Shown: piece by piece, positions 1 to 64,000 of the stretch | How the letters are laid out: every line of letters starts with the position of its first letter | Numbering within the stretch: the first letter of the stretch is position 1 | NCBI GenBank assembly: GCA_001779925.1 | Contig: MFEK01000014.1 | Span: 1,011-65,010 of the forward strand | Length of the DNA: 64,000 bases | DNA from: Candidatus Doudnabacteria bacterium RIFCSPHIGHO2_01_FULL_46_14 | GTDB lineage: Bacteria > Patescibacteriota > Doudnabacteria > UBA920 > 2-01-FULL-46-14 | Reading direction: 5' to 3' | Notes under the pieces: model-generated | The model's database searches: none | What the model was told of the DNA's origin: nothing | Seen by the model: only the letters and a program-made list of their open reading frames with translations | Program-made: the position numbers and the translations under genes

Positions 1-14
1 ACATTGGAGCATAA

Positions 15-3000
15 ATGCATAAACCTAATAGATCTTTTTCACAAAAGGTCTTTGCTGCGGGTTTAGCAGTTACCACTGCTCTCTGGGCCTTTGGCGGCCT
101 GCTCACTGTAGCAGGAGCCGTTGAAGCGCACCCAGCAGGTACTCTCGTTCTCTCTGGAACGACTGTTTGGCATGTATCCGATGATGGAACCATGCGCCAT
201 GGAATTGATTCCCTGGCCAAATTCCTTAGCCATCGCTACAGTTTTGCCAACGTTGTCCCAGCCAATTCTGCTGACCTGGCTTTGCCAGACGGCGGACTTT
301 TGGGATGGGGTTCAGGCGTCCTGTTTAATGATGGTGGTACTGTCTATCAAGTTTCCGGCGGAACGAAGCATGGCTTCACTTCTGCCGCGGCCTTCACAGG
401 CTCTGGCTTCAGTTTTGGCAGCGTTGTTAACGCAAGCCTTGCTGGAGTTACAGCGGGATCAAACATTAGCGACGCATCCATGGCCCACATGGAAGGAACA
501 TTTGTTGTTTCCAGTGGGACCGTTTGGAGAGTTTCGGCCACTGGCCGACAAGGCGTCCCGCAACCGGGAGTCTTGTACTCCTGGGGCGCTGGTTTTGGCG
601 ATGTAGTGGCTGCTAACAGCGCTGACCTTGCTCTGGCAAACGAAGGAAACGCTTCCTTCCGCACCGGAACTTTGGTCAACGATTCCGGCACGCTCTTTGC
701 CGTAACCGCGACCACGAAGCGCGGATTTCCATCAGCTTCCTGCTACACTGGCTTTGGATTCAATTTTTCCACGCCGGTCGCAGGTTCAACTGCCGGTTTG
801 ACCGCCGGAGCTAATTACTGCGCTGACGCAGGCACTCCGACCCCTCCGGGTCCAACACCTCCGCCAGTATCAGCGGGAACAGTATCCGTATCACTCGCGT
901 CTGACACTCCGGCTGCCGGGACCATTGTTGAAAATGCGGCCCGGGTTGGCTTCACCAAAGTCAATTTCACAGCAGGAGCCTCTGACGTGATCATCGATTC
1001 CATGGTTGTGGAGCGCACTGGTATTTCCCAGGACTCCAACTTTACCGACATCATTCTTTTGGATGTCTCTGGCGGTGTTTCAGTCGGAGTTGCTTCCCAA
1101 ATCGGGAATGAAAAGACTCTTGGCTCAACCCACCAGGTAACCTTTGCTGATGACATTACAGTCAAAGCGGGGACAACCAAATCCATCATGCTTGCCGCCA
1201 ACATGTCCGGCACCTTGCAAGCTGGTGAAACCGCTGCCCTGCGATTGGTCAGTGCGACGCCTTCCGGCACAGCAACCGTTTCCGGAAGCTTGCCGATTAC
1301 AGGCAGCACCATGACCATGAATGGCACTCTTGCCATTGGAGCGGTTACTATCGCAGCTGGTTCTCAGAACCCAGCAGCCACGACTCAGCAGGTCGGTATC
1401 AATGATTACATTGTTTCCGGCGTCCGAGTCTCGGCTAACTCTGTGGAAGATATCGAAGTCCAGCAAATGCGCTTCTACCAAAACGGCACTGCTGCTGACG
1501 GCGATGTCAAAGACCTTGAGCTTATGGTTGATGGCGCAGTAATCGCCACGGTCAGCAAACCGACGAGCAAAGAAGCCACCTTCAAACTGGCTACCCCGAT
1601 CGTCATCAAGAAAGGCGAAAACAAAGAGTTCAATGTCCGCCTTGATATAGTCGACGGGTCTTCTCGAACAATCAGTTTTGATTTCGATAAGAAAACGGAT
1701 GTGGTAGCAATAGGCAAGACCTATGCTTATTACATGACTCCGACTTATCCGAACGCGACCTCTCCGTTCTTCAACGCTCCGAACACCACGATTGATTCAG
1801 GCGCTTTGACCTTCTCGAAGGGCGTAGTTGCTTCCCTCAATCTGGCCGAAGGAGTAAACAGTCAGGTTATCGGTGCTTTCAAAACCACTGTCCAAGGCGA
1901 GCCGGTCCAGGTGACCAGACTCGTTTTGAACCTGACCGTTACCGGAACAGGAAATGGCGCTGACCTCACCAACATTGTGGTCAAGGATTCTGCAGGAAAG
2001 GTAGTTGCCGGGCCGATTGACGGCGCGGACAATACCGGCCCTGACGCGGCCACCACAACCGATACGATAATTTTCCCAACGGGAACTAACACGTACACGG
2101 TGGTAGCGAACATGAACACGGATTTTGCCGGCAATGACACTGTCCAGGTCGGTGTTGATGATCCAGACAGCAAAGTCACTGCAAAAGGCACGGTAACTAA
2201 CCAAACCATCACCGCCAACCCAACCTCGACTGTCACTCTCGACACTCTGACGGTAAAGACCGGCTCGATCCTGGTTTCTACCTCCACGACACCGGCTGCG
2301 CAAAACGTACTTGTGGGACAAACCCAGTTTACGTTTGCCAACTTTGTCTTGGATGCCACTTCTTCCGGCGAGGATGTCCGGGTAACCGCTCTGGCGACCG
2401 TCCATAGGGCAGTCAACAGCGACCCGACCAACATCGCGAACCTTACTCTGTATGATGGCACGACAGCGCTTTCACCGATTATTCAGCCAAGCGGCACTGT
2501 CTCTCCTGCAACCTCGACCTTCTCCTTTACGAATCCGATCGTGATTACCAAGGGTAGTTCCAAAACCCTCACGCTCAAGGGAGACATTGTTTCCGGGGAT
2601 GCAGACTCTGATACCCACGCTTTTGGCTGTGAAGGCACAGGCTGTGTGACCGCCACTGGTGCGTCCACCAGCACGGCCATCACTCCGACCGTAACCAGTA
2701 GCACTGGACAAACAATGTCCATCGTCGCTTCCGGTACGTTCACAGTAGGCGCCTCGGGAACTAGCCCGACACAAGGCGCGAACATCACAGGCAATTCCAG
2801 CAAGGTTACTGTGGGCGAATTGCTCTTCACCGCCACTAATGAAGATATTGATTTGACTGAACTGCATCTCGGCGCTACTGCCGTCAACGGCGGCGCGCTT
2901 AACGATGAGTTCAGCATGGTCTATCTGTTCGCGGGTTCAACCCAGGTTGCTTCCGCGTCTCCGACCACGACTAACGTCATTACCTTCCAGAGCCTTGAAG

Positions 3001-3833
3001 GCAAATTCCGCATCTACAAGAACCCGGCTTCCGGACAAAACCTGCTCACCATCAAGGTTGATACTGCCGCTATAACCAACCAGGGCGGCGATGGCAACAC
3101 AGGTGATTCCGGGGACGGCGTAAGCCTAACGGTCGCTGCCGATGCGTATGCCGGTAAAGGCATTGCGTCCGGATCGACAATCTCTGCCGCCAACAAATCA
3201 GGCACCTTCGACGGTCAGCAATATACGGTCTACAAGACCCAGCCGACCTTTGCCAGGGTTCCTCTGTCAACCACTTTGGCTGACGGTGATTTGGGCGTGT
3301 TCGCCTTCTCATTGACCGCTGACGCAAAGGGTGATGTCGGCTTCTACAAGGCCGCCTTTGAGATTTCCACAACGGGTGTGAGCATAACCGACTTCAAACT
3401 CTATGAAGAGTACGGCACATCCAATCAGCAGGATCTCACCACCAACGCGGCGCGCCAATCATCGGGCGAGCTGGCTGCCGGAAGAGACTATATATCCATT
3501 CTCTTGGATACAGGCACTGATGGCGTAGGCCAGGGCGGAGAATTCCGCTTCGTCGGCGCCGGTGTTACTAAGACCTTCCAACTGCGCGGAACAGTGGCTA
3601 ATGCCAGTGCCGGCGACAGTATGAATGTGGTTCTTAGAAACGCCACAGGCGTTGGTACTCACCCAGGCGATGCTGAAACCGTCGCTGATGAGGAAACAGG
3701 CCATTTTGTCTGGTCAGACTTGCACTACGGAAACTCAACACCAACTGCGACCTACACGGCCGAGTGGTTCAATGGGTACCGCGTGCCAGGATTGTCCGCG
3801 ACTTCTACACAGCAATCGCTGTCAAAGTCCTAA
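15..3833 (+). CDS. Giant secreted Thr/Gly/Ser-rich cell-surface (S-layer/adhesin-like) protein, 1272 aa
   Basis: N-terminal signal peptide (MHKPNRSFSQKVFAAGLAVTTALWAFGGLLTVAGAVEA). Three tandem ~80-aa repeats near the N-terminus (GT.V.SGTVW.VS..G...G....LYSWG.GFG.VV.ANSADLAL), then a Pro-rich linker TPTPPGPTPPP. The remainder is a long low-complexity T/G/S/V-rich beta-type region. Single uninterrupted ORF; antisense ORFs in the track are spurious. Confidence 0.75.
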   Translation: MHKPNRSFSQKVFAAGLAVTTALWAFGGLLTVAGAVEAHPAGTLVLSGTTVWHVSDDGTMRHGIDSLAKFLSHRYSFANVVPANSADLALPDGGLLGWGSGVLFNDGGTVYQVSGGTKHGFTSAAAFTGSGFSFGSVVNASLAGVTAGSNISDASMAHMEGTFVVSSGTVWRVSATGRQGVPQPGVLYSWGAGFGDVVAANSADLALANEGNASFRTGTLVNDSGTLFAVTATTKRGFPSASCYTGFGFNFSTPVAGSTAGLTAGANYCADAGTPTPPGPTPPPVSAGTVSVSLASDTPAAGTIVENAARVGFTKVNFTAGASDVIIDSMVVERTGISQDSNFTDIILLDVSGGVSVGVASQIGNEKTLGSTHQVTFADDITVKAGTTKSIMLAANMSGTLQAGETAALRLVSATPSGTATVSGSLPITGSTMTMNGTLAIGAVTIAAGSQNPAATTQQVGINDYIVSGVRVSANSVEDIEVQQMRFYQNGTAADGDVKDLELMVDGAVIATVSKPTSKEATFKLATPIVIKKGENKEFNVRLDIVDGSSRTISFDFDKKTDVVAIGKTYAYYMTPTYPNATSPFFNAPNTTIDSGALTFSKGVVASLNLAEGVNSQVIGAFKTTVQGEPVQVTRLVLNLTVTGTGNGADLTNIVVKDSAGKVVAGPIDGADNTGPDAATTTDTIIFPTGTNTYTVVANMNTDFAGNDTVQVGVDDPDSKVTAKGTVTNQTITANPTSTVTLDTLTVKTGSILVSTSTTPAAQNVLVGQTQFTFANFVLDATSSGEDVRVTALATVHRAVNSDPTNIANLTLYDGTTALSPIIQPSGTVSPATSTFSFTNPIVITKGSSKTLTLKGDIVSGDADSDTHAFGCEGTGCVTATGASTSTAITPTVTSSTGQTMSIVASGTFTVGASGTSPTQGANITGNSSKVTVGELLFTATNEDIDLTELHLGATAVNGGALNDEFSMVYLFAGSTQVASASPTTTNVITFQSLEGKFRIYKNPASGQNLLTIKVDTAAITNQGGDGNTGDSGDGVSLTVAADAYAGKGIASGSTISAANKSGTFDGQQYTVYKTQPTFARVPLSTTLADGDLGVFAFSLTADAKGDVGFYKAAFEISTTGVSITDFKLYEEYGTSNQQDLTTNAARQSSGELAAGRDYISILLDTGTDGVGQGGEFRFVGAGVTKTFQLRGTVANASAGDSMNVVLRNATGVGTHPGDAETVADEETGHFVWSDLHYGNSTPTATYTAEWFNGYRVPGLSATSTQQSLSKS

Positions 3834-3872
3834 GACTCTCTTGATCTAGTCTCTCTTGAGACAGAAAGCAAT

Positions 3873-3910
3873 CCCCCCTCTTCTTGAAAGAAGAGGGGGG
3901 TTGTTTTTTT
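3873..3910 (+). terminator. Rho-independent terminator after the surface-protein gene
   Basis: Perfect GC hairpin CCCCCCTCTTCTT-gaaag-AAGAGGGGGG (3873-3900) followed by TTGTTTTTTT. Confidence 0.8.
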
Positions 3911-3940
3911 GTAAAAATTTTGTTAGATTATTTATTATAC

Positions 3941-4639
3941 ATGCGCAAATACATAAAGATAGTAATAATCATGCTAATAGCGGCTGGCGCTGTGTTTGCT
4001 TTCACCAGACTGAATAAACCTCAGAATGATGAGCCGGATATAGAGGCCATGAAAGACAGCATTGCCGCGGACCCGGCTGTCCGTGCTGACCATCTGAACG
4101 CCGAACAGATTGAACAACGGCTGGCGCAGTTCCGTACGGCCAGGGATCAGGTGGTGGCAGCCAATTTTGACTCTTTGCAAGGAATTAACGAGATCGCGCT
4201 TCTCAAACAGCAATTAGGCGATTTTGAGGGCGCGAGAATCGCCTGGGAATACGCGAACATCATCCGTCCGAAAAACTCTTTGTCGTTTTCCAACCTCGCG
4301 GCTCTTTATCATTTTGATCTGAAACAGTATGACAAGGCTGAGAAAAATTATCTCATCTCCATTGCCAATGATCCGGACGACATCCCGACTATCCGCAATT
4401 TTTTTGAGCTATATTATAATGCAATCAAGGATAATGCAAAAACGGAAGCCTTGCTTTTGAGATCAATACAGAACAACCCTGATCGCAGTGATTTGTATGC
4501 TCTGGCCGGCGGTTTTTATCGGGATACTGGCAACATTGGCAGAGCGCTTGAATATTTTAAAAAGAGTTTGGAAATCAGTCCAAACAATGAAGCTGTGAAA
4601 AATGAAATCATCCGGCTGGAAGCCCAAAATAAGCAGTAA
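3941..4639 (+). CDS. TPR-repeat protein with N-terminal membrane anchor
   Basis: ATG at 3941 (MRKYIKIVIIMLIAAGAVFAF = TM helix); the track's TTG start at 3884 lies inside the terminator hairpin. TPR-like periodicity (ALLKQQLGDFEGARIAWEYANI..., LYALAGGFYRDTGNIGRALEYFKKSLEI). Confidence 0.6.
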   Translation: MRKYIKIVIIMLIAAGAVFAFTRLNKPQNDEPDIEAMKDSIAADPAVRADHLNAEQIEQRLAQFRTARDQVVAANFDSLQGINEIALLKQQLGDFEGARIAWEYANIIRPKNSLSFSNLAALYHFDLKQYDKAEKNYLISIANDPDDIPTIRNFFELYYNAIKDNAKTEALLLRSIQNNPDRSDLYALAGGFYRDTGNIGRALEYFKKSLEISPNNEAVKNEIIRLEAQNKQ

Positions 4640-4641
4640 AA

Positions 4642-6078
4642 TCAGTTTGGTTTCAGATAAACCAGCCTTAGGACATTCCCAGAGTAATCGGTTCGAATAT
4701 TTTCCAGAATCGATTCTGGCAGGTTCAGTTTTTTGAATGCTTGCTGCTCGATGACGACATATGACCCCGCCGGAATGTTCTGTCCATTTTTGATGAGTTC
4801 AAAACTCCGTTTGTTGCTGTAAAAGCTGATCGTATCCCAATAGTCGTATTCAAAAGCGTAGATTTTTTCCACATCGGTTTTCGTTGCCAAAAAGCGGCCA
4901 ACACCTCTTTCATCTTCAGAAATAGACTGGTTCACAGCCAGCTGTTTTTGTTTATTAAATCCGACATAGAGGGCGTTGGTAAATCCCGCAGTGAGCAGAA
5001 GGAATATTACAAAATAATATTTAGTGATATGAACCGCCTTGGCGCGGGCTAAAGAATCTGTAGCTAGAAGGCCGAGAAACAGAGCCATGAAGGGAATTGC
5101 TGGGATGGTATAGTAGAAGAGCTTTGTTCCTGCAGCAGCAAAAACCGTAAAGATAAATACCGCACTGCAGCCGAGCGCAAGGGCTTCTTTTTTTCGGCCA
5201 TTTGTTTTTAGCAGAGCAGTAGGTAAAGCAAGCAAACCGAGGCCAAAAAGAGCAAACCAGGGAAATTCGAAAAGAAAAGAAAATTTGAAATAGTTCCAGT
5301 TGGAAACTGCTTGTCCTCCGCCGATGACATTTTCACCAAATCGGCCAAGTACATGGTGTATAAAATATTCCTGCCAAAAAGCGCTGCCAAATTTTACAGT
5401 TTCGTATAAATGCCACGGCAAAATGATCGCGAGTCCCGCAAACCCTCCGAGCCAGAAATATTTGTTCTTTAGCCAGGAAAAATTTTTGAAAATGATTGAC
5501 CAGATCAGAATAGCCGGAAAAGCATAAAATCCAATAATGCTTTTAAACATTATGCCGACAGCAACACCGATACCTATTCCGATCAGCCACTTTGGATTTT
5601 TTAAGCCGCAAAGAAATGAGTAAAAAGAAAACATAATTGCCACAGTAACCGGAACATCGAGGCGCACCTGCCGTCCGGCAACGATCAGCGCGCCCATAGT
5701 TAAAAACATCAGACCGGTAACCAGGCTCATGAATTTATCTTTTGTTATTTCCCAGGCTAGCAGCATGATCAAAATAATTCCGGCGATGGAGAACAGGCTC
5801 GAAGGCAGGCGCAGAGAGAATTCGTCGAGTCCAAACATTTTTGATGAAATCATAGCCAGCCAGAAATACAGCGGCGGCTTTTCAAACCAGGGATTTCCGA
5901 GATGTTTAAGGGTTAATGGATCGGTGCCGGAGACGGTTTCCCTCACAACTTTTGCATAAATCGCTTCGTCATAGTCCTGCAGCGCGGGCTTGCCGAGTCC
6001 TGTAAGAAAAATTATCGAAGCCAAAATTCCAACACCTAAAAAAGCCAAAAGATAGCGTTTTTCCGGACTAATTGGCAT
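4642..6078 (-). CDS. GT-C fold membrane glycosyltransferase, PMT/ArnT (GT39/GT83-like) family
   Basis: About 11 predicted TM helices. N-terminal loop motif YDEAIYA (the DE motif of the PMT/ArnT family). C-terminal soluble domain. Confidence 0.6.
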   Translation of the reverse strand: MPISPEKRYLLAFLGVGILASIIFLTGLGKPALQDYDEAIYAKVVRETVSGTDPLTLKHLGNPWFEKPPLYFWLAMISSKMFGLDEFSLRLPSSLFSIAGIILIMLLAWEITKDKFMSLVTGLMFLTMGALIVAGRQVRLDVPVTVAIMFSFYSFLCGLKNPKWLIGIGIGVAVGIMFKSIIGFYAFPAILIWSIIFKNFSWLKNKYFWLGGFAGLAIILPWHLYETVKFGSAFWQEYFIHHVLGRFGENVIGGGQAVSNWNYFKFSFLFEFPWFALFGLGLLALPTALLKTNGRKKEALALGCSAVFIFTVFAAAGTKLFYYTIPAIPFMALFLGLLATDSLARAKAVHITKYYFVIFLLLTAGFTNALYVGFNKQKQLAVNQSISEDERGVGRFLATKTDVEKIYAFEYDYWDTISFYSNKRSFELIKNGQNIPAGSYVVIEQQAFKKLNLPESILENIRTDYSGNVLRLVYLKPN

Positions 6079-7159
6079 GGTAAATCAGTTCTTGATAAAC
6101 ATTTTCTGTTTTTTCAATCATCCTTGCGAGCGTGAACTGCAAGGACTTTTGTTTGGCGTTTTCCCCAAGACGCCGGGCGAGAATAGGGTCGCTTAAAATT
6201 TTGATAACAGCCTCAGCGAGAGCTTGAGGATTTTTTGGCGGCACCAGGATTCCAACCGCAGTTTCCTCCCCCCCTGTGGGGGAGGTTAGGTGGGGGGTAA
6301 GCATCTCAGGAACCCCTCCCACATTCGTAGAAACAATCGGTAATCCCGCTCGCATAGCTTCGAGAATCGTGTAAGGAAAACCCTCTTTGATCGAGGAGCA
6401 GGCATAAATATCAAACGTGGGAAGCAGTTGTGCCGCATCTGATACGCCGCTCACGATTTTTAGCTGCGCATTTGGAAAGTCAGCTTCGACAATTTTAAAT
6501 GCGGCCCGCAGGGTTTTGAGATCTTTGGTCGGATAGTCATGGGCAATCGTGCCGATGGTGATTTTTCCCTCCCCAGGCGTGGGGAGGGTGGTCGTTAGGC
6601 CGGGAGAGGTCGCAATCCCATTATGAATCGTGACGAGCTTTTCCTGCTTGGACAATTTGTCGGCTATAGCTGATTTTCTGTCAAATTCAGAGACAGTAAT
6701 AATTTTATTTCGAAATATTGAAGCTAATTTTTCCGCCCAGAAATAAATTTGTCTCACTAGAAAAGAGTTCGGTTCTAAAAATGCAAAGCCGTGAGCTGTG
6801 AACAAGACTGGTTTTCCAGCCAGCCAGCCTGCAAAACTGCCGATCACTCCGGCTTTGCTCGAGTTGAGATGCACAATATCTGGATCAAGCTCCCTGATCA
6901 GTTTTTTTAATTCCCAAATCGCGAGAAAATCCTTTAATGGGTGAATATTTCTGACGAGATTTCGGACTTTGAAAACCCGATATCCCTGATTCCCCAAAAT
7001 TTTCGACAAAGTTTCCGCATCATTGCCAATGGCTGCGAGGATTTCGTATCGATTCTTGTCCAAATTTGTAGCCAGATCAAAAACATAGCGCTGAGCGCCG
7101 CCCATCTCGCCTTGGGTGATTATTATGAGAATTTTTATCTTTTTGCCATTTTGACTCAT
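6068..7159 (-). CDS. Glycosyltransferase family 4 (GT-B)
   Basis: GT4 C-terminal signature E..GFPYTILEAMRAGLPIVSTNVGGVPEML. Contains two in-frame GC-rich palindromic inserts. Overlaps the downstream GT-C gene by 11 bp. Confidence 0.8.
   Translation of the reverse strand: MSQNGKKIKILIIITQGEMGGAQRYVFDLATNLDKNRYEILAAIGNDAETLSKILGNQGYRVFKVRNLVRNIHPLKDFLAIWELKKLIRELDPDIVHLNSSKAGVIGSFAGWLAGKPVLFTAHGFAFLEPNSFLVRQIYFWAEKLASIFRNKIITVSEFDRKSAIADKLSKQEKLVTIHNGIATSPGLTTTLPTPGEGKITIGTIAHDYPTKDLKTLRAAFKIVEADFPNAQLKIVSGVSDAAQLLPTFDIYACSSIKEGFPYTILEAMRAGLPIVSTNVGGVPEMLTPHLTSPTGGEETAVGILVPPKNPQALAEAVIKILSDPILARRLGENAKQKSLQFTLARMIEKTENVYQELIYHAN
6263..6300. repeat. In-frame GC-rich palindromic element copy within GT4 gene 6068..7159
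   Basis: CCTCCCCCCTGTGGGGGAGGTTAGGTGGGGGG. Its reverse complement matches copy 10741-10770 (CCCCCACCTAACCTCTCCCCTCAAGGGGGAG). Encodes TPHLTSPTGGEE in the gene frame. Confidence 0.7.
6565..6590. repeat. Second in-frame GC palindrome within GT4 gene 6068..7159 (linker region)
   Basis: CCCTCCCCAGGCGTGGGGAGGG. Encodes LPTPGEGK on the minus strand. Confidence 0.6.
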
Positions 7160-7282
7160 GAGCTCAATTATCGTACAATAAATAGTAACTCCATTAGAAA
7201 TCTCTACTGAAATAATAAACTATATTACGTCTTTATGACAGCGCAGATTTCCAAATGGGGTTGAATAATAATCCAAGAAACC

Positions 7283-8113
7283 ATGCATGACAAGCATAAA
7301 ATCGGCATCGTGGGCGGTGGTGTGGTCGGCGGGGCAGTAAAGAACTTTTTCACGGAAGCCAAAGTCTACGATAAATATAAGAACCTTGATTCAATTGAAG
7401 AAGTAGCTTCCGCGCGCTTCATTTTTATCTGCGTGCCAACGCCCTTTGAAAATGGCCTGGATTTATCAATGGTGGACGACGCGGTAGCGAACGTTGTGTC
7501 TCACCTCGCGGACCCGGAAAATCAGCTTGTTGCTATCAAATCAACCGCCTGGCCGGGAACCACGCAAAGCTACCAAGATAAATATCCTGAGGCCAATTTT
7601 GCTTTTAATCCCGAGTTTCTTCGCGATAAAACTGCGAACGAAGATTTTATAAACAATGACCGGCAGATTGTGGGGTATACGAGCAAAACCAAAGACAGCC
7701 CCCTCGTGAAAGAGCTTTTGGAGATTCTACCGCGCGCGCCTTATGAAAAGATCATGCCCGCTGTAGACGCGGAAATGATTAAATATGCCGGCAATACTTT
7801 TTTGGCGCTTCAGGTGATTTTTGCCAATCAGGTTTTTGACATTTGTGAAGCTTCGGGGATCAGCTATGAGCAGGTGAAAGAAGCGGTGAAGGCGGACAAA
7901 CGAATTGGTAAAACGCACTGGGAGGTTTTTCATACAGAATCAAGCCTAGCCGCAAACATCAGTGATGCGTATCGCGGCTATGGAGGGAAATGTTTCCCCA
8001 AGGATATCAATTCGCTTATCCATGAAGGCCAAAAGATTGGAGTGGATGTGTCGCTCTTTGAGGTGGGCCGCGAGGTTAACCTCAAGCTAAATGGAGGCAA
8101 ATATGACAAATAA
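7283..8113 (+). CDS. UDP-glucose/GDP-mannose dehydrogenase-family protein, short form lacking the C-terminal UDP-binding domain
   Basis: GIVGGGVVG NAD fold; IKSTAWPGTT; FNPEFLRDKTANEDFINNDRQIVG; catalytic-Cys motif GYGGKCFPKD. Ends about 25 aa after that motif. Confidence 0.7.
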   Translation: MHDKHKIGIVGGGVVGGAVKNFFTEAKVYDKYKNLDSIEEVASARFIFICVPTPFENGLDLSMVDDAVANVVSHLADPENQLVAIKSTAWPGTTQSYQDKYPEANFAFNPEFLRDKTANEDFINNDRQIVGYTSKTKDSPLVKELLEILPRAPYEKIMPAVDAEMIKYAGNTFLALQVIFANQVFDICEASGISYEQVKEAVKADKRIGKTHWEVFHTESSLAANISDAYRGYGGKCFPKDINSLIHEGQKIGVDVSLFEVGREVNLKLNGGKYDK

Positions 8114-8909
8114 GCCTTCTTTCAAAATCGCCATTGTCGGCGGGGGAGCGGTCGGCAAGGCCATTTCGGCGTATTACGGGCGGGTAAAAATCTACGATAA
8201 ATATCATCCGGTGGATTCGCTTGATGAGGTCTGCGATGCTGATTATATCTTCGTGGCTGTGCCTACGCCATTCGATGATGCCAAAGGCCAGCCGGATTTA
8301 ACAGAAATGGATGATGTTCTGACAGTACTTGCCAAAAATATGAAACGGCCGGCCGAACAGGTGGTAATCATCAAATCAACAGTGTTTCCCGGAACAACCC
8401 ATGGTTATCAGGAGAAATTTCCCAGTCTAAATCTGATTTTCAATCCCGAGTTTTTAACGGAAAAGACAGCGGTTGAAGATTTCGCCAGGCCTGACAAACA
8501 GCTCGTGGGTTTCACATCCAAATCCGTCGAGTTTGCAGAAAAGGCGATGAGCATCCTGCCGCGGGCGCCTTACGAAAAGATCATGCATGCCAGGGCTGCA
8601 GAAATGACTAAATATGTTATCAATACCTACTATGCTTTTAAGGTTATATTCGGTAATTCTATTTATGATCTATGCCAGAAAACCGGCGCTGATTACGATC
8701 AGGTGCGAGAGGGTTTGGTGCGCGATAAGCGAATCATTGATTCTCATTTTGACGTTTTGCACGGCGGATATCGCGGTTACGGCGGCAAATGCCTGCCAAA
8801 AGATGTGAAGACCCTTGCCTGGTTTGGCAGCAAAAACGGCAAGCCCGTAAAATTTATCGAAACTATTATTAAACTGAACGAAAAACTGGCATGGCAAAAG
8901 CACTTGTAA
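8103..8909 (+). CDS. Second tandem UDP-glucose-dehydrogenase-family paralog, also a short form
   Basis: FKIAIVGGGAVG, IKSTVFPGTT, FNPEFLTEKTAVEDFARPDKQLVG, GYGGKCLPKD. ATG at 8103 gives a small overlap with the previous gene. Confidence 0.7.
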   Translation: MTNKPSFKIAIVGGGAVGKAISAYYGRVKIYDKYHPVDSLDEVCDADYIFVAVPTPFDDAKGQPDLTEMDDVLTVLAKNMKRPAEQVVIIKSTVFPGTTHGYQEKFPSLNLIFNPEFLTEKTAVEDFARPDKQLVGFTSKSVEFAEKAMSILPRAPYEKIMHARAAEMTKYVINTYYAFKVIFGNSIYDLCQKTGADYDQVREGLVRDKRIIDSHFDVLHGGYRGYGGKCLPKDVKTLAWFGSKNGKPVKFIETIIKLNEKLAWQKHL

Positions 8910-9805
8910 CCGGCGGCGCGGGGTTCATCGGCTCGCATATCGCGGATCGACTGATCAATGATGGTCATGAAGTAATCATTCTTGATAATTTTTCGACTGG
9001 CAAAAGAGAGAACGTAAATCCGAAAGCCAAACTCGTGGAATGTGATATTGCTGACTATGAGGTGATAGAGCCACATTTTGAAGGAGTAGAAGTAGTGTTT
9101 CATACGGCAGCGTTAGCGCGCATTACACCATCGGTGAAAGACCCCCTTCCTTCGCACGCCGCAAATGCCACAGGCACTCTGAATGTTTTGTGGGCGTCAA
9201 AAAATGCTGCCGTAAAAAAAGTTGTTTACTCCTCAACCTCTTCTATTTACGGCGACCAGGAGATTGAAGACTATCCACTCAGTGAAACTCTGGAGCCGCG
9301 ACCGGGCAGTGCTTATTCAGCGCAGAAATATATGGGTGAGTTGTATTGTAAATTATTTAATAAATTTTACAAGCTTGATACAGCAATCCTGCGGTACTTT
9401 AATGTTTATGGTCCACGCCAGCTCACAGAGGGCGCTTATGCAACAGTTATTGGTATATTTATCAAGCATCGCGAACAAGGGAAACCAATGACTATCGTGG
9501 CTGATGCAGGAGAAAGGCGCAGAGACTATACTCATATTTCAGATGTGGTGGAGGCCAACATTTTTGCATGGCATGCCCAGATTCCCAGAGGTGAATTGTT
9601 TAATATCGGCTGCGGTAAAAATTATAGTGTTAATGAAGTAGCTGCTATGATCGGCGGTCCCACGGAAAAAATTGATGCGCGTCCTTGGGAGTATCAAATT
9701 ACCTTAGCCGACAATTCTAAGGCAAAAGAATTACTCGGTTGGGAGCCGAAAATAAGTTTTGAAGAGGGGATTGCGGAATTAAAAAAAATACACAACCTGG
9801 AATGA
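8891..9805 (+). CDS. NAD-dependent nucleotide-sugar epimerase/dehydratase (extended SDR; UDP-GlcA decarboxylase / 4-epimerase-like)
   Basis: VTGGAGFIGSHIADRL Rossmann motif, catalytic YSAQKYMGE (YxxxK), about 304 aa. Confidence 0.8.
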   Translation: MAKALVTGGAGFIGSHIADRLINDGHEVIILDNFSTGKRENVNPKAKLVECDIADYEVIEPHFEGVEVVFHTAALARITPSVKDPLPSHAANATGTLNVLWASKNAAVKKVVYSSTSSIYGDQEIEDYPLSETLEPRPGSAYSAQKYMGELYCKLFNKFYKLDTAILRYFNVYGPRQLTEGAYATVIGIFIKHREQGKPMTIVADAGERRRDYTHISDVVEANIFAWHAQIPRGELFNIGCGKNYSVNEVAAMIGGPTEKIDARPWEYQITLADNSKAKELLGWEPKISFEEGIAELKKIHNLE

Positions 9806-9806
9806 C

Positions 9807-11015
9807 ATGGATAAGCCGCGCATTTTAATTTTCAGCATTGCATATGAGCCGCTGGTGGGCGGAGCAGAGCTGGCGATCAGGTACATTACTGATCGCATTT
9901 TTGATTATGAGTTTGATTTGATCACCGTGCGTTTCGACCGCGCGCATCCGAAACAAGAAAAAATCGGCAATGTCAATGTTTACCGGGTCGGTTTTGGCTC
10001 CAGACTGGGAAGGCTATTGTATCCGGCTTTCGCCCTTCGCCTCGCAAAAAAACTTCACAGCAAACAGAATTACCAAATCACCTGGGCAATAATGGCTGCA
10101 TACGCTTCTGCGGCAGCGCTCATGTTCCAAAGGCGTTTCCCGACTGTAAAATTTTTATTAACTCTTCAGGAAGGGGATACCATCGAACACATCCACAGTC
10201 GGGTAAAAGGATTTAAAAAGGTTTGGCAACAATCATTCAAAAAAGCTGACTATATACAGGTAATCAGTAAATTTTTGGCCCAATGGGCAGTCAAAGAAGG
10301 CGCGACTTGTCCGGTAGAGGTGGTGCCGAATGGGGTCGACTTAGAAAAATTCAAAATTCAAAACTCAAATGTCAAAATTGCAAATCAAAATTCAAAATTT
10401 ACTATCATCACAGCTTCGCGGTTAGTGCATAAGAATGGAATAGATATTTTGATTCATGCTGTTTCTAAACTTCAGACTTCAAACTTCCAACTTCAAATCC
10501 TCGGCGCTGGGCCAGAAGAAGCAAGATTGAAAAAACTAGCCGCAGATTTGAAAATCGCAGATCGCATTGAGTTCCTCGGCAACATTTCTCAGGAAGAGCT
10601 GCCTAAATATTTGTCGGAGTCGGACATTTTTGTGAGACCCTCACGCTCGGAAGGCTTAGGCACGGCTTTTTTGGAAGCTATGGCTGCAGGTTTGCCGATT
10701 ATTGGAACTCCTGTCGGCGGCATACCTGATTTCCTCCACCCCCACCTAACCTCTCCCCTCAAGGGGGAGAAAAATGCAGAGAAGTCCGGTATTATTCCCC
10801 TCCCTCGAGGGGAGGGTGAACCAAATGGATTATTTTGTAAAGCTGATGACCCCGCTGATCTAGCTGAGAAAATCAAAATACTGATGCAAGATTCCGACTT
10901 GAGAAAGAAATTAGGACAAAATGGGAAAAGACTAGTAGAAGAGCAATATTCCTGGGATATAGTGGACGGGAAGATGAAGGGGATTTTTAGTAAAATTTTA
11001 TATTTTAAATTGTAA
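9807..11015 (+). CDS. Glycosyltransferase family 4 with a 30-aa in-frame repeat-element insert
   Basis: GT4 motif EGLGTAFLEAMAAGLPIIGTPVGGIPDFL followed by the insert HPHLTSPLKGEKNAEKSGIIPLPRGEGEPN, then GLFCKADDP.LAEKI. Low-complexity linker KFKIQNSNVKIANQNSKF. Confidence 0.8.
   Translation: MDKPRILIFSIAYEPLVGGAELAIRYITDRIFDYEFDLITVRFDRAHPKQEKIGNVNVYRVGFGSRLGRLLYPAFALRLAKKLHSKQNYQITWAIMAAYASAAALMFQRRFPTVKFLLTLQEGDTIEHIHSRVKGFKKVWQQSFKKADYIQVISKFLAQWAVKEGATCPVEVVPNGVDLEKFKIQNSNVKIANQNSKFTIITASRLVHKNGIDILIHAVSKLQTSNFQLQILGAGPEEARLKKLAADLKIADRIEFLGNISQEELPKYLSESDIFVRPSRSEGLGTAFLEAMAAGLPIIGTPVGGIPDFLHPHLTSPLKGEKNAEKSGIIPLPRGEGEPNGLFCKADDPADLAEKIKILMQDSDLRKKLGQNGKRLVEEQYSWDIVDGKMKGIFSKILYFKL
10347..10400. 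repeat. A-rich CAAAAT-type low-complexity repeat inside GT4 linker (arm 1 of an inverted pair)
   Basis: AAAATTCAAAATTCAAAACTCAAATGTCAAAATTGCAAATCAAAATTCAAAATTT. Confidence 0.5.
10733..10822. repeat. In-frame GC-rich palindromic element (about 90 bp) within GT4 gene 9807..11015
   Basis: CCTCCACCCCCACCTAACCTCTCCCCTCAAGGGGGAG...CCCCTCCCTCGAGGGGAGGG. Two hairpins. Encodes HPHLTSPLKGEKNAEKSGIIPLPRGEGEP. Confidence 0.75.
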
Positions 11016-11048
11016 TTTTGCATTTTGATTTTTCAATTTTGAATTTCC
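11013..11048. repeat. Inverted copy (about 85% identical) of the 10347-10400 repeat, intergenic
   Basis: TAATTTTGCATTTTGATTTTTCAATTTTGAATTTCC is the reverse complement of AAATTCAAAATTGAAAAATCAAAATGCAAAATT. Confidence 0.5.
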
Positions 11049-11049
11049 T

Positions 11050-12723
11050 ATGACCAAGCTTCAAAAACAATTACTCGCCGGCATTTTATTGCTTGCAGCT
11101 GTGCTGATTTTTTTCCGGCTCACGCGGCACGACCCACTCGGCGATGACGCGCATTATTCTTTCCGCGCAATAGGTTATTTTGATTATCTTGGTTCCAAAG
11201 AGCAGACCACGCCCGTGCAGTGGTTCGGACACCGGCCAGCCTGGTCGTATCTGTCATTCCACGATCATCCGCCCCTGGTGTTTTTGATCCAGCATATTTT
11301 TTTTAGTATTTTCGGGGTGTCGTTGTTTGTGTCTCGTTTGCCGTCGGCCCTGGCCGCCCTGGGCTCGGTATTGGTCATATTTTTTATAGCCAAGCGCCTG
11401 GCTGGCCCCAAAGCCGGGCTGGCCGCCGCCCTGGCTTTGGCTGTAAACAATTATTTTATCTGGACCGGGCGAATCGCTCTTCTCGAAAGCGTCTTTATTT
11501 TTTTCCTGCTCCTGTCTTTTCTATATTTGCTGAAAACGTTTGAGGATTCGAAATATTTTATTCACACCGGTCTTTTTTTCGGCCTGAGCTTGCTTTCCAA
11601 ATATACCGTGCTGTTTATCCTGCCTGCGGTGCTTTTGTTTCTGGTCTGGAAGCACCGATGGATTTTTAAAAATAAAAGATTCTGGCAGGGAATGATGGTA
11701 TTTTTGGTTTTGTGCCTTCCCGTGGTGATTTATAATCTCATGATGTTCAAAACTCGGGGCCATTTCGACGTGCAGTTTGCGGATTTATTCGGGCAGGTTC
11801 ATAATGACTGGCCGAAACTCGCAATGCGAATCAGCAAACCTGATCCGAATTTTTTGGGCGTTTTGACCACGATAGCCGATGGTTTTTCTTGGCCTTATTT
11901 TGCGGCGTTTATTTTGAGCATTTTTTTCAGCCTGCATCTGGCCAGACGCGCTGCCGCAGTCTACCTTTTTGTTTTCGCGGCAGTGTCCTTGTTTTTCTTT
12001 TTTGCCTTTGCCGGCGGAGCTGTCCGGTGGATGGGAGTGCTGGCGCCTTTTGCGGCCCTGCTCGTTGGTTTGGCAGCTGCGGCGTTTGCAGAGCGTAAAA
12101 AATATCTTGCCGCCGCCGTAGCTATTCCGTTTGCCGTCTTTTCAATTTTTTATACATGGAACACCAATCATCTGAAGCGCCCGGTCGCAGGCCCGAATTG
12201 GTATGCCGGATTTCGTTTGGAAAATTACGGGTACAATCAGCTCGACAAGGAAATCTCAAAACTGCTCACTGGCAAAAAACCAACGCCGAAAATTAAATAC
12301 GCGACGACCCAATGGTGGTACCGCGATCTTGATGAAAAAGCAATCGAGTTCCCTATCATTAATCAAGGGGCAGGAGTTTTCGGCTCAGCGATTATCGTTG
12401 ATTCCGAGCACATCTGGTTTCCTATGTATTGGGCCAAAGAAAAATGGAAATTCTATCACCGATTTTCCATTAAAACCTCAAACGAGTTTTTGCAGGTTGT
12501 TGATGCTAAGGGCGGACTCGAGATTATCAATTTTGTGCAGTTTGATAAAATTTACTATTTTAAATCCGGCCCGCGGATCAGGGAGACCGCTGATTTGAAA
12601 TATGAGGGATCTGATCCGCTTTTTGAAGCGATTCTAAAAAAAGGGATCTTACCCAAAATCATTTATGACGACCAGGGCAATGAAGCGTTTTATATGTATG
12701 AAACAAGCGAGCTGGCCATATGA
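11050..12723 (+). CDS. GT-C fold membrane glycosyltransferase (PMT/ArnT-like), second paralog
   Basis: Polytopic membrane protein, N-terminal loop DDAHYSF (DE motif). Ends with TGA that is the first base triplet of junction element J1. Confidence 0.55.
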   Translation: MTKLQKQLLAGILLLAAVLIFFRLTRHDPLGDDAHYSFRAIGYFDYLGSKEQTTPVQWFGHRPAWSYLSFHDHPPLVFLIQHIFFSIFGVSLFVSRLPSALAALGSVLVIFFIAKRLAGPKAGLAAALALAVNNYFIWTGRIALLESVFIFFLLLSFLYLLKTFEDSKYFIHTGLFFGLSLLSKYTVLFILPAVLLFLVWKHRWIFKNKRFWQGMMVFLVLCLPVVIYNLMMFKTRGHFDVQFADLFGQVHNDWPKLAMRISKPDPNFLGVLTTIADGFSWPYFAAFILSIFFSLHLARRAAAVYLFVFAAVSLFFFFAFAGGAVRWMGVLAPFAALLVGLAAAAFAERKKYLAAAVAIPFAVFSIFYTWNTNHLKRPVAGPNWYAGFRLENYGYNQLDKEISKLLTGKKPTPKIKYATTQWWYRDLDEKAIEFPIINQGAGVFGSAIIVDSEHIWFPMYWAKEKWKFYHRFSIKTSNEFLQVVDAKGGLEIINFVQFDKIYYFKSGPRIRETADLKYEGSDPLFEAILKKGILPKIIYDDQGNEAFYMYETSELAI

Positions 12724-12806
12724 ACCGCGTTAGAAATTTTATTCAGCATATACTCAAAAATTTATGATTACATCAGCTATTAACCAAAAGGATTTCTAAC
12801 GGGGTG
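12721..12806 (+). repeat. MITE-like gene-junction element J1 (TIR ACCGCGTTAGAAAT / ATTTCTAACGGGGT)
   Basis: Left end TGAACCGCGTTAGAAAT supplies the stop of 11050..12723. Right end AAGGATTTCTAACGGGGTGAAAA supplies the SD and GTG start of 12804..13913. Confidence 0.8.
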
Positions 12807-13913
12807 AAAATTTTAATTTGTACCGGGATTTTTCCTCCTGACGTGGGCGGTCCGGCAACCTATTCGAAAATTCTTGCAGAAGAACTGGTTAAACATGGCC
12901 ACGCGGTTAAGGTAATTACTTATGCTGGTCGTATTTATCCCCCTTCCCTTGAGAGAAGGGGGACTCTGGGAGAGGCGGATTTTGAATTGATCCGAATTCA
13001 ACGCAGCCGATTCAAACCTCTGCATTATTTCAGATTTTACCGTACCGTTCTGAAACACGGCCGAGACGTTGATGTGATTTACGCTCAAGGTCCGGTTTCA
13101 GAAGGATATCCGGCTTGTCTGGCGGCTAAGAAATTAAATAAACCACTCGCAGTAAAGATAACAGGAGATTACTCCTGGGAGCAGGCGATGGGCCGGGGTT
13201 TAACCGACGAGCTGATTGATGCGTTTCAGAACCTCTCTTTCTACCCTCCAAGAATCCAACGAATGCGCAGAATCCAGAAACTAGTTTGCGATTATGCAAA
13301 TATAATAATCACGCCCTCAGAATATTTAAAAAAGGTTGTTAGCGGTTGGGGGGTAGATCCGGGGAAAATTAGAGTTATTTATAATTCGGTAGAGATGCCA
13401 GAATCAATAATTACGAATCAAGAATCAAGACAAAAGCTAGGAATCCCCAAAGACAAATTTCTAATAGTCTCTTCTGGACGCAATGTACCGTGGAAAGGAT
13501 TTGAATTATTGAAGGAAGTTATGGCAGAATTACAGAAAGATCATCCTGAGATGATGCTGAAAATCCTGCATGATGCGCCGCGCGGGCTGCTCCATGAATA
13601 TATCCGGGCGGCAGATCTGTATGTGCTAAACACCGGCTATGAGGGGTTATCCAATACTCTCGTGGAAGTTCTGCGCCATAGGATACCTGTAATCACCACC
13701 AACGTCGGCGGCAACCCGGAGATAATCAGGGATGGCGAAAATGGGCTACTCGTGGAATACAATAATATAGAGCAGTTGAAAGACGCAATTTTGAGATTGT
13801 ACTCTGACAAAGAATTACGTAATAAATTACGTAATTCTTCCGGCCTGGAAAAATTCGATCTCGCGCAGATGATCAGTAAAACCGAGGAGGTTCTCAAACA
13901 ATGCGCGTCCTAA
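12804..13913 (+). CDS. Glycosyltransferase family 4 (GTG start from junction element)
   Basis: GT4 C-terminal domain (EGLSNTLVEVLRHRIPVITTNVGGNPEII.DGENGLLV). N-terminal-domain loop carries an in-frame GC palindromic insert (IYPPSLERRGTLGEADFE). Confidence 0.8.
   Translation: MKILICTGIFPPDVGGPATYSKILAEELVKHGHAVKVITYAGRIYPPSLERRGTLGEADFELIRIQRSRFKPLHYFRFYRTVLKHGRDVDVIYAQGPVSEGYPACLAAKKLNKPLAVKITGDYSWEQAMGRGLTDELIDAFQNLSFYPPRIQRMRRIQKLVCDYANIIITPSEYLKKVVSGWGVDPGKIRVIYNSVEMPESIITNQESRQKLGIPKDKFLIVSSGRNVPWKGFELLKEVMAELQKDHPEMMLKILHDAPRGLLHEYIRAADLYVLNTGYEGLSNTLVEVLRHRIPVITTNVGGNPEIIRDGENGLLVEYNNIEQLKDAILRLYSDKELRNKLRNSSGLEKFDLAQMISKTEEVLKQCAS
12949..12987. repeat. In-frame GC palindromic element within GT4 gene 12804..13913
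   Basis: CCCCCTTCCCTTGAGAGAAGGGGGACTCTGGGAGAGG. Encodes PPSLERRGTLGEA. Confidence 0.6.
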
Positions 13914-14989
13914 TGATCAGCCTGGACAGGGGACTTTTGGGGGCGGCCGGGTCAGGGGATGTGGCCGAGCGCCATAAAAAATATGCGAGTCTGGCAGGCG
14001 CGCTGGATATTATTGTGTTTGCGTCTCCCAAATATTCACAGCTCACGCTGGCGCCGAATCTGCGGGTATTTCCTACGCGGTCCAGCAAATTCGCGCATTT
14101 TCACCGCGCCGCGGAACTCACAAAAAAATTATTGAAAGAGAATCAGTATGACCTTTTGGTAACCCAGGAATTCACCGCGCCGGCCGGGCTGAAGATCAAA
14201 AAATTTCTTGACATTCCCTGGATCATCAATATTCACAGCATGTTTTTTTCCACGCAGTGGCTGGGGTTTAATCTTATCTATTGGTATTTGTTTTTTCTCA
14301 TGAAAAAATCCATAAGATCCGCGGACGGCTTTCGGGTTACCAATGATGCGATCAGAAAAAAGCTGACTGATTGGGGGATTGCCAAGCCGATTTTGGTGCA
14401 ACCGACGCCAGTGAATATAGAAAAGTTTAAAATAGAAAGCGGAAAGTTCAAAGTTGAAAATCAAAATCCAATAGTGCTGTATGTCGGCAGATTGGAACCT
14501 GAAAAGAATGTTTCACTTTTGATACGGGCATTCAAAAAGCTCAAGGATGAAGCCCAATTGCAGATTGTCGGCAAAGGATCGCAGGAAAAAGAATTGAGAA
14601 GATTGGCCGCCGACGATTTGCGCGTGGAATTTTTCGGAGCGAAATCCTCGGATGAATTGCCGGAGATTTACCGCAGTGCAGACATTTTTGTTCTGCCTTC
14701 AAACTCAGAGAGTTTCGGCAAAGTGCTCATAGAAGCTGGCGCGGCAGGATGCGCCCTGGTTGCGACTGAAACTGCCGGCGCCAAAAGTATTTTGGAAAAT
14801 GATGAGGCGGGGATATTGGTACCGGTTGGGGATACTGCCGCTTTGACCCGCGTTCTGCAAAACCTCGTCGGTAAAAAATTTGAACGAGAGTATTGGGGGC
14901 AAAGAGCTAGGGAAATCTCAAAAAAATACAATGCGGAGACTGCAACCCAGCGGATCATTGATCTGTGGAAGGAGGTCGCGGCAAAATGA
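13901..14989 (+). CDS. Glycosyltransferase family 4
   Basis: ESFGKVLIEAGAAGCALVATETAGAKSIL.NDEAGILVP. 13-bp overlap with the upstream gene. Confidence 0.8.
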   Translation: MRVLMISLDRGLLGAAGSGDVAERHKKYASLAGALDIIVFASPKYSQLTLAPNLRVFPTRSSKFAHFHRAAELTKKLLKENQYDLLVTQEFTAPAGLKIKKFLDIPWIINIHSMFFSTQWLGFNLIYWYLFFLMKKSIRSADGFRVTNDAIRKKLTDWGIAKPILVQPTPVNIEKFKIESGKFKVENQNPIVLYVGRLEPEKNVSLLIRAFKKLKDEAQLQIVGKGSQEKELRRLAADDLRVEFFGAKSSDELPEIYRSADIFVLPSNSESFGKVLIEAGAAGCALVATETAGAKSILENDEAGILVPVGDTAALTRVLQNLVGKKFEREYWGQRAREISKKYNAETATQRIIDLWKEVAAK

Positions 14990-15570
14990 CATCTTGGGAA
15001 AAATTCTTTGACGAAAAAATCCGGGAGATAGCCAAGGAAAATTATATTGTGGACGTGGGCAGCGGCCTCAAATTCGGTAAGCACATGAAGCAATACGAAA
15101 CGTTATTTGCCGGAAAAAAGTTTTTGACGTTTGATAAGGAAGGCACTTATCGACCCGATATTGTCGGCGACATTCACGCGATCCCGCTTCCGGACGCTTC
15201 GGTAGACGCCGTGCTCTGCAACGCGGTTTTAGAGCATGTGGAAGAGCCGGGGAAAGCCGTCGCCGAGATACACAGAATCTTAAAGCCGGGCGGCAAGGCT
15301 TTTTTCTATGTCCCGTTTTTGTATCCTTATCATGCGGAAAAACGGATTTACAAGGATTTTTACAGATTCAGCAAAGATGGGGTAGAATACCTCCTGCGCA
15401 ATTTTTCTAAGCTGGAATATGTTCCGGTGCGCGGTTTTGCGGAAATGTGGCTGTATTTCCTGCCGTTTCGTCTTAACCGGCTTTTGAGCCCGGTCGGCCG
15501 CATCCTTGATTCGCTCCTAAAAAGAGGCGGCAACCAGACCTCAGGTTTTAATATTTTCGTTATCAAATGA
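14986..15570 (+). CDS. Class I SAM-dependent methyltransferase (Methyltransf_11-like)
   Basis: VDVGSG...; DAVLCNAVLEHVEEPGKAVAEIHRILKPGGKAFF. ATGA stop/start overlap with the upstream gene. Confidence 0.7.
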   Translation: MTSWEKFFDEKIREIAKENYIVDVGSGLKFGKHMKQYETLFAGKKFLTFDKEGTYRPDIVGDIHAIPLPDASVDAVLCNAVLEHVEEPGKAVAEIHRILKPGGKAFFYVPFLYPYHAEKRIYKDFYRFSKDGVEYLLRNFSKLEYVPVRGFAEMWLYFLPFRLNRLLSPVGRILDSLLKRGGNQTSGFNIFVIK

Positions 15571-16634
15571 AACTCCTTTTTATTACCAGAAAAGTCGACA
15601 TTAACGATCCCATGCAAGGATTTATCTTTTCATGGCTCAATAAATTTGCGTCAAAGCTCGAAAAGTTGTATGTAATTTGCCTGGAAACCGGCGCGGGCAA
15701 CGAGCTTTTGCTGGAAAAAAATATTGAGGTATATTCCATGGGCAAAGAGAAGGGCAAAAACCGTTTGCGGGAATTTTTCAATTATCTCATGTGGCTCAAA
15801 AAAACCGTGCCCCAGTCTGATGGGATCTTTGTGCACATGCATCCTGTGTATGCGATTATTGCTTGGCCGTTTGCGAAACTTTATCGCAAAAAATTAACTC
15901 TTTGGTACACGCACAAAGCCGTGGATCTGAAACTGCGCGTTGCGCATCTGCTCGTTGACATTGTATTTACCGCTTCCAAGGAAAGTTTTCGCATCAAGTC
16001 AAATAAAGTGAAAGAGATCGGTCATGGAATAGATGTTGAGCGATTATCACCTAACTCTCTATTTACAATGAAAAAGAATGGCCATAGGCTTGTATCATTT
16101 GGAAGGATTGCTCCTGTAAAGAAACTCGAAGTCTTGATTGAAGCGATGAATATTCTGATCAACAAAAGAAAATTGGACGTGACTTTGGACATTTTCGGCA
16201 ATGCAGCATTGCCTGCGGATGAAAAGTATAGACAATCGCTAAAGAATAAAATCGTTCAGTATGGATTCGGGAAAAAGGTTGAATTGCTGGACGCAATGCC
16301 ACACACACATCTTATGCAGGTTTTATCATCGTCCTATGATATAGTAATTAATCTTTCGGAAACCGGCAGCATTGATAAAGCGGTAGTTGAGGCCGCTTCT
16401 TGCGGTACGATTGTCATCACCACAAATGAGGCCTTTAAAAACCAACTGCCAAAAATTTCAGATAAGCTGTTTCTCGAGAGAAACGATCCCGAAAAGCTAG
16501 CCAGCAGGATTGCCGAGCTCGTTGCGCTCCCGCAAGACGAGAAAGACCGTTTAGGTGAAGCATTGCGCAATTGGGTTGCTACATCGCACAATTTAGAAAA
16601 TTTGGTTGAGAAAGTAATCGCTGCTTACAAATGA
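15567..16634 (+). CDS. Glycosyltransferase, GT4-like C-terminal domain
   Basis: LVSFGRIAPVKK...ETGSIDKAVVEAASCGTIVITTNEAFK. Terminal TGA is part of junction element J2. Confidence 0.65.
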   Translation: MKLLFITRKVDINDPMQGFIFSWLNKFASKLEKLYVICLETGAGNELLLEKNIEVYSMGKEKGKNRLREFFNYLMWLKKTVPQSDGIFVHMHPVYAIIAWPFAKLYRKKLTLWYTHKAVDLKLRVAHLLVDIVFTASKESFRIKSNKVKEIGHGIDVERLSPNSLFTMKKNGHRLVSFGRIAPVKKLEVLIEAMNILINKRKLDVTLDIFGNAALPADEKYRQSLKNKIVQYGFGKKVELLDAMPHTHLMQVLSSSYDIVINLSETGSIDKAVVEAASCGTIVITTNEAFKNQLPKISDKLFLERNDPEKLASRIAELVALPQDEKDRLGEALRNWVATSHNLENLVEKVIAAYK

Positions 16635-16717
16635 ATCCCGTTAGAAATCTATTTTTCCACAATAATTGCAAATTTTTATGAACTCTGCTATTAACTATAA
16701 GGATTTCTAACTGGGTG
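16632..16717 (+). repeat. MITE-like gene-junction element J2
   Basis: TGAATCCCGTTAGAAAT ... AAGGATTTCTAACTGGGTGAAAA. The interior shares AAATTTTTATGA..CTATTAAC..AAGG with J1. Confidence 0.8.
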
Positions 16718-17878
16718 AAAATTTTATTTGTGGCTTACAAATTCGGCACAGAAAAAGAAATCGGGGAGCATCTCGGTACCTACCATTATTTTATTGAAAC
16801 CCTGCGGCGCATGGTTGCCCTGGGGCATGAGGTTTCTGTTGCTGCGCCGTGGTTGTCTTTTAGGCGACGCGGCAGCGAGGATGTTGATGGGGTAAAAGTT
16901 TTGCGTTACTATCCACCTCTGTTTAACAGGCCGAAATCCCTGCTCGTAAACTGGATATTGCGTTCTTGGTATATTATGGCGACCAGCAGACGAATCCTCG
17001 ACCTTGATCGTAAACAACAGTGGGACGCGATTTGCGTGTGGCAGGCGCGCGAGACCGGCTTTGCCGTGGCGAAAATTGCTTCAAAGCTGCGCGCCCCTTT
17101 TATTTTCCGCCAGATCACGGCCTGGCAATGGCATTTTGAACGGATGAAGCGAGACCGGAAATTTCAGGAAAAATTCGCCAAAGCCATTTATGCTTCTGCC
17201 AAACAAATTATTTTTGTAAGCCGCGCTGCCGCTGATGCGGAACGAGCCTTGGGCTTGCCGGAGGAAAAAATCCGTATTATGGCCGTGGCCATTGAAACCG
17301 ACCTATTCAAGCCTGGAAATCAAAGCAAAAACGGCAATACCATTTTATTTGTCGGCCGAATCAATTTTGCGGAAAAAGGCATTGGCTATTTGCTGGATGC
17401 CATGCCAGAAGTACTGCGCCGACTGCCGGCAGCAAAGCTGGTGATTGTCGGCGGTGGTGGAGAGTCGCAGCGTTTGCTTGCTCAAATAAAAACCCTTGGT
17501 ATTGAAAATTCCGTGCGGGTTGTCGGGGAAAAGCCATTCAACGAGCTTCCTCAGTATTTGAACGCCTCTGATGTGATGGTTGTACCCTCCATATGGCTGG
17601 AGGCTTTCGGCCAGGTTACGATCATCGCCATGGCTTGCGGTGTGCCTGTGGTGACCTCTGACATTGGCGGAAGCGTCGAGATAAACTTGGACGGGCAAAC
17701 AGGCTTTGTGGTTCCCCGGGCTGATTCACACGCGCTTGCCGAGGCGATCCTCAAGATTTTGCGCGATCCGCAGCTTGCCAAAACGCTCGGGCAGAATGCC
17801 CGCAAACGGGTCGAGGAACATTACAGTTACGAGGTTCTGGTTAATAAATTTTTGAAACTGATTGGCGAACTCAAGTGA
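16715..17878 (+). CDS. Glycosyltransferase family 4 (GTG start; no palindromic insert)
   Basis: EAFGQVTIIAMACGVPVVTSDIGGSVEINLDGQTGFVVP. Canonical GT4 loop, useful for comparison with the insert-bearing paralogs. Confidence 0.8.
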   Translation: MKILFVAYKFGTEKEIGEHLGTYHYFIETLRRMVALGHEVSVAAPWLSFRRRGSEDVDGVKVLRYYPPLFNRPKSLLVNWILRSWYIMATSRRILDLDRKQQWDAICVWQARETGFAVAKIASKLRAPFIFRQITAWQWHFERMKRDRKFQEKFAKAIYASAKQIIFVSRAAADAERALGLPEEKIRIMAVAIETDLFKPGNQSKNGNTILFVGRINFAEKGIGYLLDAMPEVLRRLPAAKLVIVGGGGESQRLLAQIKTLGIENSVRVVGEKPFNELPQYLNASDVMVVPSIWLEAFGQVTIIAMACGVPVVTSDIGGSVEINLDGQTGFVVPRADSHALAEAILKILRDPQLAKTLGQNARKRVEEHYSYEVLVNKFLKLIGELK

Positions 17879-17975
17879 ATCCCGTTAGAAATCAGAAGCA
17901 GAAAATTAGAGGTAAATTATGATTAATTATGAAATGGATTCAGAAGAAAAAAAGACCCGAATTTCTAACGGGGTG
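17876..17975 (+). repeat. MITE-like gene-junction element J3
   Basis: TGAATCCCGTTAGAAAT ... CCGAATTTCTAACGGGGTGAATAAA. Confidence 0.8.
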
Positions 17976-18689
17976 AATAAAGCAGTTTTTATTACAGGAT
18001 GTTCAAGCGGCATCGGCGAACAAACCGCATACCAATTCGCGCGCCGCGGCTGGAAACTTGCTGTAAGTTATCATAGTAACCAGGATCAAGGAGAACGAGT
18101 CGTGCGCGAATGCCTGCGTCTCGGAGCTGCTGACGTACTGCTGGTTAAGCTGGAGCTGGTTTCTGATTCCAGCATTGACGATGCGGTGCGGCTGGTTGCG
18201 CGCAAATACGGGAAAATCGATACTTTGATAAATAATGCCGGGACCATAAGGCATAACCTTTTGGCAGATAAATCTTTCCAGGAAATCAGCGAGGAGCTCG
18301 CGGTAAATCTCGATGGCCCTATCAAATTGACTAAAACCTGCCTGCCCTATATCAAGGAGGGAATTATCAATGTCGGCAGCACTCTCGGTTTGACGGGAAA
18401 AAAGACATTATCAGTCTACAGCGCCAGCAAATTCGGTCTCCGCGGATTTACCAAAGCTTTAGCAAAAGAACTGCCGAATTTGCGAATCATTATGATAAAT
18501 CCGAGCCTTACCGCCACCAAGATGGGAAATGCCGGGGGACTGCCGCCCGTAAAGGTCGCCGAGATTATTTACAAAGCCGCAGTCAGCGAGATCGCGGTCC
18601 GTTCGGGAGATGATCTCAATGTGTTTGATTATCTGCGCCACCCAGTGATTCGTTTTTTAAAATACTTTTATAGAAAGATCCGGATATGA
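17973..18689 (+). CDS. SDR-family short-chain dehydrogenase/reductase
   Basis: GTG start inside the element right TIR gives MNKAVFITGCSSGIGEQTAY, the canonical SDR N-terminus. The track's ATG 17919 start would translate the element interior. YSASKFG active-site motif. Confidence 0.75.
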   Translation: MNKAVFITGCSSGIGEQTAYQFARRGWKLAVSYHSNQDQGERVVRECLRLGAADVLLVKLELVSDSSIDDAVRLVARKYGKIDTLINNAGTIRHNLLADKSFQEISEELAVNLDGPIKLTKTCLPYIKEGIINVGSTLGLTGKKTLSVYSASKFGLRGFTKALAKELPNLRIIMINPSLTATKMGNAGGLPPVKVAEIIYKAAVSEIAVRSGDDLNVFDYLRHPVIRFLKYFYRKIRI

Positions 18690-19702
18690 CGATTTGTTTT
18701 TTCGGCAATTACATTCCAGATTATCCGCGCATAGTAGTATTGAAAAAAGGATTTGCGGCCAATGGAGTGAAGGTTCTCGAATGCCACACCCGCAAAACCG
18801 GTGTTGCGAAATATATTGACCTCTGGCAGCAGCATCGTAAATTCAAAAATGATTATGATGTCCTGCTCGTCACCATGGGCGCTTATACTCTTGTGCCTTT
18901 CGCGCGCAGGCTGACCAAAAAAAAGCTCATCTTTGACGCGTTTGTGTCTCTGCAAATAACAGCCGATGATCGGGGTAAAGGCAGATTTATGGCAGATTTC
19001 TGGGATGCTTATGCCTGCCGGATCGCTGACCAGGTACTACTCGACACTAATGCGCAGATTGAATATTTTGTGGCGAGGTACAATCTGCCCCGCGTGAAAT
19101 TTACCCGCGTCCCTGCCTCCGCCGACCCAGATATCTTTTTCCCTACAAGCTACCAGCTACCCCCTACCCGCTCTTTTGTTGTCCACTGGCACGGCCACAT
19201 CGTCCCTTTTCACGGATTGGAAGCTGTGATTGAAGCCGCAAATAAATTAAAAGATCACAAAGATATCGAGTTTCGGATTACCACCAGGTTCAACAGTAAA
19301 TATCAAGCGATAAAAAAGCGCATACAAGAATTGAAATTAGAAAACGTCAATTTTTTCCCGGAAACATCTTACGCGGGATTGGCCAAAGCAATTAATGAAT
19401 CAGATGTTGTTCTGGGTGTGTTTGGCACCAAAAAAAAAGCCGAGGTGGTCATCCCTAACAAGATTTATGAAGCAGTGGCCTGCAAAAAACCAGTCATCAC
19501 CCGCGATTCGAAAGCGGTTAGAGAAGTGTTCGATGAAAACTCCATGAAACTGATTCGTCCTAACAACCCCGACGAATTAGCTACCGCGATTTTGGAATTG
19601 AAACAAAATGAAGCCAAACGAAACAGCCTTGCTGAAAACGCTAATGAAATTTATACAGCAAACTTGCTGCCTGGAGCGATAACCAAGCCTTTGCTAGAAT
19701 GA
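18686..19702 (+). CDS. Putative glycosyltransferase (GT-B-like), family uncertain
   Basis: 338 aa. C-terminal NKIYEAVACKKPVITRDSKAVREVF resembles a GT-B nucleotide-sugar binding region. No confident family match from sequence alone. Confidence 0.35.
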   Translation: MTICFFGNYIPDYPRIVVLKKGFAANGVKVLECHTRKTGVAKYIDLWQQHRKFKNDYDVLLVTMGAYTLVPFARRLTKKKLIFDAFVSLQITADDRGKGRFMADFWDAYACRIADQVLLDTNAQIEYFVARYNLPRVKFTRVPASADPDIFFPTSYQLPPTRSFVVHWHGHIVPFHGLEAVIEAANKLKDHKDIEFRITTRFNSKYQAIKKRIQELKLENVNFFPETSYAGLAKAINESDVVLGVFGTKKKAEVVIPNKIYEAVACKKPVITRDSKAVREVFDENSMKLIRPNNPDELATAILELKQNEAKRNSLAENANEIYTANLLPGAITKPLLE

Positions 19703-19735
19703 TTACGTAATTAATTACGTAATCAGTTACGTAAC
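19703..19735. promoter_or_regulatory. Three tandem TTACGTAA palindromic half-site repeats (candidate operator)
   Basis: TTACGTAA at 19703-19710, 19715-19722 and 19727-19734, immediately upstream of a small AbrB/MazE-like ORF. Confidence 0.4.
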
Positions 19736-19745
19736 TGGAGATAAG

Positions 19746-19922
19746 ATGGCAAGTAGAAAATTAGCCGACAAAAATGTAAGGAAACTCAGCCGCATGAGAG
19801 GTAAGTCTCTTGGTCTTACTCTTCCGATTGAGTTAGTCAACGGAATGGGATGGAAGGAAAAGCAGAAGGTGGTTGTGAAAAAACAGGGCAGGCATTTGAT
19901 CATCAAGGACTGGAAAGCGTAA
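19746..19922 (+). CDS. Small AbrB/MazE/SpoVT-like DNA-binding protein (58 aa), not in the ORF track
   Basis: MASRKLADKNVRKLSRMRGKSLGLTLPIELVNGMGWKEKQKVVVKKQGRHLIIKDWKA. Swapped-hairpin-like pattern (K.G.SL.LT.P.E......G.....V.V...G..L.I). Confidence 0.4.
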   Translation: MASRKLADKNVRKLSRMRGKSLGLTLPIELVNGMGWKEKQKVVVKKQGRHLIIKDWKA

Positions 19923-20096
19923 TGAAACAAAATTGCTCAAACCGTTTGCTGCCAATAAACTTGATTTTATGAACAACCTTAGAAAAAAACTTCAGTATAA
20001 ATCAAAACGAGAGCCAATTACATAAGGACGAAACCTCATGAACCTGCTCTCATCGTGAGCATGATATATTAGCAAAATTTTTATAGATTGTCAAGC

Positions 20097-21284
20097 ATGA
20101 AAATTTTTTACATTGCCAACGCCAGGATACCGACCGAAAAGGCGCACGGGATTCAGATAATGAAAATGTGCGAGGCTTTCGCGCGTCTGGGGCACGACGT
20201 AAAGCTGATAATTCCGAGTCGCGTTTCCCATATTGAGGAAGAGGCATTCGCGTACTATGGTATGACGAAAACTTTTGAGATTGTTTATTTGCCGTCGCTC
20301 GACCTCATCCGCTGGAGCGGATGGATTCCGAAAATATTTGCTTATTTGCAGAATTGGTCGTTTAGTAATTCCGTCCAGAAATTTTTGGATGACAATCAGG
20401 CAGATTTGCTTTACACCCGTGATGAGCTGACCGCCCTGTCATTGCCTAGAAACCTGGAAATTATTTTGGAAGTGCATAATGTTTCGAGGATTTTGCGAAA
20501 TAATACAGAGCGATTAAATAAACTGCAAAAAATAATTTCCATCACTGCGGGCCTGAAAAATGAACTGATGCGGCTGGGGTATGAGGCAAATAAGATTCAA
20601 GTCTTACCGGATGGGGTGGATTTGAAAAATTTCACCCTCCCCCAACCCCTCCCTGCCTCGCCGGCAGGCGGGCCCTCAAGGAAGGGGAATTCCTCCCCCT
20701 TGAGGGGGGAGGATAAAGGAGGGAGTGGTAAAAGAACTATAATGTATACAGGCAATTTTTTTGCCTGGAAAGGAGTCTACGTTTTAGCCGAGGCCACAAG
20801 ACTCTTACCAGAATATCAATTTGTATTTGTCGGCGGCTCGCCAGACGAACAGGAAAAATTTCAAGATTATATAAAAAGACAGTCATATAACGATCGTGAT
20901 ATAGCTGTCAAGAATATTAAGTTAACTGGACACGTACCGCATAATCAAATTCCTGAATATTTATCGCATGCAGATGTGCTGGTTCTGCCCAACTCGGGCA
21001 AAACCCCGATTTCAAGATATTACACCTCGCCTATGAAAATGTTTGAATATATGGCGGTTGGAAAGCCAATAGTGGCCTCGGACATGCCGTCGATTCGGGA
21101 AATCCTTAATGAATCTAATTCGATTCTTGTGAAACCAGACGATCCGCAGGCGCTGGCTCAGGGAATAAAAAAAGCGATCGAAGATTCTGAATTGGCAAAA
21201 AGAATCGCCGCACAAGCCTCGACAGACGCAAAAAAATACACCTGGCAAAACCGGGCAAAAGCCGTCATTGATTTAATGTCATAA
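20097..21284 (+). CDS. Glycosyltransferase family 4 with in-frame GC palindromic insert in the interdomain linker
   Basis: ATG at 20097 (MKIFYIANARIP). Insert encodes TLPQPLPASPAGGPSRKGNSSPLRGEDKGGSGK. C-terminal GT4 motif SPMKMFEYMAVGKPIVASDMPSIREIL. Confidence 0.8.
   Translation: MKIFYIANARIPTEKAHGIQIMKMCEAFARLGHDVKLIIPSRVSHIEEEAFAYYGMTKTFEIVYLPSLDLIRWSGWIPKIFAYLQNWSFSNSVQKFLDDNQADLLYTRDELTALSLPRNLEIILEVHNVSRILRNNTERLNKLQKIISITAGLKNELMRLGYEANKIQVLPDGVDLKNFTLPQPLPASPAGGPSRKGNSSPLRGEDKGGSGKRTIMYTGNFFAWKGVYVLAEATRLLPEYQFVFVGGSPDEQEKFQDYIKRQSYNDRDIAVKNIKLTGHVPHNQIPEYLSHADVLVLPNSGKTPISRYYTSPMKMFEYMAVGKPIVASDMPSIREILNESNSILVKPDDPQALAQGIKKAIEDSELAKRIAAQASTDAKKYTWQNRAKAVIDLMS
20631..20730. repeat. 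In-frame GC-rich palindromic element (about 100 bp) within GT4 gene 20097..21284
   Basis: TTCACCCTCCCCCAACCCCTCCC...CCTCCCCCTTGAGGGGGGAGG. Begins with the same TTTCACCCTCCCC as the intergenic copy at 26828. Confidence 0.75.
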
Positions 21285-21309
21285 AATTGGTAGAATAAAA
21301 GCCGAATTC

Positions 21310-22410
21310 ATGCATCAATACGGCATTGATATAAATACGCTGGAGAAATTCATTACCAAGCCCCAGGCAGAAGAAAAGGACTGGGGACGGTTTTGTGTGG
21401 CTGTGGATTTGCCGGAGTACCGCCTCGAGCAGTATGAGATTTCTGCCGGTAAATCTTGCGAGCTGCAGACTGCACGCGGGCATGAGGTCACGATTTTTGT
21501 GGAGAGCGGAGTAGTGCGCGTGGACGACATAGAACTTACAGCACAGGAACTGGTGTCCAGTGAAGGCAGGCTTGTTATCATGGCCAAGGAAGACTCGATT
21601 GTCTACGCGTTTCATGGGCCGGCAGAGTATGGCAGCGTGTATCATCAGAAATCTAAGACTTCTGATTTTCGTGACAAATATTGGGGCTCGATCGAAACTA
21701 TTGTGAGTCGCGATTACGCGGCCAAGAGGCTAGTCGTAAGAAAAGAGCGGCACGCGAGTTTTGAGTACCACTGCCGCAAATTGGAAAGTTATTTTATTCA
21801 TTCGGGTAAACTACTTCTCCGTAATAGAGCGGGTCGCGGCGAGGATCGGTATTTTGAACTCGAAAAAGGGACTGCGACGATCACGCCGCCGGGACTCATG
21901 CACCAGCGGGGGGGATTGGAGGACACTGTTATCATTGAAATCTCCACGCGCGACGAGGACGGTGATTCGTATCTTGTGGAGGACGGCGCAAAACTACCCA
22001 TGCCCCGCCTCCGCCAAGGCTACGGCGGGCTGGATCGAGGTTCAGAGGAATATAAGGGCCGCAGGATTTGTTTTGATATTGATGGAGTCCTGCGCACTCA
22101 GACAGACGGCGATTATGAGAATGCCCAGCCAATCAAAGAGGCGATTGATTTCATAAACAAACTTTATAACGAAGGCTTTTGGATCACCCTTTATACCTCG
22201 AGCTTTATGGGACGTGCCAAAAATGATCAAAAAGCCGCGTACGAGGCAGGATTTGCATTTAATAAAAAACAGCTGGCTGGTTGGGGCGTAAAATACCACG
22301 AGCTGTTTATGGGCAAGCCGCCGACAGATTTGTTAATCGATGATCGGGCGTTATTTTACAATCAAGATTGGGCAGTGATTGAAAAGGAAATTCGGAGCAA
22401 GCTTCAATAA
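21310..22410 (+). CDS. Bicupin - HAD-like phosphatase fusion protein
   Basis: Two cupin-type beta-barrel segments (…GHEVTIFVESGVVRVDD…; …SYFIHSGKLLL…GTATITPPGLMHQRGG…). C-terminal HAD-type domain with CFDIDGVL (DxDG) and GKPPTDLLIDDRA. Confidence 0.5.
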   Translation: MHQYGIDINTLEKFITKPQAEEKDWGRFCVAVDLPEYRLEQYEISAGKSCELQTARGHEVTIFVESGVVRVDDIELTAQELVSSEGRLVIMAKEDSIVYAFHGPAEYGSVYHQKSKTSDFRDKYWGSIETIVSRDYAAKRLVVRKERHASFEYHCRKLESYFIHSGKLLLRNRAGRGEDRYFELEKGTATITPPGLMHQRGGLEDTVIIEISTRDEDGDSYLVEDGAKLPMPRLRQGYGGLDRGSEEYKGRRICFDIDGVLRTQTDGDYENAQPIKEAIDFINKLYNEGFWITLYTSSFMGRAKNDQKAAYEAGFAFNKKQLAGWGVKYHELFMGKPPTDLLIDDRALFYNQDWAVIEKEIRSKLQ

Positions 22411-22411
22411 C

Positions 22412-23110
22412 ATGAATTTAGAAGAAGCCAATATTTTAAAAATTCTAGTCTGCGAGCAAAACCGGCGGCTCCCGGAAACCGGTCTCGTTATTTTGACTGA
22501 AGGCAATGTTTCGCAGATTTCCTCTAATCGCAGTTTCATTGTCATCAAACCTTCCGGCGTGGAATATCATGATCTGGCCCCGGAGAAAATGGTAGTGGTG
22601 GATATGTCTGGGAAGGTTGTTGAGGGGGATTTGCGTCCATCTGTTGACACCTTTACTCATCTGGAAATTTACAAAAAATACTCGCATATCGGGGGCATTA
22701 CCCATACCCACTCCTCGTTTGCCACAGTGTTCGCGCAGATGCACAAACCAGTGCCGGCTTATGGCACTACTCACGCTGATGCTTTTGGCCAGGAGATTCC
22801 GGTGACGCGTCCGCTTTCCGATGACGAAATCACCGGCAATCTGGAGATCAACACCGGTCGGGTCATTTGCGAGGTTCTCGATCAGCGTCACGCGCGATGC
22901 GTGCTGGTGGCGAGCCACGGTCCGTTCGTGTTCGGCAAAGACGCTAAAGAGTCAGTTGACTGCGCGGCCATGGCCGAACAGGTGGCTATGATGGCCATCC
23001 TCGGGCAGTATCGCAGCCCGATTCAAGAAGCGCTTCTCAAAAAACATTTCGAGCGCAAGCACGGCAAGGATAAATATTACGGGCAACAGTTGGACCATGA
23101 CAAAATATAA
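22412..23110 (+). CDS. Class II aldolase/adducin family protein (L-ribulose-5-phosphate 4-epimerase-like)
   Basis: ATG at 22412. VIKPSGVEYHDL....VVVDMSGKVVEG; SVDTFTHLEIYKKYSHIGGITHTHSSFAT zinc-ligand histidine pattern. Confidence 0.7.
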   Translation: MNLEEANILKILVCEQNRRLPETGLVILTEGNVSQISSNRSFIVIKPSGVEYHDLAPEKMVVVDMSGKVVEGDLRPSVDTFTHLEIYKKYSHIGGITHTHSSFATVFAQMHKPVPAYGTTHADAFGQEIPVTRPLSDDEITGNLEINTGRVICEVLDQRHARCVLVASHGPFVFGKDAKESVDCAAMAEQVAMMAILGQYRSPIQEALLKKHFERKHGKDKYYGQQLDHDKI

Positions 23111-23762
23111 AGGCATAATTTTCGATTTCAATGGCGTTTTACTCTGGGACATCCCGCTTCATGAAAAAGGATGGGATCGGTTTGCACGCAGGCATCGCGG
23201 CGCTGGCTTATCTGAGCATGATTGGGATCATTTGAACGCAAAGAGCACTTGGGACACTATAGAGTATTTGCTGGGAAAAAAATTAACCAGGGAAGAGCTT
23301 GATCATTATGAGGCGGAAAAAGAGCTAGGGTATCAGGAAGAGCTTGGCGCTGACCCTGTTTTGTCTGCGGGAGCGGTTAGCCTTCTTGATAATCTGAAAT
23401 CGCGAAATATTCCCATGGCGGTCGCCACCTCTTCGAGCAAAATTAATATAGATTTTTTCTTGCGCACGTTTGGCCTGGAGAAATGGTTTCCTCTGGATCG
23501 CATAGTATATTTTGACGGGACTTTTCCGGCAAAACCTCACCCGGAGATGTATTTGCGCGCGGCAAAGACCATTGGGCTCAATGCGGGAGATTGCGTTGTG
23601 GTGGAAGATGCGATTCAGGGGATTATCTCCGCCAAAGCCGCCGGCGCAGGAATGATAATTGGCCTTGAATCTACCAAAGATTCGAAAGCCCTGCTGGCCG
23701 CGGGTGCGGATCAGAGTATTAAAACGCTCGAAGAGATCAAGCCGGAAGAATTATTCGTATGA
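23097..23762 (+). CDS. HAD-superfamily hydrolase (beta-phosphoglucomutase-like subfamily IA)
   Basis: GIIFDFNGVL (DxD-like motif I), ATSS (motif II), VVVEDAIQGIISAKAAG (motif IV). Confidence 0.75.
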   Translation: MTKYKGIIFDFNGVLLWDIPLHEKGWDRFARRHRGAGLSEHDWDHLNAKSTWDTIEYLLGKKLTREELDHYEAEKELGYQEELGADPVLSAGAVSLLDNLKSRNIPMAVATSSSKINIDFFLRTFGLEKWFPLDRIVYFDGTFPAKPHPEMYLRAAKTIGLNAGDCVVVEDAIQGIISAKAAGAGMIIGLESTKDSKALLAAGADQSIKTLEEIKPEELFV

Positions 23763-24100
23763 ATTGGACGATTCTAATTTTGATCGGTAGCCAGCTGCTT
23801 TTCACCGCCAGCGACACTCTCGCTAGAAGTTATATGAAAGATCATGGGTTTCATTTGGCTACTTTCTTCGCGCCATGGTTTTTATTTTATCTTTTGCTCA
23901 GGATGCCTGCAGTTCTCGGGCAGCTATATATATTTTCCTCAATCGAACTCGGAAAAACCATGGCTTTGTTTGCGGTAGTGACAATAATATTATCAAATTT
24001 AATCGGTCTTTTGCTTCTTAAAGAAGTCCTTTCAGTTTCCGCTTATGTTGGAATAGCGCTCGCAATTACAGCGTTTATTGTGCTATATTTTAGTAAATAA
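23759..24100 (+). CDS. Small 4-TM membrane protein (SMR/EamA-like; ArnE/ArnF-type flippase candidate)
   Basis: 113 aa, four hydrophobic helices. Context with GT-C and ArnC-like genes. Confidence 0.4.
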   Translation: MNWTILILIGSQLLFTASDTLARSYMKDHGFHLATFFAPWFLFYLLLRMPAVLGQLYIFSSIELGKTMALFAVVTIILSNLIGLLLLKEVLSVSAYVGIALAITAFIVLYFSK

Positions 24101-24101
24101 T

Positions 24102-24842
24102 ATGAAATTATTTCTTGATTCAGCTAATTTGCAAGATATTGAGGAAGCCCTGCAGGGCGGGTTTATTCGCGGCGTCACTACCAATCCTTCACTTTTGGCC
24201 AAAGAGCCAAAGGGTAGTTATGTTGGCCATGCTCAAAAGATTATTGAGCTAATACAGAAACACGGGGAGAATTTATCTCTGAGCGTTGAGGTTTTTACAA
24301 ACGACCAAAAAGAAATGATTTCTCAGGCCAAAGATTTTGTGAAGCAATTAAATTACAAGCAATTAGCCATAAAAATCCCGGTCAGCTACAAAGGCCAGTC
24401 CAACCTGAATGTTATGCGAGAGCTGACCTCTGAAGGGATAATTGTTAATTGCACAGCCGCGATGACCCCGCTGCAGCTTATGATGGCCGCTGCAAGCGGA
24501 GCAAAATACGTGAGCTTGTTTTACAATCGCCTCAGGGACGCAGAAAATGAAGAAACCTACAAAGCAGAAAGAGAAGCGCTCATCAAAAATAAAGTTGTTG
24601 AGGAGGCAGACTATGACCCCAACAAAGTTTTACACGAGACTGTGCCGCTCTTGATGGATTATCCGGATTCGGAAATCATTGTCGGCAGTATCAGGACAGT
24701 GCTCGATGTCAAAGAATCCGCGCTCGCTGGCGGTCACATTGTTACTGCGTCATTGAAGATCCTCAAAGACGCACTAATGCATTTCAAAACCGATGACAGC
24801 GTGGATAAATTCCTCAAAGATTTTGAATCGTGGATTAAATAA
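24102..24842 (+). CDS. Transaldolase / fructose-6-phosphate aldolase family (short form)
   Basis: MKLFLDSANLQDIEEALQGGFIRGVTTNPSLLAKE, the canonical N-terminus of short transaldolases. ATG at 24102. Confidence 0.8.
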   Translation: MKLFLDSANLQDIEEALQGGFIRGVTTNPSLLAKEPKGSYVGHAQKIIELIQKHGENLSLSVEVFTNDQKEMISQAKDFVKQLNYKQLAIKIPVSYKGQSNLNVMRELTSEGIIVNCTAAMTPLQLMMAAASGAKYVSLFYNRLRDAENEETYKAEREALIKNKVVEEADYDPNKVLHETVPLLMDYPDSEIIVGSIRTVLDVKESALAGGHIVTASLKILKDALMHFKTDDSVDKFLKDFESWIK

Positions 24843-24844
24843 CT

Positions 24845-25741
24845 ATGGTAAACTCTAACGAAAAAATCGTAGTTTTGGGCGCGGATCACAATGGTGTGGC
24901 TCTGAAAGCTGAGGTGAAAAAGCTCCTCGCAGGCCAGGGTTATACTTGCGTGGATATCGGTCCCTTTACGGATGAACAAAAGGTTGATTATGTTGATTAC
25001 GCCAAGACTCTCGGGCAGATCATGCAGAATGGGGAAGCGCGCTGGGGGGTTCTAGTGTGCGGCACAGGTGTCGGGATGGATATTGTAGCCAACCGTTTTT
25101 CGAATGTTCGGGCTTCGCTGGCGCACAGCGTGGATGTGGCCCATAAAACGCGTGAGCACAATGATGCCAATGTGCTCTGCCTCGGTTCCTGGGTGAACAG
25201 CACTGAAGACAATCTGGAAATCGTTCGCGCGTGGTTTGGCGGGGCGTTTGGCGAAGGCCGGCATGTGAAGCGCGTGGAAAAGACGAAAGACCATGACAAA
25301 AGCAAGATTGTGTTTACAAATGGTGTTTTCGATATTCTTCATAAAGGGCATATTGATCTTTTGAAATGGGCAAAATCTTTGGGTGGCAAACTGGTGGTAG
25401 GTATTAACTCGGACCGGGCCACGCGCGAGCTCAAAGGTCCAGAGAGGCCGATTCATAATGAGAATGACCGCAAGGCAATCCTTGAGAGTCTGGGAATGGT
25501 TGATGAGGTTGTGATTTTTGATGATACAAAAACTGAGGGTATTATTGCGCAGGTTCAGCCAGATATCCTCGTGAAAGGCGCGGAATGGACCGCAGATGAG
25601 GTTAGAAAGCGCGATAATATTCCTGATAACATCGAGGTTAAAGTTTTTCAGCTGTCGCTCAACCCGGATTTTTGCATGGAAAAATATTCAACCACGAGCG
25701 TGGTGGAAAAGCTGAAGGGCGATAAACACGATCATGCCTAA
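24845..25741 (+). CDS. Fusion: RpiB/LacA/LacB-type sugar-phosphate isomerase + HldE-domain-II-like heptose-1-phosphate adenylyltransferase
   Basis: N-terminus: KIVVLGADHNGVALK...GVLVCGTGVGMDIVANR (RpiB fold). C-terminus: KIVFTNGVFDILHKGHIDLL...GINSDRATRELKGPERP...VDEVVIFDDTKTEGII...PDILVKG, matching E. coli HldE domain II motif by motif. Confidence 0.75.
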   Translation: MVNSNEKIVVLGADHNGVALKAEVKKLLAGQGYTCVDIGPFTDEQKVDYVDYAKTLGQIMQNGEARWGVLVCGTGVGMDIVANRFSNVRASLAHSVDVAHKTREHNDANVLCLGSWVNSTEDNLEIVRAWFGGAFGEGRHVKRVEKTKDHDKSKIVFTNGVFDILHKGHIDLLKWAKSLGGKLVVGINSDRATRELKGPERPIHNENDRKAILESLGMVDEVVIFDDTKTEGIIAQVQPDILVKGAEWTADEVRKRDNIPDNIEVKVFQLSLNPDFCMEKYSTTSVVEKLKGDKHDHA

Positions 25742-26585
25742 GGTTATTGTTGTCGGTGACCTCATTTTAGACATCTATCACTATGGCCATCCCCTCAAAG
25801 ATTCAGTTGAGGGGCTTCTTGCTATTGGTGAGGATAAAACTGAAGCATCTTTTGGCGGCGCAGGGCTATTGGTCCGCAATATTGTCCAGCTCGGCGGGCG
25901 GGTTGATTTCGTTACTGTTATTGGAAATGATGAGTTTGGCGACCTCGCGCAGAAATTTATCCGTCAAAACTTAAAGAAAACATTTTTTGTCGAAAATGGC
26001 CGCAAGACTACGGTCAAAGAGAGGTTTGTGGTGAATGGCAAAAAGGTTTTGAAATGGAATCATTTGGATAATCGGCCGCTCAATCCCGCAATTCAGAACA
26101 GAATTTTGCTTTACCTGGCAAAAAATATTAGAGGTTACGATAAACTTATCATTTCTGACTATCGCCATGGCCTCATTTCGCAGAGCTTTGCCCGCGCTCT
26201 GGTTGCACTCGGCAAAAAATTTAAAAAGCCGGTTTATGTTGATTCGCAGATCGCTCAAAGCAAAGGCAACCATGCCTGGTATAAAGGTGCTGATTTAATG
26301 TGTTTGAATGAATTGGAAGCAAAAAGCATCAAGGATGAGATCGACATTCCCAACATAATTTTGAAGCTAGGATCAAAAGGCTCGCTCGCAGTCATTGAAG
26401 GAAAGAAAATCCGCACACCGGCATTTAAGGTAAAGGTTGTAGACACTACTGGCGCTGGTGATGCGTTTTTTGCAGCGCTTGTGATCTCGAATTTTCCGCC
26501 AACTACCTCTGACTTGAAACGCGCCAACAAATGGGCAGCTTTGACCACAACAAAAATGGGCACCGAGCTTCCAAAAACCAGATAA
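25734..26585 (+). CDS. PfkB-family carbohydrate kinase, HldE-domain-I-like (heptose 7-phosphate kinase candidate)
   Basis: VIVVGDLILDIYHYG (compare HldE VMVVGDVMLDRYWYG). GGAGLLVRNIVQLGG. C-terminal VDTTGAGDAFFAAL anion-hole motif. Confidence 0.75.
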   Translation: MPKVIVVGDLILDIYHYGHPLKDSVEGLLAIGEDKTEASFGGAGLLVRNIVQLGGRVDFVTVIGNDEFGDLAQKFIRQNLKKTFFVENGRKTTVKERFVVNGKKVLKWNHLDNRPLNPAIQNRILLYLAKNIRGYDKLIISDYRHGLISQSFARALVALGKKFKKPVYVDSQIAQSKGNHAWYKGADLMCLNELEAKSIKDEIDIPNIILKLGSKGSLAVIEGKKIRTPAFKVKVVDTTGAGDAFFAALVISNFPPTTSDLKRANKWAALTTTKMGTELPKTR

Positions 26586-26633
26586 GAATCTGATATAATT
26601 GACAATCAAAACATTCAGGATTAGGATAATCAT

Positions 26634-26807
26634 ATGTCAGAAGACAAGCTGAGCAAAATTTTAGAAGTCGTTATCCACCTAAAAGATAAGATAGATAACG
26701 ATATGGTGACGAAAGACGAATTCGCAGAATTCAGGAGCGAGAACACTGCTCATATTGACGGTTTTATTAAGCTACATCAAACACTGGATACGTTGCGGGC
26801 GGGTTAG
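26634..26807 (+). CDS. Hypothetical small protein (57 aa), not in the ORF track
   Basis: ATG preceded by AGGA. MSEDKLSKILEVVIHLKDKIDNDMVTKDEFAEFRSENTAHIDGFIKLHQTLDTLRAG. No recognisable family. Confidence 0.25.
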   Translation: MSEDKLSKILEVVIHLKDKIDNDMVTKDEFAEFRSENTAHIDGFIKLHQTLDTLRAG

Positions 26808-26870
26808 GTAGGGGTGGTGAAAAGTTTCACCCTCCCCTTACCCCTCCCCTCAAGGGAGGGGAATAATGAG
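26803..26870. repeat. Full-length intergenic copy of the GC-rich poly-C/poly-G palindromic element
   Basis: GGGTTAGGTAGGGGTGGTGAAAAGTTTCACCCTCCCCTTACCCCTCCCCTCAAGGGAGGGGAATAATGAGG. Nested palindromes GGTGAAA/TTTCACC and CCCCTCCC/GGGAGGGG. The track ORF 26814..27005 is merely its translation. Confidence 0.75.
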
Positions 26871-27009
26871 GATTGCAAAAGGAGACCGTACAGATACAAT
26901 CAAAGCCTGCAATCTTATTTGGGGATGATAGGTCACAGCGATGGTTACGATCTCAGCATAGTCTTAAAGAATAACTTTTTCATACCTCGCGAGAAACGGA
27001 AATAACAAG

Positions 27010-27024
27010 TATAATGTCGGTATG
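27010..27024 (+). promoter_or_regulatory. Candidate leaderless promoter: TATAAT -10 box 6 nt upstream of the ATG
   Basis: gTATAATgtcggtATG. No SD and no room for a leader, so the transcript would start at or next to the start codon of the GT9 gene. Confidence 0.4.
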
Positions 27025-28026
27025 AAAATTCTTGTTGCTCAGCCCGGGAAAATCGGGGATTTGGTTTGTACTACGCCGCTTTTCCGCACACTTGCGGAAA
27101 ATTTCAAAGCGCCGGTGGATATTATTGCCGGGCCGTTTGCTCTGGATTTGCTCAAAGGCAATGATAGTGTTAGGGAAGTCTATTCGAGGAAGGTAGAGCC
27201 GGATATCCTGCGAAAAGAAAACTACACTCACATTCTCGTGCTCATGCCGAGTGTGGAGATTTGGGGACTCGCTAGAAAAGCGAGCATTTCGAATATCTGG
27301 AGCACGATTCATCCGAAAATGACCCGCCGTGAGCGGCTGTTTTCGTTTTTTTATCTGACTCGGAAATTTCCCTACAACTTCTCCTCTGCCCAGCAGCATT
27401 ATCTGCAGATGGGGCAGGCTCTGGGAGCCGCGAATCTGATTCAGAAGCGAGAGATTCGTTACGGCTCAGAGGACGAACAAAAGATAGCCGAGTTTTTGCG
27501 TGAGCAAAATCTGCAGGATAAAAAACTCGTTGGCATTTCCGTGACTGCAGGCAAGGATTTCAAAGAGTGGGGGAATCAAAATTACAAACAGCTCGTGGAT
27601 AAACTTAACAGCGAAAATTTTACGGTTATTGCTGTGGGCACCAAGGAAGAACGGCCAAAATTGGAGACGCTACAAAATTCACTTGCCCGCCAGGATATGT
27701 TTTTGAATGTAGCAGGGGATTTTAAACTCTCTGAATTTGCCGCGCTCGCCGTGAACTTTAGAGCCTTTATTGCCGCAGACACTGGGCCCCTGTATATTGC
27801 CGATGCGCTCGGCATCCCAGTTGTGGATCTCATGGGTCCCTGCTATTCTGGCGGACAAAAGCCTCTTGGCGAAAATGCCGTGCTAATCGGCGAATGCCTT
27901 AAACCAGAACACCCGAAATGCCGGATGATGGATAGCCCGAATTATTTAAAAGAAGAATTCCAGCGTTGCATGGCGGAAATCAGGTTTGAGGAAGTTTGGC
28001 AGGGTTTCCAAAGCTTAAAGCTATGA
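27022..28026 (+). CDS. Glycosyltransferase family 9 (heptosyltransferase-like)
   Basis: MKILVAQPGKIGDLVCTTPLFRTLAENFK.APVDII, the GT9 N-terminal signature (compare WaaC/WaaF: ..SSMGDV..T.PAL..L...P). Confidence 0.7.
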   Translation: MKILVAQPGKIGDLVCTTPLFRTLAENFKAPVDIIAGPFALDLLKGNDSVREVYSRKVEPDILRKENYTHILVLMPSVEIWGLARKASISNIWSTIHPKMTRRERLFSFFYLTRKFPYNFSSAQQHYLQMGQALGAANLIQKREIRYGSEDEQKIAEFLREQNLQDKKLVGISVTAGKDFKEWGNQNYKQLVDKLNSENFTVIAVGTKEERPKLETLQNSLARQDMFLNVAGDFKLSEFAALAVNFRAFIAADTGPLYIADALGIPVVDLMGPCYSGGQKPLGENAVLIGECLKPEHPKCRMMDSPNYLKEEFQRCMAEIRFEEVWQGFQSLKL

Positions 28027-29450
28027 TTACAGACGCAAAATCCATTCCTGCCGGAACGCAGATTAACACAGACATCTGCATTATCGGTTCTGGCGCGGCC
28101 GGTATTCCGCTTGCTTTGGAGTTTGAAAATTCGCGCACCCGCGCCTGCATTTTGGAGAGCGGGGGGTTTGAAGATGTTGTAGATTACAGTGATGTTTATC
28201 ATTTTATTTCCAGAGGCTTGCCAGTATCTTTGGATTCGAGGACACAAGGATTTGGCGGAACCACGCGCGCCTGGGCCGGCATTTGGAAGCCTCATGACGA
28301 GATAGATTTTCGGCTCCGTCCCTGGGTTAAATATTCGGGCTGGTCTGTCGCATTTCAGGAGTTGAGCGGCTATTATGACCGGGCCGCCCAATCAGTAGGC
28401 GCTTTTCCTTTGGAATTTTTTAATCCTCCGCTCGATGCCAAAACGTTAGAGGACAGCACTCTCAACACGACTCTGGTGCGTCTCATGAAACCTGAGGATT
28501 TGGATTTTGGCCGCAAATTTAAAAGCCGTTTTGAGAACGCAGACAATCTCCATGTTTATCTGCGCGCTGTGGTTACCAGTTTTGAAAGCAACCCCGGGCA
28601 CACCGAGGTACAAAGAGTCAGGATCGCGGCTCCGGGCAAAAAAGAATTTACGCTCACTGCAAAAATTTTCGTTTTGGCCGCTGGAGGAATCGAAAATGCC
28701 CGACTGCTTTTACTCTCCAATCTCGGCAACGAGCACGACCAGGTTGGACGTTATTATATGGACCACCCCAAAGGCAAGGTTGGCAGCGTTGCCCTCAATC
28801 ATGATATAAATATTGATTTAAATCAGTATTTTGGCGCGGAGGATTCAGCCGGCAAAGTTTTCGCCGGGTTGCGGCTTTCGGACAGATTGCAGGAGCAGAG
28901 GCAAGCACTCAATAGCTATGTACAGCTAAGCCCAGTTTACGAGCAGGAAGGTTTCATGGGAAAAACAGCTAGGAAAATTTTTGGCTTAAAGCGAAAAATG
29001 AAAAAAATCGAACTCAGAAATTTCATGGAACAGGAGCCCAATCCAGACAGCCGCATCACTCTCGGCGAGAAGTGCGACTCTCTTGGCTGTCCGCGCGCGG
29101 TGATTGATTGGCAGATTTCGGAAAAAGATAAAATTACCATGAAAACTCTGCATGAGGTTCTGCGCGATAAACTAGCAGGACTTGGGATTGGCAAGCTCGA
29201 AAGTCCTCTTCTCGAAAAAAATTTGCAAGATTGGCCCATCAAAACCGATGCCTCGCATCATATGGGAACAACGCGCATGGGCACAGATCCGCGGACATCA
29301 GTGGTTGATCCGAACTGCAAGATTCACAGTGTGGCAAATTTGTATGTTGCGGGCAGCAGCGTATTTCCTACCGGCGGGTATGCAAACCCAACAGCTACGA
29401 GCATTGCCCTGGCCTTGCGCTTGGCAGACCATTTGAAGAATCGAATATAG
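28023..29450 (+). CDS. GMC-family FAD-dependent oxidoreductase
   Basis: N-terminal GSGAAGIPLA FAD-binding fold. C-terminal HHMGTTRMG....VVD...KIHSVANLYVAGSSVFPTGGYANPTATSIALALR, the GMC C-terminal signature. Confidence 0.8.
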   Translation: MITDAKSIPAGTQINTDICIIGSGAAGIPLALEFENSRTRACILESGGFEDVVDYSDVYHFISRGLPVSLDSRTQGFGGTTRAWAGIWKPHDEIDFRLRPWVKYSGWSVAFQELSGYYDRAAQSVGAFPLEFFNPPLDAKTLEDSTLNTTLVRLMKPEDLDFGRKFKSRFENADNLHVYLRAVVTSFESNPGHTEVQRVRIAAPGKKEFTLTAKIFVLAAGGIENARLLLLSNLGNEHDQVGRYYMDHPKGKVGSVALNHDINIDLNQYFGAEDSAGKVFAGLRLSDRLQEQRQALNSYVQLSPVYEQEGFMGKTARKIFGLKRKMKKIELRNFMEQEPNPDSRITLGEKCDSLGCPRAVIDWQISEKDKITMKTLHEVLRDKLAGLGIGKLESPLLEKNLQDWPIKTDASHHMGTTRMGTDPRTSVVDPNCKIHSVANLYVAGSSVFPTGGYANPTATSIALALRLADHLKNRI

Positions 29451-29466
29451 AATTAGAATATTGATT

Positions 29467-30321
29467 ATGGAACGGAAAAAGAGAGTTTTGGTTATTGGGG
29501 CGGGTAAACGAGCGCAGGGAGCGATCATTCCAGCTCTTCTTGGCTTGTCTGCCGAGTATGAGATCGTGGCGGTTTACGCACGGAAAAAAAGGGAAATTAG
29601 GGTAATGGGGGAGCGGTTTACAATAATAGATAGTTTAGAGCAGGTGGATTTTTCTTCGCTTGATCTCATTATTGCGGCTGTCACCCTGGCAAGCGTGCCG
29701 GATGTTCTGCGGAAACTTACCAAATATGACGTGAGACATATCCGTATCATGCTCGATACCCCAGTGGTCAGGCCAAGGGATATTTTTAGTTTGCGAATGC
29801 TCAAGAATTTCCGGCACGCATCCGTAAGCGAGGATTCTATTGTCCTCGCGCCCTTTCTTGAAGCCAAAAGAGCAGGGGAAATTAGGGAAATGCGGTTTAT
29901 CCATAGCGGCTATCGTTACCACGCCCTCGCAGCTATGAAAATGATGACGGGAAACAATTACGTAAAAAGAGTGATCAATAAATACGCGAATGGCAAAATC
30001 GCGGAGCGGCATTTTTTGTTTCCGGGCGGCGCGCGTGGGGTCATCATTGAGCCCCGTGACTACAGCATTGGGAAACTGGAAATTGCAGGTTCAGCAGGCT
30101 TTTTCAATTATGAGTTTGCCGGTAAATCGATGGCGGATTTAAAAAATAAAAGCCTCGCGAAACTCATTGCTGACGAAGGCCTTGTTTATTCTGCGGCAGA
30201 CGGCGTTTATGATATGCTGGCCATCAGCTGCAGCGAAAAGCTTGGGAAGTTTTTTGATTTTCCAACGCGCCAATACTCGTTGTTATTATCGCTGATAAGA
30301 TTTATAATAGGTCATGGCTGA
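29467..30321 (+). CDS. Hypothetical protein with Gfo/Idh/MocA-like N-terminal Rossmann segment
   Basis: RVLVIGAGKRAQGAIIPAL...EIVAVYARKK. The rest is unassigned. Confidence 0.35.
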   Translation: MERKKRVLVIGAGKRAQGAIIPALLGLSAEYEIVAVYARKKREIRVMGERFTIIDSLEQVDFSSLDLIIAAVTLASVPDVLRKLTKYDVRHIRIMLDTPVVRPRDIFSLRMLKNFRHASVSEDSIVLAPFLEAKRAGEIREMRFIHSGYRYHALAAMKMMTGNNYVKRVINKYANGKIAERHFLFPGGARGVIIEPRDYSIGKLEIAGSAGFFNYEFAGKSMADLKNKSLAKLIADEGLVYSAADGVYDMLAISCSEKLGKFFDFPTRQYSLLLSLIRFIIGHG

Positions 30322-31258
30322 AAAAGTTTTTATCACCGGCGCCAGCGGATTTATAGGAGCAAATTTAATGCGGCGTTTATTGGCTGATGGCTTTGAGGTT
30401 ACTGCCGCTATCCGGCCGGGATCAAAAAATTTTTGGCGACTCGAGGACGTAACCGATCAAATCCGGATTCTACGGCTGGACCTGACGGACCAAAAAGATA
30501 CCGCAGAAAAGCTCGGACAAATAGGGCCAAATTACATTTTTCATCTCGCCGCCTACGGTGCTTACCCGGGGCAAATTGACAGCGAGCAAATGTGGAGAAC
30601 GAATTTATTTGCCGCGATAAATTTGATTGAGGCAGCCAAGGTTGTTGGCTTCCAAAAGATGATCATTGCCGGCAGCTCCTCGGAATATGGCAAGAAATCC
30701 GAGGCTATGAAAGAAAGCGACAGACTCGAACCCAGCACTATTTATGGGGTGAGCAAAGCCGCCTCCACTCTGTATTGTCAATATAGAGCCCGAGAGGAAA
30801 AATTACCGCTCGCGATTTTACGGCCGTTTTCTGTCTACGGACCGTGGGAAGAGCCAGGAAGGCTGGCGCCCCGATTGATTGGCCGGGCTTTGAAAAATGA
30901 GCCGCTGGAACTGGTGGGCAGTAAAACCGTGCGCGATTTTATATACATAGATGACGTGGTCGAGGCTTGCTTAAAAAGCATGAATGAAGATAAGATTAAC
31001 GGGCAGATTATGAATATTTGTTCGGGGATGCAGACTGAAATAGGAGAAATGGCTGAGCAGGTGGTCAGTATCACCGGCAGTAAATCGCGGGTCCAGCGCG
31101 GCAGTTATGAAGCGCGAAGCTTTGACACTGACATTTGGGTTGGTAATCCTGAAAAAACTAAAAAACTTCTCGGTTGGCAAGCCAGGGTCGCGCTCAAGGA
31201 AGGGATTCGCCAGACTGTTGAATGGTACAAATCCCATAAGCATTATTATGAACATTGA
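30314..31258 (+). CDS. NAD-dependent epimerase/dehydratase (extended SDR; NDP-sugar 4,6-dehydratase/epimerase candidate)
   Basis: KVFITGASGFIGANLMRRLLADG. YGVSKAAST (YxxxK). Confidence 0.75.
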   Translation: MAEKVFITGASGFIGANLMRRLLADGFEVTAAIRPGSKNFWRLEDVTDQIRILRLDLTDQKDTAEKLGQIGPNYIFHLAAYGAYPGQIDSEQMWRTNLFAAINLIEAAKVVGFQKMIIAGSSSEYGKKSEAMKESDRLEPSTIYGVSKAASTLYCQYRAREEKLPLAILRPFSVYGPWEEPGRLAPRLIGRALKNEPLELVGSKTVRDFIYIDDVVEACLKSMNEDKINGQIMNICSGMQTEIGEMAEQVVSITGSKSRVQRGSYEARSFDTDIWVGNPEKTKKLLGWQARVALKEGIRQTVEWYKSHKHYYEH

Positions 31259-32045
31259 TTATCGTCAATTGGAGCAGCACGCGCAAAACATCCGTCGTAA
31301 CGTCATTAAGATGGCTGTCCGCGCCAAATCCGCGCATCTGGGAGGAGTACTGTCCATAGTAGAAATTTTGACGGTGCTGTATTTTCAGATTTTGAAGATT
31401 GATCCGCAGGCCGCGCACGACCCTGACCGCGACCGTTTGATTTTCAGCAAGGGACACGCCGGACTGGCTTTGTACGCCGCTCTGGTAGAGAGAGGTTTCG
31501 CCGCTGAAGAGATTCTAGAAACTTTCTATAAAGACGATACAATGCTTACCGCTCATCCGACAAAGGACTGCATGCCGGGCGTGGAAACTACGACCGGTTC
31601 TCTCGGTCACGGTTTGCCTCTGGGAACAGGGCTTGCCTGGGCCGCTAAACACGACAACCAGCCGTTTCGAACGTTTGTCCTCATGAGCGACGGGGAGTGC
31701 GACGGAGGCTCGACCTGGGAAAGCATTTTGTTTGCCGGCCATCACCAGATGGATAACCTTATCGCCGTGGTTGATTACAACAAAATCCAGGGCTTCGGCA
31801 GAACAGCGGAAGTTTTGAATCTCGAACCATTCGTAAAAAAATGGGAGTCTTTCAACTGGGCAGTACAAGAAGTTGATGGTCACGACTTGGCCAAGCTTCA
31901 GGAAGTTCTTTCACAAGTTCCTTTCCAAACAGGAAAGCCCAGCGTGGTAATCGCCCATACTATAAAAGGTAAAGGCACAAGCCTTGAGGACACCCTGGAT
32001 TCTCATTATAAAATTCCGCCGGAATATGCGACCGACCTTCATTAA
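31248..32045 (+). CDS. Transketolase, N-terminal (ThDP pyrophosphate-binding) subunit of a split transketolase
   Basis: HLGGVLSIVEIL...DPDRDRLIFSKGHAGLALYAALVERGF; GSLGHGLPLGTGLAWAAK; MSDGECDGGSTWES. Confidence 0.8.
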   Translation: MNIDYRQLEQHAQNIRRNVIKMAVRAKSAHLGGVLSIVEILTVLYFQILKIDPQAAHDPDRDRLIFSKGHAGLALYAALVERGFAAEEILETFYKDDTMLTAHPTKDCMPGVETTTGSLGHGLPLGTGLAWAAKHDNQPFRTFVLMSDGECDGGSTWESILFAGHHQMDNLIAVVDYNKIQGFGRTAEVLNLEPFVKKWESFNWAVQEVDGHDLAKLQEVLSQVPFQTGKPSVVIAHTIKGKGTSLEDTLDSHYKIPPEYATDLH

Positions 32046-32955
32046 AACTTTGGTAGAACTGGCGCAAAAAGATGAACGAATCTTTTTACTGACCGGGGAT
32101 CTGGGCTACGCGGCGCTGGAGCCATTCCGGGAAAAATTTCCGAAACGATTTATCAACATGGGAGTTGCCGAACAAAATATGGCTGGTTTTGCGGCTGGCC
32201 TGGCCATGTCCGGCAAACTGCCGGTGGTTTACTCTATTGCCACTTTTGTGACGCTCAAGACGCTTGAGCAAGTCCGCAATGATATTTGTTATCAAAATCT
32301 AAATGTTAAAATCGTCGGGGTCGGGTCAGGCCTGACTTATTCTCAGTACGGGGCGACCCATCATTCACAGGAGGACATCGGCCTCATGCGCCTTTTACCC
32401 AATATGAAAGTAATCTGTCCCGGTGATCCCGTAGAGGTAGAGGCCGCAACGAGAGCGATGATGGCTGATCCGCAGCCCTGTTATCTGCGGATCGGATCGC
32501 GGGGCGAACCAGTACTGCATGAACCACCAATTGATTTTCAAATCGGCAAGGGGATCACGCTCCGGCCGGGAAAAGACATCGCGCTTGTGGCTACCGGCAA
32601 TATGCTAGAAAATACGATGAAAGCCGCAGAGCTGTTGCGCGGCAGCGGTTTATCGCCGCAAGTTGTAAGTATGCATACGGTCAAGCCGCTCGATGCGAAT
32701 TTATTGAAAGAGCTGTTCATAAATTTTCAGCAAGTATTCACGATCGAGGAACACAGTCAAATAGGCGGCTTTGGAAGCGCGGTCGCGGAACTGGCGGCTG
32801 AGCTTCATGACGGGCGGGCTAGTTTGCATCGAATCGCGCTGCCTGATCAGTTTCAGAAACTCGGTGCTTGGCTCGCGAGACTGCGTCAGGAAAACGGTTT
32901 GAGTCCGGAAGGGATTGCCGAAACCGTAAGAAAAATATATAATCAGACCTCATGA
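32025..32955 (+). CDS. Transketolase, C-terminal (pyrimidine-binding) subunit
   Basis: RFINMGVAEQNMAGFAAGLAMSGKLPVVYSIATF. Transketolase C-terminal-domain pattern. 21-bp overlap with the N-terminal subunit gene. Confidence 0.8.
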
Positions 32956-33920
32956 TTACAGATAAAAAAATCTCCGCGGTAATTGCCTGCTATATGGATG
33001 GCCAGTCCATTCCGGTTATGTATCAGCGTTTGACCGCAGTATTTCGTCAGGTAACGCCTTATTATGAAATAATTTTCGTTAACGACGGCAGTCTTGATGA
33101 TTCGGAAGAGATTTTAACCGCGCTCGCAAGTAAAGATAAGCGCGTAGTCGCGGTGAATCACGCCCGCAATTTCAGTTCCCAAAACGCTTTTCTTTCCGGA
33201 ATGCATGTTGCTACCGGTGATGCAGTGGTATTGCTCGATGGTGATTTACAGGATCCGCCGGAGATGATCCCGGATTTTGTCCGCAAATGGCTGGAAGGGT
33301 ATGATGTTGTTTACGGCGTCAGATCCAAACGGGAAGCGAGTTTGTTTCTGCGCGCGAGCTATAAACTCTTTTATCGGATTTTTCAAAAGCTGTCATATGT
33401 GCCGGTGCCGCTTGACGCAGGCGATTTTTCCTTACTCGACCGGAAAATCGTGAATGTTTTGGACGCGATGCCGGAGCGGGATATCTTTTTACGCGGATTG
33501 CGCGCCTGGGTCGGGTTTAAGCAAGTGGGGGTTTCTTATGTCCGGCCGGAGCGGATGTTTGGCCGCAGCAACAATAATCTGATAAAGAATTTTCGCTGGG
33601 CCAGAAAAGGGATTTTTTCATTTTCTTATGCTCCCCTGGAATGGGTTTCTTATGTTGCCGGGATAGTCACGGTTTTAGCAGCCCTCACTATCGTCGTTTA
33701 CGTAGCGCTCTTTTTTATTTACGGAGCTCCACAAGGATTTATCACCACCTTGGTCATCACTTTGTTTTTGGGCACCATACAACTGCTGGCATTGTCCGTG
33801 ATCGGCGAGTATGTGGCTAAGATCTTTGAAGAGGTCAAATCTCGTCCTAAATATATTGTGAAGAGCATATTTAATGATCCAAGAAATAAACCTCGCGATC
33901 CGGGTTTGCCAGAATCGTGA
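32952..33920 (+). CDS. GT2 polyprenyl-phosphate glycosyltransferase (ArnC/GtrB/DPM1-like) with C-terminal TM helices
   Basis: ISAVIACYMDGQSI; EIIFVNDGSLDDS; VLLDGDLQDPPEMIPDFV; two C-terminal TM helices. Confidence 0.8.
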   Translation: MITDKKISAVIACYMDGQSIPVMYQRLTAVFRQVTPYYEIIFVNDGSLDDSEEILTALASKDKRVVAVNHARNFSSQNAFLSGMHVATGDAVVLLDGDLQDPPEMIPDFVRKWLEGYDVVYGVRSKREASLFLRASYKLFYRIFQKLSYVPVPLDAGDFSLLDRKIVNVLDAMPERDIFLRGLRAWVGFKQVGVSYVRPERMFGRSNNNLIKNFRWARKGIFSFSYAPLEWVSYVAGIVTVLAALTIVVYVALFFIYGAPQGFITTLVITLFLGTIQLLALSVIGEYVAKIFEEVKSRPKYIVKSIFNDPRNKPRDPGLPES

Positions 33921-33948
33921 TATTATTGTATAATTTGAAGACTTAAAT

Positions 33949-35229
33949 ATGGATAACCAAGAGTTTAGACCCGGCATTGATCGGGTATTATATACTAAAG
34001 CGGTTTACGGGGAAGAAGAAATTGCCGCGGTTGCCAAGGCCCTTCGCGAGGGATGGCTTGGCAATGGGAAGTACACGGAAGAATTTGAGCAAAAGACCGC
34101 TGAGCTATATGGGAAGAAATACGGGCTGTTCGTCAACTCCGGCACTTCGGCCAACATGCTGGCCATGGAGATCGCCAAACTCCCCAAGGGCAGTGAAGTC
34201 ATTACCCAGGCCTGTACGTTTCCGGCAACTCTGTCTCCCATTGTTCAGCAGGGGTTCATCCCGGTGTTCGTTGATTCCAAGATCGGTTCCTATAACATTG
34301 ATTTAGATCAAATCGAGCCGGCAATTTCTGAAAATACGAAAGCCGTTTTTATTTCGCATGCCCTGGGTAACGTCAATCACATGCGCCGTTTGCGGGAGAT
34401 TTGCGATAAATATAAATTGCTGTTTATAGAGGATGCCTGCGACACGATCGGCTGTAAATTTGCTGGCCGGCCTACCGGCGAATATTCGGACATTACTACT
34501 GCGAGTTTCTATGCCGCGCACAATATCACCGCGGGCGGCGGCGGCGGCATGGTTATGGCGAGCGACCCGAAACTCATTTTAGAGGCGAGAATGCTTAACG
34601 ACTGGGGGAGAGCCATGCCTACCTCCGCGGACGAAAATCTGGGAGAGCGTTTTGCCGGCAAGCTGGCCGATACTGATTTTGACGCGAAATTTACTTTTAT
34701 CAAGCAAACCTACAATTTCAAAGCAGTGGAGATGCAAGCGGCATTCGGGCTGGAACAGCTGAAAAAATTGCCGCAGTTTAACGCCAGACGCGCCAGGAAT
34801 TTCCGGCGCCTTTATGATTTTTTTGATCAGCACCGAGAACATTTTTTGCTGCCGGAAATTTTGCCGCAAGCCGAAGTTTATCTGATTGCTTTTCCGGTGA
34901 CAATCAAACCGGAGTCTCCCATAAATCGCAAAGAGCTGATGCTGTTTCTCGAAGAAAACAAAATTCAAACCCGTCCTCTGTTTGCCGGCAATATCCTGCG
35001 GCATCCGGCATTCAAAAACATTACCAAGCGCGTTCACGGCCAAATGGTCAACTCTGACCTGGTTATGAAATATAGCTTCCTGATCGGGTGTCATCATGGC
35101 ATGACTGATAGCATGCTTGACTATATGCTGGGCATTTTCGAAAAGTTTTTGAAAATGATGGAAACCAGGAAAACGCAAAAGATTTTTGAACAAGTCGAGT
35201 TAATTGATTTAAGAGACGACATTCCGTGA
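33949..35229 (+). CDS. DegT/DnrJ/EryC1/StrS-family PLP-dependent sugar aminotransferase/dehydratase
   Basis: ALREGWLGNGKYTEEFEQKTAELYGKKYGLFVNSGTSANMLAM; FISHALGNV; GCHHGMTDSMLDYM. Confidence 0.8.
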   Translation: MDNQEFRPGIDRVLYTKAVYGEEEIAAVAKALREGWLGNGKYTEEFEQKTAELYGKKYGLFVNSGTSANMLAMEIAKLPKGSEVITQACTFPATLSPIVQQGFIPVFVDSKIGSYNIDLDQIEPAISENTKAVFISHALGNVNHMRRLREICDKYKLLFIEDACDTIGCKFAGRPTGEYSDITTASFYAAHNITAGGGGGMVMASDPKLILEARMLNDWGRAMPTSADENLGERFAGKLADTDFDAKFTFIKQTYNFKAVEMQAAFGLEQLKKLPQFNARRARNFRRLYDFFDQHREHFLLPEILPQAEVYLIAFPVTIKPESPINRKELMLFLEENKIQTRPLFAGNILRHPAFKNITKRVHGQMVNSDLVMKYSFLIGCHHGMTDSMLDYMLGIFEKFLKMMETRKTQKIFEQVELIDLRDDIP

Positions 35230-37046
35230 AGCTTTCCGATTATTTAGTTCAGTACCTTGTAGATTTGAATGTCAAGCACGTTTTTTTAGTTATTGGGGGA
35301 GCATGCGCGATTCTTGTTGACGCGATCGGTAAAAACAAGAATCTAAAATACGTTTGCACGCAGCACGAACAAAGCGCGGCCATGGCTGTGGATGCATATT
35401 CGCGCATGACGCAGAACTTCGGCGTGGCAGTCGTAACGTCCGGACCGGGAGCGACCAATCTCATTACCGGCATTTGCTGCGCTTATTTTGATTCGATCCC
35501 GTGTTTGTTTATTGGCGGCCAGGTGAACATTTGGGAAACAAAAGGGGACAAAAAGATCCGCCAGCTTGGTTTTCAGGAAACCGATATCATTGATATGGTT
35601 AAACCAATCACCAAATTTGCGGTTCTGGTCAAGGCGCCGGAAAAGATAAAATATTATTTGGAAAAGGCCGTGTATCTGGCTAAATCCGGCCGGCCGGGTC
35701 CTGTGTGGCTCGACATCCCCATGAATGTCCAGCAGGCTGAAATCGATCCCGACACTCTCGTGGGTTTTGATCCGTCTGAGCTTGGAGAAAAACCGGCAGA
35801 TGTGGCTCAGGAAACTATCTTTAAAATCTTAGCAGAGCTTAAAAAGGCCAAGCGGCCGGTGGTTATCGCCGGATCGGGGATCAAGCTTGGCAAAGCGCAA
35901 ATAGATTTTCTTGAATTTATTAAAAAATTCCGCGCTCCGGTTATTTCCACTTGGAGCGGCGTAGATATTTTACCCTATGATCACGAACTCTATATAGGGC
36001 AATTTGGAGTGTACGGAAATCGCGCGGCGAATTTCACCGTTCAAAACGCAGATCTTGTTCTCAGTCTCGGGTCGCGTCTTGATACCAGGCAGACAGGGGG
36101 GCAGCCAAAAACCTTTGCAAGAGCGGCCAAAAAGATTGTCGTGGATATTGACCGGGGCGAGCTGGAAAAAGACTGGGTAGTGGCGGACCTTCCCGTGTGC
36201 GCGAACGTTAAAGACGTGCTCACAAAACTCAATGATAGTCAGAATGAGACTTTGGAATTTCCAGATTGGCTTGTCAAAGCCAAAGAATGGAAGCAGCGCT
36301 ATCCGGCGGTTCTTCCCGAATTCTACGATCAGAAAGGCTCGGTCAATTCCTATGTTTTTGCCAAAACCTTATCAGAAAAACTCCAGCCGGGCGCGGTGGT
36401 GGTTGCGGACCAGGGGGGCAATCTGACCTGGACAATACAGGCTTTTCAGGTAAAAAACGGACAGCAGCTTTTTTCCGCGTTTGGCAACTCGCCCATGGGT
36501 TACGCTTTGCCCGCGGCCATTGGCGCGGCATTCGCGCGTCCGGGAGAGGCGATTATCTGCATTGACGGCGATTGCGGATTTCAGATGAACATTCAGGAAC
36601 TGCAGACAGTCAAATATTACAATCTGCCGATCAAAATATTTATTTTGAACAATCATTCATACGGCATTATCAAGCAGTTCCAGGAGATTTATTTTGAAGG
36701 ACGCTACACTGCAACTACGCCGGAGACTGGCTACAGCGTGCCGGATTTCATAAAGATCTCCGAGGCTTACGGCATTCCTACGATGACAATCTCTAATCAT
36801 CAGGAACTTTTGGGAAAACTTGACCAAATCCTGGAAGCTGAGGGACCGATTCTCTGCGACGTAATTCTTGACGAGAACCAGAAGCTTATTCCCAAGCTGG
36901 TCTCTGTAAGAAACACTGAAGGCCGCTACATCAGCAGGCCCATAGAAGATTTGTCTCCGCCCTTGTCGCGCGAAGAGCTCAAGGCCAACATGATCGTGAA
37001 AATGCTTGATGAAGAGAAAAGTGAAAAACCCACGGAGATAAACTAA
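35226..37046 (+). CDS. Thiamine-diphosphate enzyme, acetolactate-synthase-large-subunit-like (YerE-like branched-sugar synthase candidate)
   Basis: HEQSAAMAVDAYSRMTQNFGVAVVTSGPGATNLITGICCAYFDSIPCLFIGGQV (ThDP N-terminal domain). Central FAD-like domain. C-terminal GDCGFQMN...NN ThDP-binding motif. Confidence 0.75.
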   Translation: MKLSDYLVQYLVDLNVKHVFLVIGGACAILVDAIGKNKNLKYVCTQHEQSAAMAVDAYSRMTQNFGVAVVTSGPGATNLITGICCAYFDSIPCLFIGGQVNIWETKGDKKIRQLGFQETDIIDMVKPITKFAVLVKAPEKIKYYLEKAVYLAKSGRPGPVWLDIPMNVQQAEIDPDTLVGFDPSELGEKPADVAQETIFKILAELKKAKRPVVIAGSGIKLGKAQIDFLEFIKKFRAPVISTWSGVDILPYDHELYIGQFGVYGNRAANFTVQNADLVLSLGSRLDTRQTGGQPKTFARAAKKIVVDIDRGELEKDWVVADLPVCANVKDVLTKLNDSQNETLEFPDWLVKAKEWKQRYPAVLPEFYDQKGSVNSYVFAKTLSEKLQPGAVVVADQGGNLTWTIQAFQVKNGQQLFSAFGNSPMGYALPAAIGAAFARPGEAIICIDGDCGFQMNIQELQTVKYYNLPIKIFILNNHSYGIIKQFQEIYFEGRYTATTPETGYSVPDFIKISEAYGIPTMTISNHQELLGKLDQILEAEGPILCDVILDENQKLIPKLVSVRNTEGRYISRPIEDLSPPLSREELKANMIVKMLDEEKSEKPTEIN

Positions 37047-37050
37047 CATA

Positions 37051-37998
37051 ATGACCAATAAAAAAATTTCAGTAATAGTGATTTGTTATAATGACGGCGG
37101 CAGCGTGCAGGAAATGTACCGGCGCGTTACTGAAAGCATGCGTCAGATTACTGACAACTACGAGATCGTTTACGTCAATGACGCGAGTCCCGACAATGCT
37201 TATGAGCGCCTTAAGGTGCTTGCAGAAAAAGATAAGCGGCTCGTGGTTATAACGCATACCCGCAATTTCGGCGGTCAAAACGCTTATACCTCGGGACTCG
37301 AGTATTGCACGGGCGATGCGGCCATAACGCTTGACGGCGATATTCAGGACCCGCCGGAAATGTTTCCGAAGCTTGTAGAGAAATGGCTCGCTGGCTACGA
37401 AATCGTTTATGGCGACCGCGTGGAAAGAGAGGGGAGCATCATCCGTAGAATTTTTTATAAAATATTTTACAAAGTCTTCAGTGCCATGTCCGCAGTAAAA
37501 ATGCCGCTCAATGCCAGCGATTTTGCGCTCCTGGACCGTAAAGTGATCGATGCGCTAAAAAATATGCCCGAATCCGGCCGGTTTATCCGCGGTATGCGCG
37601 CCTGGACCGGGTTTAAAAGCATCGGCATTCCTTATAAGCGCTTGGCGCGGTTTTCCGGCCGCACCAACCTGACTTTTTTGGGCAACGTGCGCTGGGCCAG
37701 GCTCGCGATTTTTTCTTTTTCCGACCGCCCTTTGGAATGGATCTCGTATTTGGCGATGATCATGACATTTTTGGCCGCGTTAGGAATCGTTTTTTATATT
37801 ATATTTGCGATTTTCAATCCCGCCCCGTCCGGCTTTTTGACTATTCTCGTTTCCGTATTGTTTTTGGGAGCCATCCAGCTTTTATCCCTGAGCGCCATCG
37901 GCGAATACATTGCCCGAATTTTTGAAGAGGTCAAGAACCGCCCGAAATATATCCGCAGGGAGATACTAAATGATTACAAAGGAGAAATAAAAAAATGA
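37051..37998 (+). CDS. GT2 polyprenyl-phosphate glycosyltransferase (ArnC/GtrB-like), paralog of 32952..33920
   Basis: ISVIVICYNDGGSV; EIVYVNDASPDNA; ITLDGDIQDPPEMFPKLV; two C-terminal TM helices. Confidence 0.8.
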   Translation: MTNKKISVIVICYNDGGSVQEMYRRVTESMRQITDNYEIVYVNDASPDNAYERLKVLAEKDKRLVVITHTRNFGGQNAYTSGLEYCTGDAAITLDGDIQDPPEMFPKLVEKWLAGYEIVYGDRVEREGSIIRRIFYKIFYKVFSAMSAVKMPLNASDFALLDRKVIDALKNMPESGRFIRGMRAWTGFKSIGIPYKRLARFSGRTNLTFLGNVRWARLAIFSFSDRPLEWISYLAMIMTFLAALGIVFYIIFAIFNPAPSGFLTILVSVLFLGAIQLLSLSAIGEYIARIFEEVKNRPKYIRREILNDYKGEIKK

Positions 37999-39155
37999 AG
38001 CTCTCAAAGGCCGCGGAAAAACTCAAAGGCAGTCCCATGTTTCAGTTTTTGGCCAAAGCCCAAGAGCTGGAGCGACAGGGCCGGAAAATTTATCATTTTG
38101 AAATCGGCGATCCGGATTTTGATACGCCCGAGCATGTGAACCGCGCCGGCATAGAAGCCATAGAAAAAGGGGAGACGCACTATGTCAATTCCCTGGGCAT
38201 CCGCGAGCTGCGGGAGGCGATTTGCGAGGAAACCGAAAAAACTTTGGGCTTCAAACCCGACCTTGACCAGGTGGTGATCGCGCCGGCGATTTCTTTTATC
38301 TATTTTGTAACGCGCTGCGTGGCCGATCCCGGCGATGAGGTCATTGTGCCGGATCCGGGATTTTCTTCGTATTATTCCGCCTTCGACTTCATTGGCGTGA
38401 AATGGGTCAGCGTACCCCTGCGCGAGGAGAATGAGTTTCGTATGAATTCCAAGGATATTGAGGAGCGCATCACTCCAAAAACGAAACTCATCATTATTAA
38501 TTCGCCGCAAAATCCGACCGGCGCTGTCATGACGCGCGAAGAACTCGAAGAGGTTGGCAGGATCGCGGAGAAGCACGGCATTTATCTCTTAACAGACGAG
38601 ACCTACGGCAAGATGACTTATGAATATCCGCACTATTCGCCAGCCACACTTGATAAATGCCGCAAGCAGACCATTATTTTAAATAGTTTTTCTAAAACTT
38701 ACGCCATGACTGGCTGGCGCCTCGGTTGGGCCGTAGCGCCCAAAGAGTTGGTTATTAAGCTGGGACTCATGATCCAGACAATTATCTCTGCAGTGCCGCC
38801 GTTTATTCAGAAAGCCGGCATAGCCGCGCTCCGGGGGGACCAGTCGTTTATTACGAAAAGTTTAAAAGAATACCAAAGCCGCCGCGATGTCATGGTCAGG
38901 ATATTAAATGAAATGCCTGGCGTAAAATGCTTTAGCCCCAAAGGCGCATTTTACGTTTTTCCGAATATTACTGGCACTGGCATGACTAGCGAAGAGTTTA
39001 CCAATTTTGCCCTGGAAAAAGCCGGTGTAGTTTTGCTTCCCGGGACGACTTTCGGCCAGTACGGGGAAGGTTATGTGCGTCTTGTCTACGCCAATTCGCT
39101 CGCGAACATTGAAGAAGGGCTGACCAAGCTGAAACAGGCTCTATTGCAGAAATAG
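37995..39155 (+). CDS. Class I/II pyridoxal-phosphate-dependent aminotransferase (aspartate-aminotransferase-like)
   Basis: NSPQNPTGAVMTREEL; SFSKTYAMTGWRLGWAVAP (PLP-lysine region). Confidence 0.8.
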   Translation: MKLSKAAEKLKGSPMFQFLAKAQELERQGRKIYHFEIGDPDFDTPEHVNRAGIEAIEKGETHYVNSLGIRELREAICEETEKTLGFKPDLDQVVIAPAISFIYFVTRCVADPGDEVIVPDPGFSSYYSAFDFIGVKWVSVPLREENEFRMNSKDIEERITPKTKLIIINSPQNPTGAVMTREELEEVGRIAEKHGIYLLTDETYGKMTYEYPHYSPATLDKCRKQTIILNSFSKTYAMTGWRLGWAVAPKELVIKLGLMIQTIISAVPPFIQKAGIAALRGDQSFITKSLKEYQSRRDVMVRILNEMPGVKCFSPKGAFYVFPNITGTGMTSEEFTNFALEKAGVVLLPGTTFGQYGEGYVRLVYANSLANIEEGLTKLKQALLQK

Positions 39156-39200
39156 CACGTCTGAGTTAAACTGACTGGAAATCTAGAAGAGGAGGTTTTT

Positions 39201-39836
39201 ATGAAGTGGATTGTTGTGGTCGGGGCTTTAAGCAGTTTTGGGCAACCGATTTGCAAGAGGTTGTTTGATGCTGGATTTGGCATTTATGGAGTAGGCGTGC
39301 ATCTGAAAAAAGATGTGATTTATGATCCTGCAGTGTTCTCGTTCGACAGGGTTGACATCACCAATAGGGATGATACTGCCGAATTTTTCCGCGGGATCAG
39401 GAAAAAAGAGGTAGCGGGGCTCGTCAATGCTGCGCGGTTTGTACCATCGGTGTCAGATCCAGTTCGGCTAAATCTCGAAGTATCTGTAAGAATGTGGGAG
39501 ACCAATGTTCAGGGACTCGCTTATTTAGTCGACGAATTCATGTCTTCCGCAACGCGAAACCATTGGCCGCCTCCATTGACTGTGGTCGATATCGCTGATT
39601 GCGAACAAAGAGTTGGAGTGCATCCGCTTTTTTCGGCCGCAATGAGCGCAAGACGCAGGATGGGTTTTGAGTTGGCGGCCTTATATCAGAATCTGCGGAT
39701 TAAAACCATTATCCGTAAGGCCGAGGACACGCCGGAGCAGATCGCCGAAGCCGTGGAACTTCTGATGTTCGGGCAGTGCAAAGATTTCATCGGCGAATAC
39801 ACGCCAACACCAGATTCGGACTTTGCAACGAGATAG
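39201..39836 (+). CDS. Divergent SDR-like Rossmann protein
   Basis: VVVGALSSFGQPICKRLFDAGFGIYGV glycine-rich N-terminus. Canonical SD GAGGAGG upstream. Catalytic motifs are degenerate. Confidence 0.4.
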   Translation: MKWIVVVGALSSFGQPICKRLFDAGFGIYGVGVHLKKDVIYDPAVFSFDRVDITNRDDTAEFFRGIRKKEVAGLVNAARFVPSVSDPVRLNLEVSVRMWETNVQGLAYLVDEFMSSATRNHWPPPLTVVDIADCEQRVGVHPLFSAAMSARRRMGFELAALYQNLRIKTIIRKAEDTPEQIAEAVELLMFGQCKDFIGEYTPTPDSDFATR

Positions 39837-39909
39837 ACCATCAACGAGCCGGCAGAAGACCTTATTAGGACTTGCTGCCGGTTCAACATTTTTGCCATAA
39901 TAGCTTATT

Positions 39910-39996
39910 ATGAACCCCGTTAGAAATCTTAACTTCTTACGGCGGCGACAAATTAAATGATAAGCAAATAATTAAAATAGGATTTCTAACGGGGTG
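39910..39996 (+). repeat. MITE-like gene-junction element J4
   Basis: TATGAACCCCGTTAGAAAT ... ATAGGATTTCTAACGGGGTGAAAA. Here the element's TGA does not terminate an annotated gene. Confidence 0.8.
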
Positions 39997-40746
39997 AAAA
40001 TTTTTATAACTGGAGTATCTTCGGGAATAGGGCAGGAAACAGCCAGGCTTTTGATTTCCGCGGGGCATGAAGTTTGGGGCATAGCCAGAAGAAAGGATTT
40101 ACTGGATAAATTGGCGGATGAGCTGAATTCGCCGTATTTTTTTTATTCCCAGTGCGATGTGGCAATCGAGGAAGATGTAAATAACACTATTCAGCTTATG
40201 GCGGAGAAAAATTTTATGCCTGATGTTGCGGTGCTCAATAGCGCGATTTTTCCAAAAGATCTGAAGGACGGGTTTGATTTCAGTGCTTTTCGAAAGACCT
40301 TTGCCGTGAATTGCTTTGGCGCTTTAATCTGGGTAGAAAAGTTTTTGCCAAAATTTTTAGAAAGAGGCTCAGGAAAATTTTTGGCCATAGCTTCTACCTC
40401 TGCCTTCCGGCCTGATCCGGCAAGCGTTTCTCTGCCTGCCTCAAAAGCGGCTCTGTCCATGGCGTTTCGGAGCATGGGGCTACGTCATAATCAGTCTGGC
40501 GTGAAATTTACCATAGTGTATTTTGGGCCGGTGGCGACTGACATAGTTCCCGAGTTTCGCGATACAAAAGGCCTCGGCAAACTGTTTGTTATGAATCCGC
40601 AGACCGCCGCGCAGAAATTAGTAAAAGCGATTTTTGGTAATAGCGCTATTTATTATTTTCCGTTCTGGCTGACTCTGATTTTCCGCTTGACCTTGTTTTT
40701 GCCAGATCGCCTGTTTTCGGCATTGAGCAAGAAAATAAAGAGATAA
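39994..40746 (+). CDS. SDR-family oxidoreductase (GTG start from junction element)
   Basis: MKIFITGVSSGIGQETARLL; catalytic ...ASKAALSMAF. Confidence 0.75.
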   Translation: MKIFITGVSSGIGQETARLLISAGHEVWGIARRKDLLDKLADELNSPYFFYSQCDVAIEEDVNNTIQLMAEKNFMPDVAVLNSAIFPKDLKDGFDFSAFRKTFAVNCFGALIWVEKFLPKFLERGSGKFLAIASTSAFRPDPASVSLPASKAALSMAFRSMGLRHNQSGVKFTIVYFGPVATDIVPEFRDTKGLGKLFVMNPQTAAQKLVKAIFGNSAIYYFPFWLTLIFRLTLFLPDRLFSALSKKIKR

Positions 40747-40750
40747 AAAA

Positions 40751-40789
40751 GAAACCGGCGGAACATCACATCGGATGCCCACCGGTTAG
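40751..40789. terminator. Weak bidirectional terminator-like hairpin between convergent genes
   Basis: AACCGGCGG-n16-CCACCGGTT followed by AGTTTTGG. Imperfect stem. Confidence 0.3.
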
Positions 40790-40796
40790 TTTTGGT

Positions 40797-41354
40797 CTAA
40801 AGGGATTCATTTAAATTTCGATCATTGAACTCGAGGTTATACCAGACCAAAATCGCTTCGAGGAAGCCATAGTGATGCCGGAGCAGATCATAAGGAAGTG
40901 TGTAGACTGAATGCCACCAGAAACTCGGCGGCGGCTCATCTACAAGTTCGCATGCCAGTACTATGCCGTTTTCCGGTCCTCGTTCTGTCATGTTAAATAT
41001 CGAGGCGACAGGTTCTGCCCGATAGCGCAGCCGGGCGCCCCCCAATTCCCGTTTAACTCGCCGGACAGCATCTTCGTAACTATGGTCAGTTGCGCGGAGC
41101 ATACTTCCTGGTGATGCTGACCTGCCCCGCCATTCTGGAATGTCCGTCTCGGGACGCTTGTGCAATAACACCTCGCTTTTTAGTCCTCCTGAAGGACCAG
41201 CTCTGAGAAATACTGTCTCAATCGCGGTTAGCGCAACATGCGGCGCGATTGCATTGTAGAACTGCCGCGACCACGGTTGCTTGATTTTACCGAGCAGTTC
41301 CACGAGCTGGTTTTCCTGTTCCAAAGTTAATCCAGCAGTCACTTCGACCGCCAT
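40797..41354 (-). CDS. Hypothetical protein, possibly NUDIX-like
   Basis: 185 aa. SPGSMLRATDHSYEDAVRRVKRELG loosely resembles a Nudix box. Visibly GC-richer than neighbours. Confidence 0.3.
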   Translation of the reverse strand: MAVEVTAGLTLEQENQLVELLGKIKQPWSRQFYNAIAPHVALTAIETVFLRAGPSGGLKSEVLLHKRPETDIPEWRGRSASPGSMLRATDHSYEDAVRRVKRELGGARLRYRAEPVASIFNMTERGPENGIVLACELVDEPPPSFWWHSVYTLPYDLLRHHYGFLEAILVWYNLEFNDRNLNESL

Positions 41355-41382
41355 GGTTCCCTCCTAGTTGAAAAGTTGTCGG

Positions 41383-42159
41383 TTAAAACAGTGCGTTCTG
41401 GATGGCCAGACCGCCGTCAACGCGAATTTCGGCTCCGTTGATATAGCTGGCCTGGTCCGAAGCGAGAAACGCGCAGACGTCGGCAATATCTTTGGGAGCC
41501 CCAAGCCTACGAAGCGGGATTTTTCCCGAGAATTCCTTGATCTTGCTTTTTGAAAGGCCGCGGGTTATCCCAGTTGGGTAGATGGCCCCAGGGGCAACAG
41601 CGTTAGCCCGAAGCCCTGTTGGACCAAGCTCTAATGCCAGATTTCGCATGATCCCGACCATTCCGTGTTTGGATGCGTCATAGGCCGCTCCATTGGGAAA
41701 GGCCAGTGCGGTATGCACCGAGGTGATAAAGATCACTGATGCCGGTTTTTTGCCCCGACGCGCTTTCACAAAGCGGTCTGTAATGCGCATTGTCCCTCGG
41801 AGGTTAACGTCCATGATCGCGTTGAATGTCGTTAATGACAGGTCAATCCTTTTTTTCTCCCATGAGAACGGTTCATCGATTCCAGCGTTGTTTACGAGAA
41901 TGTCAAGCTTGCTCCAGGGGATTTGCTCAAAGTTTTGTGGTTTGAATTCCGGGTGAACGATGTTCACCTCGAGAGTTACGAGGTTTCTGGATTTCGTCTC
42001 GCGCGACAATGACTGCAAACCATCCAGATCTTTATCCAGAGCGATAACCCTGGCTCCTTCCCCGAGAAATTTTTTGACGATAGCACGGCCAATGCCGCTT
42101 GCTCCGCCGGTCACCAAAGCGGATTTTCCTTTGAGATTCATGATACCTCCATTGTACAT
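41383..42159 (-). CDS. SDR-family oxidoreductase (3-oxoacyl-ACP-reductase-like)
   Basis: LKGKSALVTGGASGIGRAI; NNAG; YDASKHGMVG catalytic YxxxK. Confidence 0.8.
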   Translation of the reverse strand: MYNGGIMNLKGKSALVTGGASGIGRAIVKKFLGEGARVIALDKDLDGLQSLSRETKSRNLVTLEVNIVHPEFKPQNFEQIPWSKLDILVNNAGIDEPFSWEKKRIDLSLTTFNAIMDVNLRGTMRITDRFVKARRGKKPASVIFITSVHTALAFPNGAAYDASKHGMVGIMRNLALELGPTGLRANAVAPGAIYPTGITRGLSKSKIKEFSGKIPLRRLGAPKDIADVCAFLASDQASYINGAEIRVDGGLAIQNALF

Positions 42160-42227
42160 TGAAAGATTAGATATTATAAGCCTTAAAACCGATCATTGTC
42201 AATGCTTGTCATGCTATAATTAAAGCA

Positions 42228-42400
42228 TGAACCCCGTTAGAAATTCTGGGTGATTGTGACGGGGTCGCATGATTAACCCCGTTAGATATATCTGTAATAA
42301 GTCCTCTAATACTGATTAATAATATGATAATAAGACAGAAATTAACGATAATATTCCATATATATCTAAGCGGGGTTAACCATTTATTTCTAACGGGGTG
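42228..42400 (+). repeat. Composite junction element J5: outer MITE-like element carrying a nested variant copy
   Basis: Outer TIRs ACCCCGTTAGAAAT (42231-42244) and ATTTCTAACGGGGTG (42386-42400). Inner element TIRs TTAACCCCGTTAGATATAT (42270-42288) and ATATATCTAAGCGGGGTTAAC (42361-42381). Confidence 0.75.
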
Positions 42401-43198
42401 AAAATTACTATCCTTGGAGCAGGCACTGACGCCTCAAATTTGCCAGGAATCGAGAACCGATTTCCGCCGGGATATTTTGTGGAGCTAGGGACAGAAAATA
42501 TTTTATTTGAATGTTCCGAGGGCGTAAGATTCAGGCTGGAACAGATGGGGCAAGATTATACTGCTATCAAGCATCTTGCCATTTCTCATTCCCATCCCGA
42601 CCACTATGTTTTGGTCCCGTTTTATCAGTCCATTCATAATAATCTTAACTGGAGCGGCCGCTATGATGAGCCGCACTTGCTGAATATCTATGCGCCGAAA
42701 AATATAACCAGAGAGTTTTGGGATATGTGGCGCATGCATCACCCCAATTTTCCAGAGGGTCTAAAAACTCCGAAATTGAATTTTATAACCATGCCAAGCG
42801 AGTGTAGGGTCGGCGATGCGAAATTATCCGGTTTTTCAGTTTACCATGGCAAAGGCCTCGTGCCTGCTGTCGCTTATAGATTGGAGGCTGGCGGTAAAGT
42901 TTTTGCGTATTCCGGGGACAGTGGAATTTGTGATGGTGTTATCGAGGCGGCGAGAAATGCTGATGTGTTTATCTGTGAAACCTCGGCAGGGATTGATGAT
43001 GAAAAAAGCGGCACTGTCTATGGCCATCTCAATCCGCGGCAAGCAGGGGAGGTAGCCAAGAGCGCGGGAGCCAAGCAAATTGTCTTTGTACATTACACTG
43101 GTCTTGATTCAGACGAAGCTATGATTGAAGACTGTAAAGTTTCGGGCTTCACTGGCAAGGTTGTTGTCGGCAAAGATTTTCAAGTTTTTGAAATATAG
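42398..43198 (+). CDS. MBL-fold metallo-hydrolase
   Basis: HLAISHSHPDHY (HxHxDH zinc motif). GTG start from junction element (MKITILGAG). Confidence 0.7.
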   Translation: MKITILGAGTDASNLPGIENRFPPGYFVELGTENILFECSEGVRFRLEQMGQDYTAIKHLAISHSHPDHYVLVPFYQSIHNNLNWSGRYDEPHLLNIYAPKNITREFWDMWRMHHPNFPEGLKTPKLNFITMPSECRVGDAKLSGFSVYHGKGLVPAVAYRLEAGGKVFAYSGDSGICDGVIEAARNADVFICETSAGIDDEKSGTVYGHLNPRQAGEVAKSAGAKQIVFVHYTGLDSDEAMIEDCKVSGFTGKVVVGKDFQVFEI

Positions 43199-43237
43199 AA
43201 TCACGCGATAACTCCTCGCAGGTTGTTTAAATGTACG

Positions 43238-43267
43238 CTATGTTAGCGTACTAGTACGCTAACATAG
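43238..43267. repeat. 30-bp perfect palindrome
   Basis: CTATGTTAGCGTAC-TA-GTACGCTAACATAG, with an internal nested palindrome GTACGCTA-TGT-TAGCGTAC. Confidence 0.7.
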
Positions 43268-43304
43268 TCTATAGAATTAGCTTCGATCGGAAATCGGGAG
43301 TTTT

Positions 43305-43332
43305 CAACGGCTCAACCGCCGTTGAGCCGTTG
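43305..43332. repeat. 28-bp palindrome (12-bp arms)
   Basis: CAACGGCTCAAC-CGCC-GTTGAGCCGTTG. No U-tract follows. Confidence 0.7.
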
Positions 43333-43427
43333 GCCAGTCAGACTGCCCCATTGACATATAGAGTAATTTTGCAGTAAATTTAGCTGTCTATAACGGACAG
43401 CAATTTTCGTTTCTGTAGGAGGAAACA

Positions 43428-44060
43428 ATGGGGAGATATGCTCTTGTCTGGGTTCCGAACGGATTCGACCCGAATGGCAAAGGATTGCACACAGATGTGT
43501 TCGGGCGTGCGGGCCTCGAGCTTGCTAGTGTCCGCTACAGAGAATTGAAATCCCAAGGCCGCGAAGTCATCTGGGTGTTTCAAAAATCAGAACTACATTT
43601 TGTCGGTTCTGAGAGGCGGCTCTGGGAGACGGCATGGGACGAATCGCTTCAGGCAGGCATTGAACGAAGCGACATTCGTCTTGCTGAATCGGAAAAGCTC
43701 AACGGCGTAGGCCAAGTCAACGCGCTTACTGATGGCGTAGCGATTGCTGCGTTTTTCAAAAACAATCCCGTGTATTTCATTGAGATTTTCAACTGTCCTG
43801 CCGAGGTTAGTGGATATTTTGTGAAGACTTACAAAGCCAGCGGAAGGTTCATCGCAGGATACTGCGACTACCGTTTTACAATCGTGCCTACTACGACGGT
43901 GCGAGTAAACAAGAAATGGTTGAGAATTTATCAGTTGCTTGAGGTCGTCACAACCATCGCAGCCCTGACCAAACCAACGTATCTTCTGTGGTATTGGTTT
44001 CGCTGCTGGAAAGATAGAGGTCGCAGTCAAGGATTTGTGCGAACACTTGAGGAGGTCTAA
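43428..44060 (+). CDS. Hypothetical protein (210 aa), no recognisable family
   Basis: Strong SD TAGGAGGaaacaATG. Visibly higher G+C than flanking genes. Possible C-terminal hydrophobic segment (IAALTKPTYLLWYWF). Confidence 0.5.
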   Translation: MGRYALVWVPNGFDPNGKGLHTDVFGRAGLELASVRYRELKSQGREVIWVFQKSELHFVGSERRLWETAWDESLQAGIERSDIRLAESEKLNGVGQVNALTDGVAIAAFFKNNPVYFIEIFNCPAEVSGYFVKTYKASGRFIAGYCDYRFTIVPTTTVRVNKKWLRIYQLLEVVTTIAALTKPTYLLWYWFRCWKDRGRSQGFVRTLEEV

Positions 44061-44698
44061 TGAACGAAAAACTTCTGATTGATTTCATTCAGGGGCTAAA
44101 TCTGGACGAGCTGCAAAAAGAAGTCCGCGCGGCATTTCTGATTAAGGCCTGTGATTATCTCGGCGATTTGCAGTATGCGTCAGCCGAAGAATTTCCCGGC
44201 GTGTTTCGCGCTCGGTGCAAGGTTGGATTGGGGTTGAATGGCGCAACTGAGGCAGTCACTGTTTATCGGGAGGGTAGTATTTTTTACGCCCAGTTCGTTC
44301 AACGGCCAAAAGACGATCCAGAATTTCCTGGAGAGCCGTGGCACACTCCTGGTAAAGGCGTGGCCAAAGGAGTGACCACTGCCCAAAGACTGCGGCAGAT
44401 CGCGCTTCCGGATGAATCAGGACTTGTGGCAAGCGAGCCGGAATTCGCCGGCGCAGTGGAGTACATCGGACCCGAGCGCGGAGCTGGAAAGAAACTCCCG
44501 GGTCACTGGATTTCCCTGATCTGGGTCAGGCGCTTGGCTCATCGGCCTGCGGATGGAACGTATCCAGGAGAATTCCACCCAGTCGGCGCGCCTCCGAAGC
44601 CGTGCATCTGGAGCCATAGAATGGCCATATTGCCAGTGGCTGCGAATTACCTGGAGACAGGACGGCCGATATACAAATTCGTGCGGCACGAGGTGTGA
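44060..44698 (+). CDS. Hypothetical protein (212 aa), no recognisable family
   Basis: Translationally coupled to the upstream gene (GAGGAGGtctaATGA overlap). Gly/Pro-rich C-terminal half. Confidence 0.5.
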   Translation: MNEKLLIDFIQGLNLDELQKEVRAAFLIKACDYLGDLQYASAEEFPGVFRARCKVGLGLNGATEAVTVYREGSIFYAQFVQRPKDDPEFPGEPWHTPGKGVAKGVTTAQRLRQIALPDESGLVASEPEFAGAVEYIGPERGAGKKLPGHWISLIWVRRLAHRPADGTYPGEFHPVGAPPKPCIWSHRMAILPVAANYLETGRPIYKFVRHEV

Positions 44699-44793
44699 TC
44701 GCATGGGCGGCAGTGATTTAGGATTGAGGGATGATCCGAATCACTGCTGCTTTTTGTTTGGCTTGAAAAACACGGATTTTTTTTATATACTAC

Positions 44794-45870
44794 ATGCTGG
44801 AACTACAAGGATTATTAACCCAAAAAAATATTAAGGTTTTAGTTACCGGCAATAGAGGATATATAGGTTCCGTGTTTACGGAACTGCTTTTGCAAAAAGG
44901 CCATGAAGTTATCGGATACGATGCGGGATTTTATGACGCGAACGCGCTGGCGGACCTGCCTAAACCAAACCGGCAAATCACCAAAGATATTCGCGACGCT
45001 TCTGCCGAAGATTTCGCCAACATAGAGGCCGTGGTCCATTTGGCGGCACTTTCCAATGATCCACTCGGGGACCTGGCACCTAACCTTACAGAGGAAATAA
45101 ACTTTACAGCCACGGTTCAGTTGGCCAAGCTTGCTTCCGTCGCGGGTATAAAACGATTCATCTACAGCTCGACTACGAGCATCTATGGAATAGCCAATAC
45201 GCAAACCGAGCTTGATGAAGATAGTGAAAAAAAACCGATAACCGTTTATGCCAAGGCTAAATGGGGCGCGGAGCAGGCGCTCCAAAAAATGGGTACAGAG
45301 AGTTTTACCGTGGTGTGTTTGAGGCCGTCCACGGTTTTCGGAGCCAGTCCCAGCATGCGTTGTGATATTGTGCTTAACAATCTGGTGGGTTGGGCTTACA
45401 CTACGGGTAGCATCGAAATCAAAAGCGATGGCACGCCTTGGCGGCCAATGGTGCACGTCCGAGACCTATCCCAGGCTTTTATTGCCGCGCTTGAAGCTCC
45501 TCAAGGATTAGTCGCGGGCGAGGCGTTCAATGTCGGAAGACCAGACGGCAATTTTACTGTTCGGCAGCTGGCAGAGGCGGCCGCGCGCGCGGTACCCGGA
45601 AGCAAACTGTATTTTGCCCAACATCAGGCTTTGGATTCGCGGACGTATCGCCTGAATTTTAAAAAAATCTTGACGGTATTGAAAGATTATTACCAGCCGC
45701 AGTGGGATATTGACCGTGGAGCCCGGGAGCTTGTGGATTTTTTTAAAAAAGTTAATTTTACCGAAGAACAATTTCACGGTCGCGTCTGCAACCGGCTCGC
45801 CCACATTAAATTTCTTATGGAAAACGGCCAGCTCGACGAAAATTTATATCATACAAATGAAGCTTCATAA
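44794..45870 (+). CDS. NAD-dependent NDP-sugar epimerase/dehydratase (extended SDR)
   Basis: KVLVTGNRGYIGSVFTELLLQKGHEVIGYD; YAKAKWGAE (YxxxK). Confidence 0.75.
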   Translation: MLELQGLLTQKNIKVLVTGNRGYIGSVFTELLLQKGHEVIGYDAGFYDANALADLPKPNRQITKDIRDASAEDFANIEAVVHLAALSNDPLGDLAPNLTEEINFTATVQLAKLASVAGIKRFIYSSTTSIYGIANTQTELDEDSEKKPITVYAKAKWGAEQALQKMGTESFTVVCLRPSTVFGASPSMRCDIVLNNLVGWAYTTGSIEIKSDGTPWRPMVHVRDLSQAFIAALEAPQGLVAGEAFNVGRPDGNFTVRQLAEAAARAVPGSKLYFAQHQALDSRTYRLNFKKILTVLKDYYQPQWDIDRGARELVDFFKKVNFTEEQFHGRVCNRLAHIKFLMENGQLDENLYHTNEAS

Positions 45871-46381
45871 AACCAATCTTGAGGGGGTTTATGTCGTCGA
45901 GCTTGAGCCCAAGGAAGACGAGCGCGGATCTTTTACCAGGATCTTTTGTCAAAACGAACTCTCTGGACAGGGGATTTCATTCAACATTGCCCAGTCAAAC
46001 CTGTCTATCAATAAACACAAGGGCATTTTGCGCGGCCTGCATTTTCAAAAACCGCCAAAAGCCGAAGACCGGATCGTGCAGTGTTTGAAAGGCGCGATTT
46101 ATGATGTGGCTCTCGACCTGCGGCCAGATTCGCCGACATACGGAAAATCGTTTGCCGCAGAGCTTTCCGAGTCCAACCCGAAATCAATGTATATCCCGAA
46201 AGGCGTGGCGCACGGCTTTCAAACTCTTGCGGATGACAGCCGCGTTCTTTATTTTATGTCCGAATTTTATTCGCCAGAGCATTATTTCGGAGTTCGGTGG
46301 GATGATCCGGCCCTTGGCCTCGACTGGCCGATAAAAAATCCTATTCTTTCTTCCCAAGATCAAAACTGGCCATATATATGA
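45857..46381 (+). CDS. RmlC-like cupin: NDP-4-dehydro-6-deoxyhexose 3,5-epimerase family
   Basis: ATG at 45857 (MKLHKTNLEGVYVVE...DERGSFTRIF...GILRGLHFQKPP...QCLKGAIYDVALDLR..SPTYGK). The track start at 45710 overlaps the previous gene in another frame. Confidence 0.8.
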   Translation: MKLHKTNLEGVYVVELEPKEDERGSFTRIFCQNELSGQGISFNIAQSNLSINKHKGILRGLHFQKPPKAEDRIVQCLKGAIYDVALDLRPDSPTYGKSFAAELSESNPKSMYIPKGVAHGFQTLADDSRVLYFMSEFYSPEHYFGVRWDDPALGLDWPIKNPILSSQDQNWPYI

Positions 46382-46449
46382 ACCCCGTTAGAAATGTCTG
46401 TAAATTTCAGCGAGCGGTGCATAATTAATAATTAATTTCTAACGGGGTG
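46379..46449 (+). repeat. MITE-like gene-junction element J6 (shortest copy)
   Basis: TGAACCCCGTTAGAAAT-gtctgtaaatttcagcgagcggtgcataattaataatta-ATTTCTAACGGGGTGAAAA. Confidence 0.8.
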
Positions 46450-47325
46450 AAAAAAATATTACTCATCGGCGCCACAGGGCAGCTAGGCAGCGCTATTTTA
46501 TCAGACACTCCCTCTTTTGGACTTGAGGTTGTTTATTTTCCCAAAGCCGAGCTGGACGCGGCCAACAACATTCAAGTAGAAGAAAAAATAAAAGCGACCG
46601 GGCCTGACATTCTCATTAACACTTCAGCCTACCATCTACTGCCGGAATGCGAAGAACATCCTGAGAAAGCCATGGAGGTCAATGTCGCGGCAGTGTACCG
46701 GATGGCCAAGTTGTGCAAGCAGTACGGCGTCACCTTTGTTAATTACTCTACCGATTACGTGTTTGATGGAGAGAAGGGGAGCTTGAACGCGGAAATTGAC
46801 CCGGTTCATCCTTTGCAGATTTATGGCATTTCCAAGGCTGCCGGTGAATTCGCAGTCATGGACGCGCATAAAGAAGGCAGTTTCATTATCCGCACCAGCG
46901 GGCTTTACGGCGGCCGAACAGGCAGCCGCAGCAAAGGCGGAAATTTTGTCTTGAATATCATCAAAGAAGCGCAAGGGAAAGACACGCTCGAGGTGGCCAG
47001 CGAACAGATTGTCAACCCGACCTATGCCGGACATTTAGGCGCCGCCAGCTTGCGGCTGCTTTCGAGCGGAGCCGCGCCCGGAATTTACCATTTGGCGAAC
47101 GAAGGGTATTGCAGTTGGGCGGAATTTGCCACTGAAGCTTTTCGCTTGGCTGGAAAACGGACGCGCGTAATACCGGTTGACCGGGGAGGAAAAAATGGTA
47201 TAATAACGAGACCTAAGTTCTCAGCGCTGGAAAATATCAAGGCAAAAAAACTCGGAATAAAGCTTCCTTCTTGGCAAGAGGGACTCGTTTCCTATTTTAA
47301 TTTTTTAAATTCGCCGACCAAGTAG
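46447..47325 (+). CDS. RmlD-like NDP-4-dehydrorhamnose reductase family
   Basis: MKKILLIGATGQLGSAIL; YGISKAAGE (YxxxK). GTG start from junction element. Confidence 0.8.
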   Translation: MKKILLIGATGQLGSAILSDTPSFGLEVVYFPKAELDAANNIQVEEKIKATGPDILINTSAYHLLPECEEHPEKAMEVNVAAVYRMAKLCKQYGVTFVNYSTDYVFDGEKGSLNAEIDPVHPLQIYGISKAAGEFAVMDAHKEGSFIIRTSGLYGGRTGSRSKGGNFVLNIIKEAQGKDTLEVASEQIVNPTYAGHLGAASLRLLSSGAAPGIYHLANEGYCSWAEFATEAFRLAGKRTRVIPVDRGGKNGIITRPKFSALENIKAKKLGIKLPSWQEGLVSYFNFLNSPTK

Positions 47326-47331
47326 TCAGTA

Positions 47332-48549
47332 ATGAAAAAGCATAATAAAAATTCCATGCTCCGTGTGCCGTATGCGCTCTCCGTGCATGGCCGCGAAGAA
47401 TCTCAGGCTGTTAGCCGGGTTATCGATGAACACCGGACAGCTCTTGGCATAGAAACTCGGTCCTTTGAGAAAGACGTGGCCAGGCTTTTCGGAAAAAAAT
47501 ACGGCATCATGGTCAACTCCGGTTCTTCAGCGAACCTTTTGGCGTTCGAGCTTTTAAATCTGCCTCGCGGTTCAGAGGTGATTACTCCGATTCTTACTTT
47601 CAACACCACGGTCAGCCCGATACTCCAGAAAGGGCTGGTGCCTGTGTTTGTGGACGTCAAGCCGAAAACTTTTCTCGCTGATCTTGACCAGATCGAAAAG
47701 AAAATTACCAAAAAGACCAAGGTTCTGATGATTCCCTCACTGATCGGCAATGTTCCGGATCTGCCGAAGCTCCAGCGGCTCGCGCGCAAGCATAAGCTTT
47801 TTTTGATTGAAGATTCCTGCGACACGCTCGGTGCCACGTTTAAAGGAAAGCCGACAGGCAGGTTTTCTGATATATCGACAACCAGTTTTTATGGGTCGCA
47901 TGTCATAAACGCGGCGGGAGGCGGCGGGATGATTTGCGTAAATGATCCGCGATGGCGGGACCGTTTGCTCATGCTGCGTGGCTGGGGCCGAACCTCCGCG
48001 TTGTTTGCCGATTCGGAAAAATTTTCAGAGAGATTTAAAATGAAGCTTGTTGGCGTTCCTTATGACGGGAAATTTATTTTTTCCGAGGTCGGCTACAATT
48101 TTCTGCCGCTGGAGATCAGCGCGGCTTTCGGACGGGTGCAGCTCAGGAAACTGCCGAAATTTACCAAAATTCGCCAGGGAAATTTTGCCGGTTTGCTGAA
48201 ATATTTCCGCCGTTGGGAGAAATATTTTGAACTGCCGGTGCAGACTCCCGGGACTCGGACCAACTGGATCGCTTTTCCGCTCGTGATCCGGGCCGGCGCG
48301 CCTTTTTCCCGCATCGAGATTGTAAAATTTTTGGAAACGCGTAATATTCAAACCAGGCCGGTTTTTTCCGGGAACATTCTGCGCCAGCCAGCATATGTCA
48401 GGCTCGCGAAATCCAAGGGCCTCGCAAAATTTCCTGTTGCTGACAGGATCATGAGAAACGCGTTCGTGGTCGGTTGTCATCATGGGCTGACGGAGCGCCA
48501 TCTGCGGCGTCTCAAGCATGTATTTGACCAGTTTTTGAAAGCTTTATGA
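47332..48549 (+). CDS. DegT/DnrJ/EryC1/StrS-family PLP-dependent sugar aminotransferase (second copy)
   Basis: YGIMVNSGSSANLLAFE; LIEDSCDTLGATFKGKPTG; VGCHHGLTERHL. Stop TGA is part of J7. Confidence 0.8.
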   Translation: MKKHNKNSMLRVPYALSVHGREESQAVSRVIDEHRTALGIETRSFEKDVARLFGKKYGIMVNSGSSANLLAFELLNLPRGSEVITPILTFNTTVSPILQKGLVPVFVDVKPKTFLADLDQIEKKITKKTKVLMIPSLIGNVPDLPKLQRLARKHKLFLIEDSCDTLGATFKGKPTGRFSDISTTSFYGSHVINAAGGGGMICVNDPRWRDRLLMLRGWGRTSALFADSEKFSERFKMKLVGVPYDGKFIFSEVGYNFLPLEISAAFGRVQLRKLPKFTKIRQGNFAGLLKYFRRWEKYFELPVQTPGTRTNWIAFPLVIRAGAPFSRIEIVKFLETRNIQTRPVFSGNILRQPAYVRLAKSKGLAKFPVADRIMRNAFVVGCHHGLTERHLRRLKHVFDQFLKAL

Positions 48550-48633
48550 ACCCCGCGTTAGAAATTTCCGATTACAACGGTATAACTATAATTATGAAAA
48601 TAATATTAACTCAAAAGGATTTCTAACGGGGTG
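48547..48633 (+). repeat. MITE-like gene-junction element J7
   Basis: TGAACCCCGCGTTAGAAAT ... AAGGATTTCTAACGGGGTGAAAA. Confidence 0.8.
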
Positions 48634-49395
48634 AAAACTATCATACTTTGCGGCGGTAAAGGCACGCGCATGAAAGAGGAGACCGAGTTCAAACCGAAGC
48701 CGCTCGTGGAGATCGGCGGTCGGCCCATTCTCTGGCATATTATGAAAATTTACGCTCATTATGGTTTTCGGGAATTTATCTTGGCCTTGGGATATAAAGG
48801 CGAAATGATCATTGATTATTTCCTGAAGCATAAATATTTGCTGAATGATTTTACGCTTGACACTGGCACGGGCAGTGTGGAGTTTCATGACGAAAATCAT
48901 GACAATTTGAAAATCACTTTTGTGGATACGGGTGCCGAATCTTTGACCGGCGAGCGGATTATGCGCGTAAAGAAATATCTGGACGGCGATCAGTTTATGG
49001 TGACCTACGGCGACGGAGTGAGCGACATTGACATCAAAGCCCTGGTGGATTTTCACAATAAACAGAATAAAATCGGCACGATCTCCGGCGTGCAGCTCCA
49101 GACAAAATACGGATTAATTAATGTTGACGAAACCGGTTTGGTGAAAAATTTTCGCCAAAAACCCCTGCTTTCTGATTACGTCAGCGGGGGGTTTATGGTG
49201 TTTAACAAAAAAGCCTTGGACTATATTAATACGGGTTGGATTGAAAGCTCTTTGGAAAAGCTGGCCGATGAAGGCCAACTCGCCATGCATAAACACGATG
49301 GTTTTTGGAAAGCCGTTGATACCTACAATGAGCTGACGGAGCTCAATAAATTGTGGGAAGATGGCAGACCCTGGGCAGTGTGGGAGAAAAATTAG
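48631..49395 (+). CDS. rfbF: Glucose-1-phosphate cytidylyltransferase
   Basis: MKTIILCGGKGTRMKEETEFKPKPLVEIGGRPILWHIMKIYAHYGFREFILALGYKGEMI, canonical RfbF/DdhA N-terminus. GTG start from junction element. Confidence 0.85.
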   Translation: MKTIILCGGKGTRMKEETEFKPKPLVEIGGRPILWHIMKIYAHYGFREFILALGYKGEMIIDYFLKHKYLLNDFTLDTGTGSVEFHDENHDNLKITFVDTGAESLTGERIMRVKKYLDGDQFMVTYGDGVSDIDIKALVDFHNKQNKIGTISGVQLQTKYGLINVDETGLVKNFRQKPLLSDYVSGGFMVFNKKALDYINTGWIESSLEKLADEGQLAMHKHDGFWKAVDTYNELTELNKLWEDGRPWAVWEKN

Positions 49396-50114
49396 ACAGA
49401 TTTTTTTTTGAGCCAGCGAAACCAGGAACCAAAGATAAAAAACAAGAACAAAAAAGCCCATTTCACCAACTGGTACCAGTGGGCCGTGCCAGTAGATTCG
49501 CCGACGCGCGGGCGATAGGTCACCGGAATCTCCACAAACGGGATGCCTTCCCGGACCACCAGGAGCATCATCTCCAGAGTGAAAATAGCACCGCCTTCCC
49601 GCCATTGGGATTTGACGCGCTCTACCGCTTCGCGCCGCAGCAAGCGATAATTGCAGCCCACGTCTGACAAAGTAGTGGTGTTGAATAGGACCTCGATCAC
49701 TTTGGCTTCCAGCACATTTGCCCATTTTCTCCAGTAGCCCATAGCCGCCCCGGAAAGAATAGTGAAGCGGCTGGTTCTGGTGCCAAACACAACCGGCAAA
49801 TCTTTCCCGAAAACAAGCAGCTTTTCTAAATCACGCGCCGTGTAAGTGGCATCCGGTTCGCAGATAATGATATAGTCGCCTCGGGCGGCGAGCATTCCTG
49901 TTTGCGCAGAATATCCAAAGTGCTGTTTGGGACCGTGAATGATTCGCGCCTTGGTTTTTTTGACTTCTTCTTCAGTGCCTGGTTCGGCACTGTGATGAAC
50001 CACCAACACTTCGTCCACAAAACCGGTGGCAAAAAACTCTTCGATAACGCCGCGGATTGAATTTTTTTCTCGATAAGTCGGAAGAATAACAGAGACCATT
50101 TTTCCATGATACAT
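49392..50114 (-). CDS. GT2 glycosyltransferase (DPM1-like polyprenol-phosphate glycosyltransferase), no TM tail
   Basis: VSVILPTYREKNSI; DEVLVVHHSAEPGT; convergent with rfbF (4-bp overlap). Confidence 0.75.
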   Translation of the reverse strand: MYHGKMVSVILPTYREKNSIRGVIEEFFATGFVDEVLVVHHSAEPGTEEEVKKTKARIIHGPKQHFGYSAQTGMLAARGDYIIICEPDATYTARDLEKLLVFGKDLPVVFGTRTSRFTILSGAAMGYWRKWANVLEAKVIEVLFNTTTLSDVGCNYRLLRREAVERVKSQWREGGAIFTLEMMLLVVREGIPFVEIPVTYRPRVGESTGTAHWYQLVKWAFLFLFFIFGSWFRWLKKKSV

Positions 50115-50158
50115 ACCAGGCAGTATACAATATTTTTTATTTTTGCGATAATTAAGCC

Positions 50159-50632
50159 ATGTCTAAACATAAGCGGCTGGAAAATCTGGCGCGGGAATTG
50201 ACCGGCATCGCGCGGCCAAAGCAGGATGTCCCCCAGCTGATTTTTGACGCTCTTACGACCTTTATGCCAATGGTCGCCGTGGAGATAGTGGTTGTAAACA
50301 GGAGGGGCGAGATGCTTCTAATTTGGAGAGAGGATCGATATTGGCACGGCTGGCATTTTCCAGGAGGGTTGCTGCGGTTTGGCGAGAGTTTTGAAGAACG
50401 CCTGCAAAAGACAGCCCAGCACGAGCTTGGGGTAAAGATCAAAAGCCATAGATTTTTAATGCCGAAAAACTATGGTCGGCATGAGCGCGGCCATGATGTT
50501 TCTCTGATTTATGTGTGCGAGTTGGCCGGTCCTCCCAAACACGGCAAATTTTTCAAAACCATGCCGCGTGAAATCATCACGGTTCATAAATCTCTGTGGC
50601 AGGAGGTTCGAAAAAATATTTCTAAAAAATAG
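50159..50632 (+). CDS. NUDIX hydrolase
   Basis: GWHFPGGLLRFGESFEERLQKTAQHELGV fits the Nudix box G.{5}E.{7}REuxEExGu. Confidence 0.65.
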   Translation: MSKHKRLENLARELTGIARPKQDVPQLIFDALTTFMPMVAVEIVVVNRRGEMLLIWREDRYWHGWHFPGGLLRFGESFEERLQKTAQHELGVKIKSHRFLMPKNYGRHERGHDVSLIYVCELAGPPKHGKFFKTMPREIITVHKSLWQEVRKNISKK

Positions 50633-52693
50633 ATGAAATATTTATTCGAAAAACTTGCCAGCATTAACCGATACGGACTGGTAATCCCAGGCATTGCCCT
50701 GGCTACAGTTGTTTATTATCAGTTCGCTTATTTTGTTTTCATCTATACTAACGCTCAAGCACATCGGATCGTGCCTGATTTTTTTGATTTTACGCAAATG
50801 GTGTTCCTACCGGAGCCATACGAGACTATCGGCTATTTTTTGGGCTTTTTGATTATCCCATTTCTGGGATTGCTTACTGCCTCCTTGTTTAATTTTTTGG
50901 TAGATAAAAACTATATTAGGCGCGAATTTGTGCAAAAATGGCCGATTGCCCTAGTAGTTTGCGCTTTGGCTTTTCTGTCGTACAAAATCGCGCTGCACCT
51001 ATTGTGGTTTGATGTATGGCATGAAACCGAACCGCCCGGAGACTTGAAACTGCAATTAATGCTGCTTTCTAGCATGGGCATCGGCCTGCTTCTCTACTGG
51101 CGAAGTTTTGATATCTCCCGACTCTTCGCCTGGGCAGAGAAACTGCCATGGGGGAAAATCCGTCCGATTTTATTTTTGTTTCTCGCCTTGCTTCTACTCT
51201 CGCCGAATTTCCCTTTTGATTACCATCACTACACTGACCAGATTGCTCCGGCCAATGATTTGCTCCACAGTAAGCAGTTTCTGAACCGCGATGGAACCTA
51301 CAGCCATTATGGTTTGCTGAATACATATTTTTGGTATGCTTTATTTAGCTTTGTTCCGATTTCTTATCAGGCAGCGTCTTTGGCGGTAATGCTCGCGGCA
51401 GTTGCTTGGTTTTTTGCCTGGTATTTTATTTTTCGTAACTGGCTGAAATCTGAAGCCATTGCCGCGCTCGCGACTCTGGTTATGATTGTTTTTTTCACTG
51501 TGCCCAAACTCGAGTTTGATTCGATTTATGGAGCGCCTTCCGCTACGCCGTTCCATCAGTTAGGGTTTTTGGTGGTGGCTTTGCTGTGGCTTAGATTTGC
51601 ACTGCAAAGTCAGAGTATCCGCACCGTGAATCTGATTTTAATGAGTACTGCTGTTGCCGCATTTTGGTACGTGGATACAGGTTTGTATGTGGTGGCTAGT
51701 ACGCTCGGCGTGTTTGCGTTTTGGAATTTTTTTTCTGATGGGCCGCTTGCACGCAGGATAAAAGATTTTTTGTGGATAGCAGTCAAACTAGTTTTAATGA
51801 TTTGCGGCCTGGTTGCTGCCTATTCTGTGTGGCAATTTTTTCGGTTCGGCGCGTGGCCAGATTGGCCACTTTTGTATTTTCCAGCGCTCGTTTATCAGAG
51901 CGGCTACATGATGGTGCCGCTGCCAAGCTATGGGTTTTATTTAGTTTTTATTTTTATCTTTTTAGTTTCCTTGGGTTATTTGCTTTGGAAAGCCTACAGG
52001 GAAAGCGAAAAGCTGCCAGAACTTGTCTTTCCTTTATTTTTGACACTGTTTGGGGTTTTGCAAATGCTTTATTACATCACCCGTTCGCATACCACCAACC
52101 TTGCCCCGCGCGTCTCGTTTTTTTTGGTGGCCATTATTGCTTGGTGGTGGACACTTCTAAAAAATGATCGTGAAACAAAGCGCAATATTTATGTGGCTTT
52201 TTCCAGCGTCCTAGCTGGTATACTCATCTTTGTGGCCCTTGCTGGCGCCTACAAATTTCGGAACGCTTTTTCCAGCCGCAATTATAACATAGCCGGCAAT
52301 TATAGGTCAGAATTTGTGGGTCGTGCGGATGTTTATGGCGGTAACGCAGATATTCTCGAGGATATCGCGATTCTAAAGAGCGACTACAATTCGATTGAGC
52401 GGCCCGCGGTTTTCCACTGGTGGGATTCAAAAATATTTATAGATTTAGAGAAGACCAATCATCTGCCGATTTTTTTGTTTCAATCAATCCTCTTAAAATC
52501 AGAGGTAGACCCGATAGTGGCAAAGATTCGAGAGGATAAGCCGCAGTATGTATTTATTGCCCGTAAAGATGTGCCCGCTGTATACGGTTTTGAAGTGTTT
52601 TTTGATAAATTGGATTATTTTTATGATGGCATCAAGGATCTATATATTGTTGATCGGCAGTTGAAAACTATGAATGTTTTGAAATTAAAATAA
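50633..52693 (+). CDS. Large polytopic membrane protein with C-terminal soluble domain (putative polysaccharide polymerase / GT-C-like)
   Basis: 686 aa, more than 12 hydrophobic helices, hydrophilic tail of about 160 aa. No confident family. Confidence 0.4.
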   Translation: MKYLFEKLASINRYGLVIPGIALATVVYYQFAYFVFIYTNAQAHRIVPDFFDFTQMVFLPEPYETIGYFLGFLIIPFLGLLTASLFNFLVDKNYIRREFVQKWPIALVVCALAFLSYKIALHLLWFDVWHETEPPGDLKLQLMLLSSMGIGLLLYWRSFDISRLFAWAEKLPWGKIRPILFLFLALLLLSPNFPFDYHHYTDQIAPANDLLHSKQFLNRDGTYSHYGLLNTYFWYALFSFVPISYQAASLAVMLAAVAWFFAWYFIFRNWLKSEAIAALATLVMIVFFTVPKLEFDSIYGAPSATPFHQLGFLVVALLWLRFALQSQSIRTVNLILMSTAVAAFWYVDTGLYVVASTLGVFAFWNFFSDGPLARRIKDFLWIAVKLVLMICGLVAAYSVWQFFRFGAWPDWPLLYFPALVYQSGYMMVPLPSYGFYLVFIFIFLVSLGYLLWKAYRESEKLPELVFPLFLTLFGVLQMLYYITRSHTTNLAPRVSFFLVAIIAWWWTLLKNDRETKRNIYVAFSSVLAGILIFVALAGAYKFRNAFSSRNYNIAGNYRSEFVGRADVYGGNADILEDIAILKSDYNSIERPAVFHWWDSKIFIDLEKTNHLPIFLFQSILLKSEVDPIVAKIREDKPQYVFIARKDVPAVYGFEVFFDKLDYFYDGIKDLYIVDRQLKTMNVLKLK

Positions 52694-52699
52694 TCTGAT

Positions 52700-53449
52700 A
52701 TGGACCTCGATGTCTTTGAAAAAAATTATCAGCTGGAAAATCGGTACTGGTGGTATCTGGCGAGAAGCTACGTTTTTGATAAATTACTTTCCCGTTTTTT
52801 TCCGAACTCTACGGGAAAACAAATTATAGATATTGGCTGCGGTTCAGGCGGCGTCATTCCCATGCTTTCGAAACACGGCCAGGTTCTGGGGCTCGATATT
52901 GAGCCGCTCGCGCTGGAATTTTGCCGCAGTAAAGGATTTGAGAATGTGGCCTTGATGAAAGGATATTATGACACTGGTCTGCCGTCTGAATCGGCAGATC
53001 TGGTGGCTTTGTTCGATGTGTTGGAGCATTTTGAAGACGACGAACGTGCGCTTGCCGAAACCAATCGCATTCTCAAACCGGGCGGACATGCTTTGATCAG
53101 CGTACCGGCTTTCAAATTTTTATGGAGCGAGCTTGATGATGCTGCCCACCATTTCCGCAGATATACAAGACAGGATATGGAGCAAAAACTCGCACGCCAC
53201 GGCTTTGAGATAATCAAATCAAGCTACCTGTTCTTTTTTGTTTTCCCGTTGGTGTTCATCCACAAGCTTTTCGGCATGGGCAAAAAACGCGAGAATCCCA
53301 AGTTTCGCTATCAGGAGTTTCCTTCACTCCTCAACAAAGCTCTAGTCATTCCTTCCAAGCTCGAAGCATTTCTCCTCAATTTCCTCCGGTTCCCAATCGG
53401 TTCCACGCTTGTTGTCTTGGCGCGAAAAAAAGATTATAATTTACACTAA
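52700..53449 (+). CDS. Class I SAM-dependent methyltransferase
   Basis: IIDIGCGSGGVIPMLSKHGQVLGLDIEP (motif I); LKPGGHALISVP. Confidence 0.75.
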   Translation: MDLDVFEKNYQLENRYWWYLARSYVFDKLLSRFFPNSTGKQIIDIGCGSGGVIPMLSKHGQVLGLDIEPLALEFCRSKGFENVALMKGYYDTGLPSESADLVALFDVLEHFEDDERALAETNRILKPGGHALISVPAFKFLWSELDDAAHHFRRYTRQDMEQKLARHGFEIIKSSYLFFFVFPLVFIHKLFGMGKKRENPKFRYQEFPSLLNKALVIPSKLEAFLLNFLRFPIGSTLVVLARKKDYNLH

Positions 53450-53454
53450 CAACC

Positions 53455-53835
53455 ATGAAAATCACAAGAAACATAAAGCCCGAGGTAGTTGAGGACAGAG
53501 GAAACATTACGCGTATTCTGGATGTCGAGGAGCCTCTCCATAGCGTGCTTTATGTCACGTCCAAGGCTGGATCAACCCGGTCAAACCATTACCATAAAGA
53601 AGATACGCATTACTGCTACATTATTTCCGGAAAAGCCCAGTGGCATGAACGAGCGGTCGATGGCGGGCAAATAGAAAAAGAAATTTTGAACGCCGGCGAT
53701 ATGGTGGAAACTCCGCCGATGACCATTCATGCTGTAAAATTTTTGGAAGACACAGTTTTTCTCGCATTCTCGACACAGCCGCGCAACCAGGAGCACTATG
53801 AGGACGATACAGTACGCGTCAAATTGATCGAATAG
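53455..53835 (+). CDS. Cupin-domain protein (WxcM/FdtA-like sugar isomerase cupin candidate)
   Basis: 126 aa; RSNHYHKEDTHYCYIISGKAQWHERAVDG...GDMVETPPMTIHAVKF two-His cupin motifs. Confidence 0.55.
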   Translation: MKITRNIKPEVVEDRGNITRILDVEEPLHSVLYVTSKAGSTRSNHYHKEDTHYCYIISGKAQWHERAVDGGQIEKEILNAGDMVETPPMTIHAVKFLEDTVFLAFSTQPRNQEHYEDDTVRVKLIE

Positions 53836-53837
53836 CT

Positions 53838-54719
53838 ATGGGCACGCTTGGTTTCGGAGTAATTGGCACCGGCCGGTTTGGTCAACATTATACGAGGCTC
53901 CTTCGGGAAATCCAGGGAGTCTTTTTACTTGCAACTGCCAGCCAACATGAGAATAATTCGGAGGCTTTACTTGAAAATCCAGATATAGACTGCGTAGTGA
54001 TCGCCAGTCCCGCGGCTACGCATTTTGAGTACATCAAGAAAGCATTAAAAAACGGTAAACATGTGCTCGTGGAAAAACCTATGGTGACAAGCGCTGCCGA
54101 GGCCGAGGAAATAAAAATTCTAATAGCAAAAAGCGGCAAGATATTCATGGTCGCGCATCAATATTTATATAACGATTACATTCGAGCACTTAAAGCGCGA
54201 ATCGAAAGCGGCGATCTGGGGGAAGGGGCAAATATTAACGCAGAGCATTTGTATCCCGGGCCGATTCGGCAGGACGTGGGAGTGTTTTGGGATGCGGCCC
54301 CGCATGAAATGGCGATAATTGATTATCTTTTTGGACCAAGCAGGGTAATCTACGCTCAAGGCATTGCCAGAAAAGTTTCCGGCGCGCCAGTGGATGATTA
54401 TGTTTCTGTGGATGTGCAGTTTGAAAACAAAGTGTTTGCCTCCCTCCTTTATAATAGCGCCAGCCTGCAAAAAACCCATCGGATTGTTTTGACAGCATCC
54501 AAAGGGACGGCAATTTATGATGACATGGCCGATGATAAGCTAAAATTCAATCTGGGCAAAGAGCCGGTAATTGAAAAGATCAGTGCACGGGAGCCGTTGC
54601 GCAGTGAGCTTGAGCATTTTACTTCATGCGTTCGTAACAATACACTGCCGCTGACGGATATTGACCACGGCTTGCGGGTCATAAAGAATCTGGAAATGGT
54701 TTACGAACACCTCAATTGA
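53838..54719 (+). CDS. Gfo/Idh/MocA-family NAD(P)-dependent oxidoreductase
   Basis: LGFGVIGTGRFGQHYTRLL; DCVVIASPAATHFEYIKKALKNGKHVLVEKP, the family's conserved EKP motif. Confidence 0.8.
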   Translation: MGTLGFGVIGTGRFGQHYTRLLREIQGVFLLATASQHENNSEALLENPDIDCVVIASPAATHFEYIKKALKNGKHVLVEKPMVTSAAEAEEIKILIAKSGKIFMVAHQYLYNDYIRALKARIESGDLGEGANINAEHLYPGPIRQDVGVFWDAAPHEMAIIDYLFGPSRVIYAQGIARKVSGAPVDDYVSVDVQFENKVFASLLYNSASLQKTHRIVLTASKGTAIYDDMADDKLKFNLGKEPVIEKISAREPLRSELEHFTSCVRNNTLPLTDIDHGLRVIKNLEMVYEHLN

Positions 54720-54741
54720 GGTTAACGTTTTAGTTATCCAC

Positions 54742-54770
54742 TTGACAATAGGTGAACGAGCGTTCATCAT
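54742..54770 (+). promoter_or_regulatory. Promoter with Cheo-type LexA/DinR (SOS) box
   Basis: -35 TTGACA (54742-54747). Palindrome TGAACGAGCGTTCA (54753-54766) fits GAAC-N4-GTTC. ATG of the helicase gene at 54777. Confidence 0.5.
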
Positions 54771-54776
54771 TTATTT

Positions 54777-56441
54777 ATGACGCAAGTGCAAGCTCTGGCG
54801 ATTTTAAAAACCGGAGCGAATGTTTTTTTGACTGGGGAACCAGGGGCCGGTAAAACTCACATTGTCAATGAATATGTCGCGTATCTGCGCAGACGGGGGA
54901 TAACGCCAGCCATCACTGCCTCAACCGGCATTGCCGCCACACACATAAGCGGTATGACCATCCATTCCTGGAGCGGCATTGGCATCAAAACCCACCTTGA
55001 TAAATACGACCTTGACCGTATTGCCTCAACCGAGCGAGTGGTGAGACGCATTGAAAACACATCTGTTCTGATCATTGACGAGATTTCTATGTTATCTTCC
55101 GGGACGTTGTCTATGGTGGATGCGATTTGTCGCGATGTGCGGCGCTCTCCAGATCAAGCGTTCGGCGGCCTGCAAACTATTTTCGTTGGCGATTTTTTCC
55201 AACTGCCTCCAGTTTCAGAAAACTCGGATCACGGCTTCGCTTACGAGTCTCCTGCCTGGAGCGCTGCCGATCCCACGGTTTGTTATTTGACTGAACAGTT
55301 CCGTCAGGATGACGAGGATTTTTTGACTCTGCTCAAAGCCATTCGCGCCAATACTTTCAACAGCGATCACGAGCGGTATATGCTGTCACGAAAAAAACAG
55401 GTGAGCGAAGTCTCTGAATCCATCCCGCGATTTTTCCCGCACAATGCCCAGGTTGACCGGGTGAATGAGGATAGGCTCAGCAAGCTTGCTGGAGACCCAA
55501 AAATATTTGCCATGTCTACGAAAGGCGCTGCAGCACTCGTGGAATCACTCAAGAAAGGCTGTTTGTCGCCAGAGAATTTACAGCTCAAGGTTGGCGCGGC
55601 CGTGATGTTTACGAAAAATGTGCAGAAACAAGGTTTTGTGAATGGCACGCTGGGCACTATCAAAGATTTCAACACCACTACAGGTCTGCCGATCGTGAAG
55701 ATGAGAAGCGGCCGAACCGTCACAGTGGAACCAGCGGAATGGTCATTGCAAGAAAACGGCCGCGTGCGGGCGAGTATCACACAGCTTCCGCTGCGCCTGG
55801 CATGGGCCATCACTGTGCATAAAAGCCAGGGCATGAGTCTTGATGAAGCGGCCATGGATCTCTCAAACGTGTTTGAATACGGCCAAGGCTATGTAGCGCT
55901 GTCGCGCGTCCGCCGCCTCTCGGGCCTGCATATTTTCGGCTGGAACGCGCGCACCTTTCAGGTGCATCCGGAGATTTTGGCAAGCGACAACCAGTTCCGC
56001 AGCGCATCTGCTACGGCCGAAATAGCGTTAAATAGCATGCCTGCAGAAACACTTCAAAAAGCTCATGACGATTTTGCCGCGCGCTGCGGCGGGCATCCGG
56101 AATCTGCCGAAGATTCTCCCGGAGAAGAGCTCTCTGCGCTCGATACCTATGGCATTACCCTCGCATACTGGAACGAAAACAAGACTCTCGCTGAGATTGC
56201 CACTGTGCGCGAGCTCAAGGAGGAAACGATTTTGTCGCACATCGAAAAACTCGCGAACACAGGCAAGATTGCCAAAACCGACATCTCTCGCCTCCTTACC
56301 CCAGCGCTCGACCAGGCTCTGCCGGAAATCCACGCCGCGTTCCGCGAGCTTGGCCATGACAAACTCTCGCCCATCAACGCCCATTTTTCCGGCCGCTATC
56401 CCTACGACAGCCTGCGCATCGCGCGCATGCTTTTGAAATAA
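54777..56441 (+). CDS. PIF1/RecD-like superfamily-1 DNA helicase
   Basis: Walker A LTGEPGAGKTH; ASTGIAATHISGMTIHSWSGIG; Walker B LIIDEISML; QFRQ; KSQG; SRV motif. Typical PIF1-like layout. Confidence 0.7.
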   Translation: MTQVQALAILKTGANVFLTGEPGAGKTHIVNEYVAYLRRRGITPAITASTGIAATHISGMTIHSWSGIGIKTHLDKYDLDRIASTERVVRRIENTSVLIIDEISMLSSGTLSMVDAICRDVRRSPDQAFGGLQTIFVGDFFQLPPVSENSDHGFAYESPAWSAADPTVCYLTEQFRQDDEDFLTLLKAIRANTFNSDHERYMLSRKKQVSEVSESIPRFFPHNAQVDRVNEDRLSKLAGDPKIFAMSTKGAAALVESLKKGCLSPENLQLKVGAAVMFTKNVQKQGFVNGTLGTIKDFNTTTGLPIVKMRSGRTVTVEPAEWSLQENGRVRASITQLPLRLAWAITVHKSQGMSLDEAAMDLSNVFEYGQGYVALSRVRRLSGLHIFGWNARTFQVHPEILASDNQFRSASATAEIALNSMPAETLQKAHDDFAARCGGHPESAEDSPGEELSALDTYGITLAYWNENKTLAEIATVRELKEETILSHIEKLANTGKIAKTDISRLLTPALDQALPEIHAAFRELGHDKLSPINAHFSGRYPYDSLRIARMLLK

Positions 56442-56592
56442 ATAAGATTAGCTTGCCCGCCTCGTCATAGCTTTTTGACCGTCCGAAGCCTTGGCGGAGG
56501 TGGAAGGGGAGGGTGATAATAATATGGCCAATAGAAAATCCAGCGAACAAAATATTCGCCATGGAGAGGTTTTTGTTTATATGAAAAAGAAA

Positions 56593-56624
56593 AACAGCGC
56601 GATTGCTATGGCAATCGCGCTGTT
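56593..56624 (-). terminator. Hairpin terminator serving the minus-strand gene (possibly bidirectional)
   Basis: AACAGCGCGATTGC-tatg-GCAATCGCGCTGTT. On the minus strand it is followed by a T-rich run (TTTTTCTTTTTC). Confidence 0.5.
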
Positions 56625-56627
56625 TCG

Positions 56628-56984
56628 TTAGAGAATGTGGGTGATATTCTCGAGGAGGGCTTTCTCCAGTTTTTTCCTGGAAAAGAGGGGGAAATGTTCC
56701 GGGAGTTCGTCGTCGAGCGCTCTATTGATGGCGTCAGCGATTCGTTGATCCCGAGGTCCGGTGTTTTTCATTTTTCGTTCAATGTATCCGTGGATTTCAA
56801 TATGATCCCCGCGATACTCGTCGTTGCCCCGACCTTCATCGCAGGCATCAAGCAACCGTTTCCACTGCCCATCTTCTAGCTCGTCAGCTACGTCATCGAT
56901 CAAACCATGAAAGATAATGACGTGCATTCCTTCACGAAGCCTTCTATCTAAAATCATCATCACGGCGTCCACATTTCCGCTCAT
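56628..56984 (-). CDS. Hypothetical acidic protein (118 aa)
   Basis: Clean ORF convergent with the helicase. No recognisable motifs. Rich in D/E. Confidence 0.4.
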   Translation of the reverse strand: MSGNVDAVMMILDRRLREGMHVIIFHGLIDDVADELEDGQWKRLLDACDEGRGNDEYRGDHIEIHGYIERKMKNTGPRDQRIADAINRALDDELPEHFPLFSRKKLEKALLENITHIL

Positions 56985-57241
56985 CCTTATCCTCCTGTTT
57001 TGATTGCGTTAAAGGAGAAATACTAGCAGAAATTCGCCTTCCTGTCAACACTTCCTGCCAACGGCTATCATTGCCTTAACCGTGAGACTGACTGCGAGTA
57101 TAAAGGCTTGGAAGTTTATAATTTTGTATACGAGAGATACCCTGGCCCAATTAAAGTTAAATAATTACATATTTAATTAGGTAATTCCCGGGGCAGGGGT
57201 GTGATTCCTGACTCTCAATCAGAATCCCAGCTCAACCAACG

Positions 57242-57271
57242 CGTAGTACAATTCTACCGAATTGTACTACG
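57242..57271. promoter_or_regulatory. 30-bp palindromic operator candidate upstream of arsR-family gene
   Basis: CGTAGTACAATTC-TACC-GAATTGTACTACG. Confidence 0.55.
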
Positions 57272-57296
57272 TTTAGTTTTATGCTATGGTGGAGGT

Positions 57297-57569
57297 ATGA
57301 AACGCTGGACGCAAATTTTTAAAGCTTTGGCTAATATGAACCGGTTGAAGATCATAGCATTGCTGGCTGACCGAATGCCGCTTACTGTCACGGAGATTGC
57401 TGACGAGCTTGGCATTTCTTTTCGGGCAACGTCGCGGCATTTGTTGCTTCTCAGCAGCCTGGATATTCTCGTGAGCCAAGGCAAGGACGGACATGTTTAT
57501 TATGGTTACAATAGCAGCATGCCTGTGGACATTAAAAAGATTGTCGAGCTTTTCCTTCACAACCTTTAA
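57297..57569 (+). CDS. ArsR/SmtB-family HTH transcriptional regulator
   Basis: MKRWTQIFKALANMNRLKIIALLADRMPLTVTEIADELGISFRATSRHLLLL, the classic ArsR N-terminus and HTH. SD GGTGGAGG. Confidence 0.8.
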   Translation: MKRWTQIFKALANMNRLKIIALLADRMPLTVTEIADELGISFRATSRHLLLLSSLDILVSQGKDGHVYYGYNSSMPVDIKKIVELFLHNL

Positions 57570-57577
57570 TATATACG

Positions 57578-57607
57578 CGTTGTACAATTCGGTAGAATTG
57601 TACAACG
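57578..57607. promoter_or_regulatory. Second near-identical palindromic operator candidate downstream of arsR-family gene / upstream of GT2 operon
   Basis: CGTTGTACAATTC-GGTA-GAATTGTACAACG. Same arms as the 57242 site (one A/T difference) with the centre inverted. Confidence 0.55.
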
Positions 57608-57674
57608 TATTCCCGCGGGTGCGGGTTGCATATCGTGCTTGAAAAAGAGCTTTTTTGATGGTATAGTAAAAGTC

Positions 57675-58409
57675 ATGGAATTGACTGTCTTAATCCCAGC
57701 CTACAATGAAGCGGGCCGTTTACCTGCTACTTTAAAGAAAGTTTTTGGGCAGCTTCAGGGGAATTTTTCCATGGGCAGTTACGAAGTTTTGGTAGCCAAT
57801 GATGGAAGCCGTGACAATACTGCCGCAATTGTTTCTGAATTGGTCTCAGTTTATCCTGGACTGCGGCTGCTTGATTACAAAATAAACCGGGGTCGCGGGG
57901 AGGTATGCAAAGCTGCGGTTGGCGAGGCGCAAGGAAAATACATTTTGATTTCTGATGCGGACGGCAGTACTGATGTAAAATTTATCCGTTCGTTTTTTGA
58001 TTTTTTGGAAAGACATCTGGAGGTGGACATTCTCACTGGCAGCCGCGATATTGTGGACGCGAAAATCCTTACGCCCCAGCCGGTACTGCGCGTATTTTTT
58101 AACAAAGTTTTTTTACTCATGGCTAAGGCGTTGTTTGGCTGGCCAATGCACGACCGGGTCAATGGTTTTAAGATGTTCCGCCGTGATGCGGCCCTTGATA
58201 TTTATCCGCACCAGACAGAAAAGAGTTTTTTTGCCGAGGCGGAGCTCATTTTTATTGCTGACCAGCGCGGCTGGGAGGTAAAAGAGCTGCCTATCGAATG
58301 GACGGATGACCGTGATTCGCGCGTTAAACCTTTTCGCGAAGCCTGGCGCTCATTTTGGGGAATGTTTCGCATTGTCTGGCGGGGTAAAACCGGATTTTAT
58401 AATAAATAA
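57675..58409 (+). CDS. GT2 glycosyltransferase (DPM1/GtrB-like catalytic domain, no TM tail)
   Basis: LTVLIPAYNEAGRL; EVLVANDGSRDNT; ILISDADGST. Start could alternatively be ATG 57639. Confidence 0.75.
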   Translation: MELTVLIPAYNEAGRLPATLKKVFGQLQGNFSMGSYEVLVANDGSRDNTAAIVSELVSVYPGLRLLDYKINRGRGEVCKAAVGEAQGKYILISDADGSTDVKFIRSFFDFLERHLEVDILTGSRDIVDAKILTPQPVLRVFFNKVFLLMAKALFGWPMHDRVNGFKMFRRDAALDIYPHQTEKSFFAEAELIFIADQRGWEVKELPIEWTDDRDSRVKPFREAWRSFWGMFRIVWRGKTGFYNK

Positions 58410-60236
58410 ATGCAGTTATCAATAATCATCCCAGCTTATAACGAAGAAAACCGCCTGGCCCTGACCTTGGACCGGATTTTTGAATATTTGGCCGTGCATT
58501 ACCAGGGCGATTATGAGGTGATTATTGCGGATGATGGTTCCACAGACCGCACCGTGGAAATTGTTGCCGCTTATATGAAACGCCATCCGGAACTCAGGCT
58601 TTTAAAATTCGCCGCAAACCGAGGCCGGGGCGCCGCAGTCCGCAGCGCGGTTTCTGAGGCCAAAGGCGATTTTATCCTTGAGACTGATGCGGACGGCAGT
58701 ACAAATGAGCATGCGATCATTGCTTTTTTGAGCTATTTGGCCAAGCACCAGGACACCGATGTTTTGGTTGGTTCGCGCAATATTGAGGGCTCGCGTGTGC
58801 TTTCACCTCAGCCTGTATTGCGGGTGATGCTTGGCTACGCGTTTTTATTTTTGGCCAAGTTTTTGTACGGCTGGCCGCTCGTGGACCGGCAAAACCGCTT
58901 CAAGATGTTCCGACGTGAGGCGGCATTCGATATTTTTCGTTGCCAAAAAGACAATGGATTTTTGGCGGAAGCAGAAATCGTCTACATCGCAGAAAAACGC
59001 GGCTGGCAGGTAAAAGAATTGCCGATTTTGTGGACCGAATACAAAGGCTCGCACGTGCGGCCGTTTCGTGATTCGTGGCGTTCGCTGATCGGCATGTTTC
59101 AGATATTGCTGAGGAGCCATCGAGGCGAGTATTCTCAAAATATTTCTGTCTCGCAAAAGCCGAAAGCAGAAGCTGCGGCAAAAAACGAATTTGTCAGCGT
59201 GCTCATCACTGGCGGCTGCGGGTTTATCGGTTCCAATTTTGTCCGTTATTTTTATCACAATCATCCGCGCGCCAAGATCGTAAATCTTGATCTTTTAACC
59301 TATGCTGGAAATATCGCGAACCTGCGCGATCTTCAAGATTTGGAATCGCTTCTGCCGGAAGCGCGGCGCCGGTATTCTTTTGTGCAAGGCGATATTTGCG
59401 ATCCGCAGCTTTTGGAGGAGCTATTTGCCAAAAATCATTTTGATTTGGTGGTGCATTTTGCTGCCGAGTCGCATGTGGACCGTTCGATATTTAACATGGG
59501 TGATTTTGTGCGCACTAACATCGAGGGGACGCGGATTTTGGCGGAGACGGCACGCCGGCACGCCATCAAGCGGTTTGTTAATATTTCTACCGATGAGGTT
59601 TATGGCTCGATAAAGGATGGCTACGCATCCGAAGAGTGGACTCTCCGGCCTTCCAATCCTTACTCTGCATCTAAGGCCGGAGCAGATCTGCTCGTGCAGG
59701 CTTATATTCGCACTCATGACCTGCCGGCCATCATCATTCGCGGCTCAAACAATTACGGCCCGTTCCAATATCCGGAAAAGCTTATTCCCTTGGCGATCAC
59801 CAATCTTTTAGAGGGGAAAAAGATCCCGGTGCACGGCTATGGCATTCATGTACGCAGCTGGTTGCATGTCCTGGATTTTTGTCGGGCAATTGACGCGATA
59901 GCCAGCGGCAATCCCCAGCATCGAATCTATAATGTGGCTGGCGAGGAAAAAACCAACCATGACGTCTTAGAGCTCATTGCCAGATACCTAGGCAAGAGCC
60001 TTGCGGATCATAGGTTTCATGTTAATGACCGCCCGGGCGCGGATCATCGTTACGCCGTGGACGCAATTCGTTTGGAAAAAGAGTTTGGCAAATTGTCTAT
60101 GCACCAGCCGTTTGAGCAGCAAATCGGCAAGATCGTGCAGTGGTATATTGATAACGCTGATTGGTGGCGCGAGATTCGCCTCAAGGAAGGGTTCACTAGA
60201 GCTTATGAACGACAATCAAAAGGACAGTGGAGTTAG
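58410..60236 (+). CDS. Fusion protein: N-terminal GT2 glycosyltransferase + C-terminal dTDP-glucose 4,6-dehydratase (RmlB) domain
   Basis: N-terminus paralogous to 57675 (LSIIIPAYNEENRL; EVIIADDGSTDRT; ILETDADGST). C-terminus VLITGGCGFIGSNFV...LTYAGN...HFAAESHVDRS...ISTDEVYG...YSASKAGADLLV...NNYGP.QYPEKLIPL, strong motif-by-motif RmlB match. Confidence 0.8.
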   Translation: MQLSIIIPAYNEENRLALTLDRIFEYLAVHYQGDYEVIIADDGSTDRTVEIVAAYMKRHPELRLLKFAANRGRGAAVRSAVSEAKGDFILETDADGSTNEHAIIAFLSYLAKHQDTDVLVGSRNIEGSRVLSPQPVLRVMLGYAFLFLAKFLYGWPLVDRQNRFKMFRREAAFDIFRCQKDNGFLAEAEIVYIAEKRGWQVKELPILWTEYKGSHVRPFRDSWRSLIGMFQILLRSHRGEYSQNISVSQKPKAEAAAKNEFVSVLITGGCGFIGSNFVRYFYHNHPRAKIVNLDLLTYAGNIANLRDLQDLESLLPEARRRYSFVQGDICDPQLLEELFAKNHFDLVVHFAAESHVDRSIFNMGDFVRTNIEGTRILAETARRHAIKRFVNISTDEVYGSIKDGYASEEWTLRPSNPYSASKAGADLLVQAYIRTHDLPAIIIRGSNNYGPFQYPEKLIPLAITNLLEGKKIPVHGYGIHVRSWLHVLDFCRAIDAIASGNPQHRIYNVAGEEKTNHDVLELIARYLGKSLADHRFHVNDRPGADHRYAVDAIRLEKEFGKLSMHQPFEQQIGKIVQWYIDNADWWREIRLKEGFTRAYERQSKGQWS

Positions 60237-61458
60237 AACGGTCGGCAATTGCCGAATCTGCCGTTCCACTGCGCTTGCGGAATTTTTTAATTTAGGCGAG
60301 CAGCCGCTGGCTAATTCGTTTTTGAAAGCAGAGGATCTGGAAAAACAGGAGCCGTATTATCCGCTGCGCGTGCTGTTTTGCGAAAGCTGCAATCTGATTC
60401 AGCTCGGCGAGGTTGTAAACCCGGAGCTGATGTTTGGCGATTATGTATATTTTTCCTCGGGCATGCCGGCAAGCGCGCATTTCCGGACTTACGCGGAAAA
60501 TATTGTCAAAAGATTTGTGAGCCGTTCGGAGGATCTGTTTGTGGAGATTGGCAGCAACGACGGGCATTTTTTGTCAGTGGTCAAGGAGACGCACGCGAAT
60601 ATCCTGGGCATTGATCCGGCAAAAAATATTGCCGCAGTGGCCAACAAAAAAGGAATAAAGACTATTCCGGATTTTTTTGGAGCGCGCGTTGCCGCAGATA
60701 CGGCGGCGCAGTATGGACTGGCCAAGGTGATTTTGGGAAATAATGTGGTGGCGCATATTGACGATCACCATGATCTGGCTGCCGGAGTCGATAAGCTTTT
60801 GGCGCCGGACGGCGTATTTATTTTTGAGGCGCCGTACCTCGTGGACATGTTTGAGAATCTGACGTTTGATACGATTTATCATGAGCATCTGTCGTATCTG
60901 GCGGTGCGGCCGATGATCAAACTGCTCGATCAATACAATCTCGAAATTTTTGACGTCGAAATCCATCCCATCCAGGGCCAATCCATCCGGGTTTTTGCCG
61001 GCAGAAAAGGCGTTCGGCCCGTCCAGGGTTCGGTGACCGGCCTCATCAATAAAGAGTTGGCCATGAAATTGGATCAAATTGCCAGCTATTTCAAACTGGC
61101 TGAGAAGATAGAGAATTTAAAAAAAGAAGTGAAGGATTTGGTAAATGATTTAAAAGCGCGGGGGAAAAGGATTATCGGTTATGGCGCACCGGCAAAAGGC
61201 AACACGCTGTTGAATTATTATCGCATTGGCGCGGATATTTTGGATTACGCCACCGAGGAGCTTCCCTCAAAGATCGGTCTTTACACTCCGGGTACGCACA
61301 TTCCAGTCGTTCACGTTTCCGAGTTCAGGGACAATCCGCCTGATTACGCGTTTTTTCTGGCCTGGAATTACCGCGATGCCGTTTTTGAGAAAGAGATGGA
61401 TTTTCGGCGGAAAGGCGGAAAATTTATAATGCCTGTGGGAGAGGTTAGAATGTTATGA
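60206..61458 (+). CDS. NDP-sugar C-methyltransferase (TylC3/EvaC-like; Zn-ribbon + class I MTase + C-methyltransferase C-terminal domain)
   Basis: ATG at 60206. CRICRS...CESCN zinc-ribbon; VEIGSNDGHFL (motif I); C-terminal domain typical of sugar 3-C-methyltransferases. Confidence 0.7.
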
Positions 61459-63755
61459 GGCTGAAAGTCTTTTTAGTTTTTATTGTCGCCGTCGCTTTGC
61501 CGCTGCTGCCGCAGATTTCCGGCCGCTTCACTTTCGCTAACGGTGATGTTTTGAACCTGCATCTGCCAACTCTGCAATTTTACGCTGATTCTCTGAAAGC
61601 CGGGCAGAGTTTTTTTTGGAATCCTTATACTTTGGGAGGCTTCCCGTCGTTTGCCAGCACGGCTGGGGGACTACTGTCTCCTTTAAATCTGGCGCTATTC
61701 AGTTTTTTGCCGATGCTTAACGCTCATATTTTGGCGATTGTATTTAATTTGGCACTAGCCGGATTTTTTACCGCGATTTTTTTGAAGCGCTTGGGACTGT
61801 CTTTCTGGCCGCAAATTTTCGGGGGAATGATTTTTGTTTTCAGCCAGTGGTTCATAGTCAGCGATTTGGGAATTGTAAATAGCTTTCCGGTTTTACCGCT
61901 ACTCTTCATTGTTCTTTGGGAAGCGCAGAATAAAAAATTACCCGTGGTTTTGGGAGGATTACTGCTTGGCTTCATGTGGTTTGCCGCTCACTATAACTGG
62001 ATTTTTATGATTTTGGCGTCCGGTATGGCTTTTGCTCTCTACCTGGGGCCGAAGGTTGTTGGAAAATACTTGCTCATGAATTTGATCGGAGGAGTAATCG
62101 CCATCCCTCAGATTTATTCTGCTTTTATTTACAGCCAGTTATCGGCGCGCACCGCGGTGAGTTTTTTGGAAGCGCAGGGCGGAGGGCTGGCGGTATTTGA
62201 TCTGCCGAAATTGTTTTTGCCTTTTTTAAGATTTTCTTTTTTGAGTAACGCCGAGGCCCTGATTTATATCGGGCTGGTGCCGCTCTGTTTTTTAGCGCTG
62301 GGTTTCTTTGTGAAAAACAAAGCCGCGAATTTTTTTAAAATTCTGTTCGTGCTCAGTTTAATCCTATCAGTTAAATATTCCCCTTTATTTTGGATTTTGA
62401 ATAAACTGCCGGTGTTTGAAAATTTCCGCGGGCCTTCACGATGGATGTTTGTGGGATTTTTTGCCGCAAGCGTTTTGGCGGCTTATAGCCTAGAGGAATT
62501 GCCGAAGCTGGAAATAAAATCCTGGCTCGGAAGAATTTTTTATTGGGTCGGCGTCTCTGTTCTAACTCTCGCCCTGCTTATTTCTATGGTGATCGGGCTT
62601 TTTGGGCAAAGATTGCAAGCTTGGCTGATTGTTTTTTTTGACGTCAATTTTTATGCGAGGACGTCCCAAATTTTACCTGCCCAGCATTACCATCAGGTAG
62701 TGCGGAATATGTTCGAGGAGGTGAGGTCGGCTTTTGCCATGTCAAACTTGAAATTTTTGTTTTCTGCATTGTTTTTGTTTTTAGGGATATTGGTGATAAA
62801 GGCTGTCTTCAATAAAAAAGAGATTAAACCCAAATATTTGGTTTTGTTCTCGATAGCTAATTTCCTGCTCGTTTTCGGTTTTTATCACGCGAATTTACCT
62901 GTTAAAACATGGGCCCGCCAGCCCGAAACCGCGCAGATCCTGCAGTCCCGGCCAGGAAAGGCCGTTTCGTTTCTGCCCGGGATTTTTGAATGGCAAAAAC
63001 TCTCCGTGCCATATGGATATAATCCTGAGGAAACTTTCTATTTCCAATCGGAAATCCTGGCGCCCAATCTGAATGTTTTGTATCAAATTCCTTCCTTGGA
63101 TGGATACGAAAATTTGATGCCGAGAAGATCGGCGAGAATTCTATCGCTATTGGGAAGTGACCGGGCAACTACTGGGGAAAAACTGTCTGAATTTTCCATC
63201 CCGTCCGAAGAAAAATTAAATATCTTTTTACAAAAAAAAACACTTTTGGATAAACTGGGGATTAGGACAGTGATTTCAGCTTTGCCGTTCCCGGGGGACG
63301 AGTTTAGCAAGATTTCTGAACATACGGCGACAACGCACGCCATTCCCATATATGTCTATGAAAACTCCGATGCCCGTCCCGTTCTATACGCAGCAGAGAA
63401 AATTGTAAAAATTAGTCCGGATGAGACCGCGGCTTTTAGTTTGATTCAAACACTGGCTGCCGACACTGACCTTTTGGAATGCGATCCTTGCCCTGGTTTC
63501 AGCCCGAGTCCGGTTCAGGATTTGAAAGTTCTGGCAAAAACCAATGATTCAATTCAGTTCCAGGTTCAGTCACAGGGTGATGCTTTGATTGTGTTTGGAC
63601 AAACTAATCTTCCTGGATGGCAGGCCGCAGTTGATGGGGTGCGAACGGAAATTTTTACCGTCAATTCGCTTTATATGGGAGTGGTCGCGCCGGCCGGGCA
63701 GCACATTGTGGAGTTTAAATACCGTCTGCTACAGTTGTTAAAAAGGGGAAATTAG
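61455..63755 (+). CDS. Large polytopic membrane protein (YfhO-like / GT-C-like) with C-terminal soluble domain
   Basis: 766 aa. More than 12 TM helices in the first 500 aa. Hydrophilic C-terminal beta-rich domain. Confidence 0.4.
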   Translation: MRLKVFLVFIVAVALPLLPQISGRFTFANGDVLNLHLPTLQFYADSLKAGQSFFWNPYTLGGFPSFASTAGGLLSPLNLALFSFLPMLNAHILAIVFNLALAGFFTAIFLKRLGLSFWPQIFGGMIFVFSQWFIVSDLGIVNSFPVLPLLFIVLWEAQNKKLPVVLGGLLLGFMWFAAHYNWIFMILASGMAFALYLGPKVVGKYLLMNLIGGVIAIPQIYSAFIYSQLSARTAVSFLEAQGGGLAVFDLPKLFLPFLRFSFLSNAEALIYIGLVPLCFLALGFFVKNKAANFFKILFVLSLILSVKYSPLFWILNKLPVFENFRGPSRWMFVGFFAASVLAAYSLEELPKLEIKSWLGRIFYWVGVSVLTLALLISMVIGLFGQRLQAWLIVFFDVNFYARTSQILPAQHYHQVVRNMFEEVRSAFAMSNLKFLFSALFLFLGILVIKAVFNKKEIKPKYLVLFSIANFLLVFGFYHANLPVKTWARQPETAQILQSRPGKAVSFLPGIFEWQKLSVPYGYNPEETFYFQSEILAPNLNVLYQIPSLDGYENLMPRRSARILSLLGSDRATTGEKLSEFSIPSEEKLNIFLQKKTLLDKLGIRTVISALPFPGDEFSKISEHTATTHAIPIYVYENSDARPVLYAAEKIVKISPDETAAFSLIQTLAADTDLLECDPCPGFSPSPVQDLKVLAKTNDSIQFQVQSQGDALIVFGQTNLPGWQAAVDGVRTEIFTVNSLYMGVVAPAGQHIVEFKYRLLQLLKRGN

Positions 63756-63757
63756 TC

Positions 63758-64000
63758 ATGTTTTCACATAAAGCTCGGTTGGAGAAAGTTGCCAGCCATC
63801 CTTTTGCCAGGGATGTAGGGATTTTGCAAATTTCTGCGGTGTTCTCCAGAGCGATCGCGGTTTTGACCGCTTTTATTCTTGCGAGGATACTCGGGCCTGA
63901 ACAATATGGATTTTACGCGCTGGTGATCGCTCTGGCCGGCACAATCAATGTTTTTCAGGAGTTCGGGGTGGGCCAGGGTGCGGTCAATCTTCTGGCGCGG
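63758..64000 (+). CDS. Polysaccharide flippase-like (MOP/Wzx family), 5' partial at window edge
   Basis: Hydrophobic N-terminus; RILGPEQYGFYALVIALAGTINVFQEFGVGQGAVNLLAR resembles the Wzx/PST N-terminal region. Truncated by the window end. Confidence 0.45.
   Translation, partial: MFSHKARLEKVASHPFARDVGILQISAVFSRAIAVLTAFILARILGPEQYGFYALVIALAGTINVFQEFGVGQGAVNLLAR

Follow-up and report, generated by a model that had tools for sequence, protein, structure and literature searches.

The 71-bp feature between an rmlC-like and an rmlD-like gene of Candidatus Doudnabacteria very probably consists of a 65-bp MITE, a non-autonomous DNA transposon ending in 13-bp inverted repeats ((C/T)CCCGTTAGAAAT), and of a 4-bp duplication footprint in an ATGA(A) overlap of the two genes. 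The stop and the start codon at the base of its stem are the two copies of a duplicated TGAA, and the stop-stem-start geometry is best read as a transposition footprint and not as a purpose-built device. A hairpin between a stop and a start can accordingly be the scar of a transposon which duplicated the TGAA of an ATGA. This simpler reading supplants an attractive regulatory one. The analysis covers a stretch of 64,000 nucleotides (hereafter the window), in which the element recurs, and compares its copies with those in other genomes.

The rmlC-like gene (45857-46381, + strand; gene call and Pfam PF00908, 1.8e-61) encodes a dTDP-4-dehydrorhamnose 3,5-epimerase and ends with the stop codon TGA at 46379-46381. 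The rmlD-like gene (46447-47325, + strand; ORF and gene calls) encodes a dTDP-4-dehydrorhamnose reductase of 292 aa. Read directly from the window, the junction between them (J6) comprises ...CCATATATATGA, the arm ACCCCGTTAGAAAT (46382-46395), 39 nt of spacer, the arm ATTTCTAACGGGGT (46435-46448) and GAAAAAAATA.... The two arms are complementary at 14/14 positions, which bears out the perfect pairing reported in the initial annotation. The same annotation placed the UGA of the upstream gene 5′ and the GUG of the downstream gene 3′ of the stem base, and at J6 this is what the sequence holds.

In terms of the mobile element, all components lie on the + strand. The left target-site duplication TGAA (46379-46382) includes the rmlC stop. 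It is followed by the element itself (46383-46447, 65 bp), which is made of perfect 13-bp repeats, the 5′ CCCCGTTAGAAAT (46383-46395) and the 3′ ATTTCTAACGGGG (46435-46447), and of a variable AT-rich core forming the loop (46396-46434), where the arm end recurs in degenerate form (CAGCGAGCGGTG). The right TGAA occupies 46448-46451 in the sequence. The final G of the 3′ repeat serves as base 1 of the regenerated rmlD start codon GTG (46447-46449), which takes its TG from the right duplication and overlaps the last two bases of the arm. The original rmlD ATG is retained in the left copy (46378-46380, + strand) and is now the first codon of a 16-codon short ORF, MNPVRNVCKFQRAVHN, closed by TAA TAA at 46426-46431 (+ strand). 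Read from the junction GTG, the N-terminus of RmlD is MKKILLIG, in agreement with its homologues, and public gene callers use the same start.

As RNA, the stem of J6 is both the minimum-free-energy and the centroid structure (-23.9 kcal/mol, z = -4.2). It still forms in a 301-nt context. The 3′ arm was also said to sequester a Shine-Dalgarno sequence; on inspection it has none, merely GGGG abutting the GTG.

The arm motif, at up to two mismatches, has 16 matches in the window where 0.42 are expected, a number reached by 0/100 shuffles. These matches resolve into seven paired copies, at 12.7, 16.6, 17.9, 39.9, 42.2, 46.4 and 48.6 kb, one nested copy and one decayed copy. The elements measure 65-167 bp. 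All seven paired copies read (A/G)TGAA-(C/T)CCCG...CGGGG-TGAA(A/T)A, and every one of them folds into a long-range stem as RNA, at -16 to -28 kcal/mol. According to gene calls and Pfam, the surrounding locus is a large cluster of glycosyltransferase and sugar-nucleotide genes.

Three copies on the + strand occupy true ATGA overlaps: J1 (12725-12804, with TGAA duplications at 12721-12724 and 12805-12808) leads from a PMT_2 gene to a GT4 gene, J2 (16636-16715) from a GT1 gene to a GT4 gene, and J7 (48551-48631, with a 2-nt insertion in its 5′ repeat) from a DegT aminotransferase gene to an NTP-transferase gene. J3 (17880-17973, + strand) lies at a GTGA overlap between a GT4 gene and an SDR gene and has an internal ATG (17919) in the frame of the latter. 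J4 (39915-39994, + strand) occupies the start codon of an SDR gene, and the ORF before that gene stops at 39836, 77 nt short of the TGA. The outer element of J5 (42232-42398, + strand) covers the start codon of an MBL-fold gene; the neighbour upstream of this gene is divergent. The core of J5 contains the nested copy (42277-42375, + strand; repeats CCCCGTTAGATAT and ATATCTAAGCGGGG), which bears its own flanking duplication, TTAA, at 42273-42276 and 42376-42379. The decayed eighth copy (7189-7260, no strand assigned), CTCCATTAGAAAT...ATTTCCAAATGGGG, is located in a divergent intergenic region and its duplication is no longer present. The stop-stem-start geometry had been asserted for every copy. 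This holds for the succession of TGA and GTG (7/7 copies), whereas the TGA is a genuine upstream stop in only five of the seven (J1, J2, J3, J6, J7); at J4 and J5 it is just bases 2-4 of a duplicated ATGAA.

When the proteins are read from the junction codons, their Pfam domains set in at residues 1-5, and the junction codon is therefore the true N-terminus. All GTGAA start codons of the two gene clusters (12804, 16715, 17973, 39994, 42398, 46447, 48631) are element-made. All seven are GTG because the element supplies the terminal G; GTG starts in these clusters mark insertions and are not native to the genes.

Copies in other genomes help to define the element. When one genome per species was scanned for CCGTTAGAAAT-N39-69-ATTTCTAACGG, at least 119 stretches came up, the pattern itself demanding the repeat core; more than 119 genomes share the repeats. 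By record title, the matches listed belong to Patescibacteria (CPR), Planctomycetota, Desulfobacterota, Omnitrophota, Elusimicrobia, KSB1, WOR-3, Gammaproteobacteria and others. The repeat pair can be written as (C/T)CCCGTTAGAAAT ... ATTTCTAACGGG(G/A). Among the distinct copies in the matches listed, the outer 4-mers form perfect direct repeats in 74/119 and agree at 3/4 positions in 16/119, the duplications being imperfect in 45/119, whereas a shifted-register control gives 0/119 and only 4/119 are perfect as an extension of the inverted repeat. Thirteen different 4-mers occur among these matches (TGAA 26, TAAA 23, TGGA 6, TTGA 4 and TGAG 4, but also CAAG, TGGG and CAGG). They vary and some do not have the T..A form; they therefore lie outside the element proper. 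The terminal base pair co-varies in the same matches (CC/GG in 75 copies, TC/GA in 35). Conservation is confined to the arms, and the cores are unrelated between lineages. An alternative definition with a 2-bp duplication and 14-bp repeats was rejected, as TGAG, TGGG and CAAG fail to extend the inverted repeat.

Judged by this pattern of repeats, the flanking 4-mers are true target-site duplications. In addition, Rfam has no match in the window at the gathering threshold, and the sole match with E<1 that it gives at J6, a miRNA hairpin scoring 23.8 bits where the threshold is 85, is spurious. It is the combination of terminal repeats, variable 4-bp duplications, a nested copy, arm-only conservation and the lack of an Rfam match that gives the element its MITE status. 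The family appears to be undescribed in the searchable literature, where we found no paper with the repeat sequence and none linking MITEs to the Candidate Phyla Radiation.

Removal of the element and of one TGAA from J6 leaves ...ATATGAAAAAAATA... / ATATGAAAAAAATATTA, a classic ATGA stop/start overlap, with GGCCATATATATGAAAAAAATATTACTCATC as the predicted empty junction. The same in-silico excision elsewhere yields ...ATGAAAATT... and ...ATGAAAAAA..., i.e. gene starts of the ATGAAA (Met-Lys) type. Such a plain ATGA junction, in which the rmlC TGA overlaps ATGAAAAAAATT, is found in three of the closest orthologous rmlC-rmlD junctions examined (L123, L126 and L127, RmlD identity 57-63%), and further RmlD homologues begin with MKKILLIG. 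The nearest RmlD relative is 67% identical and none lies above. We found no filled/empty polymorphism among the 8-12 contigs with the flanking proteins, which are all identical at J1, J5 and J6 and come from the same strain. N-terminal extensions in RmlD homologues (LAINEEIM / MAFNE..) were considered as another element and turned out to be gene-caller starts inside the 3′ end of rmlC.

The element very probably landed in the ATGA(A) stop/start overlap of rmlC and rmlD and doubled the TGAA. The left copy keeps the rmlC stop, with the old ATG intact in front of it; the terminal G of the element, joined to the right TGAA, gives GTGAA and thereby a GTG start which preserves the former reading frame. 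What pairs as a stem in the co-transcribed mRNA is simply the two terminal repeats.

How could rmlD be translated across such a structure? The GUG is predicted to be paired where the stem (about -24 kcal/mol) closes, with no usable Shine-Dalgarno sequence, and translation of rmlD would therefore probably need ribosomes from upstream. In this folding model it is plausible that the GUG becomes accessible only once ribosomes have melted the stem, and rmlD translation probably depends on terminating or re-initiating ribosomes. The retained AUG (46378) opens the short ORF MNPVRNVCKFQRAVHN (MNPVRN...), which ends 15 nt before the GUG, and ATG-AAC-CCC-GTT-AGA-AAT is the sole stop-free frame of the 5′ arm. 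Ribosomes that have terminated at the UGA, or have begun anew at the retained AUG, would go on to read the 16 codons through the 5′ arm. This translation would melt the stem and bring them to 15 nt upstream of the GUG. Moreover, the retained AUG would preserve what drove rmlD initiation before the insertion, namely coupling to the rmlC UGA at -4. Judging from the reading frames, coupling, if any, more likely runs via the retained ATG than via the rmlC UGA alone, and likely survives only as a side-effect of the MITE. We infer that the insertion is thus largely self-neutralising.

The other copies in the window have comparable reading frames. In 7/7 an element-borne ORF ends -4 to +22 nt from the junction codon or enters the gene in frame. 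Internal ATGA relays are present in J1-J4, and the gap between stop and start is -4 or +4 in J1, J2, J3, J5 and J7. Across phyla the pattern is weaker: among the matches listed, the retained-ATG ORF reads fully through the core in 14/38 (21.5% in shuffles), a mild enrichment. An open in-frame ATG stands 4-9 codons before the 3′ arm in 18/55 of the matches listed, as against 15.5% in shuffles (p = 0.001) and 10/55 in the antisense control; this enrichment is suggestive, not decisive.

The position of the element relative to genes is precise. The junction codon is the exact start of a long ORF in 7/7 copies in the window and in about 45/105 across phyla among the matches listed. TG-initial duplications (TGAA, TGGA, TGAG, TGTA, TGGG) coincide with a start codon in 28/31 of the matches listed, and TAAA in 0/21. 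TGAA duplications are preceded by A in 27/30 cases and by G in 3/30, again among the matches listed. The start is rebuilt by the terminal base of the element, the G-ended variant giving GTG and the A-ended variant ATG. There are 678 TGAA/TTCA sites in the window, of which 42 are non-coding, and about 19 at NTGAA gene starts. By simple arithmetic, seven insertions out of seven at starts have a probability of (19/61)^7, about 3e-4, and this outcome would therefore be unlikely were all tolerated TGAA sites equivalent.

The orientation is equally regular. An internal partial copy of the end of the 3′ arm (TAACGGGG-like), 8-15 nt past the 5′ arm, serves as a marker; among the matches listed it is sense-only in 27 copies and antisense-only in none. 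The exact start register and the 27:0 orientation are odd for a passive MITE and leave room for a selected function. Both may stem from enzymatic target choice or from selection.

A wider proposal is advanced only tentatively, and we do not regard it as the probable outcome: the copies may represent a cross-phylum MITE family specialised for start codons. Its members would duplicate 4 bp from base 2 of the ATG in a single orientation, rebuild the start with their terminal base and carry their own translational patch (the short ORF of the retained ATG, an internal in-frame ATG or relay ORFs). They would be near-harmless and possibly seamlessly excisable, piggyBac-like passengers, and a sister subfamily (95 nt, AAGTAAA targets) would do likewise at gene ends. 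If this wider pattern is true, a mobile element can occupy start codons in compact CPR genomes without killing the genes. Survival of the genes would then depend on a regenerated start and a ribosome relay, an idea previously raised only for mycobacterial MIRUs.

Several variants were noticed among the copies. A subfamily of about 95 nt in Desulfobacterota (L016, L045, L057, L061, L064, L067, L071, L089, L099, L110 and others) has the same 13-bp repeats and a conserved core with two GC-rich hairpins, CCAGCGGGGCATTAAACCCCGCCGG and CCCCGCTGCAGAGCAGCGGGG followed by CATTATTTCT. Its flanks read (A)AGTAAA...TAAA, and its orientation relative to TAAA is constant. The subfamily may have adapted to gene ends, where it possibly brings a terminator. 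Some of the A-ended copies of Patescibacteria (L093, L060, L077, L051, L036, L085) have an inner hairpin, GGAAAT-loop-ATTTCC, adjoining one arm, which echoes the AGAAAT/ATTTCT of the repeat. Lastly, three stretches occur on two IMG/VR contigs (L215-L217), the only three matches among viral contigs, and viruses are a possible route between lineages.

Other explanations of the junction hairpin have been weighed against the transposition footprint. The initial annotation saw a built-in coupling device, that is, an RNA selected by the host for coupling or termination-reinitiation, which juxtaposes UGA and GUG and for which mobility is irrelevant. Such a device would fit the GUG sequestered by the predicted stem, the five of seven copies at real stop/start junctions, the 27:0 orientation relative to the gene among the matches listed, and the element-internal ORFs ending -4 to +22 nt from the start in 7/7 copies. 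We nevertheless consider it unlikely. The flanking 4-mers co-vary as variable direct repeats, which is typical of transposition, at least 119 copies being listed in other genomes; the same element stands beside unrelated genes in many phyla and also at non-start TAAA sites; no upstream gene ends at the TGA of J4 or J5; and the loop is unconserved, RmlD orthologues doing with a plain ATGA overlap. Very unlikely, in our estimate, is an RNase III/E processing site at which the operon mRNA would be cut into single-cistron pieces, each with a defined 5′ end. A perfect stem between cistrons would suit this role, and RNase III acts on the longer repeats of Neisseria Correia elements. However, the stem of 13-14 bp is short for RNase III, which usually needs about two helical turns, and cutting within it would strip the start codon of its context.

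The remaining readings concern the hairpin as DNA or as a terminator. REP/REPIN sequences, or a palindrome derived from IS200/IS605 and moved as single-stranded DNA by an HUH enzyme (RAYT/TnpA), are likewise hairpin repeats of many copies in extragenic space. Yet these systems have no target duplication and a fixed flanking tetranucleotide, whereas the 4-mers here are duplicated and variable, and the arms of the element are not themselves palindromic REP units; an origin of this kind is highly improbable. A site of the integron attC type, or another site-specific recombination site delimiting gene cassettes in the polysaccharide locus, can hardly be credited. The arms do hold GTTAGAA and TTCTAAC, which resemble the core and inverse-core boxes of attC, and copies do lie between single genes, but the order is reversed: GTTAGAA...TTCTAAC is read on both strands, as against 5′-RYYYAAC ... 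GTTRRRY-3′ (R″/R′), and the attC reading was rejected on this ground. Moreover, the 4-bp duplications vary and the copies are scattered singly over many genomes, and no integrase is among the gene calls at window coordinates of about 1-15100 and 36447-74000. Finally, an intrinsic terminator or attenuator between rmlC and rmlD would share the stable stem in the transcript; with a 39-nt loop and no U-tract past the stem it is extremely improbable, and a terminator scan found nothing at any copy. In a promoter scan, promoter-like matches were not enriched.

Beyond the element, the window contains several other repeats and ORFs. An inverted repeat of 30 nt (57242-57271 / 57578-57607, 93% complementary) brackets a 90-aa ORF of the ArsR/HTH_5 type (57297-57569); the two could together form a further small unit, mobile or regulatory. 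Four occurrences of the palindrome ATTACGTAAT, where 0.02 are expected, are arranged as two tandem pairs with a 12-nt period at 13814-13835 and 19702-19723. Both pairs lie near gene 3′ ends, and the palindrome may bind a protein in the manner of an operator. The 230-nt spacer past the MBL-fold gene contains a perfect 15+15 palindrome, CTATGTTAGCGTACT joined to AGTACGCTAACATAG (43238-43267). A perfect 15-bp stem closed by a 4-nt loop (AAACAGCGCGATTGC/GCAATCGCGCTGTTT, 56592-56625) separates a PIF1-helicase gene from a convergent ORF and may act as a bidirectional terminator. Directly upstream of J4 and its full-length SDR gene, a 211-aa ORF (39201-39836) has a weak match to adh_short in its N-terminal half and may be a truncated duplicate or a pseudogene. 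The MBL-fold protein downstream of J5 (42398-43198) has a precomputed Pfam match to PF23023 (Anti-Pycsar Apyc1), although it lies in a polysaccharide locus.

Turning back to the MITE, the identity of its 13-bp ends across several phyla implies that a transposase is widely shared. Neither an autonomous copy nor a transposase turned up in the window, in the 10 kb adjoining it on either side or in related loci totalling about 0.9 Mb; the 10-kb extensions on both sides of the contig hold no further copies, and long-range repeat pairs without a nearby partner were not found. 'Lone' repeats, considered as ends of an autonomous element, turned out to be diverged MITEs. The 4-bp duplication and the CCC...GGG ends point weakly, by sequence resemblance, to a DDE enzyme of the IS1380/piggyBac kind. 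IS1380 transposases are distant prokaryotic relatives of piggyBac (PMC10140906), whose end is TTAA followed by CCCTAGAAAGATA (PMC7351741). The element shares with this group a 4-bp duplication, T..A-type targets (one of them TTAA) and the CCC...GGG ends, T(G/A)AA being followed by CCCCGTTAGAAAT; the inverted repeat of ISEcp1 (IS1380 family) is CCTAGATTCTACGT. A duplication of 4-5 bp and CC(C) termini are indeed present, features which are not exclusive to IS1380/piggyBac. IS1247 and ISEcp1 produce 5-bp duplications. In contrast to piggyBac proper, with its strict TTAA target, the element has targets beyond TTAA: this 4-mer makes up 1/74 perfect duplications among the matches listed, plus the nested copy, and TGAA and TAAA dominate. 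The resemblance of the repeats may be due to chance.

For annotation, these findings carry a warning: a hairpin at such a junction, a GTG start or a short N-terminal extension (...ISNGV) can be MITE-derived.

Bacterial MITEs such as Correia/CREE of Neisseria, ERIC/IRU, RUP and MITEAba12 share with the element its short, non-coding, multicopy nature, terminal inverted repeats and target-site duplication, as well as co-transcription and an mRNA hairpin at gene borders. Unlike them, it has a duplication which begins at base 2 of the start codon, a terminal base which rebuilds ATG or GTG, a fixed orientation to the gene, identical 13-bp repeats in several phyla and no known partner IS.

Small mobile repeats at start codons have been reported as mycobacterial interspersed repetitive units (MIRUs; Supply et al. 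1997, as summarised in PMC12548453). In that summary, a spacing of -4 nt couples the internal ORF of a MIRU to its target gene and keeps the effect on expression to a minimum (PMC12548453). The internal ATGA relays of J1-J4 and the element ORFs which end -4 to +22 nt from the start are similar, and by analogy MIRUs would be the closest functional precedent for the relay. MIRUs are direct or tandem units of 46-101 bp which are not known to have long terminal inverted repeats or to occur outside mycobacteria. The element is neither a direct/tandem unit nor mycobacterial; it differs from MIRUs in its inverted repeats, 4-bp duplication, hairpin and distribution across phyla, Candidatus Doudnabacteria included. 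Rickettsia palindromic elements (RPE) likewise are palindromic mobile elements tolerated in expressed genes with the frame kept, and in 18/55 copies among the matches listed the in-frame ATG would extend the protein by M-x(4-8)-ISNG(V/M). The insertion sites of RPEs lie within coding sequence, whereas the present element takes the start codon instead of the coding interior.

Finally, coupling by RNA unfolding is documented for MS2 coat/lysis, f1 VII/IX and rpmI-rplT, as outlined in PMC12548453. The likeness lies in a stem which hides the downstream start and is opened by upstream translation. The structures of MS2, f1 and rpmI-rplT are encoded by host or phage and were demonstrated experimentally, whereas the stem described here is a predicted one and would be a by-product of transposon repeats.

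Follow-up and report, generated by a model that had tools for sequence, protein, structure and literature searches.

An ArsR-type regulator gene between two palindromic predicted operators recurs across Patescibacteria

The regulator gene and its flanking palindromes

The window, the whole stretch of 64,000 nucleotides (64 kb) analysed here, harbours on its plus strand a gene encoding a 90-aa winged-helix regulator of the ArsR/SmtB family (57297-57569), which is flanked on both sides by a palindrome of two 13-nt arms around a 4-nt centre (13-4-13). The upstream palindrome, a predicted operator that we call site 1, reads CGTAGTACAATTC-TACC-GAATTGTACTACG (57242-57271) and ends 25 nt before the ATG. 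The downstream palindrome, predicted operator site 2, reads CGTTGTACAATTC-GGTA-GAATTGTACAACG (57578-57607) and starts 8 nt past the stop codon. Upstream of this unit, we found a minus-strand ORF of 118 aa and a gene for a PIF1-like helicase. Downstream of site 2 we found genes encoding a GT2 protein (57675-58409) and a GT2-dehydratase/epimerase fusion (58410-60236), followed by a C-methyltransferase and then a YfhO-like protein.

In an inverted-repeat search, the 13-nt arms of both sites were perfectly complementary. The sites differ in their arms only at position 4 (A versus T) and at the mirror position 27, and their centres, TACC and GGTA, are reverse complements of each other. Taken as an inverted pair, the 30-mers are 93% complementary; taken as direct repeats, they are similar over 34 nt. 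With up to three mismatches allowed, the 22-nt core GTACAATTC-N4-GAATTGTAC has exactly two matches in the 64 kb, namely sites 1 and 2, at a chance expectation of 0.02, and two matches were reached in none of 100 shuffles. A shorter 14-base core searched with 3 mismatches gave additional matches in the 64-kb window at chance level only. The palindrome pair is a real, non-random feature of the window. The first-pass annotation had described two near-identical 30-bp palindromes with inverted centres on either side of an ArsR gene, and this description is borne out by the sequence, the inverted-repeat search and Pfam.

By its sequence and its modelled fold, the enclosed protein belongs to the ArsR/SmtB family. 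It matches Pfam HTH_5 (ArsR) at 31.4 bits (curated cutoff 22), and a profile of its family searched against the PDB found CzrA (8e-15) as well as HlyU, SmtB and CadC. The AF2 monomer model (pLDDT 95) has the canonical topology a1-a2-a3-aR-b1-b2-a5, with helices at residues 2-11, 14-25, 31-38 and 42-54, strands at 58-63 and 66-71 and a last helix at 77-88; Foldseek matched it to SmtB, CzrA and HlyU at TM 0.77-0.80. The recognition helix carries the sequence ..ATSRHLLLL...

It is the inducer-sensing site that defines the metalloregulator subgroup, not the ArsR fold family. No cysteine is present in the window protein, and the alpha3/alpha3N Cys sensing motif is absent from it. Furthermore, no alpha5 metal ligands (conserved Asp/His/Glu; DxHx10HxxE) were found in the family alignment when it was compared with that of CzrA. 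The protein thus appears to be a minimal ArsR fold with no recognisable sensor or ligand site, and since both the cysteines and the alpha5 ligands are missing, we would place it with the HlyU/NolR-like members that do not sense metals.

In total, we found 72 homologues of the window protein, and every named one comes from the CPR (Jorgensen-, Sung-, Lipton-, Doudna-, Wolfe-, Harrison-, Staskawicz- and Campbellbacteria). A search of a representative library returned a small tight family, which comprised 3 clusters at 1e-30, widened to 657 at 1e-10 and merged from there into 23,923 general ArsR hits.

The cassette in other genomes and the centres of its sites

We retrieved 36 loci from species-representative genomes via the protein alone (loci are cited below by number, such as L018), and both flanks were present in 33 of them. 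An upstream palindrome was found in 31 of these 33 complete loci. A downstream palindrome was found in 26 under a strict criterion and in about 31 when five imperfect, split or mismatched ones were counted; among the complete loci, it is truly missing only in L018 and L038. The core CAATTC-N4-GAATTG is invariant among the palindromes of the retrieved loci. On contigs encoding homologues of 62-80% identity, one core palindrome was found some 55 nt ahead of the ATG and a second one 8-22 nt past the stop codon, and the neighbouring genes differ fully: they encode a protein with a weak pilin-type N_methyl match, a purple-acid-phosphatase-like protein, MreB and an unknown product. Elsewhere too, the genes beside the cassette are unrelated from locus to locus, and include those for MurG-like, EamA and RecG proteins, among others. 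The site-gene-site cassette, which recurs across many CPR/Patescibacteria, appears to belong to the regulator whatever genes adjoin it, and its palindromes are almost certainly operators of the enclosed regulator.

Alignment of 161 distinct sites gave the half-site consensus YATTGWACAATTC. Counted outwards from the centre block, two-fold symmetry exceeds 70% over about 13 nt and is at background level farther out, so that the element is a discrete palindrome of 30-32 bp. Downstream sites are the more perfect palindromes, with 90% symmetry versus 72-82% for upstream sites. Sites of this kind are consistent with binding by a homodimer. Two features fit this less well. In some relatives the palindromes have perfect arms of 19-23 nt that take in the stop codon, which is longer than one dimer needs and counts against a plain operator reading. 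In addition, a centre as strongly asymmetric as TACC is not what one would expect of a symmetric homodimer; among roughly a dozen TACC-centred sites, the symmetric variants TATA and GGCC did not occur.

A tie between palindromes and protein came from residue 47, the X in ..ATS-X-H.., which lies within the modelled helix 42-54. From the register of the model helix and general knowledge of wHTH proteins, we take this residue to sit at a base-contacting position; the literature that we searched gave no information on the base contacts of the CzrA helix. When residue 47 is K, the centre is GCGC (12 of 12). When it is N, the centre is CATA, TATG, CATG or TATA, that is YATR (28 of 28). Proteins with R have TACC/GGTA centres in the window, L005 and L011, and CTAG, AACC and TCGA centres in L077, L022 and L043, respectively. 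For K versus N against centre type, a Fisher test that ignores kinship gave 2e-10; the two classes largely coincide with two clades, and independent changes are few. One Jorgensenbacteria genome encodes two paralogues, one of the K type (L014) and one of the N type (L036), and each is located between sites of its own type, which is what diverging, self-regulating paralogues would show. The co-variation of recognition helix and centre strongly supports the idea that the palindromes are tied to the enclosed protein, and would not readily be accounted for by sites that serve some other factor.

The core motif is not limited to the immediate flanks of the regulator gene. The flanks of the retrieved loci contain about 20 more copies, against an estimated 0.04 or so expected by chance over 0.59 Mb, and the motif was also present in about 40 of 61 metagenome stretches that contain no regulator gene within the fetched stretch. 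These extra copies are intergenic and often lie 12-130 nt before small genes. Their distribution looks like that of a regulon, whose motif in the window's type can be written YATTGWACAATTC-TACC-GAATTGWCAATR. The first-pass annotation had suggested a search for the motif beyond the locus; copies do occur in the flanks of relatives and in metagenomes, whereas the 64-kb window contains none besides sites 1 and 2. Among viral contigs (IMG/VR), we found one match to the palindrome.

Predicted roles of the upstream and downstream sites

Upstream of the regulator gene, we predict a promoter on the plus strand (57262-57290), which consists of a -35-like element TTGTAC (57262-57267), a TG (57282-57283) and the -10 element TATGGT (57285-57290). 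The TTGTAC is located inside the right arm of site 1. The spacer is 17 nt and the ATG follows 6 nt past the -10 element. With 3/6 matches in the -35 and 4/6 in the -10 element, this promoter is below the threshold of the consensus scan, and the gene probably has a weak -35 element, an extended -10 element and a leaderless mRNA. The same arrangement, TGnTAnnnT 4-8 nt before the ATG with the palindrome over the -35 region, was found in L005, L011, L008, L014 and L012. In the N-type subfamily, the -10 element (TATAAT or TATGAT) abuts the right arm and TTGTAC or TTGAAC is present in the left arm, which means that the whole operator lies inside the core promoter. Upstream sites thus overlap the predicted promoters in both subfamilies.

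An operator over the promoter is the classical repressor layout in the ArsR family. A homodimer bound to site 1 would cover the -35 region and shut off its own transcription, and from this layout we infer autorepression. With its centre at -40.5, the site would be just as well placed for class-II-type activation, and activators are known among ArsR members (HlyU).

The position of the downstream site follows the end of the regulator gene. The median distance from the stop codon to the centre of the site is 23.5 nt (n=31), and the palindrome takes in the stop codon itself at several loci. Of 21 loci with an intergenic region of 90 nt or more, 20 have the site in the half closer to the regulator (p=2e-5). 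Moreover, in at least three loci with a downstream site the next gene is convergent, and encodes an LTD-domain protein, an IS200-type transposase or a methyltransferase. In the window, site 2 is followed on the plus strand by a small GC hairpin, CCCGC-GGGT-GCGGG (57612-57625), which was detected by folding, has no proper U-tract and was not called as a terminator. Among the retrieved loci, a canonical terminator after the downstream site was found strictly only in L041 and weakly in L032. Since terminators are rare, transcription from the regulator gene would run into the next gene unless it is blocked. An occupied site 2 would block RNA polymerase leaving or entering the regulator gene, and such a roadblock would insulate the GT2 operon from read-through and tighten the feedback; site 2 may in addition cooperate with site 1. 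By analogy with the engineered second ArsR site of arsenic bioreporters, we favour for site 2 the part of a second cassette operator that serves as a roadblock or insulator, or less probably as a loop anchor. In the window an added roadblock may seem redundant, because the arsR promoter is already covered by site 1.

We therefore read the whole as an operator-gene-operator cassette, in which both palindromes would be operators of the enclosed, putatively homodimeric ArsR/SmtB-type protein, with autorepression at site 1 and a roadblock at site 2, and give this reading a probability of about 0.7.

A different use of the same two operators would be DNA looping, in which site 2 bridges to site 1 via a dimer of dimers and a repression loop of about 336 bp forms around the regulator gene. 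Near-identical site pairs 314-429 bp apart are present in 30 loci, downstream sites are the more perfect ones, as would be expected of a strong anchor, and in L044 and L046 the site pairs bracket an FMN riboswitch unit. However, inter-site distances showed no helical phasing (Rayleigh p ~0.8 for periods of 10-11 bp), which is mild evidence against a loop of strict geometry; gene length largely sets the spacing, and in the modelled 90-aa minimal ArsR fold a tetramerisation element is not evident. We regard looping as unlikely, though it is the best placed of the alternatives.

Slightly less probable still is an extended form of the roadblock reading. Here, polymerase would stall at the end of the repressor's own gene, so that the message is truncated or blocked, which would add a second, co-transcriptional level of feedback, and read-through is gated; the dispersed, near-identical operator copies would double as recombination points for the duplication, insertion and loss of small gene cassettes, among them the regulator, the K/N/R code would provide orthogonal regulator-operator pairs, and the whole would be a portable, self-insulated cassette peculiar to Patescibacteria. 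We put this forward as a tentative picture only.

The first-pass annotation had proposed two operators, one for autoregulation and one for control of the downstream glycosylation operon. The palindromes are well supported as predicted operators for the regulator (the core at orthologues, the helix co-variation and the promoter overlap), but the comparison gives no support to the glycosylation genes as the reason for the second site. The GT2 operon has a strong predicted promoter of its own on the plus strand (57639-57667), TTGAAA-17-TATAGT with a TG extension, which matched at 10/12 positions in the scan and has the GT2 ATG (57675) 7 nt past its -10 element. Site 2 lies wholly upstream of this promoter, centred near -82, and does not overlap it. 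The regulator and the palindrome are both absent from four orthologous GT2 operons (66-74% identity), in which the order of the genes is unchanged. In L111, GT2 starts 8 nt after a GFO_IDH_MocA gene, and L110, L112 and L113 likewise have no helicase and arsR genes. In L110 the -10 block TGGTATAGTAAA(A)GT is kept before the orthologous GT2, again with no palindrome there. Because these orthologous clusters do not contain the helicase and arsR genes, the segment 54777-57607, which comprises the PIF1-like helicase, the 118-aa ORF and the operator-arsR-operator unit, appears to be a lineage-specific insertion that splits the glycosylation cluster.

Together, the orthologous operons devoid of the site, the separate GT2 promoter and the -10 block kept in L110 indicate that site 2 belongs to the regulator cassette and would not be an ancestral control element of the glycosylation genes. 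A dedicated operator for the promoter of the GT2, GT2-dehydratase and C-methyltransferase genes would agree with the distance of 67 nt between site 2 and the GT2 ATG, with the same direction of the genes, with orphan sites located 12-130 nt before other genes in relatives, and with a similar offset of 45-55 nt before an extended -10 element in L050 and at the downstream site of L011. Nevertheless, the downstream site tracks the stop codon of the regulator and not the start of the next gene, and is present before convergent genes, and we consider such dedicated control doubtful. A local effect of site 2 on read-through into GT2 is possible. For annotation, control of the glycosylation operon of the window by this regulator should not be assumed.

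We also considered that the palindromes might act mainly as stem-loops in RNA or single-stranded DNA, for instance as a terminator, 3'-end stabiliser or processing site. Folding of either palindrome gave a 14-bp stem with an energy near -19.5 kcal/mol (z ~-6), the sole difference between sites 1 and 2 is a compensated, mirrored change, and the perfect 19-23-nt arms with the stop codon in some relatives would suit a hairpin as well. Site 2 would be transcribed if no terminator precedes it, canonical terminators being rare after downstream sites, and a T-rich run follows site 1. On the other hand, the stem sequence itself is conserved, not pairing alone, its symmetry ends at about 13 nt, and the central bases that would form the loop vary in step with residue 47 of the protein. 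Upstream sites precede the core promoter or fall inside it, and would thus not be part of the gene's own mRNA. Site 2 has no U-tract, and where a terminator was found (L041, weakly L032), it is a separate one after the site. The stems are AT-rich, with 5 GC pairs in 13-14. A plain intrinsic terminator was rejected, as there is no T-run after site 2 and no co-directional gene ends upstream of site 1. Rfam at gathering thresholds returned nothing over the window, and at E<=1 over 56400-57800 returned only matches far below the gathering scores, over the terminator region 56592-56625; the palindromes thus have no Rfam match. A role mainly as stem-loops is therefore improbable in our view, while a dual role in DNA and mRNA, as for CIRCE, is plausibly compatible with the operator reading.

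Finally, the inverted centres had led the first-pass annotation to raise a recombination (inversion) pair bracketing the regulator. We also considered a variant in which the palindromes would be the ends of a mobile element. The 30-mers do form an inverted repeat with opposite centres, but 30-nt inverted arms around the segment are trivial here because each site is itself a palindrome. The orientation of asymmetric centres varies between lineages: they are direct in L005, L020 and L032 and inverted in the window, L011, L036 and L037, while all K-type centres are symmetric. No recombinase family was present among the called genes within +/-10 kb or among 8 scanned neighbours, no transposase lies within +/-10 kb either, and the 90-aa wHTH protein has no catalytic motif. 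The opposite orientation of 57272-57577 was not seen in four assemblies from different samples, which all have the same one; being limited to assembled contigs, this is a weak test. Moreover, at the one position where the two window sites differ, each of them keeps its own two-fold symmetry, which recombination through the centres would break up; this argues against inversion.

Some observations do point to movement of the cassette. It lies inside the lineage-specific insertion, one MAG contains the cassette twice, in unrelated surroundings and with 100% identity over 265 nt, and a gene was gained or lost between the sites in L026 versus L025. Cassette-wise duplication or recombination at the sites is a possibility. 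For a mobile element with the palindromes as its ends, however, two copies in the window and one viral-contig match are few, and we hold a recombination pair of either kind to be very improbable. A Y1 transposase adjoins the cassette in one locus only (L041), and no tRNA or att-like feature was found in the upstream intergenic region. REP/RAYT or MITE-like repeats (2 copies in 64 kb, enclosed protein a wHTH), integron attC sites (no integrase genes with the cassette) and the C-boxes of R-M controller proteins (no R-M genes with the cassette, protein ArsR-type and not Xre-type) were rejected.

Comparison with known systems

Operators of the SmtB/ArsR family are described as 12-2-12 inverted repeats, e.g. 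AATACCTGAACA-GA-TGTTCAAGTATT, with one or two per control region (PMC8790569). The palindrome described here, of 30-32 bp, is close to these in length but has a 13-4-13 arrangement, and in the window it overlaps the predicted promoter. With SmtB/CzrA-type repressors, the cassette shares the fold and family, a palindrome of about 26-30 bp with a TGWACA-like element and an operator over the promoter of its own unit (PMC8790569). It differs from them in the 13-4-13 spacing, with ATTC between the TGWACA-like block and the centre, and in the second operator after the stop codon. Furthermore, the window protein has no alpha3N/alpha5 metal ligands, no cysteines and no known inducer, and its family is limited to Patescibacteria. 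HlyU and NolR, which were among the top structural matches, are likewise small ArsR-fold proteins that do not sense metals and bind AT-rich palindromes. In contrast to the cassette, HlyU activates from far upstream, the NolR operator is shorter and asymmetric, and neither forms a cassette with flanking operators.

The closest parallel to the layout is an engineered one. As the Stocker 2003 design is presented in PMC3918153, a second ArsR site placed downstream of arsR lowers uninduced downstream expression, and this second-site effect in arsenic bioreporters is attributed to roadblocking (PMC10310618). These circuits have operator/promoter, arsR, second operator and downstream gene in the same order as the cassette. 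They are synthetic, however, and natural E. coli ars operons have one site, whereas the cassette is natural, conserved over a phylum-level group and kept before a convergent gene. The looping operators lac O1-O2 and gal OE-OI and the natural PurR, CodY and CcpA roadblocks also have a second operator some hundreds of bp past the promoter-proximal one, either within the transcribed region or beyond it. Unlike these, the cassette has no evident tetramerisation or phasing, and its second operator lies at the 3' end of the very gene that encodes the repressor. With HrcA-CIRCE it shares a perfect inverted repeat, a fixed spacer, wide conservation and a dedicated winged-helix repressor; the protein family and the element are different, and CIRCE belongs to the 5' leaders of chaperone operons and does not flank the regulator gene on either side in the way of the cassette sites.

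Our literature search found no paper on CPR ArsR-type regulators or on the CAATTC-N4-GAATTG palindrome. As far as the searched literature shows, the operator-gene-operator layout, the 13-4-13 site and the classes linking residue 47 to the centre have not been described. The mechanism itself is of a known kind, that of an autoregulated winged-helix repressor with palindromic operators.

CPR/Patescibacteria have very few regulators, and their transcriptional control is almost unstudied. The cassette offers a concrete candidate regulator-operator pair for this group, with a 30-bp site, a predicted promoter layout and candidate target sites before various genes. It also presents specificity classes that have diverged in nature, K with GCGC, N with YATR and R with TACC. 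Moreover, if site 2 acts as predicted, an operator right after the repressor's stop codon would be a natural counterpart of the trick that is used in arsenic biosensors to cut background.

Transcription signals in the window and an insertion in the glycosylation cluster

Inspection of the sequence preceding the regulator gene (57297-57569) and the GT2 gene (57675-58409), the first gene of the downstream glycosylation operon, revealed an extended −10 element (TGnTAnnnT) in both cases, within 57282-57299 and 57659-57677, respectively. These elements end 6-7 nt ahead of the ATG, and neither gene has a Shine-Dalgarno sequence at a usable spacing. Together, this suggests that both genes are transcribed as leaderless mRNAs. 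The same arrangement recurs at many of the homologous loci. Furthermore, we found overlapping AT-rich palindromes at 57155-57186, among them AGTTAAATA-attaca-TATTTAATT; they precede site 1 (57242-57271) within the 312 bp that separate the divergent genes.

Between the convergent genes encoding a PIF1-like helicase and a 118-aa ORF lies a hairpin with a 16-bp stem and T-runs on both strands (56591-56626). This is a textbook bidirectional intrinsic terminator, showing that canonical terminators are in use in this organism. The helicase gene, the 118-aa ORF, for which no family match was found, and the arsR cassette (the regulator gene with its two sites) together split the glycosylation cluster at 54777-57607, whereas the cluster is unbroken in relatives. 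For instance, in the related contig L111 GFO_IDH_MocA is followed by GT2 with 8 nt between them. In L110, the corresponding junction holds a different gene, encoding a 189-aa protein. The junction thus looks like an insertion hot spot.

Operator centres and elements adjoining the palindromes

In the R-type clade, which carries R at residue 47 of the recognition helix, the operator centre is always TACC/GGTA, a strongly asymmetric sequence with half-sites TA and GG. This holds for the window sites and for L005, L011, L050, L057, L061, L079, L098 and L102, among which symmetric TATA or GGCC centres were never seen. Such a constant asymmetric centre is unexpected, as it is not what a symmetric homodimer would predict.

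Similar hairpins of the form AACGGCTAA-N7-8-TTTAGCCGTT adjoin R-type palindromes in two unrelated contigs (L005, ~3530-3570; L102, ~2000-2035). At N-type loci, an A-rich motif, AAAAAAT-AGGCGA, recurs ahead of genes (L025, 10300-10400; L026, 10310-10375; L027, 9920-9945; L038, 490-560). This motif sometimes carries an inserted hairpin, CCCCAGTAGTA...TACTACGGGG, and is followed by GTAAATTT-ATG; it may be part of a leader or represent a small inserted element.

At L046 (10276-10573) and L044 (7018-7362), the downstream palindrome of the regulator is followed by an FMN riboswitch (Rfam RF00050; 96 and 80 bits, respectively) and a gene encoding an EamA-family transporter. An extra palindrome is located 3′ of the riboswitch terminators, 9-13 nt ahead of the transporter ATG, so that the riboswitch unit is bracketed by two sites. 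At a single locus, L041 (3131-3571), an IS200-like Y1 transposase gene convergent to the regulator comes directly after the downstream palindrome and the canonical terminator hairpin that follows it.

Array-like palindromes, tandem regulators and a duplicated cassette

L005 harbours five 29-nt palindromes (at 1401, 2556, 3577, 3952 and 4288), of which the first four are identical and the fifth has two base differences in the outer left flank. They are set in an array-like manner between consecutive small genes: a DUF2188 pair and genes encoding an HTH_24 protein, a PF1765-like protein, the regulator and a protein with a weak pilin-type N_methyl match. In L031 (2551-2950), two tandem regulator paralogues have a single palindrome between them that is common to both, and in L013 (3790-3860) an insertion of 21 nt separates the two half-sites of the downstream palindrome.

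One MAG contains the cassette twice, on the separate contigs L026 and L027 (9922-10324 in each). The two copies are 100% identical over ~265 nt, a stretch that runs from the upstream palindrome to a point inside the gene, and their flanks are unrelated. This pattern of identity indicates either that the whole cassette was recently duplicated or copied by gene conversion, or that two strains were binned together.

Follow-up and report, generated by a model that had tools for sequence, protein, structure and literature searches.

A GT2–RmlB fusion gene in a conserved Patescibacteria operon and its possible place in a lipid-linked deoxysugar pathway

An open reading frame that encodes a GT2 glycosyltransferase domain followed by a dTDP-glucose 4,6-dehydratase (RmlB) domain raises two questions: whether it is truly one gene, and why the enzyme that opens a deoxysugar pathway should be joined to a glycosyltransferase. 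The frame lies in a 64-kb stretch of a 247-kb contig from Doudnabacteria (Patescibacteria); the stretch is referred to hereafter as the window (Table 1). Reading of the ORFs of the window showed a single open frame with an ATG start and zero internal stops. A preliminary description of the locus had taken it for a continuous ORF rather than a mis-joined pair, with an N-terminal part paralogous to the GT2 encoded upstream, and had proposed domain-profile searches, independent read-through across the junction and a search for the same fusion in other genomes. The paralogy was borne out, the N-terminal 244 aa being 50% identical to the upstream GT2 (E 8e-88). Pfam placed Glycos_transf_2 at aa 4–172 (2.4e-30) and GDP_Man_Dehyd/Epimerase at aa 264–536 (7e-61) on the one ORF. 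Read-through was independently supported by contigs of five separate samples or runs that encode the identical 608-aa protein (ENA ERZ4903055, JGI 3300002502, Logan SRR2090153, ENA ERZ27254845 and Logan SRR3989344). The same two-domain architecture was found in 15 clusters at 90% identity (601–615 aa, 58–99% identical to the fusion) among 5.8 billion cluster representatives, and is thus as uncommon as had been supposed.

Table 1. Positions, strands and assignments of the fusion gene, its parts and its operon neighbours in the window.
Feature	Position	Strand	Length	Assignment and remarks
Small cupin	53455..53835	+	126 aa	Candidate 4-keto-sugar epimerase/isomerase; Pfam Polysacc_synt_C, Cupin_2; conserved block
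GFO/IDH/MocA oxidoreductase	53838..54719	+	293 aa	Candidate sugar ketoreductase; Pfam; conserved block
Standalone GT2 paralogue	57675..58409	+	244 aa	PF00535; TAA stop directly abuts fusion ATG
GT2–RmlB fusion gene	58410..60236	+	608 aa	GT2 domain, linker and dTDP-glucose 4,6-dehydratase
GT2 domain	58410..59141	+	aa 1–244	Pfam PF00535; DPMS/GtrB/ArnC-like, putative polyprenyl-phosphate sugar synthase type, without TM helix
Linker	59142..59198	+	about aa 245–263	Variable in sequence and length; holds GenBank's ATT RmlB start codon
dTDP-glucose 4,6-dehydratase (RmlB) domain	59199..60236	+	aa 264–608 and stop codon	TIGR01181, Foldseek
NDP-hexose 3-C-methyltransferase	60205..61458	+	417 aa	Pfam Methyltransf_13/14; start overlaps fusion 3' end by 32 nt
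YfhO-like polytopic membrane protein	61455..63755	+	766 aa	Candidate GT-C transferase; Pfam YfhO 51.4 bits vs cutoff 28.5

GenBank annotates only the RmlB half for this genome, as a 364-aa protein read from an ATT start (OGE78342.1, beginning MSVSQKPK), and GT2 and RmlB are two genes in relatives. Both facts would fit an artefact or pseudogene, the true genome having a stop or frameshift that parts two genes. However, the GenBank start is an in-frame ATT within the same ORF, so that the shorter protein stems from how the gene was annotated, the underlying sequence being the same. The recovery of the ORF from five samples also speaks against an artefact, the frame is kept in 15 diverged clusters across a linker that itself varies, and the family-invariant residues are all retained in both halves. 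An artefact is therefore extremely improbable, and is effectively refuted already. The public annotation can be corrected, in that the GenBank record covers only the RmlB half of a fusion gene.

Alignment columns of the linker were non-conserved across the 15 fusion proteins. In the fusion itself, residues about 238–266 read ...GEYSQNISVSQKPK..., leading into NEFVSVLITGG.... The predicted structure had pLDDT below 50 at residues 244–257, a pTM of 0.56 and no confidently placed interface between the two domains. The ORF at 35226..37046 (606 aa) was considered as a possible duplicate of the fusion and rejected, since it encodes a TPP-dependent enzyme. Rfam and tRNA scans of the 64-kb window gave no matches.

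Judged by profile and predicted fold, the C-terminal half is apparently a complete, active RmlB. NCBIfam TIGR01181 scored 383.4 bits against a cutoff of 365.1, with aa 264–589 covering model positions 2–321 of 321, and Foldseek returned 2hun, 1ker, 1keu, 6bi4 and 1r66 (E 1e-25 to 1e-26, 40–46% identity, TMt 0.78–0.87). The six motifs from which the domain had first been recognized are all present in the translation (GGCGFIGSNF, 268–277; LTYAGN, 296–301; AAESHVDRS, 351–359; STDEVYG, 393–399; YSASKAG, 418–424; NNYGPFQYPEKLIPL, 447–461). Invariant across the 15 fusion proteins were G268-G269-x-G271-F-I-G274, T394-D395-E396 and Y418...K422 (GGxGFIG, TDE and YxxxK). There was no curated NCBIfam model spanning both halves of the fusion. 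Glucose-1-phosphate thymidylyltransferase (RmlA) was not found among the scanned ORFs of the 64-kb window, so that dTDP is no more than the presumed nucleotide carrier; the sole NTP_transferase among these ORFs was closest to glucose-1-phosphate cytidylyltransferase (277.7 bits, just under the cutoff of 300.25). Separate genes for RmlC and RmlD lie at 45872–47325, and tblastn found no second RmlB in the window. The presence of RmlC and RmlD beside a single RmlB suggests that the RmlB product is released.

For the GT2 half, profile search and predicted fold both pointed to polyprenyl-phosphate sugar synthases (DPMS, GtrB and ArnC) as the nearest relatives. Profile search against PDB gave DPMS 5mlz (1.7e-27), GtrB (2.7e-26) and ArnC (2.6e-22). 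The structure model of this half (pLDDT 93.5) returned ArnC, DPMS or GtrB as each of its best 15 Foldseek matches, with TMq 0.81 and rmsd 2.6 over 245 columns for 5mlz. A hydrophobic helix (136–153) and an amphipathic helix (218–237, muH 0.53) of the model would match the interface helices of DPMS and GtrB, as inferred from full-length structural alignment. DDGS, DAD (93–95, the DxD metal site of the GT-A fold) and D159 were invariant in the fused GT2 across the 15 fusion proteins; the half carries DADGS, whereas DPMS has DADLQxPP. The scores against NCBIfam equivalogs for named polyprenyl-phosphate sugar synthases were far under cutoff (69 vs 500 for PgfS, the best-scoring glycosyltransferase model among NCBIfam matches to the fusion; 55 vs 370 for PpgS; 49.6 vs 375 for DPhHxTase_Halo), making the GT2 half a relative at family level only. 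JGI names its homologues dolichyl-phosphate beta-glucosyltransferase.

The GT2 half might instead be a conventional soluble GT-A transferase, with a growing glycan or small molecule rather than polyprenyl phosphate as its acceptor. No TM helix was found in it (Kyte-Doolittle-19 maximum 1.55, under threshold), whereas GtrB, ArnC and archaeal DPMS possess C-terminal TM helices. Human-type DPM1 likewise has no TM helix, so the missing helix does not exclude a polyprenyl-phosphate function. The non-lipid GT2s GpgS, WrtF and TarS were also among the Foldseek matches (E about 1e-11), the cutoffs of the curated synthase equivalogs were far from reached, and many ordinary glycan-assembly GTs are encoded in the window. 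Against this, polyprenyl-phosphate glycosyltransferases made up both the best 15 fold matches and the best single-domain profile matches, which span the putative interface helices, and a GT-C-like partner lies downstream at every locus. The GT2 family of the fusion is, moreover, joined elsewhere to GtrA_DPMS_TM (P0340), to PMT_2, a GT-C domain (P0257), and to LPG_synthase_TM (P0372). We give a soluble transferase of this kind a slim chance. A polyprenyl-phosphate sugar synthase type had gone unrecognized in the preliminary description, and it changes the logic of the pathway.

Recovery of the fusion proteins depended on the search method. In a word-indexed search with the GT2 half they were absent among the best 120 matches, and an exhaustive profile search recovered the fusion cluster (P0015). 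A scan of GTDB genomes with the GT2 profile gave, among the matches listed, distant GT2s only (27–44% identity) from many phyla, which were used as an outgroup control; none of those listed was fused to RmlB or had RmlB within 4 kb.

The genes around the fusion were then compared with those of related loci. Together with its counterparts upstream of the fusion on other contigs, the standalone GT2 forms a clade apart from the fused GT2. Sugar 3-C-methyltransferases of known structure methylate C3 of dTDP-4-keto-6-deoxy sugars, and the methyltransferase of the window matched three of them over its full length: the D-mycarose 3-C-methyltransferase 4rv9 (3.3e-93), 5t64 (5e-79) and TcaB9 (3ndi, 1.4e-78). 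The 32-nt overlap of its gene with RmlB recurs in loci L002, L005, L006 and L007, fused and split alike. A large membrane protein is encoded 3' of the methyltransferase in every related locus. The one in the window has at least 11 hydrophobic segments within its first 480 aa; its YfhO match is C-terminal only (model positions 754–824 of 835), and it had no match among PDB sequences. The cupin, weakly similar to the Cap5F cupin and WxcM-like proteins in PDB, is conserved in position in L001–L007 and L094. The GFO oxidoreductase, which matched 3c1a (3e-22) and the sugar 3-ketoreductase 3rbv (8e-13), lies directly 5' of GT2 or of the fusion in other loci. A GtrA-type flippase (PF04138) had no match among the scanned window ORFs, a set holding few of those under 110 aa. 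The window ends 245 nt past the YfhO-like gene, and in L006 and L007 a Wzx-like Polysacc_synt gene lies downstream. Several GT-C candidates are present in the window.

In the split loci L006 (GCA_028712155.1) and L007, the genes for cupin, GFO, GT2, RmlB, C-methyltransferase and large membrane protein follow in that order, the same as in the window. There, GT2 (244 aa) and RmlB (351–354 aa) are separate, with a 4-nt overlap or 7-nt spacing, whereas in the window they share one frame; they are 60–63% and 63–71% identical to the respective halves of the fusion. Their GT2 C-termini and RmlB N-termini flank the fusion linker exactly, and the window differs from them by about 12–15 added linker codons and the extra upstream GT2 paralogue. 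As relatives carry adjacent, separate GT2 and RmlB genes in the same operon, the window gene is a fusion of neighbours. The merger probably came about through loss of the stop/start junction between the two neighbours, which were translationally coupled in a conserved operon of Patescibacteria. Mergers of adjacent pathway genes are frequent in evolution, and each of the two domains is a member of a well-known family.

The fusion is conserved within a small clade of Patescibacteria. In an NJ tree of RmlB all fused proteins fell in one clade with three free RmlBs nested inside it, and in the GT2 tree free GT2s nested near the fused P0009 and P0010; both trees are without bootstrap support. Other relatives lack one of the halves (L008, L095 and L094), showing that the fusion is dispensable; L008 has an NTP_transferase gene near GT2. 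Given the free proteins nested among fused ones and the loci without either half, a claim of a clean single origin was dropped, and one fusion origin with later domain losses is likely but unproven. Since fused and split versions both occur naturally, the effect of the fusion is directly testable.

The same order and tight spacing of GT2, RmlB, methyltransferase and membrane protein genes in split and fused loci argue for one pathway. We propose that the fusion is probably a bifunctional enzyme in an Arn-like/Gtr-like route to a lipid-linked 3-C-methyl-6-deoxyhexose for extracytoplasmic glycosylation, in which it links the opening cytoplasmic step to the closing one. In the order that we infer, the RmlB half would carry out the first committed step, from NDP-glucose to NDP-4-keto-6-deoxyglucose, and the 3-C-methyltransferase, the cupin (as epimerase/isomerase) and the GFO-type reductase would convert this 4-keto intermediate to the putative 3-C-methyl-6-deoxyhexose. 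The TM-less, DPM1/ALG5/GtrB-like GT2 half would load the finished sugar onto its presumed acceptor, polyprenyl phosphate, at the cytoplasmic membrane face. After flipping, the YfhO-like protein, as a candidate GT-C, would pass the sugar to an acceptor on the cell surface. If the fusion confers a benefit, this likely lies in 1:1 expression and in tethering the soluble enzyme at the pathway entry to the one at its exit, which is membrane-associated, with no active-site tunnelling.

In the preliminary description, the 4-keto-6-deoxy intermediate was suggested to pass by channelling to the transferase. While the single-ORF fusion of a paralogous GT2 with a complete RmlB stands, this part of the interpretation is unlikely to hold, as the conserved operon encodes a 3-C-methyltransferase, a cupin and a GFO oxidoreductase that would act between the two activities. 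For direct channelling, the RmlB domain would have to hand dTDP-4-keto-6-deoxyglucose to the fused GT2, with methylation and reduction after transfer, possibly in lipid-linked form. The covalent joining of the two activities and the maintenance of the fusion down to about 58% identity would agree with this, and the Arn pathway offers a precedent for modifying a sugar once it is on lipid, ArnD deformylation acting on the lipid-loaded sugar. However, the methyltransferase is a full-length close relative of those acting on dTDP-linked 4-keto sugars, and the overlap couples its gene to RmlB, not to GT2. The variable, predictedly disordered linker without a confident inter-domain interface also argues against channelling, as do the relatives that use this operon with separate GT2 and RmlB proteins and the product release implied by RmlC and RmlD in a window with no other RmlB. 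Direct channelling is very unlikely in our judgement.

A further explanation is that the merger of neighbours was neutral and neither step feeds the other: the GT2 half would be an ALG5-like enzyme using plain UDP-glucose, and RmlB would only supply 4-keto-6-deoxyglucose to deoxysugar pathways. This would agree with the JGI label on the homologues and with the variants lacking either half within or beside the fused clade. In addition, the second GT2 paralogue directly upstream and the several GT-C candidates make more than one lipid-linked sugar possible. The gene order and spacing kept across diverged split and fused loci weigh against it, however, and L094, which lacks RmlB, still has the methyltransferase and the membrane protein grouped with GT2. 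We regard unrelated halves as unlikely, and favour the bifunctional enzyme in a single pathway.

The single-pathway reading can tentatively be taken further. It is possible, if doubtful, that the product is a novel lipid-linked donor, polyprenyl-phosphate 3-C-methyl-6-deoxyhexose, and that the fusion forms the core, tethered to the membrane, of a metabolon to which the paralogous GT2 and the 3-C-methyltransferase are also recruited. From this donor, a YfhO-type GT-C would place a branched-chain sugar on the surface of ultra-small CPR bacteria. Branched-chain 3-C-methyl sugars are otherwise known mainly from antibiotic pathways, and the known 3-C-methyltransferases come from such pathways in actinomycetes, whereas the gene here belongs to an uncultured CPR bacterium and lies in an operon presumed to serve cell-surface glycosylation. 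The envelopes of CPR bacteria are almost uncharacterized. If the proposal is true, an Arn-/Gtr-like route puts a branched 3-C-methyl-6-deoxyhexose on the CPR surface via a lipid-linked monosaccharide donor. In the manner of a Rosetta stone, the fusion would also connect the TM-less GT2s of about 245 aa in Patescibacteria, a large family with poor annotation, to a specific deoxysugar pathway.

In Gram-negative bacteria, the Arn pathway (ArnA, ArnB, ArnC and ArnT) runs through a 4-keto nucleotide sugar, the product of an SDR-type enzyme; the sugar is tailored, loaded onto undecaprenyl phosphate by ArnC, a GT2, and transferred outside by ArnT, a GT-C. In ArnA, too, fusion has brought together two steps that do not follow one another, formyltransferase and decarboxylase. 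The proposed route follows the same logic, and ArnC was among the best structural matches of the GT2 half. The two differ in fusion partners, which here are a putative polyprenyl-phosphate transferase and a 4,6-dehydratase, and in the sugar, Ara4N as opposed to the presumed 3-C-methyl-6-deoxyhexose. They differ also in membrane anchoring, as ArnC has TM helices and the fused GT2 has none.

In three-component systems (GtrA/GtrB/GtrC, CsbB/GtcA/YfhO and S. mutans PgfS/PgfM), a GtrB-like GT2 works with a YfhO-type or other GT-C protein (PMC7389260). The window resembles these in pairing a GtrB-like GT2 with a YfhO-like membrane protein. Unlike these systems, which use common UDP-sugars directly, the window operon appears to have a deoxysugar-branching pathway of its own with the first enzyme fused to GT2, and their GtrA-type flippase was not found among the scanned window ORFs.

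A literature search for GT–RmlB fusions found only RmlB with epimerase or reductase partners, an absence that is weak evidence, and a 2022 review of sugar dehydratases (PMC8987622) does not mention such a fusion. In the multidomain rhamnose synthases (plant RHM, RmlC/D fusions and trifunctional enzymes; PMC8987622, PMC6556577), an RmlB-type 4,6-dehydratase is fused to an enzyme of its own pathway. The window gene likewise appears to join an RmlB-type dehydratase to a same-pathway enzyme. The RHM-type partner, a 3,5-epimerase/4-reductase domain absent from the window fusion, serves the next soluble step or steps, whereas the partner here is Glycos_transf_2 by Pfam, a different fold that would act several steps later.

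The proposed GT2–RmlB fusion was borne out as a single ATG-initiated open reading frame of 608 aa without internal stops. Pfam placed Glycos_transf_2 at residues 4–172 (2.4e-30) and the extended-SDR families GDP_Man_Dehyd/Epimerase at residues 264–536 (7e-61). Residues 264–589 matched the whole length of TIGR01181, the NCBIfam equivalog for dTDP-glucose 4,6-dehydratase, and the score of 383.4 bits exceeds its curated cutoff (365.1); this places the RmlB half within the family, and all the RmlB motifs quoted in the preliminary description were found. The N-terminal paralogy noted there was also evident: residues 1–244 shared 50% identity (E 8e-88) with the product of the upstream GT2 gene, whose TAA stop directly abuts the ATG of the fusion. 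GenBank carries a shorter protein, OGE78342.1 (‘dTDP-glucose 4,6-dehydratase’, 364 aa, N-terminus MSVSQKPKAE), corresponding to residues 245–608. It starts at an in-frame ATT in the linker (Ile245), and the public record therefore lacks the 244-aa GT2 half.

The identical 608-aa protein was present on contigs from five samples or runs (ENA, JGI and Logan collections). A homology search returned 15 clusters of 601–615 aa (58–99% identity, 100% query coverage), one of them (P0012) found on 22 contigs, and both domain sets were present in all 15. In the alignment of the fusion proteins, mean column identity was 76% and both halves were well conserved. Catalytic signatures were identical in every protein: the GT2 half kept DDGS, D93-A-D95 and D159-R160, and the RmlB half kept GGxGFIG, T394-D395-E396 and Y418...K422. 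Variation, in both sequence and length, was confined to the linker of about 20 residues. A mis-join or pseudogene can be excluded because the frame is conserved across this variable linker, in agreement with the earlier view that the gene is not a mis-joined pair. The fusion had also been called uncommon, and these comparisons indicate that the architecture is rare and clade-restricted. RmlB was neither fused to nor near the GT2 gene in any of the 80 distant GT2 loci listed, which span many phyla. Known RmlB fusions have epimerase or reductase steps as partner (PMC8987622); no GT2–RmlB fusion was reported in the literature searched, and no curated NCBIfam model for one was found.

A profile of the GT2 family (71 members) gave as best single-domain matches in the PDB dolichyl-phosphate mannose synthase (DPMS; 5mlz, 1.7e-27, aligned through residue 173), GtrB (2.7e-26) and ArnC (2.6e-22). 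The GT2-domain model was of high confidence (pLDDT 93.5, pTM 0.91); in a Foldseek search ArnC, DPMS and GtrB took all 15 best places, with TM 0.81 and rmsd 2.6 Å to 5mlz across the whole domain. JGI names the homologues dolichyl-phosphate beta-glucosyltransferase. The GT2 half scored far below the curated NCBIfam cutoffs for PgfS, PpgS and the halobacterial dolichyl-P hexose transferase, and its motif is DADGS, as against DADLQxPP in DPMS. Sequence comparison thus places it as a family-level relative of polyprenyl-phosphate glycosyltransferases, within no curated equivalog. No transmembrane helix was found in the domain, which has a hydrophobic helix at 136–153 and a strongly amphipathic one at 218–237 (muH 0.53).

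In an exhaustive profile search (1.84 billion representatives), members of this GT2 family, which are about 245 aa long, also occurred in other lineages as fusions with a GtrA/DPMS flippase-type transmembrane domain, a PMT_2 GT-C domain, LPG_synthase_TM, methyltransferases or a second GT2 (P0252, P0280, P0257, P0340, P0372 and P0253). By Rosetta-stone logic, these proteins connect the family with lipid-carrier glycosylation, and its members fuse very readily with their own pathway partners. The tandem GT2–GT2 proteins (P0252 and P0280) hint, by analogy, that the upstream paralogue and the fused GT2 may act together.

In related Patescibacteria the two halves are separate genes in an operon that is otherwise the same. 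Two such split loci, L006 (GCA_028712155.1) and L007, have the order cupin, GFO/IDH/MocA, GT2 (244 aa), RmlB (351–354 aa), C-methyltransferase, a small extra gene and a YfhO-like protein, with a 7-nt gap (L006) or a 4-nt overlap (L007) at the GT2–RmlB junction. In protein and DNA alignments, the end of the split GT2 (...GLYSQK, then the stop) and the start of the split RmlB (MEHEFGSVLITGG) flank the linker of the fusion, which contributes about 12–15 non-conserved codons beyond those of the split genes. In a neighbour-joining tree, the fused RmlBs formed one clade, sister to the split-operon RmlBs, within which three free RmlBs (P0018–P0020) were nested. The loci of the latter, L008 (7054–10281) and L095 (4058–5880), have no adjacent full-length GT2, although L095 retains a 103-aa GT2 fragment. 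Conversely, in L094 (6001–8074) the C-methyltransferase comes straight after GT2, without RmlB. Fused GT2s grouped with split-operon GT2s in the GT2 tree, and the additional GT2s that lie upstream on contigs with the fusion, that of the window among them, formed their own clade. The likely course of events is that two adjacent genes fused once, that GT2 was duplicated separately and that domains were lost later; both trees are without bootstrap support, which makes this count of events provisional.

Features discussed, with their positions in the window
Feature	Position	Strand	Description
Long ORF	15–3833		1272 aa
Tandem dehydrogenase ORFs	7283–8113, 8091–8909		about 275 aa each
Isomerase fusion	24845–25741		298 aa, single ORF
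Second deoxysugar gene set	44794–49395		
RmlC and RmlD	45872–47325		
Unannotated protein	50633–52693		686 aa
Cupin and GFO genes	53455–54719		apart from the rest of the block
Intervening segment	54777–57569		PIF1-type helicase (C-terminal HTH_40), 118-aa minus-strand ORF, ArsR-family regulator
Upstream GT2	57675–58409	+	244 aa
GT2–RmlB fusion	58410–60236	+	608 aa
ATT start of OGE78342.1	59142		in the linker
C-methyltransferase	60205–61458		
Fusion/methyltransferase overlap	60205–60236		32 nt, out of frame

Fused and split loci share a block of cupin (about 125 aa), GFO/IDH/MocA oxidoreductase, GT2 and RmlB, C-methyltransferase and a large polytopic membrane protein. The segment between the GFO and GT2 genes of the window looks like an insertion into this block, because the GFO gene directly abuts GT2 or the fusion in other loci. 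The methyltransferase had full-length matches to 4rv9 (3.3e-93; deposited as D-mycarose 3-C-methyltransferase), 5t64 and TcaB9. These enzymes add a methyl group at C3 of dTDP-4-keto-6-deoxy sugars, and RmlB makes products of this kind. The methyltransferase start overlaps the end of the RmlB sequence by the same 32 nt in L002, L005, L006 and L007, fused and split loci alike, which suggests translational coupling. The cupin shows weak similarity to the cupin of the Cap5F epimerase and to WxcM-like proteins, and the matches of the GFO enzyme include the sugar 3-ketoreductase 3rbv. The downstream membrane protein (766 aa, at least 11 hydrophobic segments) matched Pfam YfhO above threshold in its C-terminal part only and had no PDB sequence match; it is a moderately supported candidate GT-C. 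No GtrA-type flippase was found among the scanned ORFs of the window.

Taken as a pathway, the RmlB half would dehydrate an NDP-glucose, the 4-keto product would be methylated at C3 and epimerized and/or reduced, and the GT2 half would move the finished NDP-3-C-methyl-6-deoxyhexose onto polyprenyl phosphate. After flipping, the lipid-linked sugar would serve the YfhO-like candidate GT-C as donor for an acceptor at the cell surface. The nucleotide is left general; no thymidylyltransferase was found in the window, where the sole nucleotidyltransferase found is glucose-1-phosphate cytidylyltransferase-like (277.7 bits, just below the cutoff of 300.25). The fusion would couple the entry and exit steps of the cytoplasmic pathway, joining non-consecutive steps as ArnA does. 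The system would work like the Arn pathway, or like GtrB/CsbB–YfhO or Pgf three-component glycosylation with a branched-deoxysugar pathway built in. The fusion unites adjacent pathway genes of well-known families, one of them from a GT2 family that is fused to many other pathway partners.

The preliminary description had suggested that the fusion may channel the 4-keto-6-deoxy intermediate. Direct tunnelling between the RmlB and GT2 active sites is unlikely, since other enzymes would act between the two steps and relatives function with split versions. In the full-length model (pLDDT 76), which matched the solved dTDP-glucose 4,6-dehydratases 2hun, 1ker, 1keu, 6bi4 and 1r66 (40–46% identity, TM about 0.8), the variable linker appeared disordered (pLDDT below 50), and the two domains were not confidently packed against each other (pTM 0.56). 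Genes for RmlC and RmlD are also present in the window, but none for another RmlB, which suggests that the 4-keto product is released. The most plausible role of the fusion is to set a fixed stoichiometry and to keep the soluble entry enzyme tethered to the membrane.

RmlC (3.7e-61) and RmlD (above the TIGR01214 cutoff) belong to the second deoxysugar gene set, with an SDR, an RfbH-like PLP enzyme (338 bits, below cutoff) and the cytidylyltransferase-like gene; the window has neither RmlA nor a separate RmlB. The 686-aa protein has about 12 hydrophobic segments and matched no family in Pfam, NCBIfam or elsewhere; it could be another GT-C-like transferase, and related loci contain a comparable unannotated protein (567–676 aa). 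The 1272-aa ORF had no Pfam match; the G+C content of its region, about 53%, exceeds that of the next 20 kb (about 46%). The tandem dehydrogenase ORFs carry partial N-terminal and central domains of UDP-glucose/GDP-mannose dehydrogenase without the C-terminal domain; a truncated dehydrogenase may have been duplicated in tandem here. Another unusual fusion joins LacAB_rpiB (sugar-phosphate isomerase) to a cytidylyltransferase-like domain. It adjoins genes for a PfkB kinase, a GT9 heptosyltransferase-like protein, transaldolase, class II aldolase and a HAD phosphatase, a neighbourhood that may specify a pathway to an unusual NDP-sugar, of the heptose type or another.
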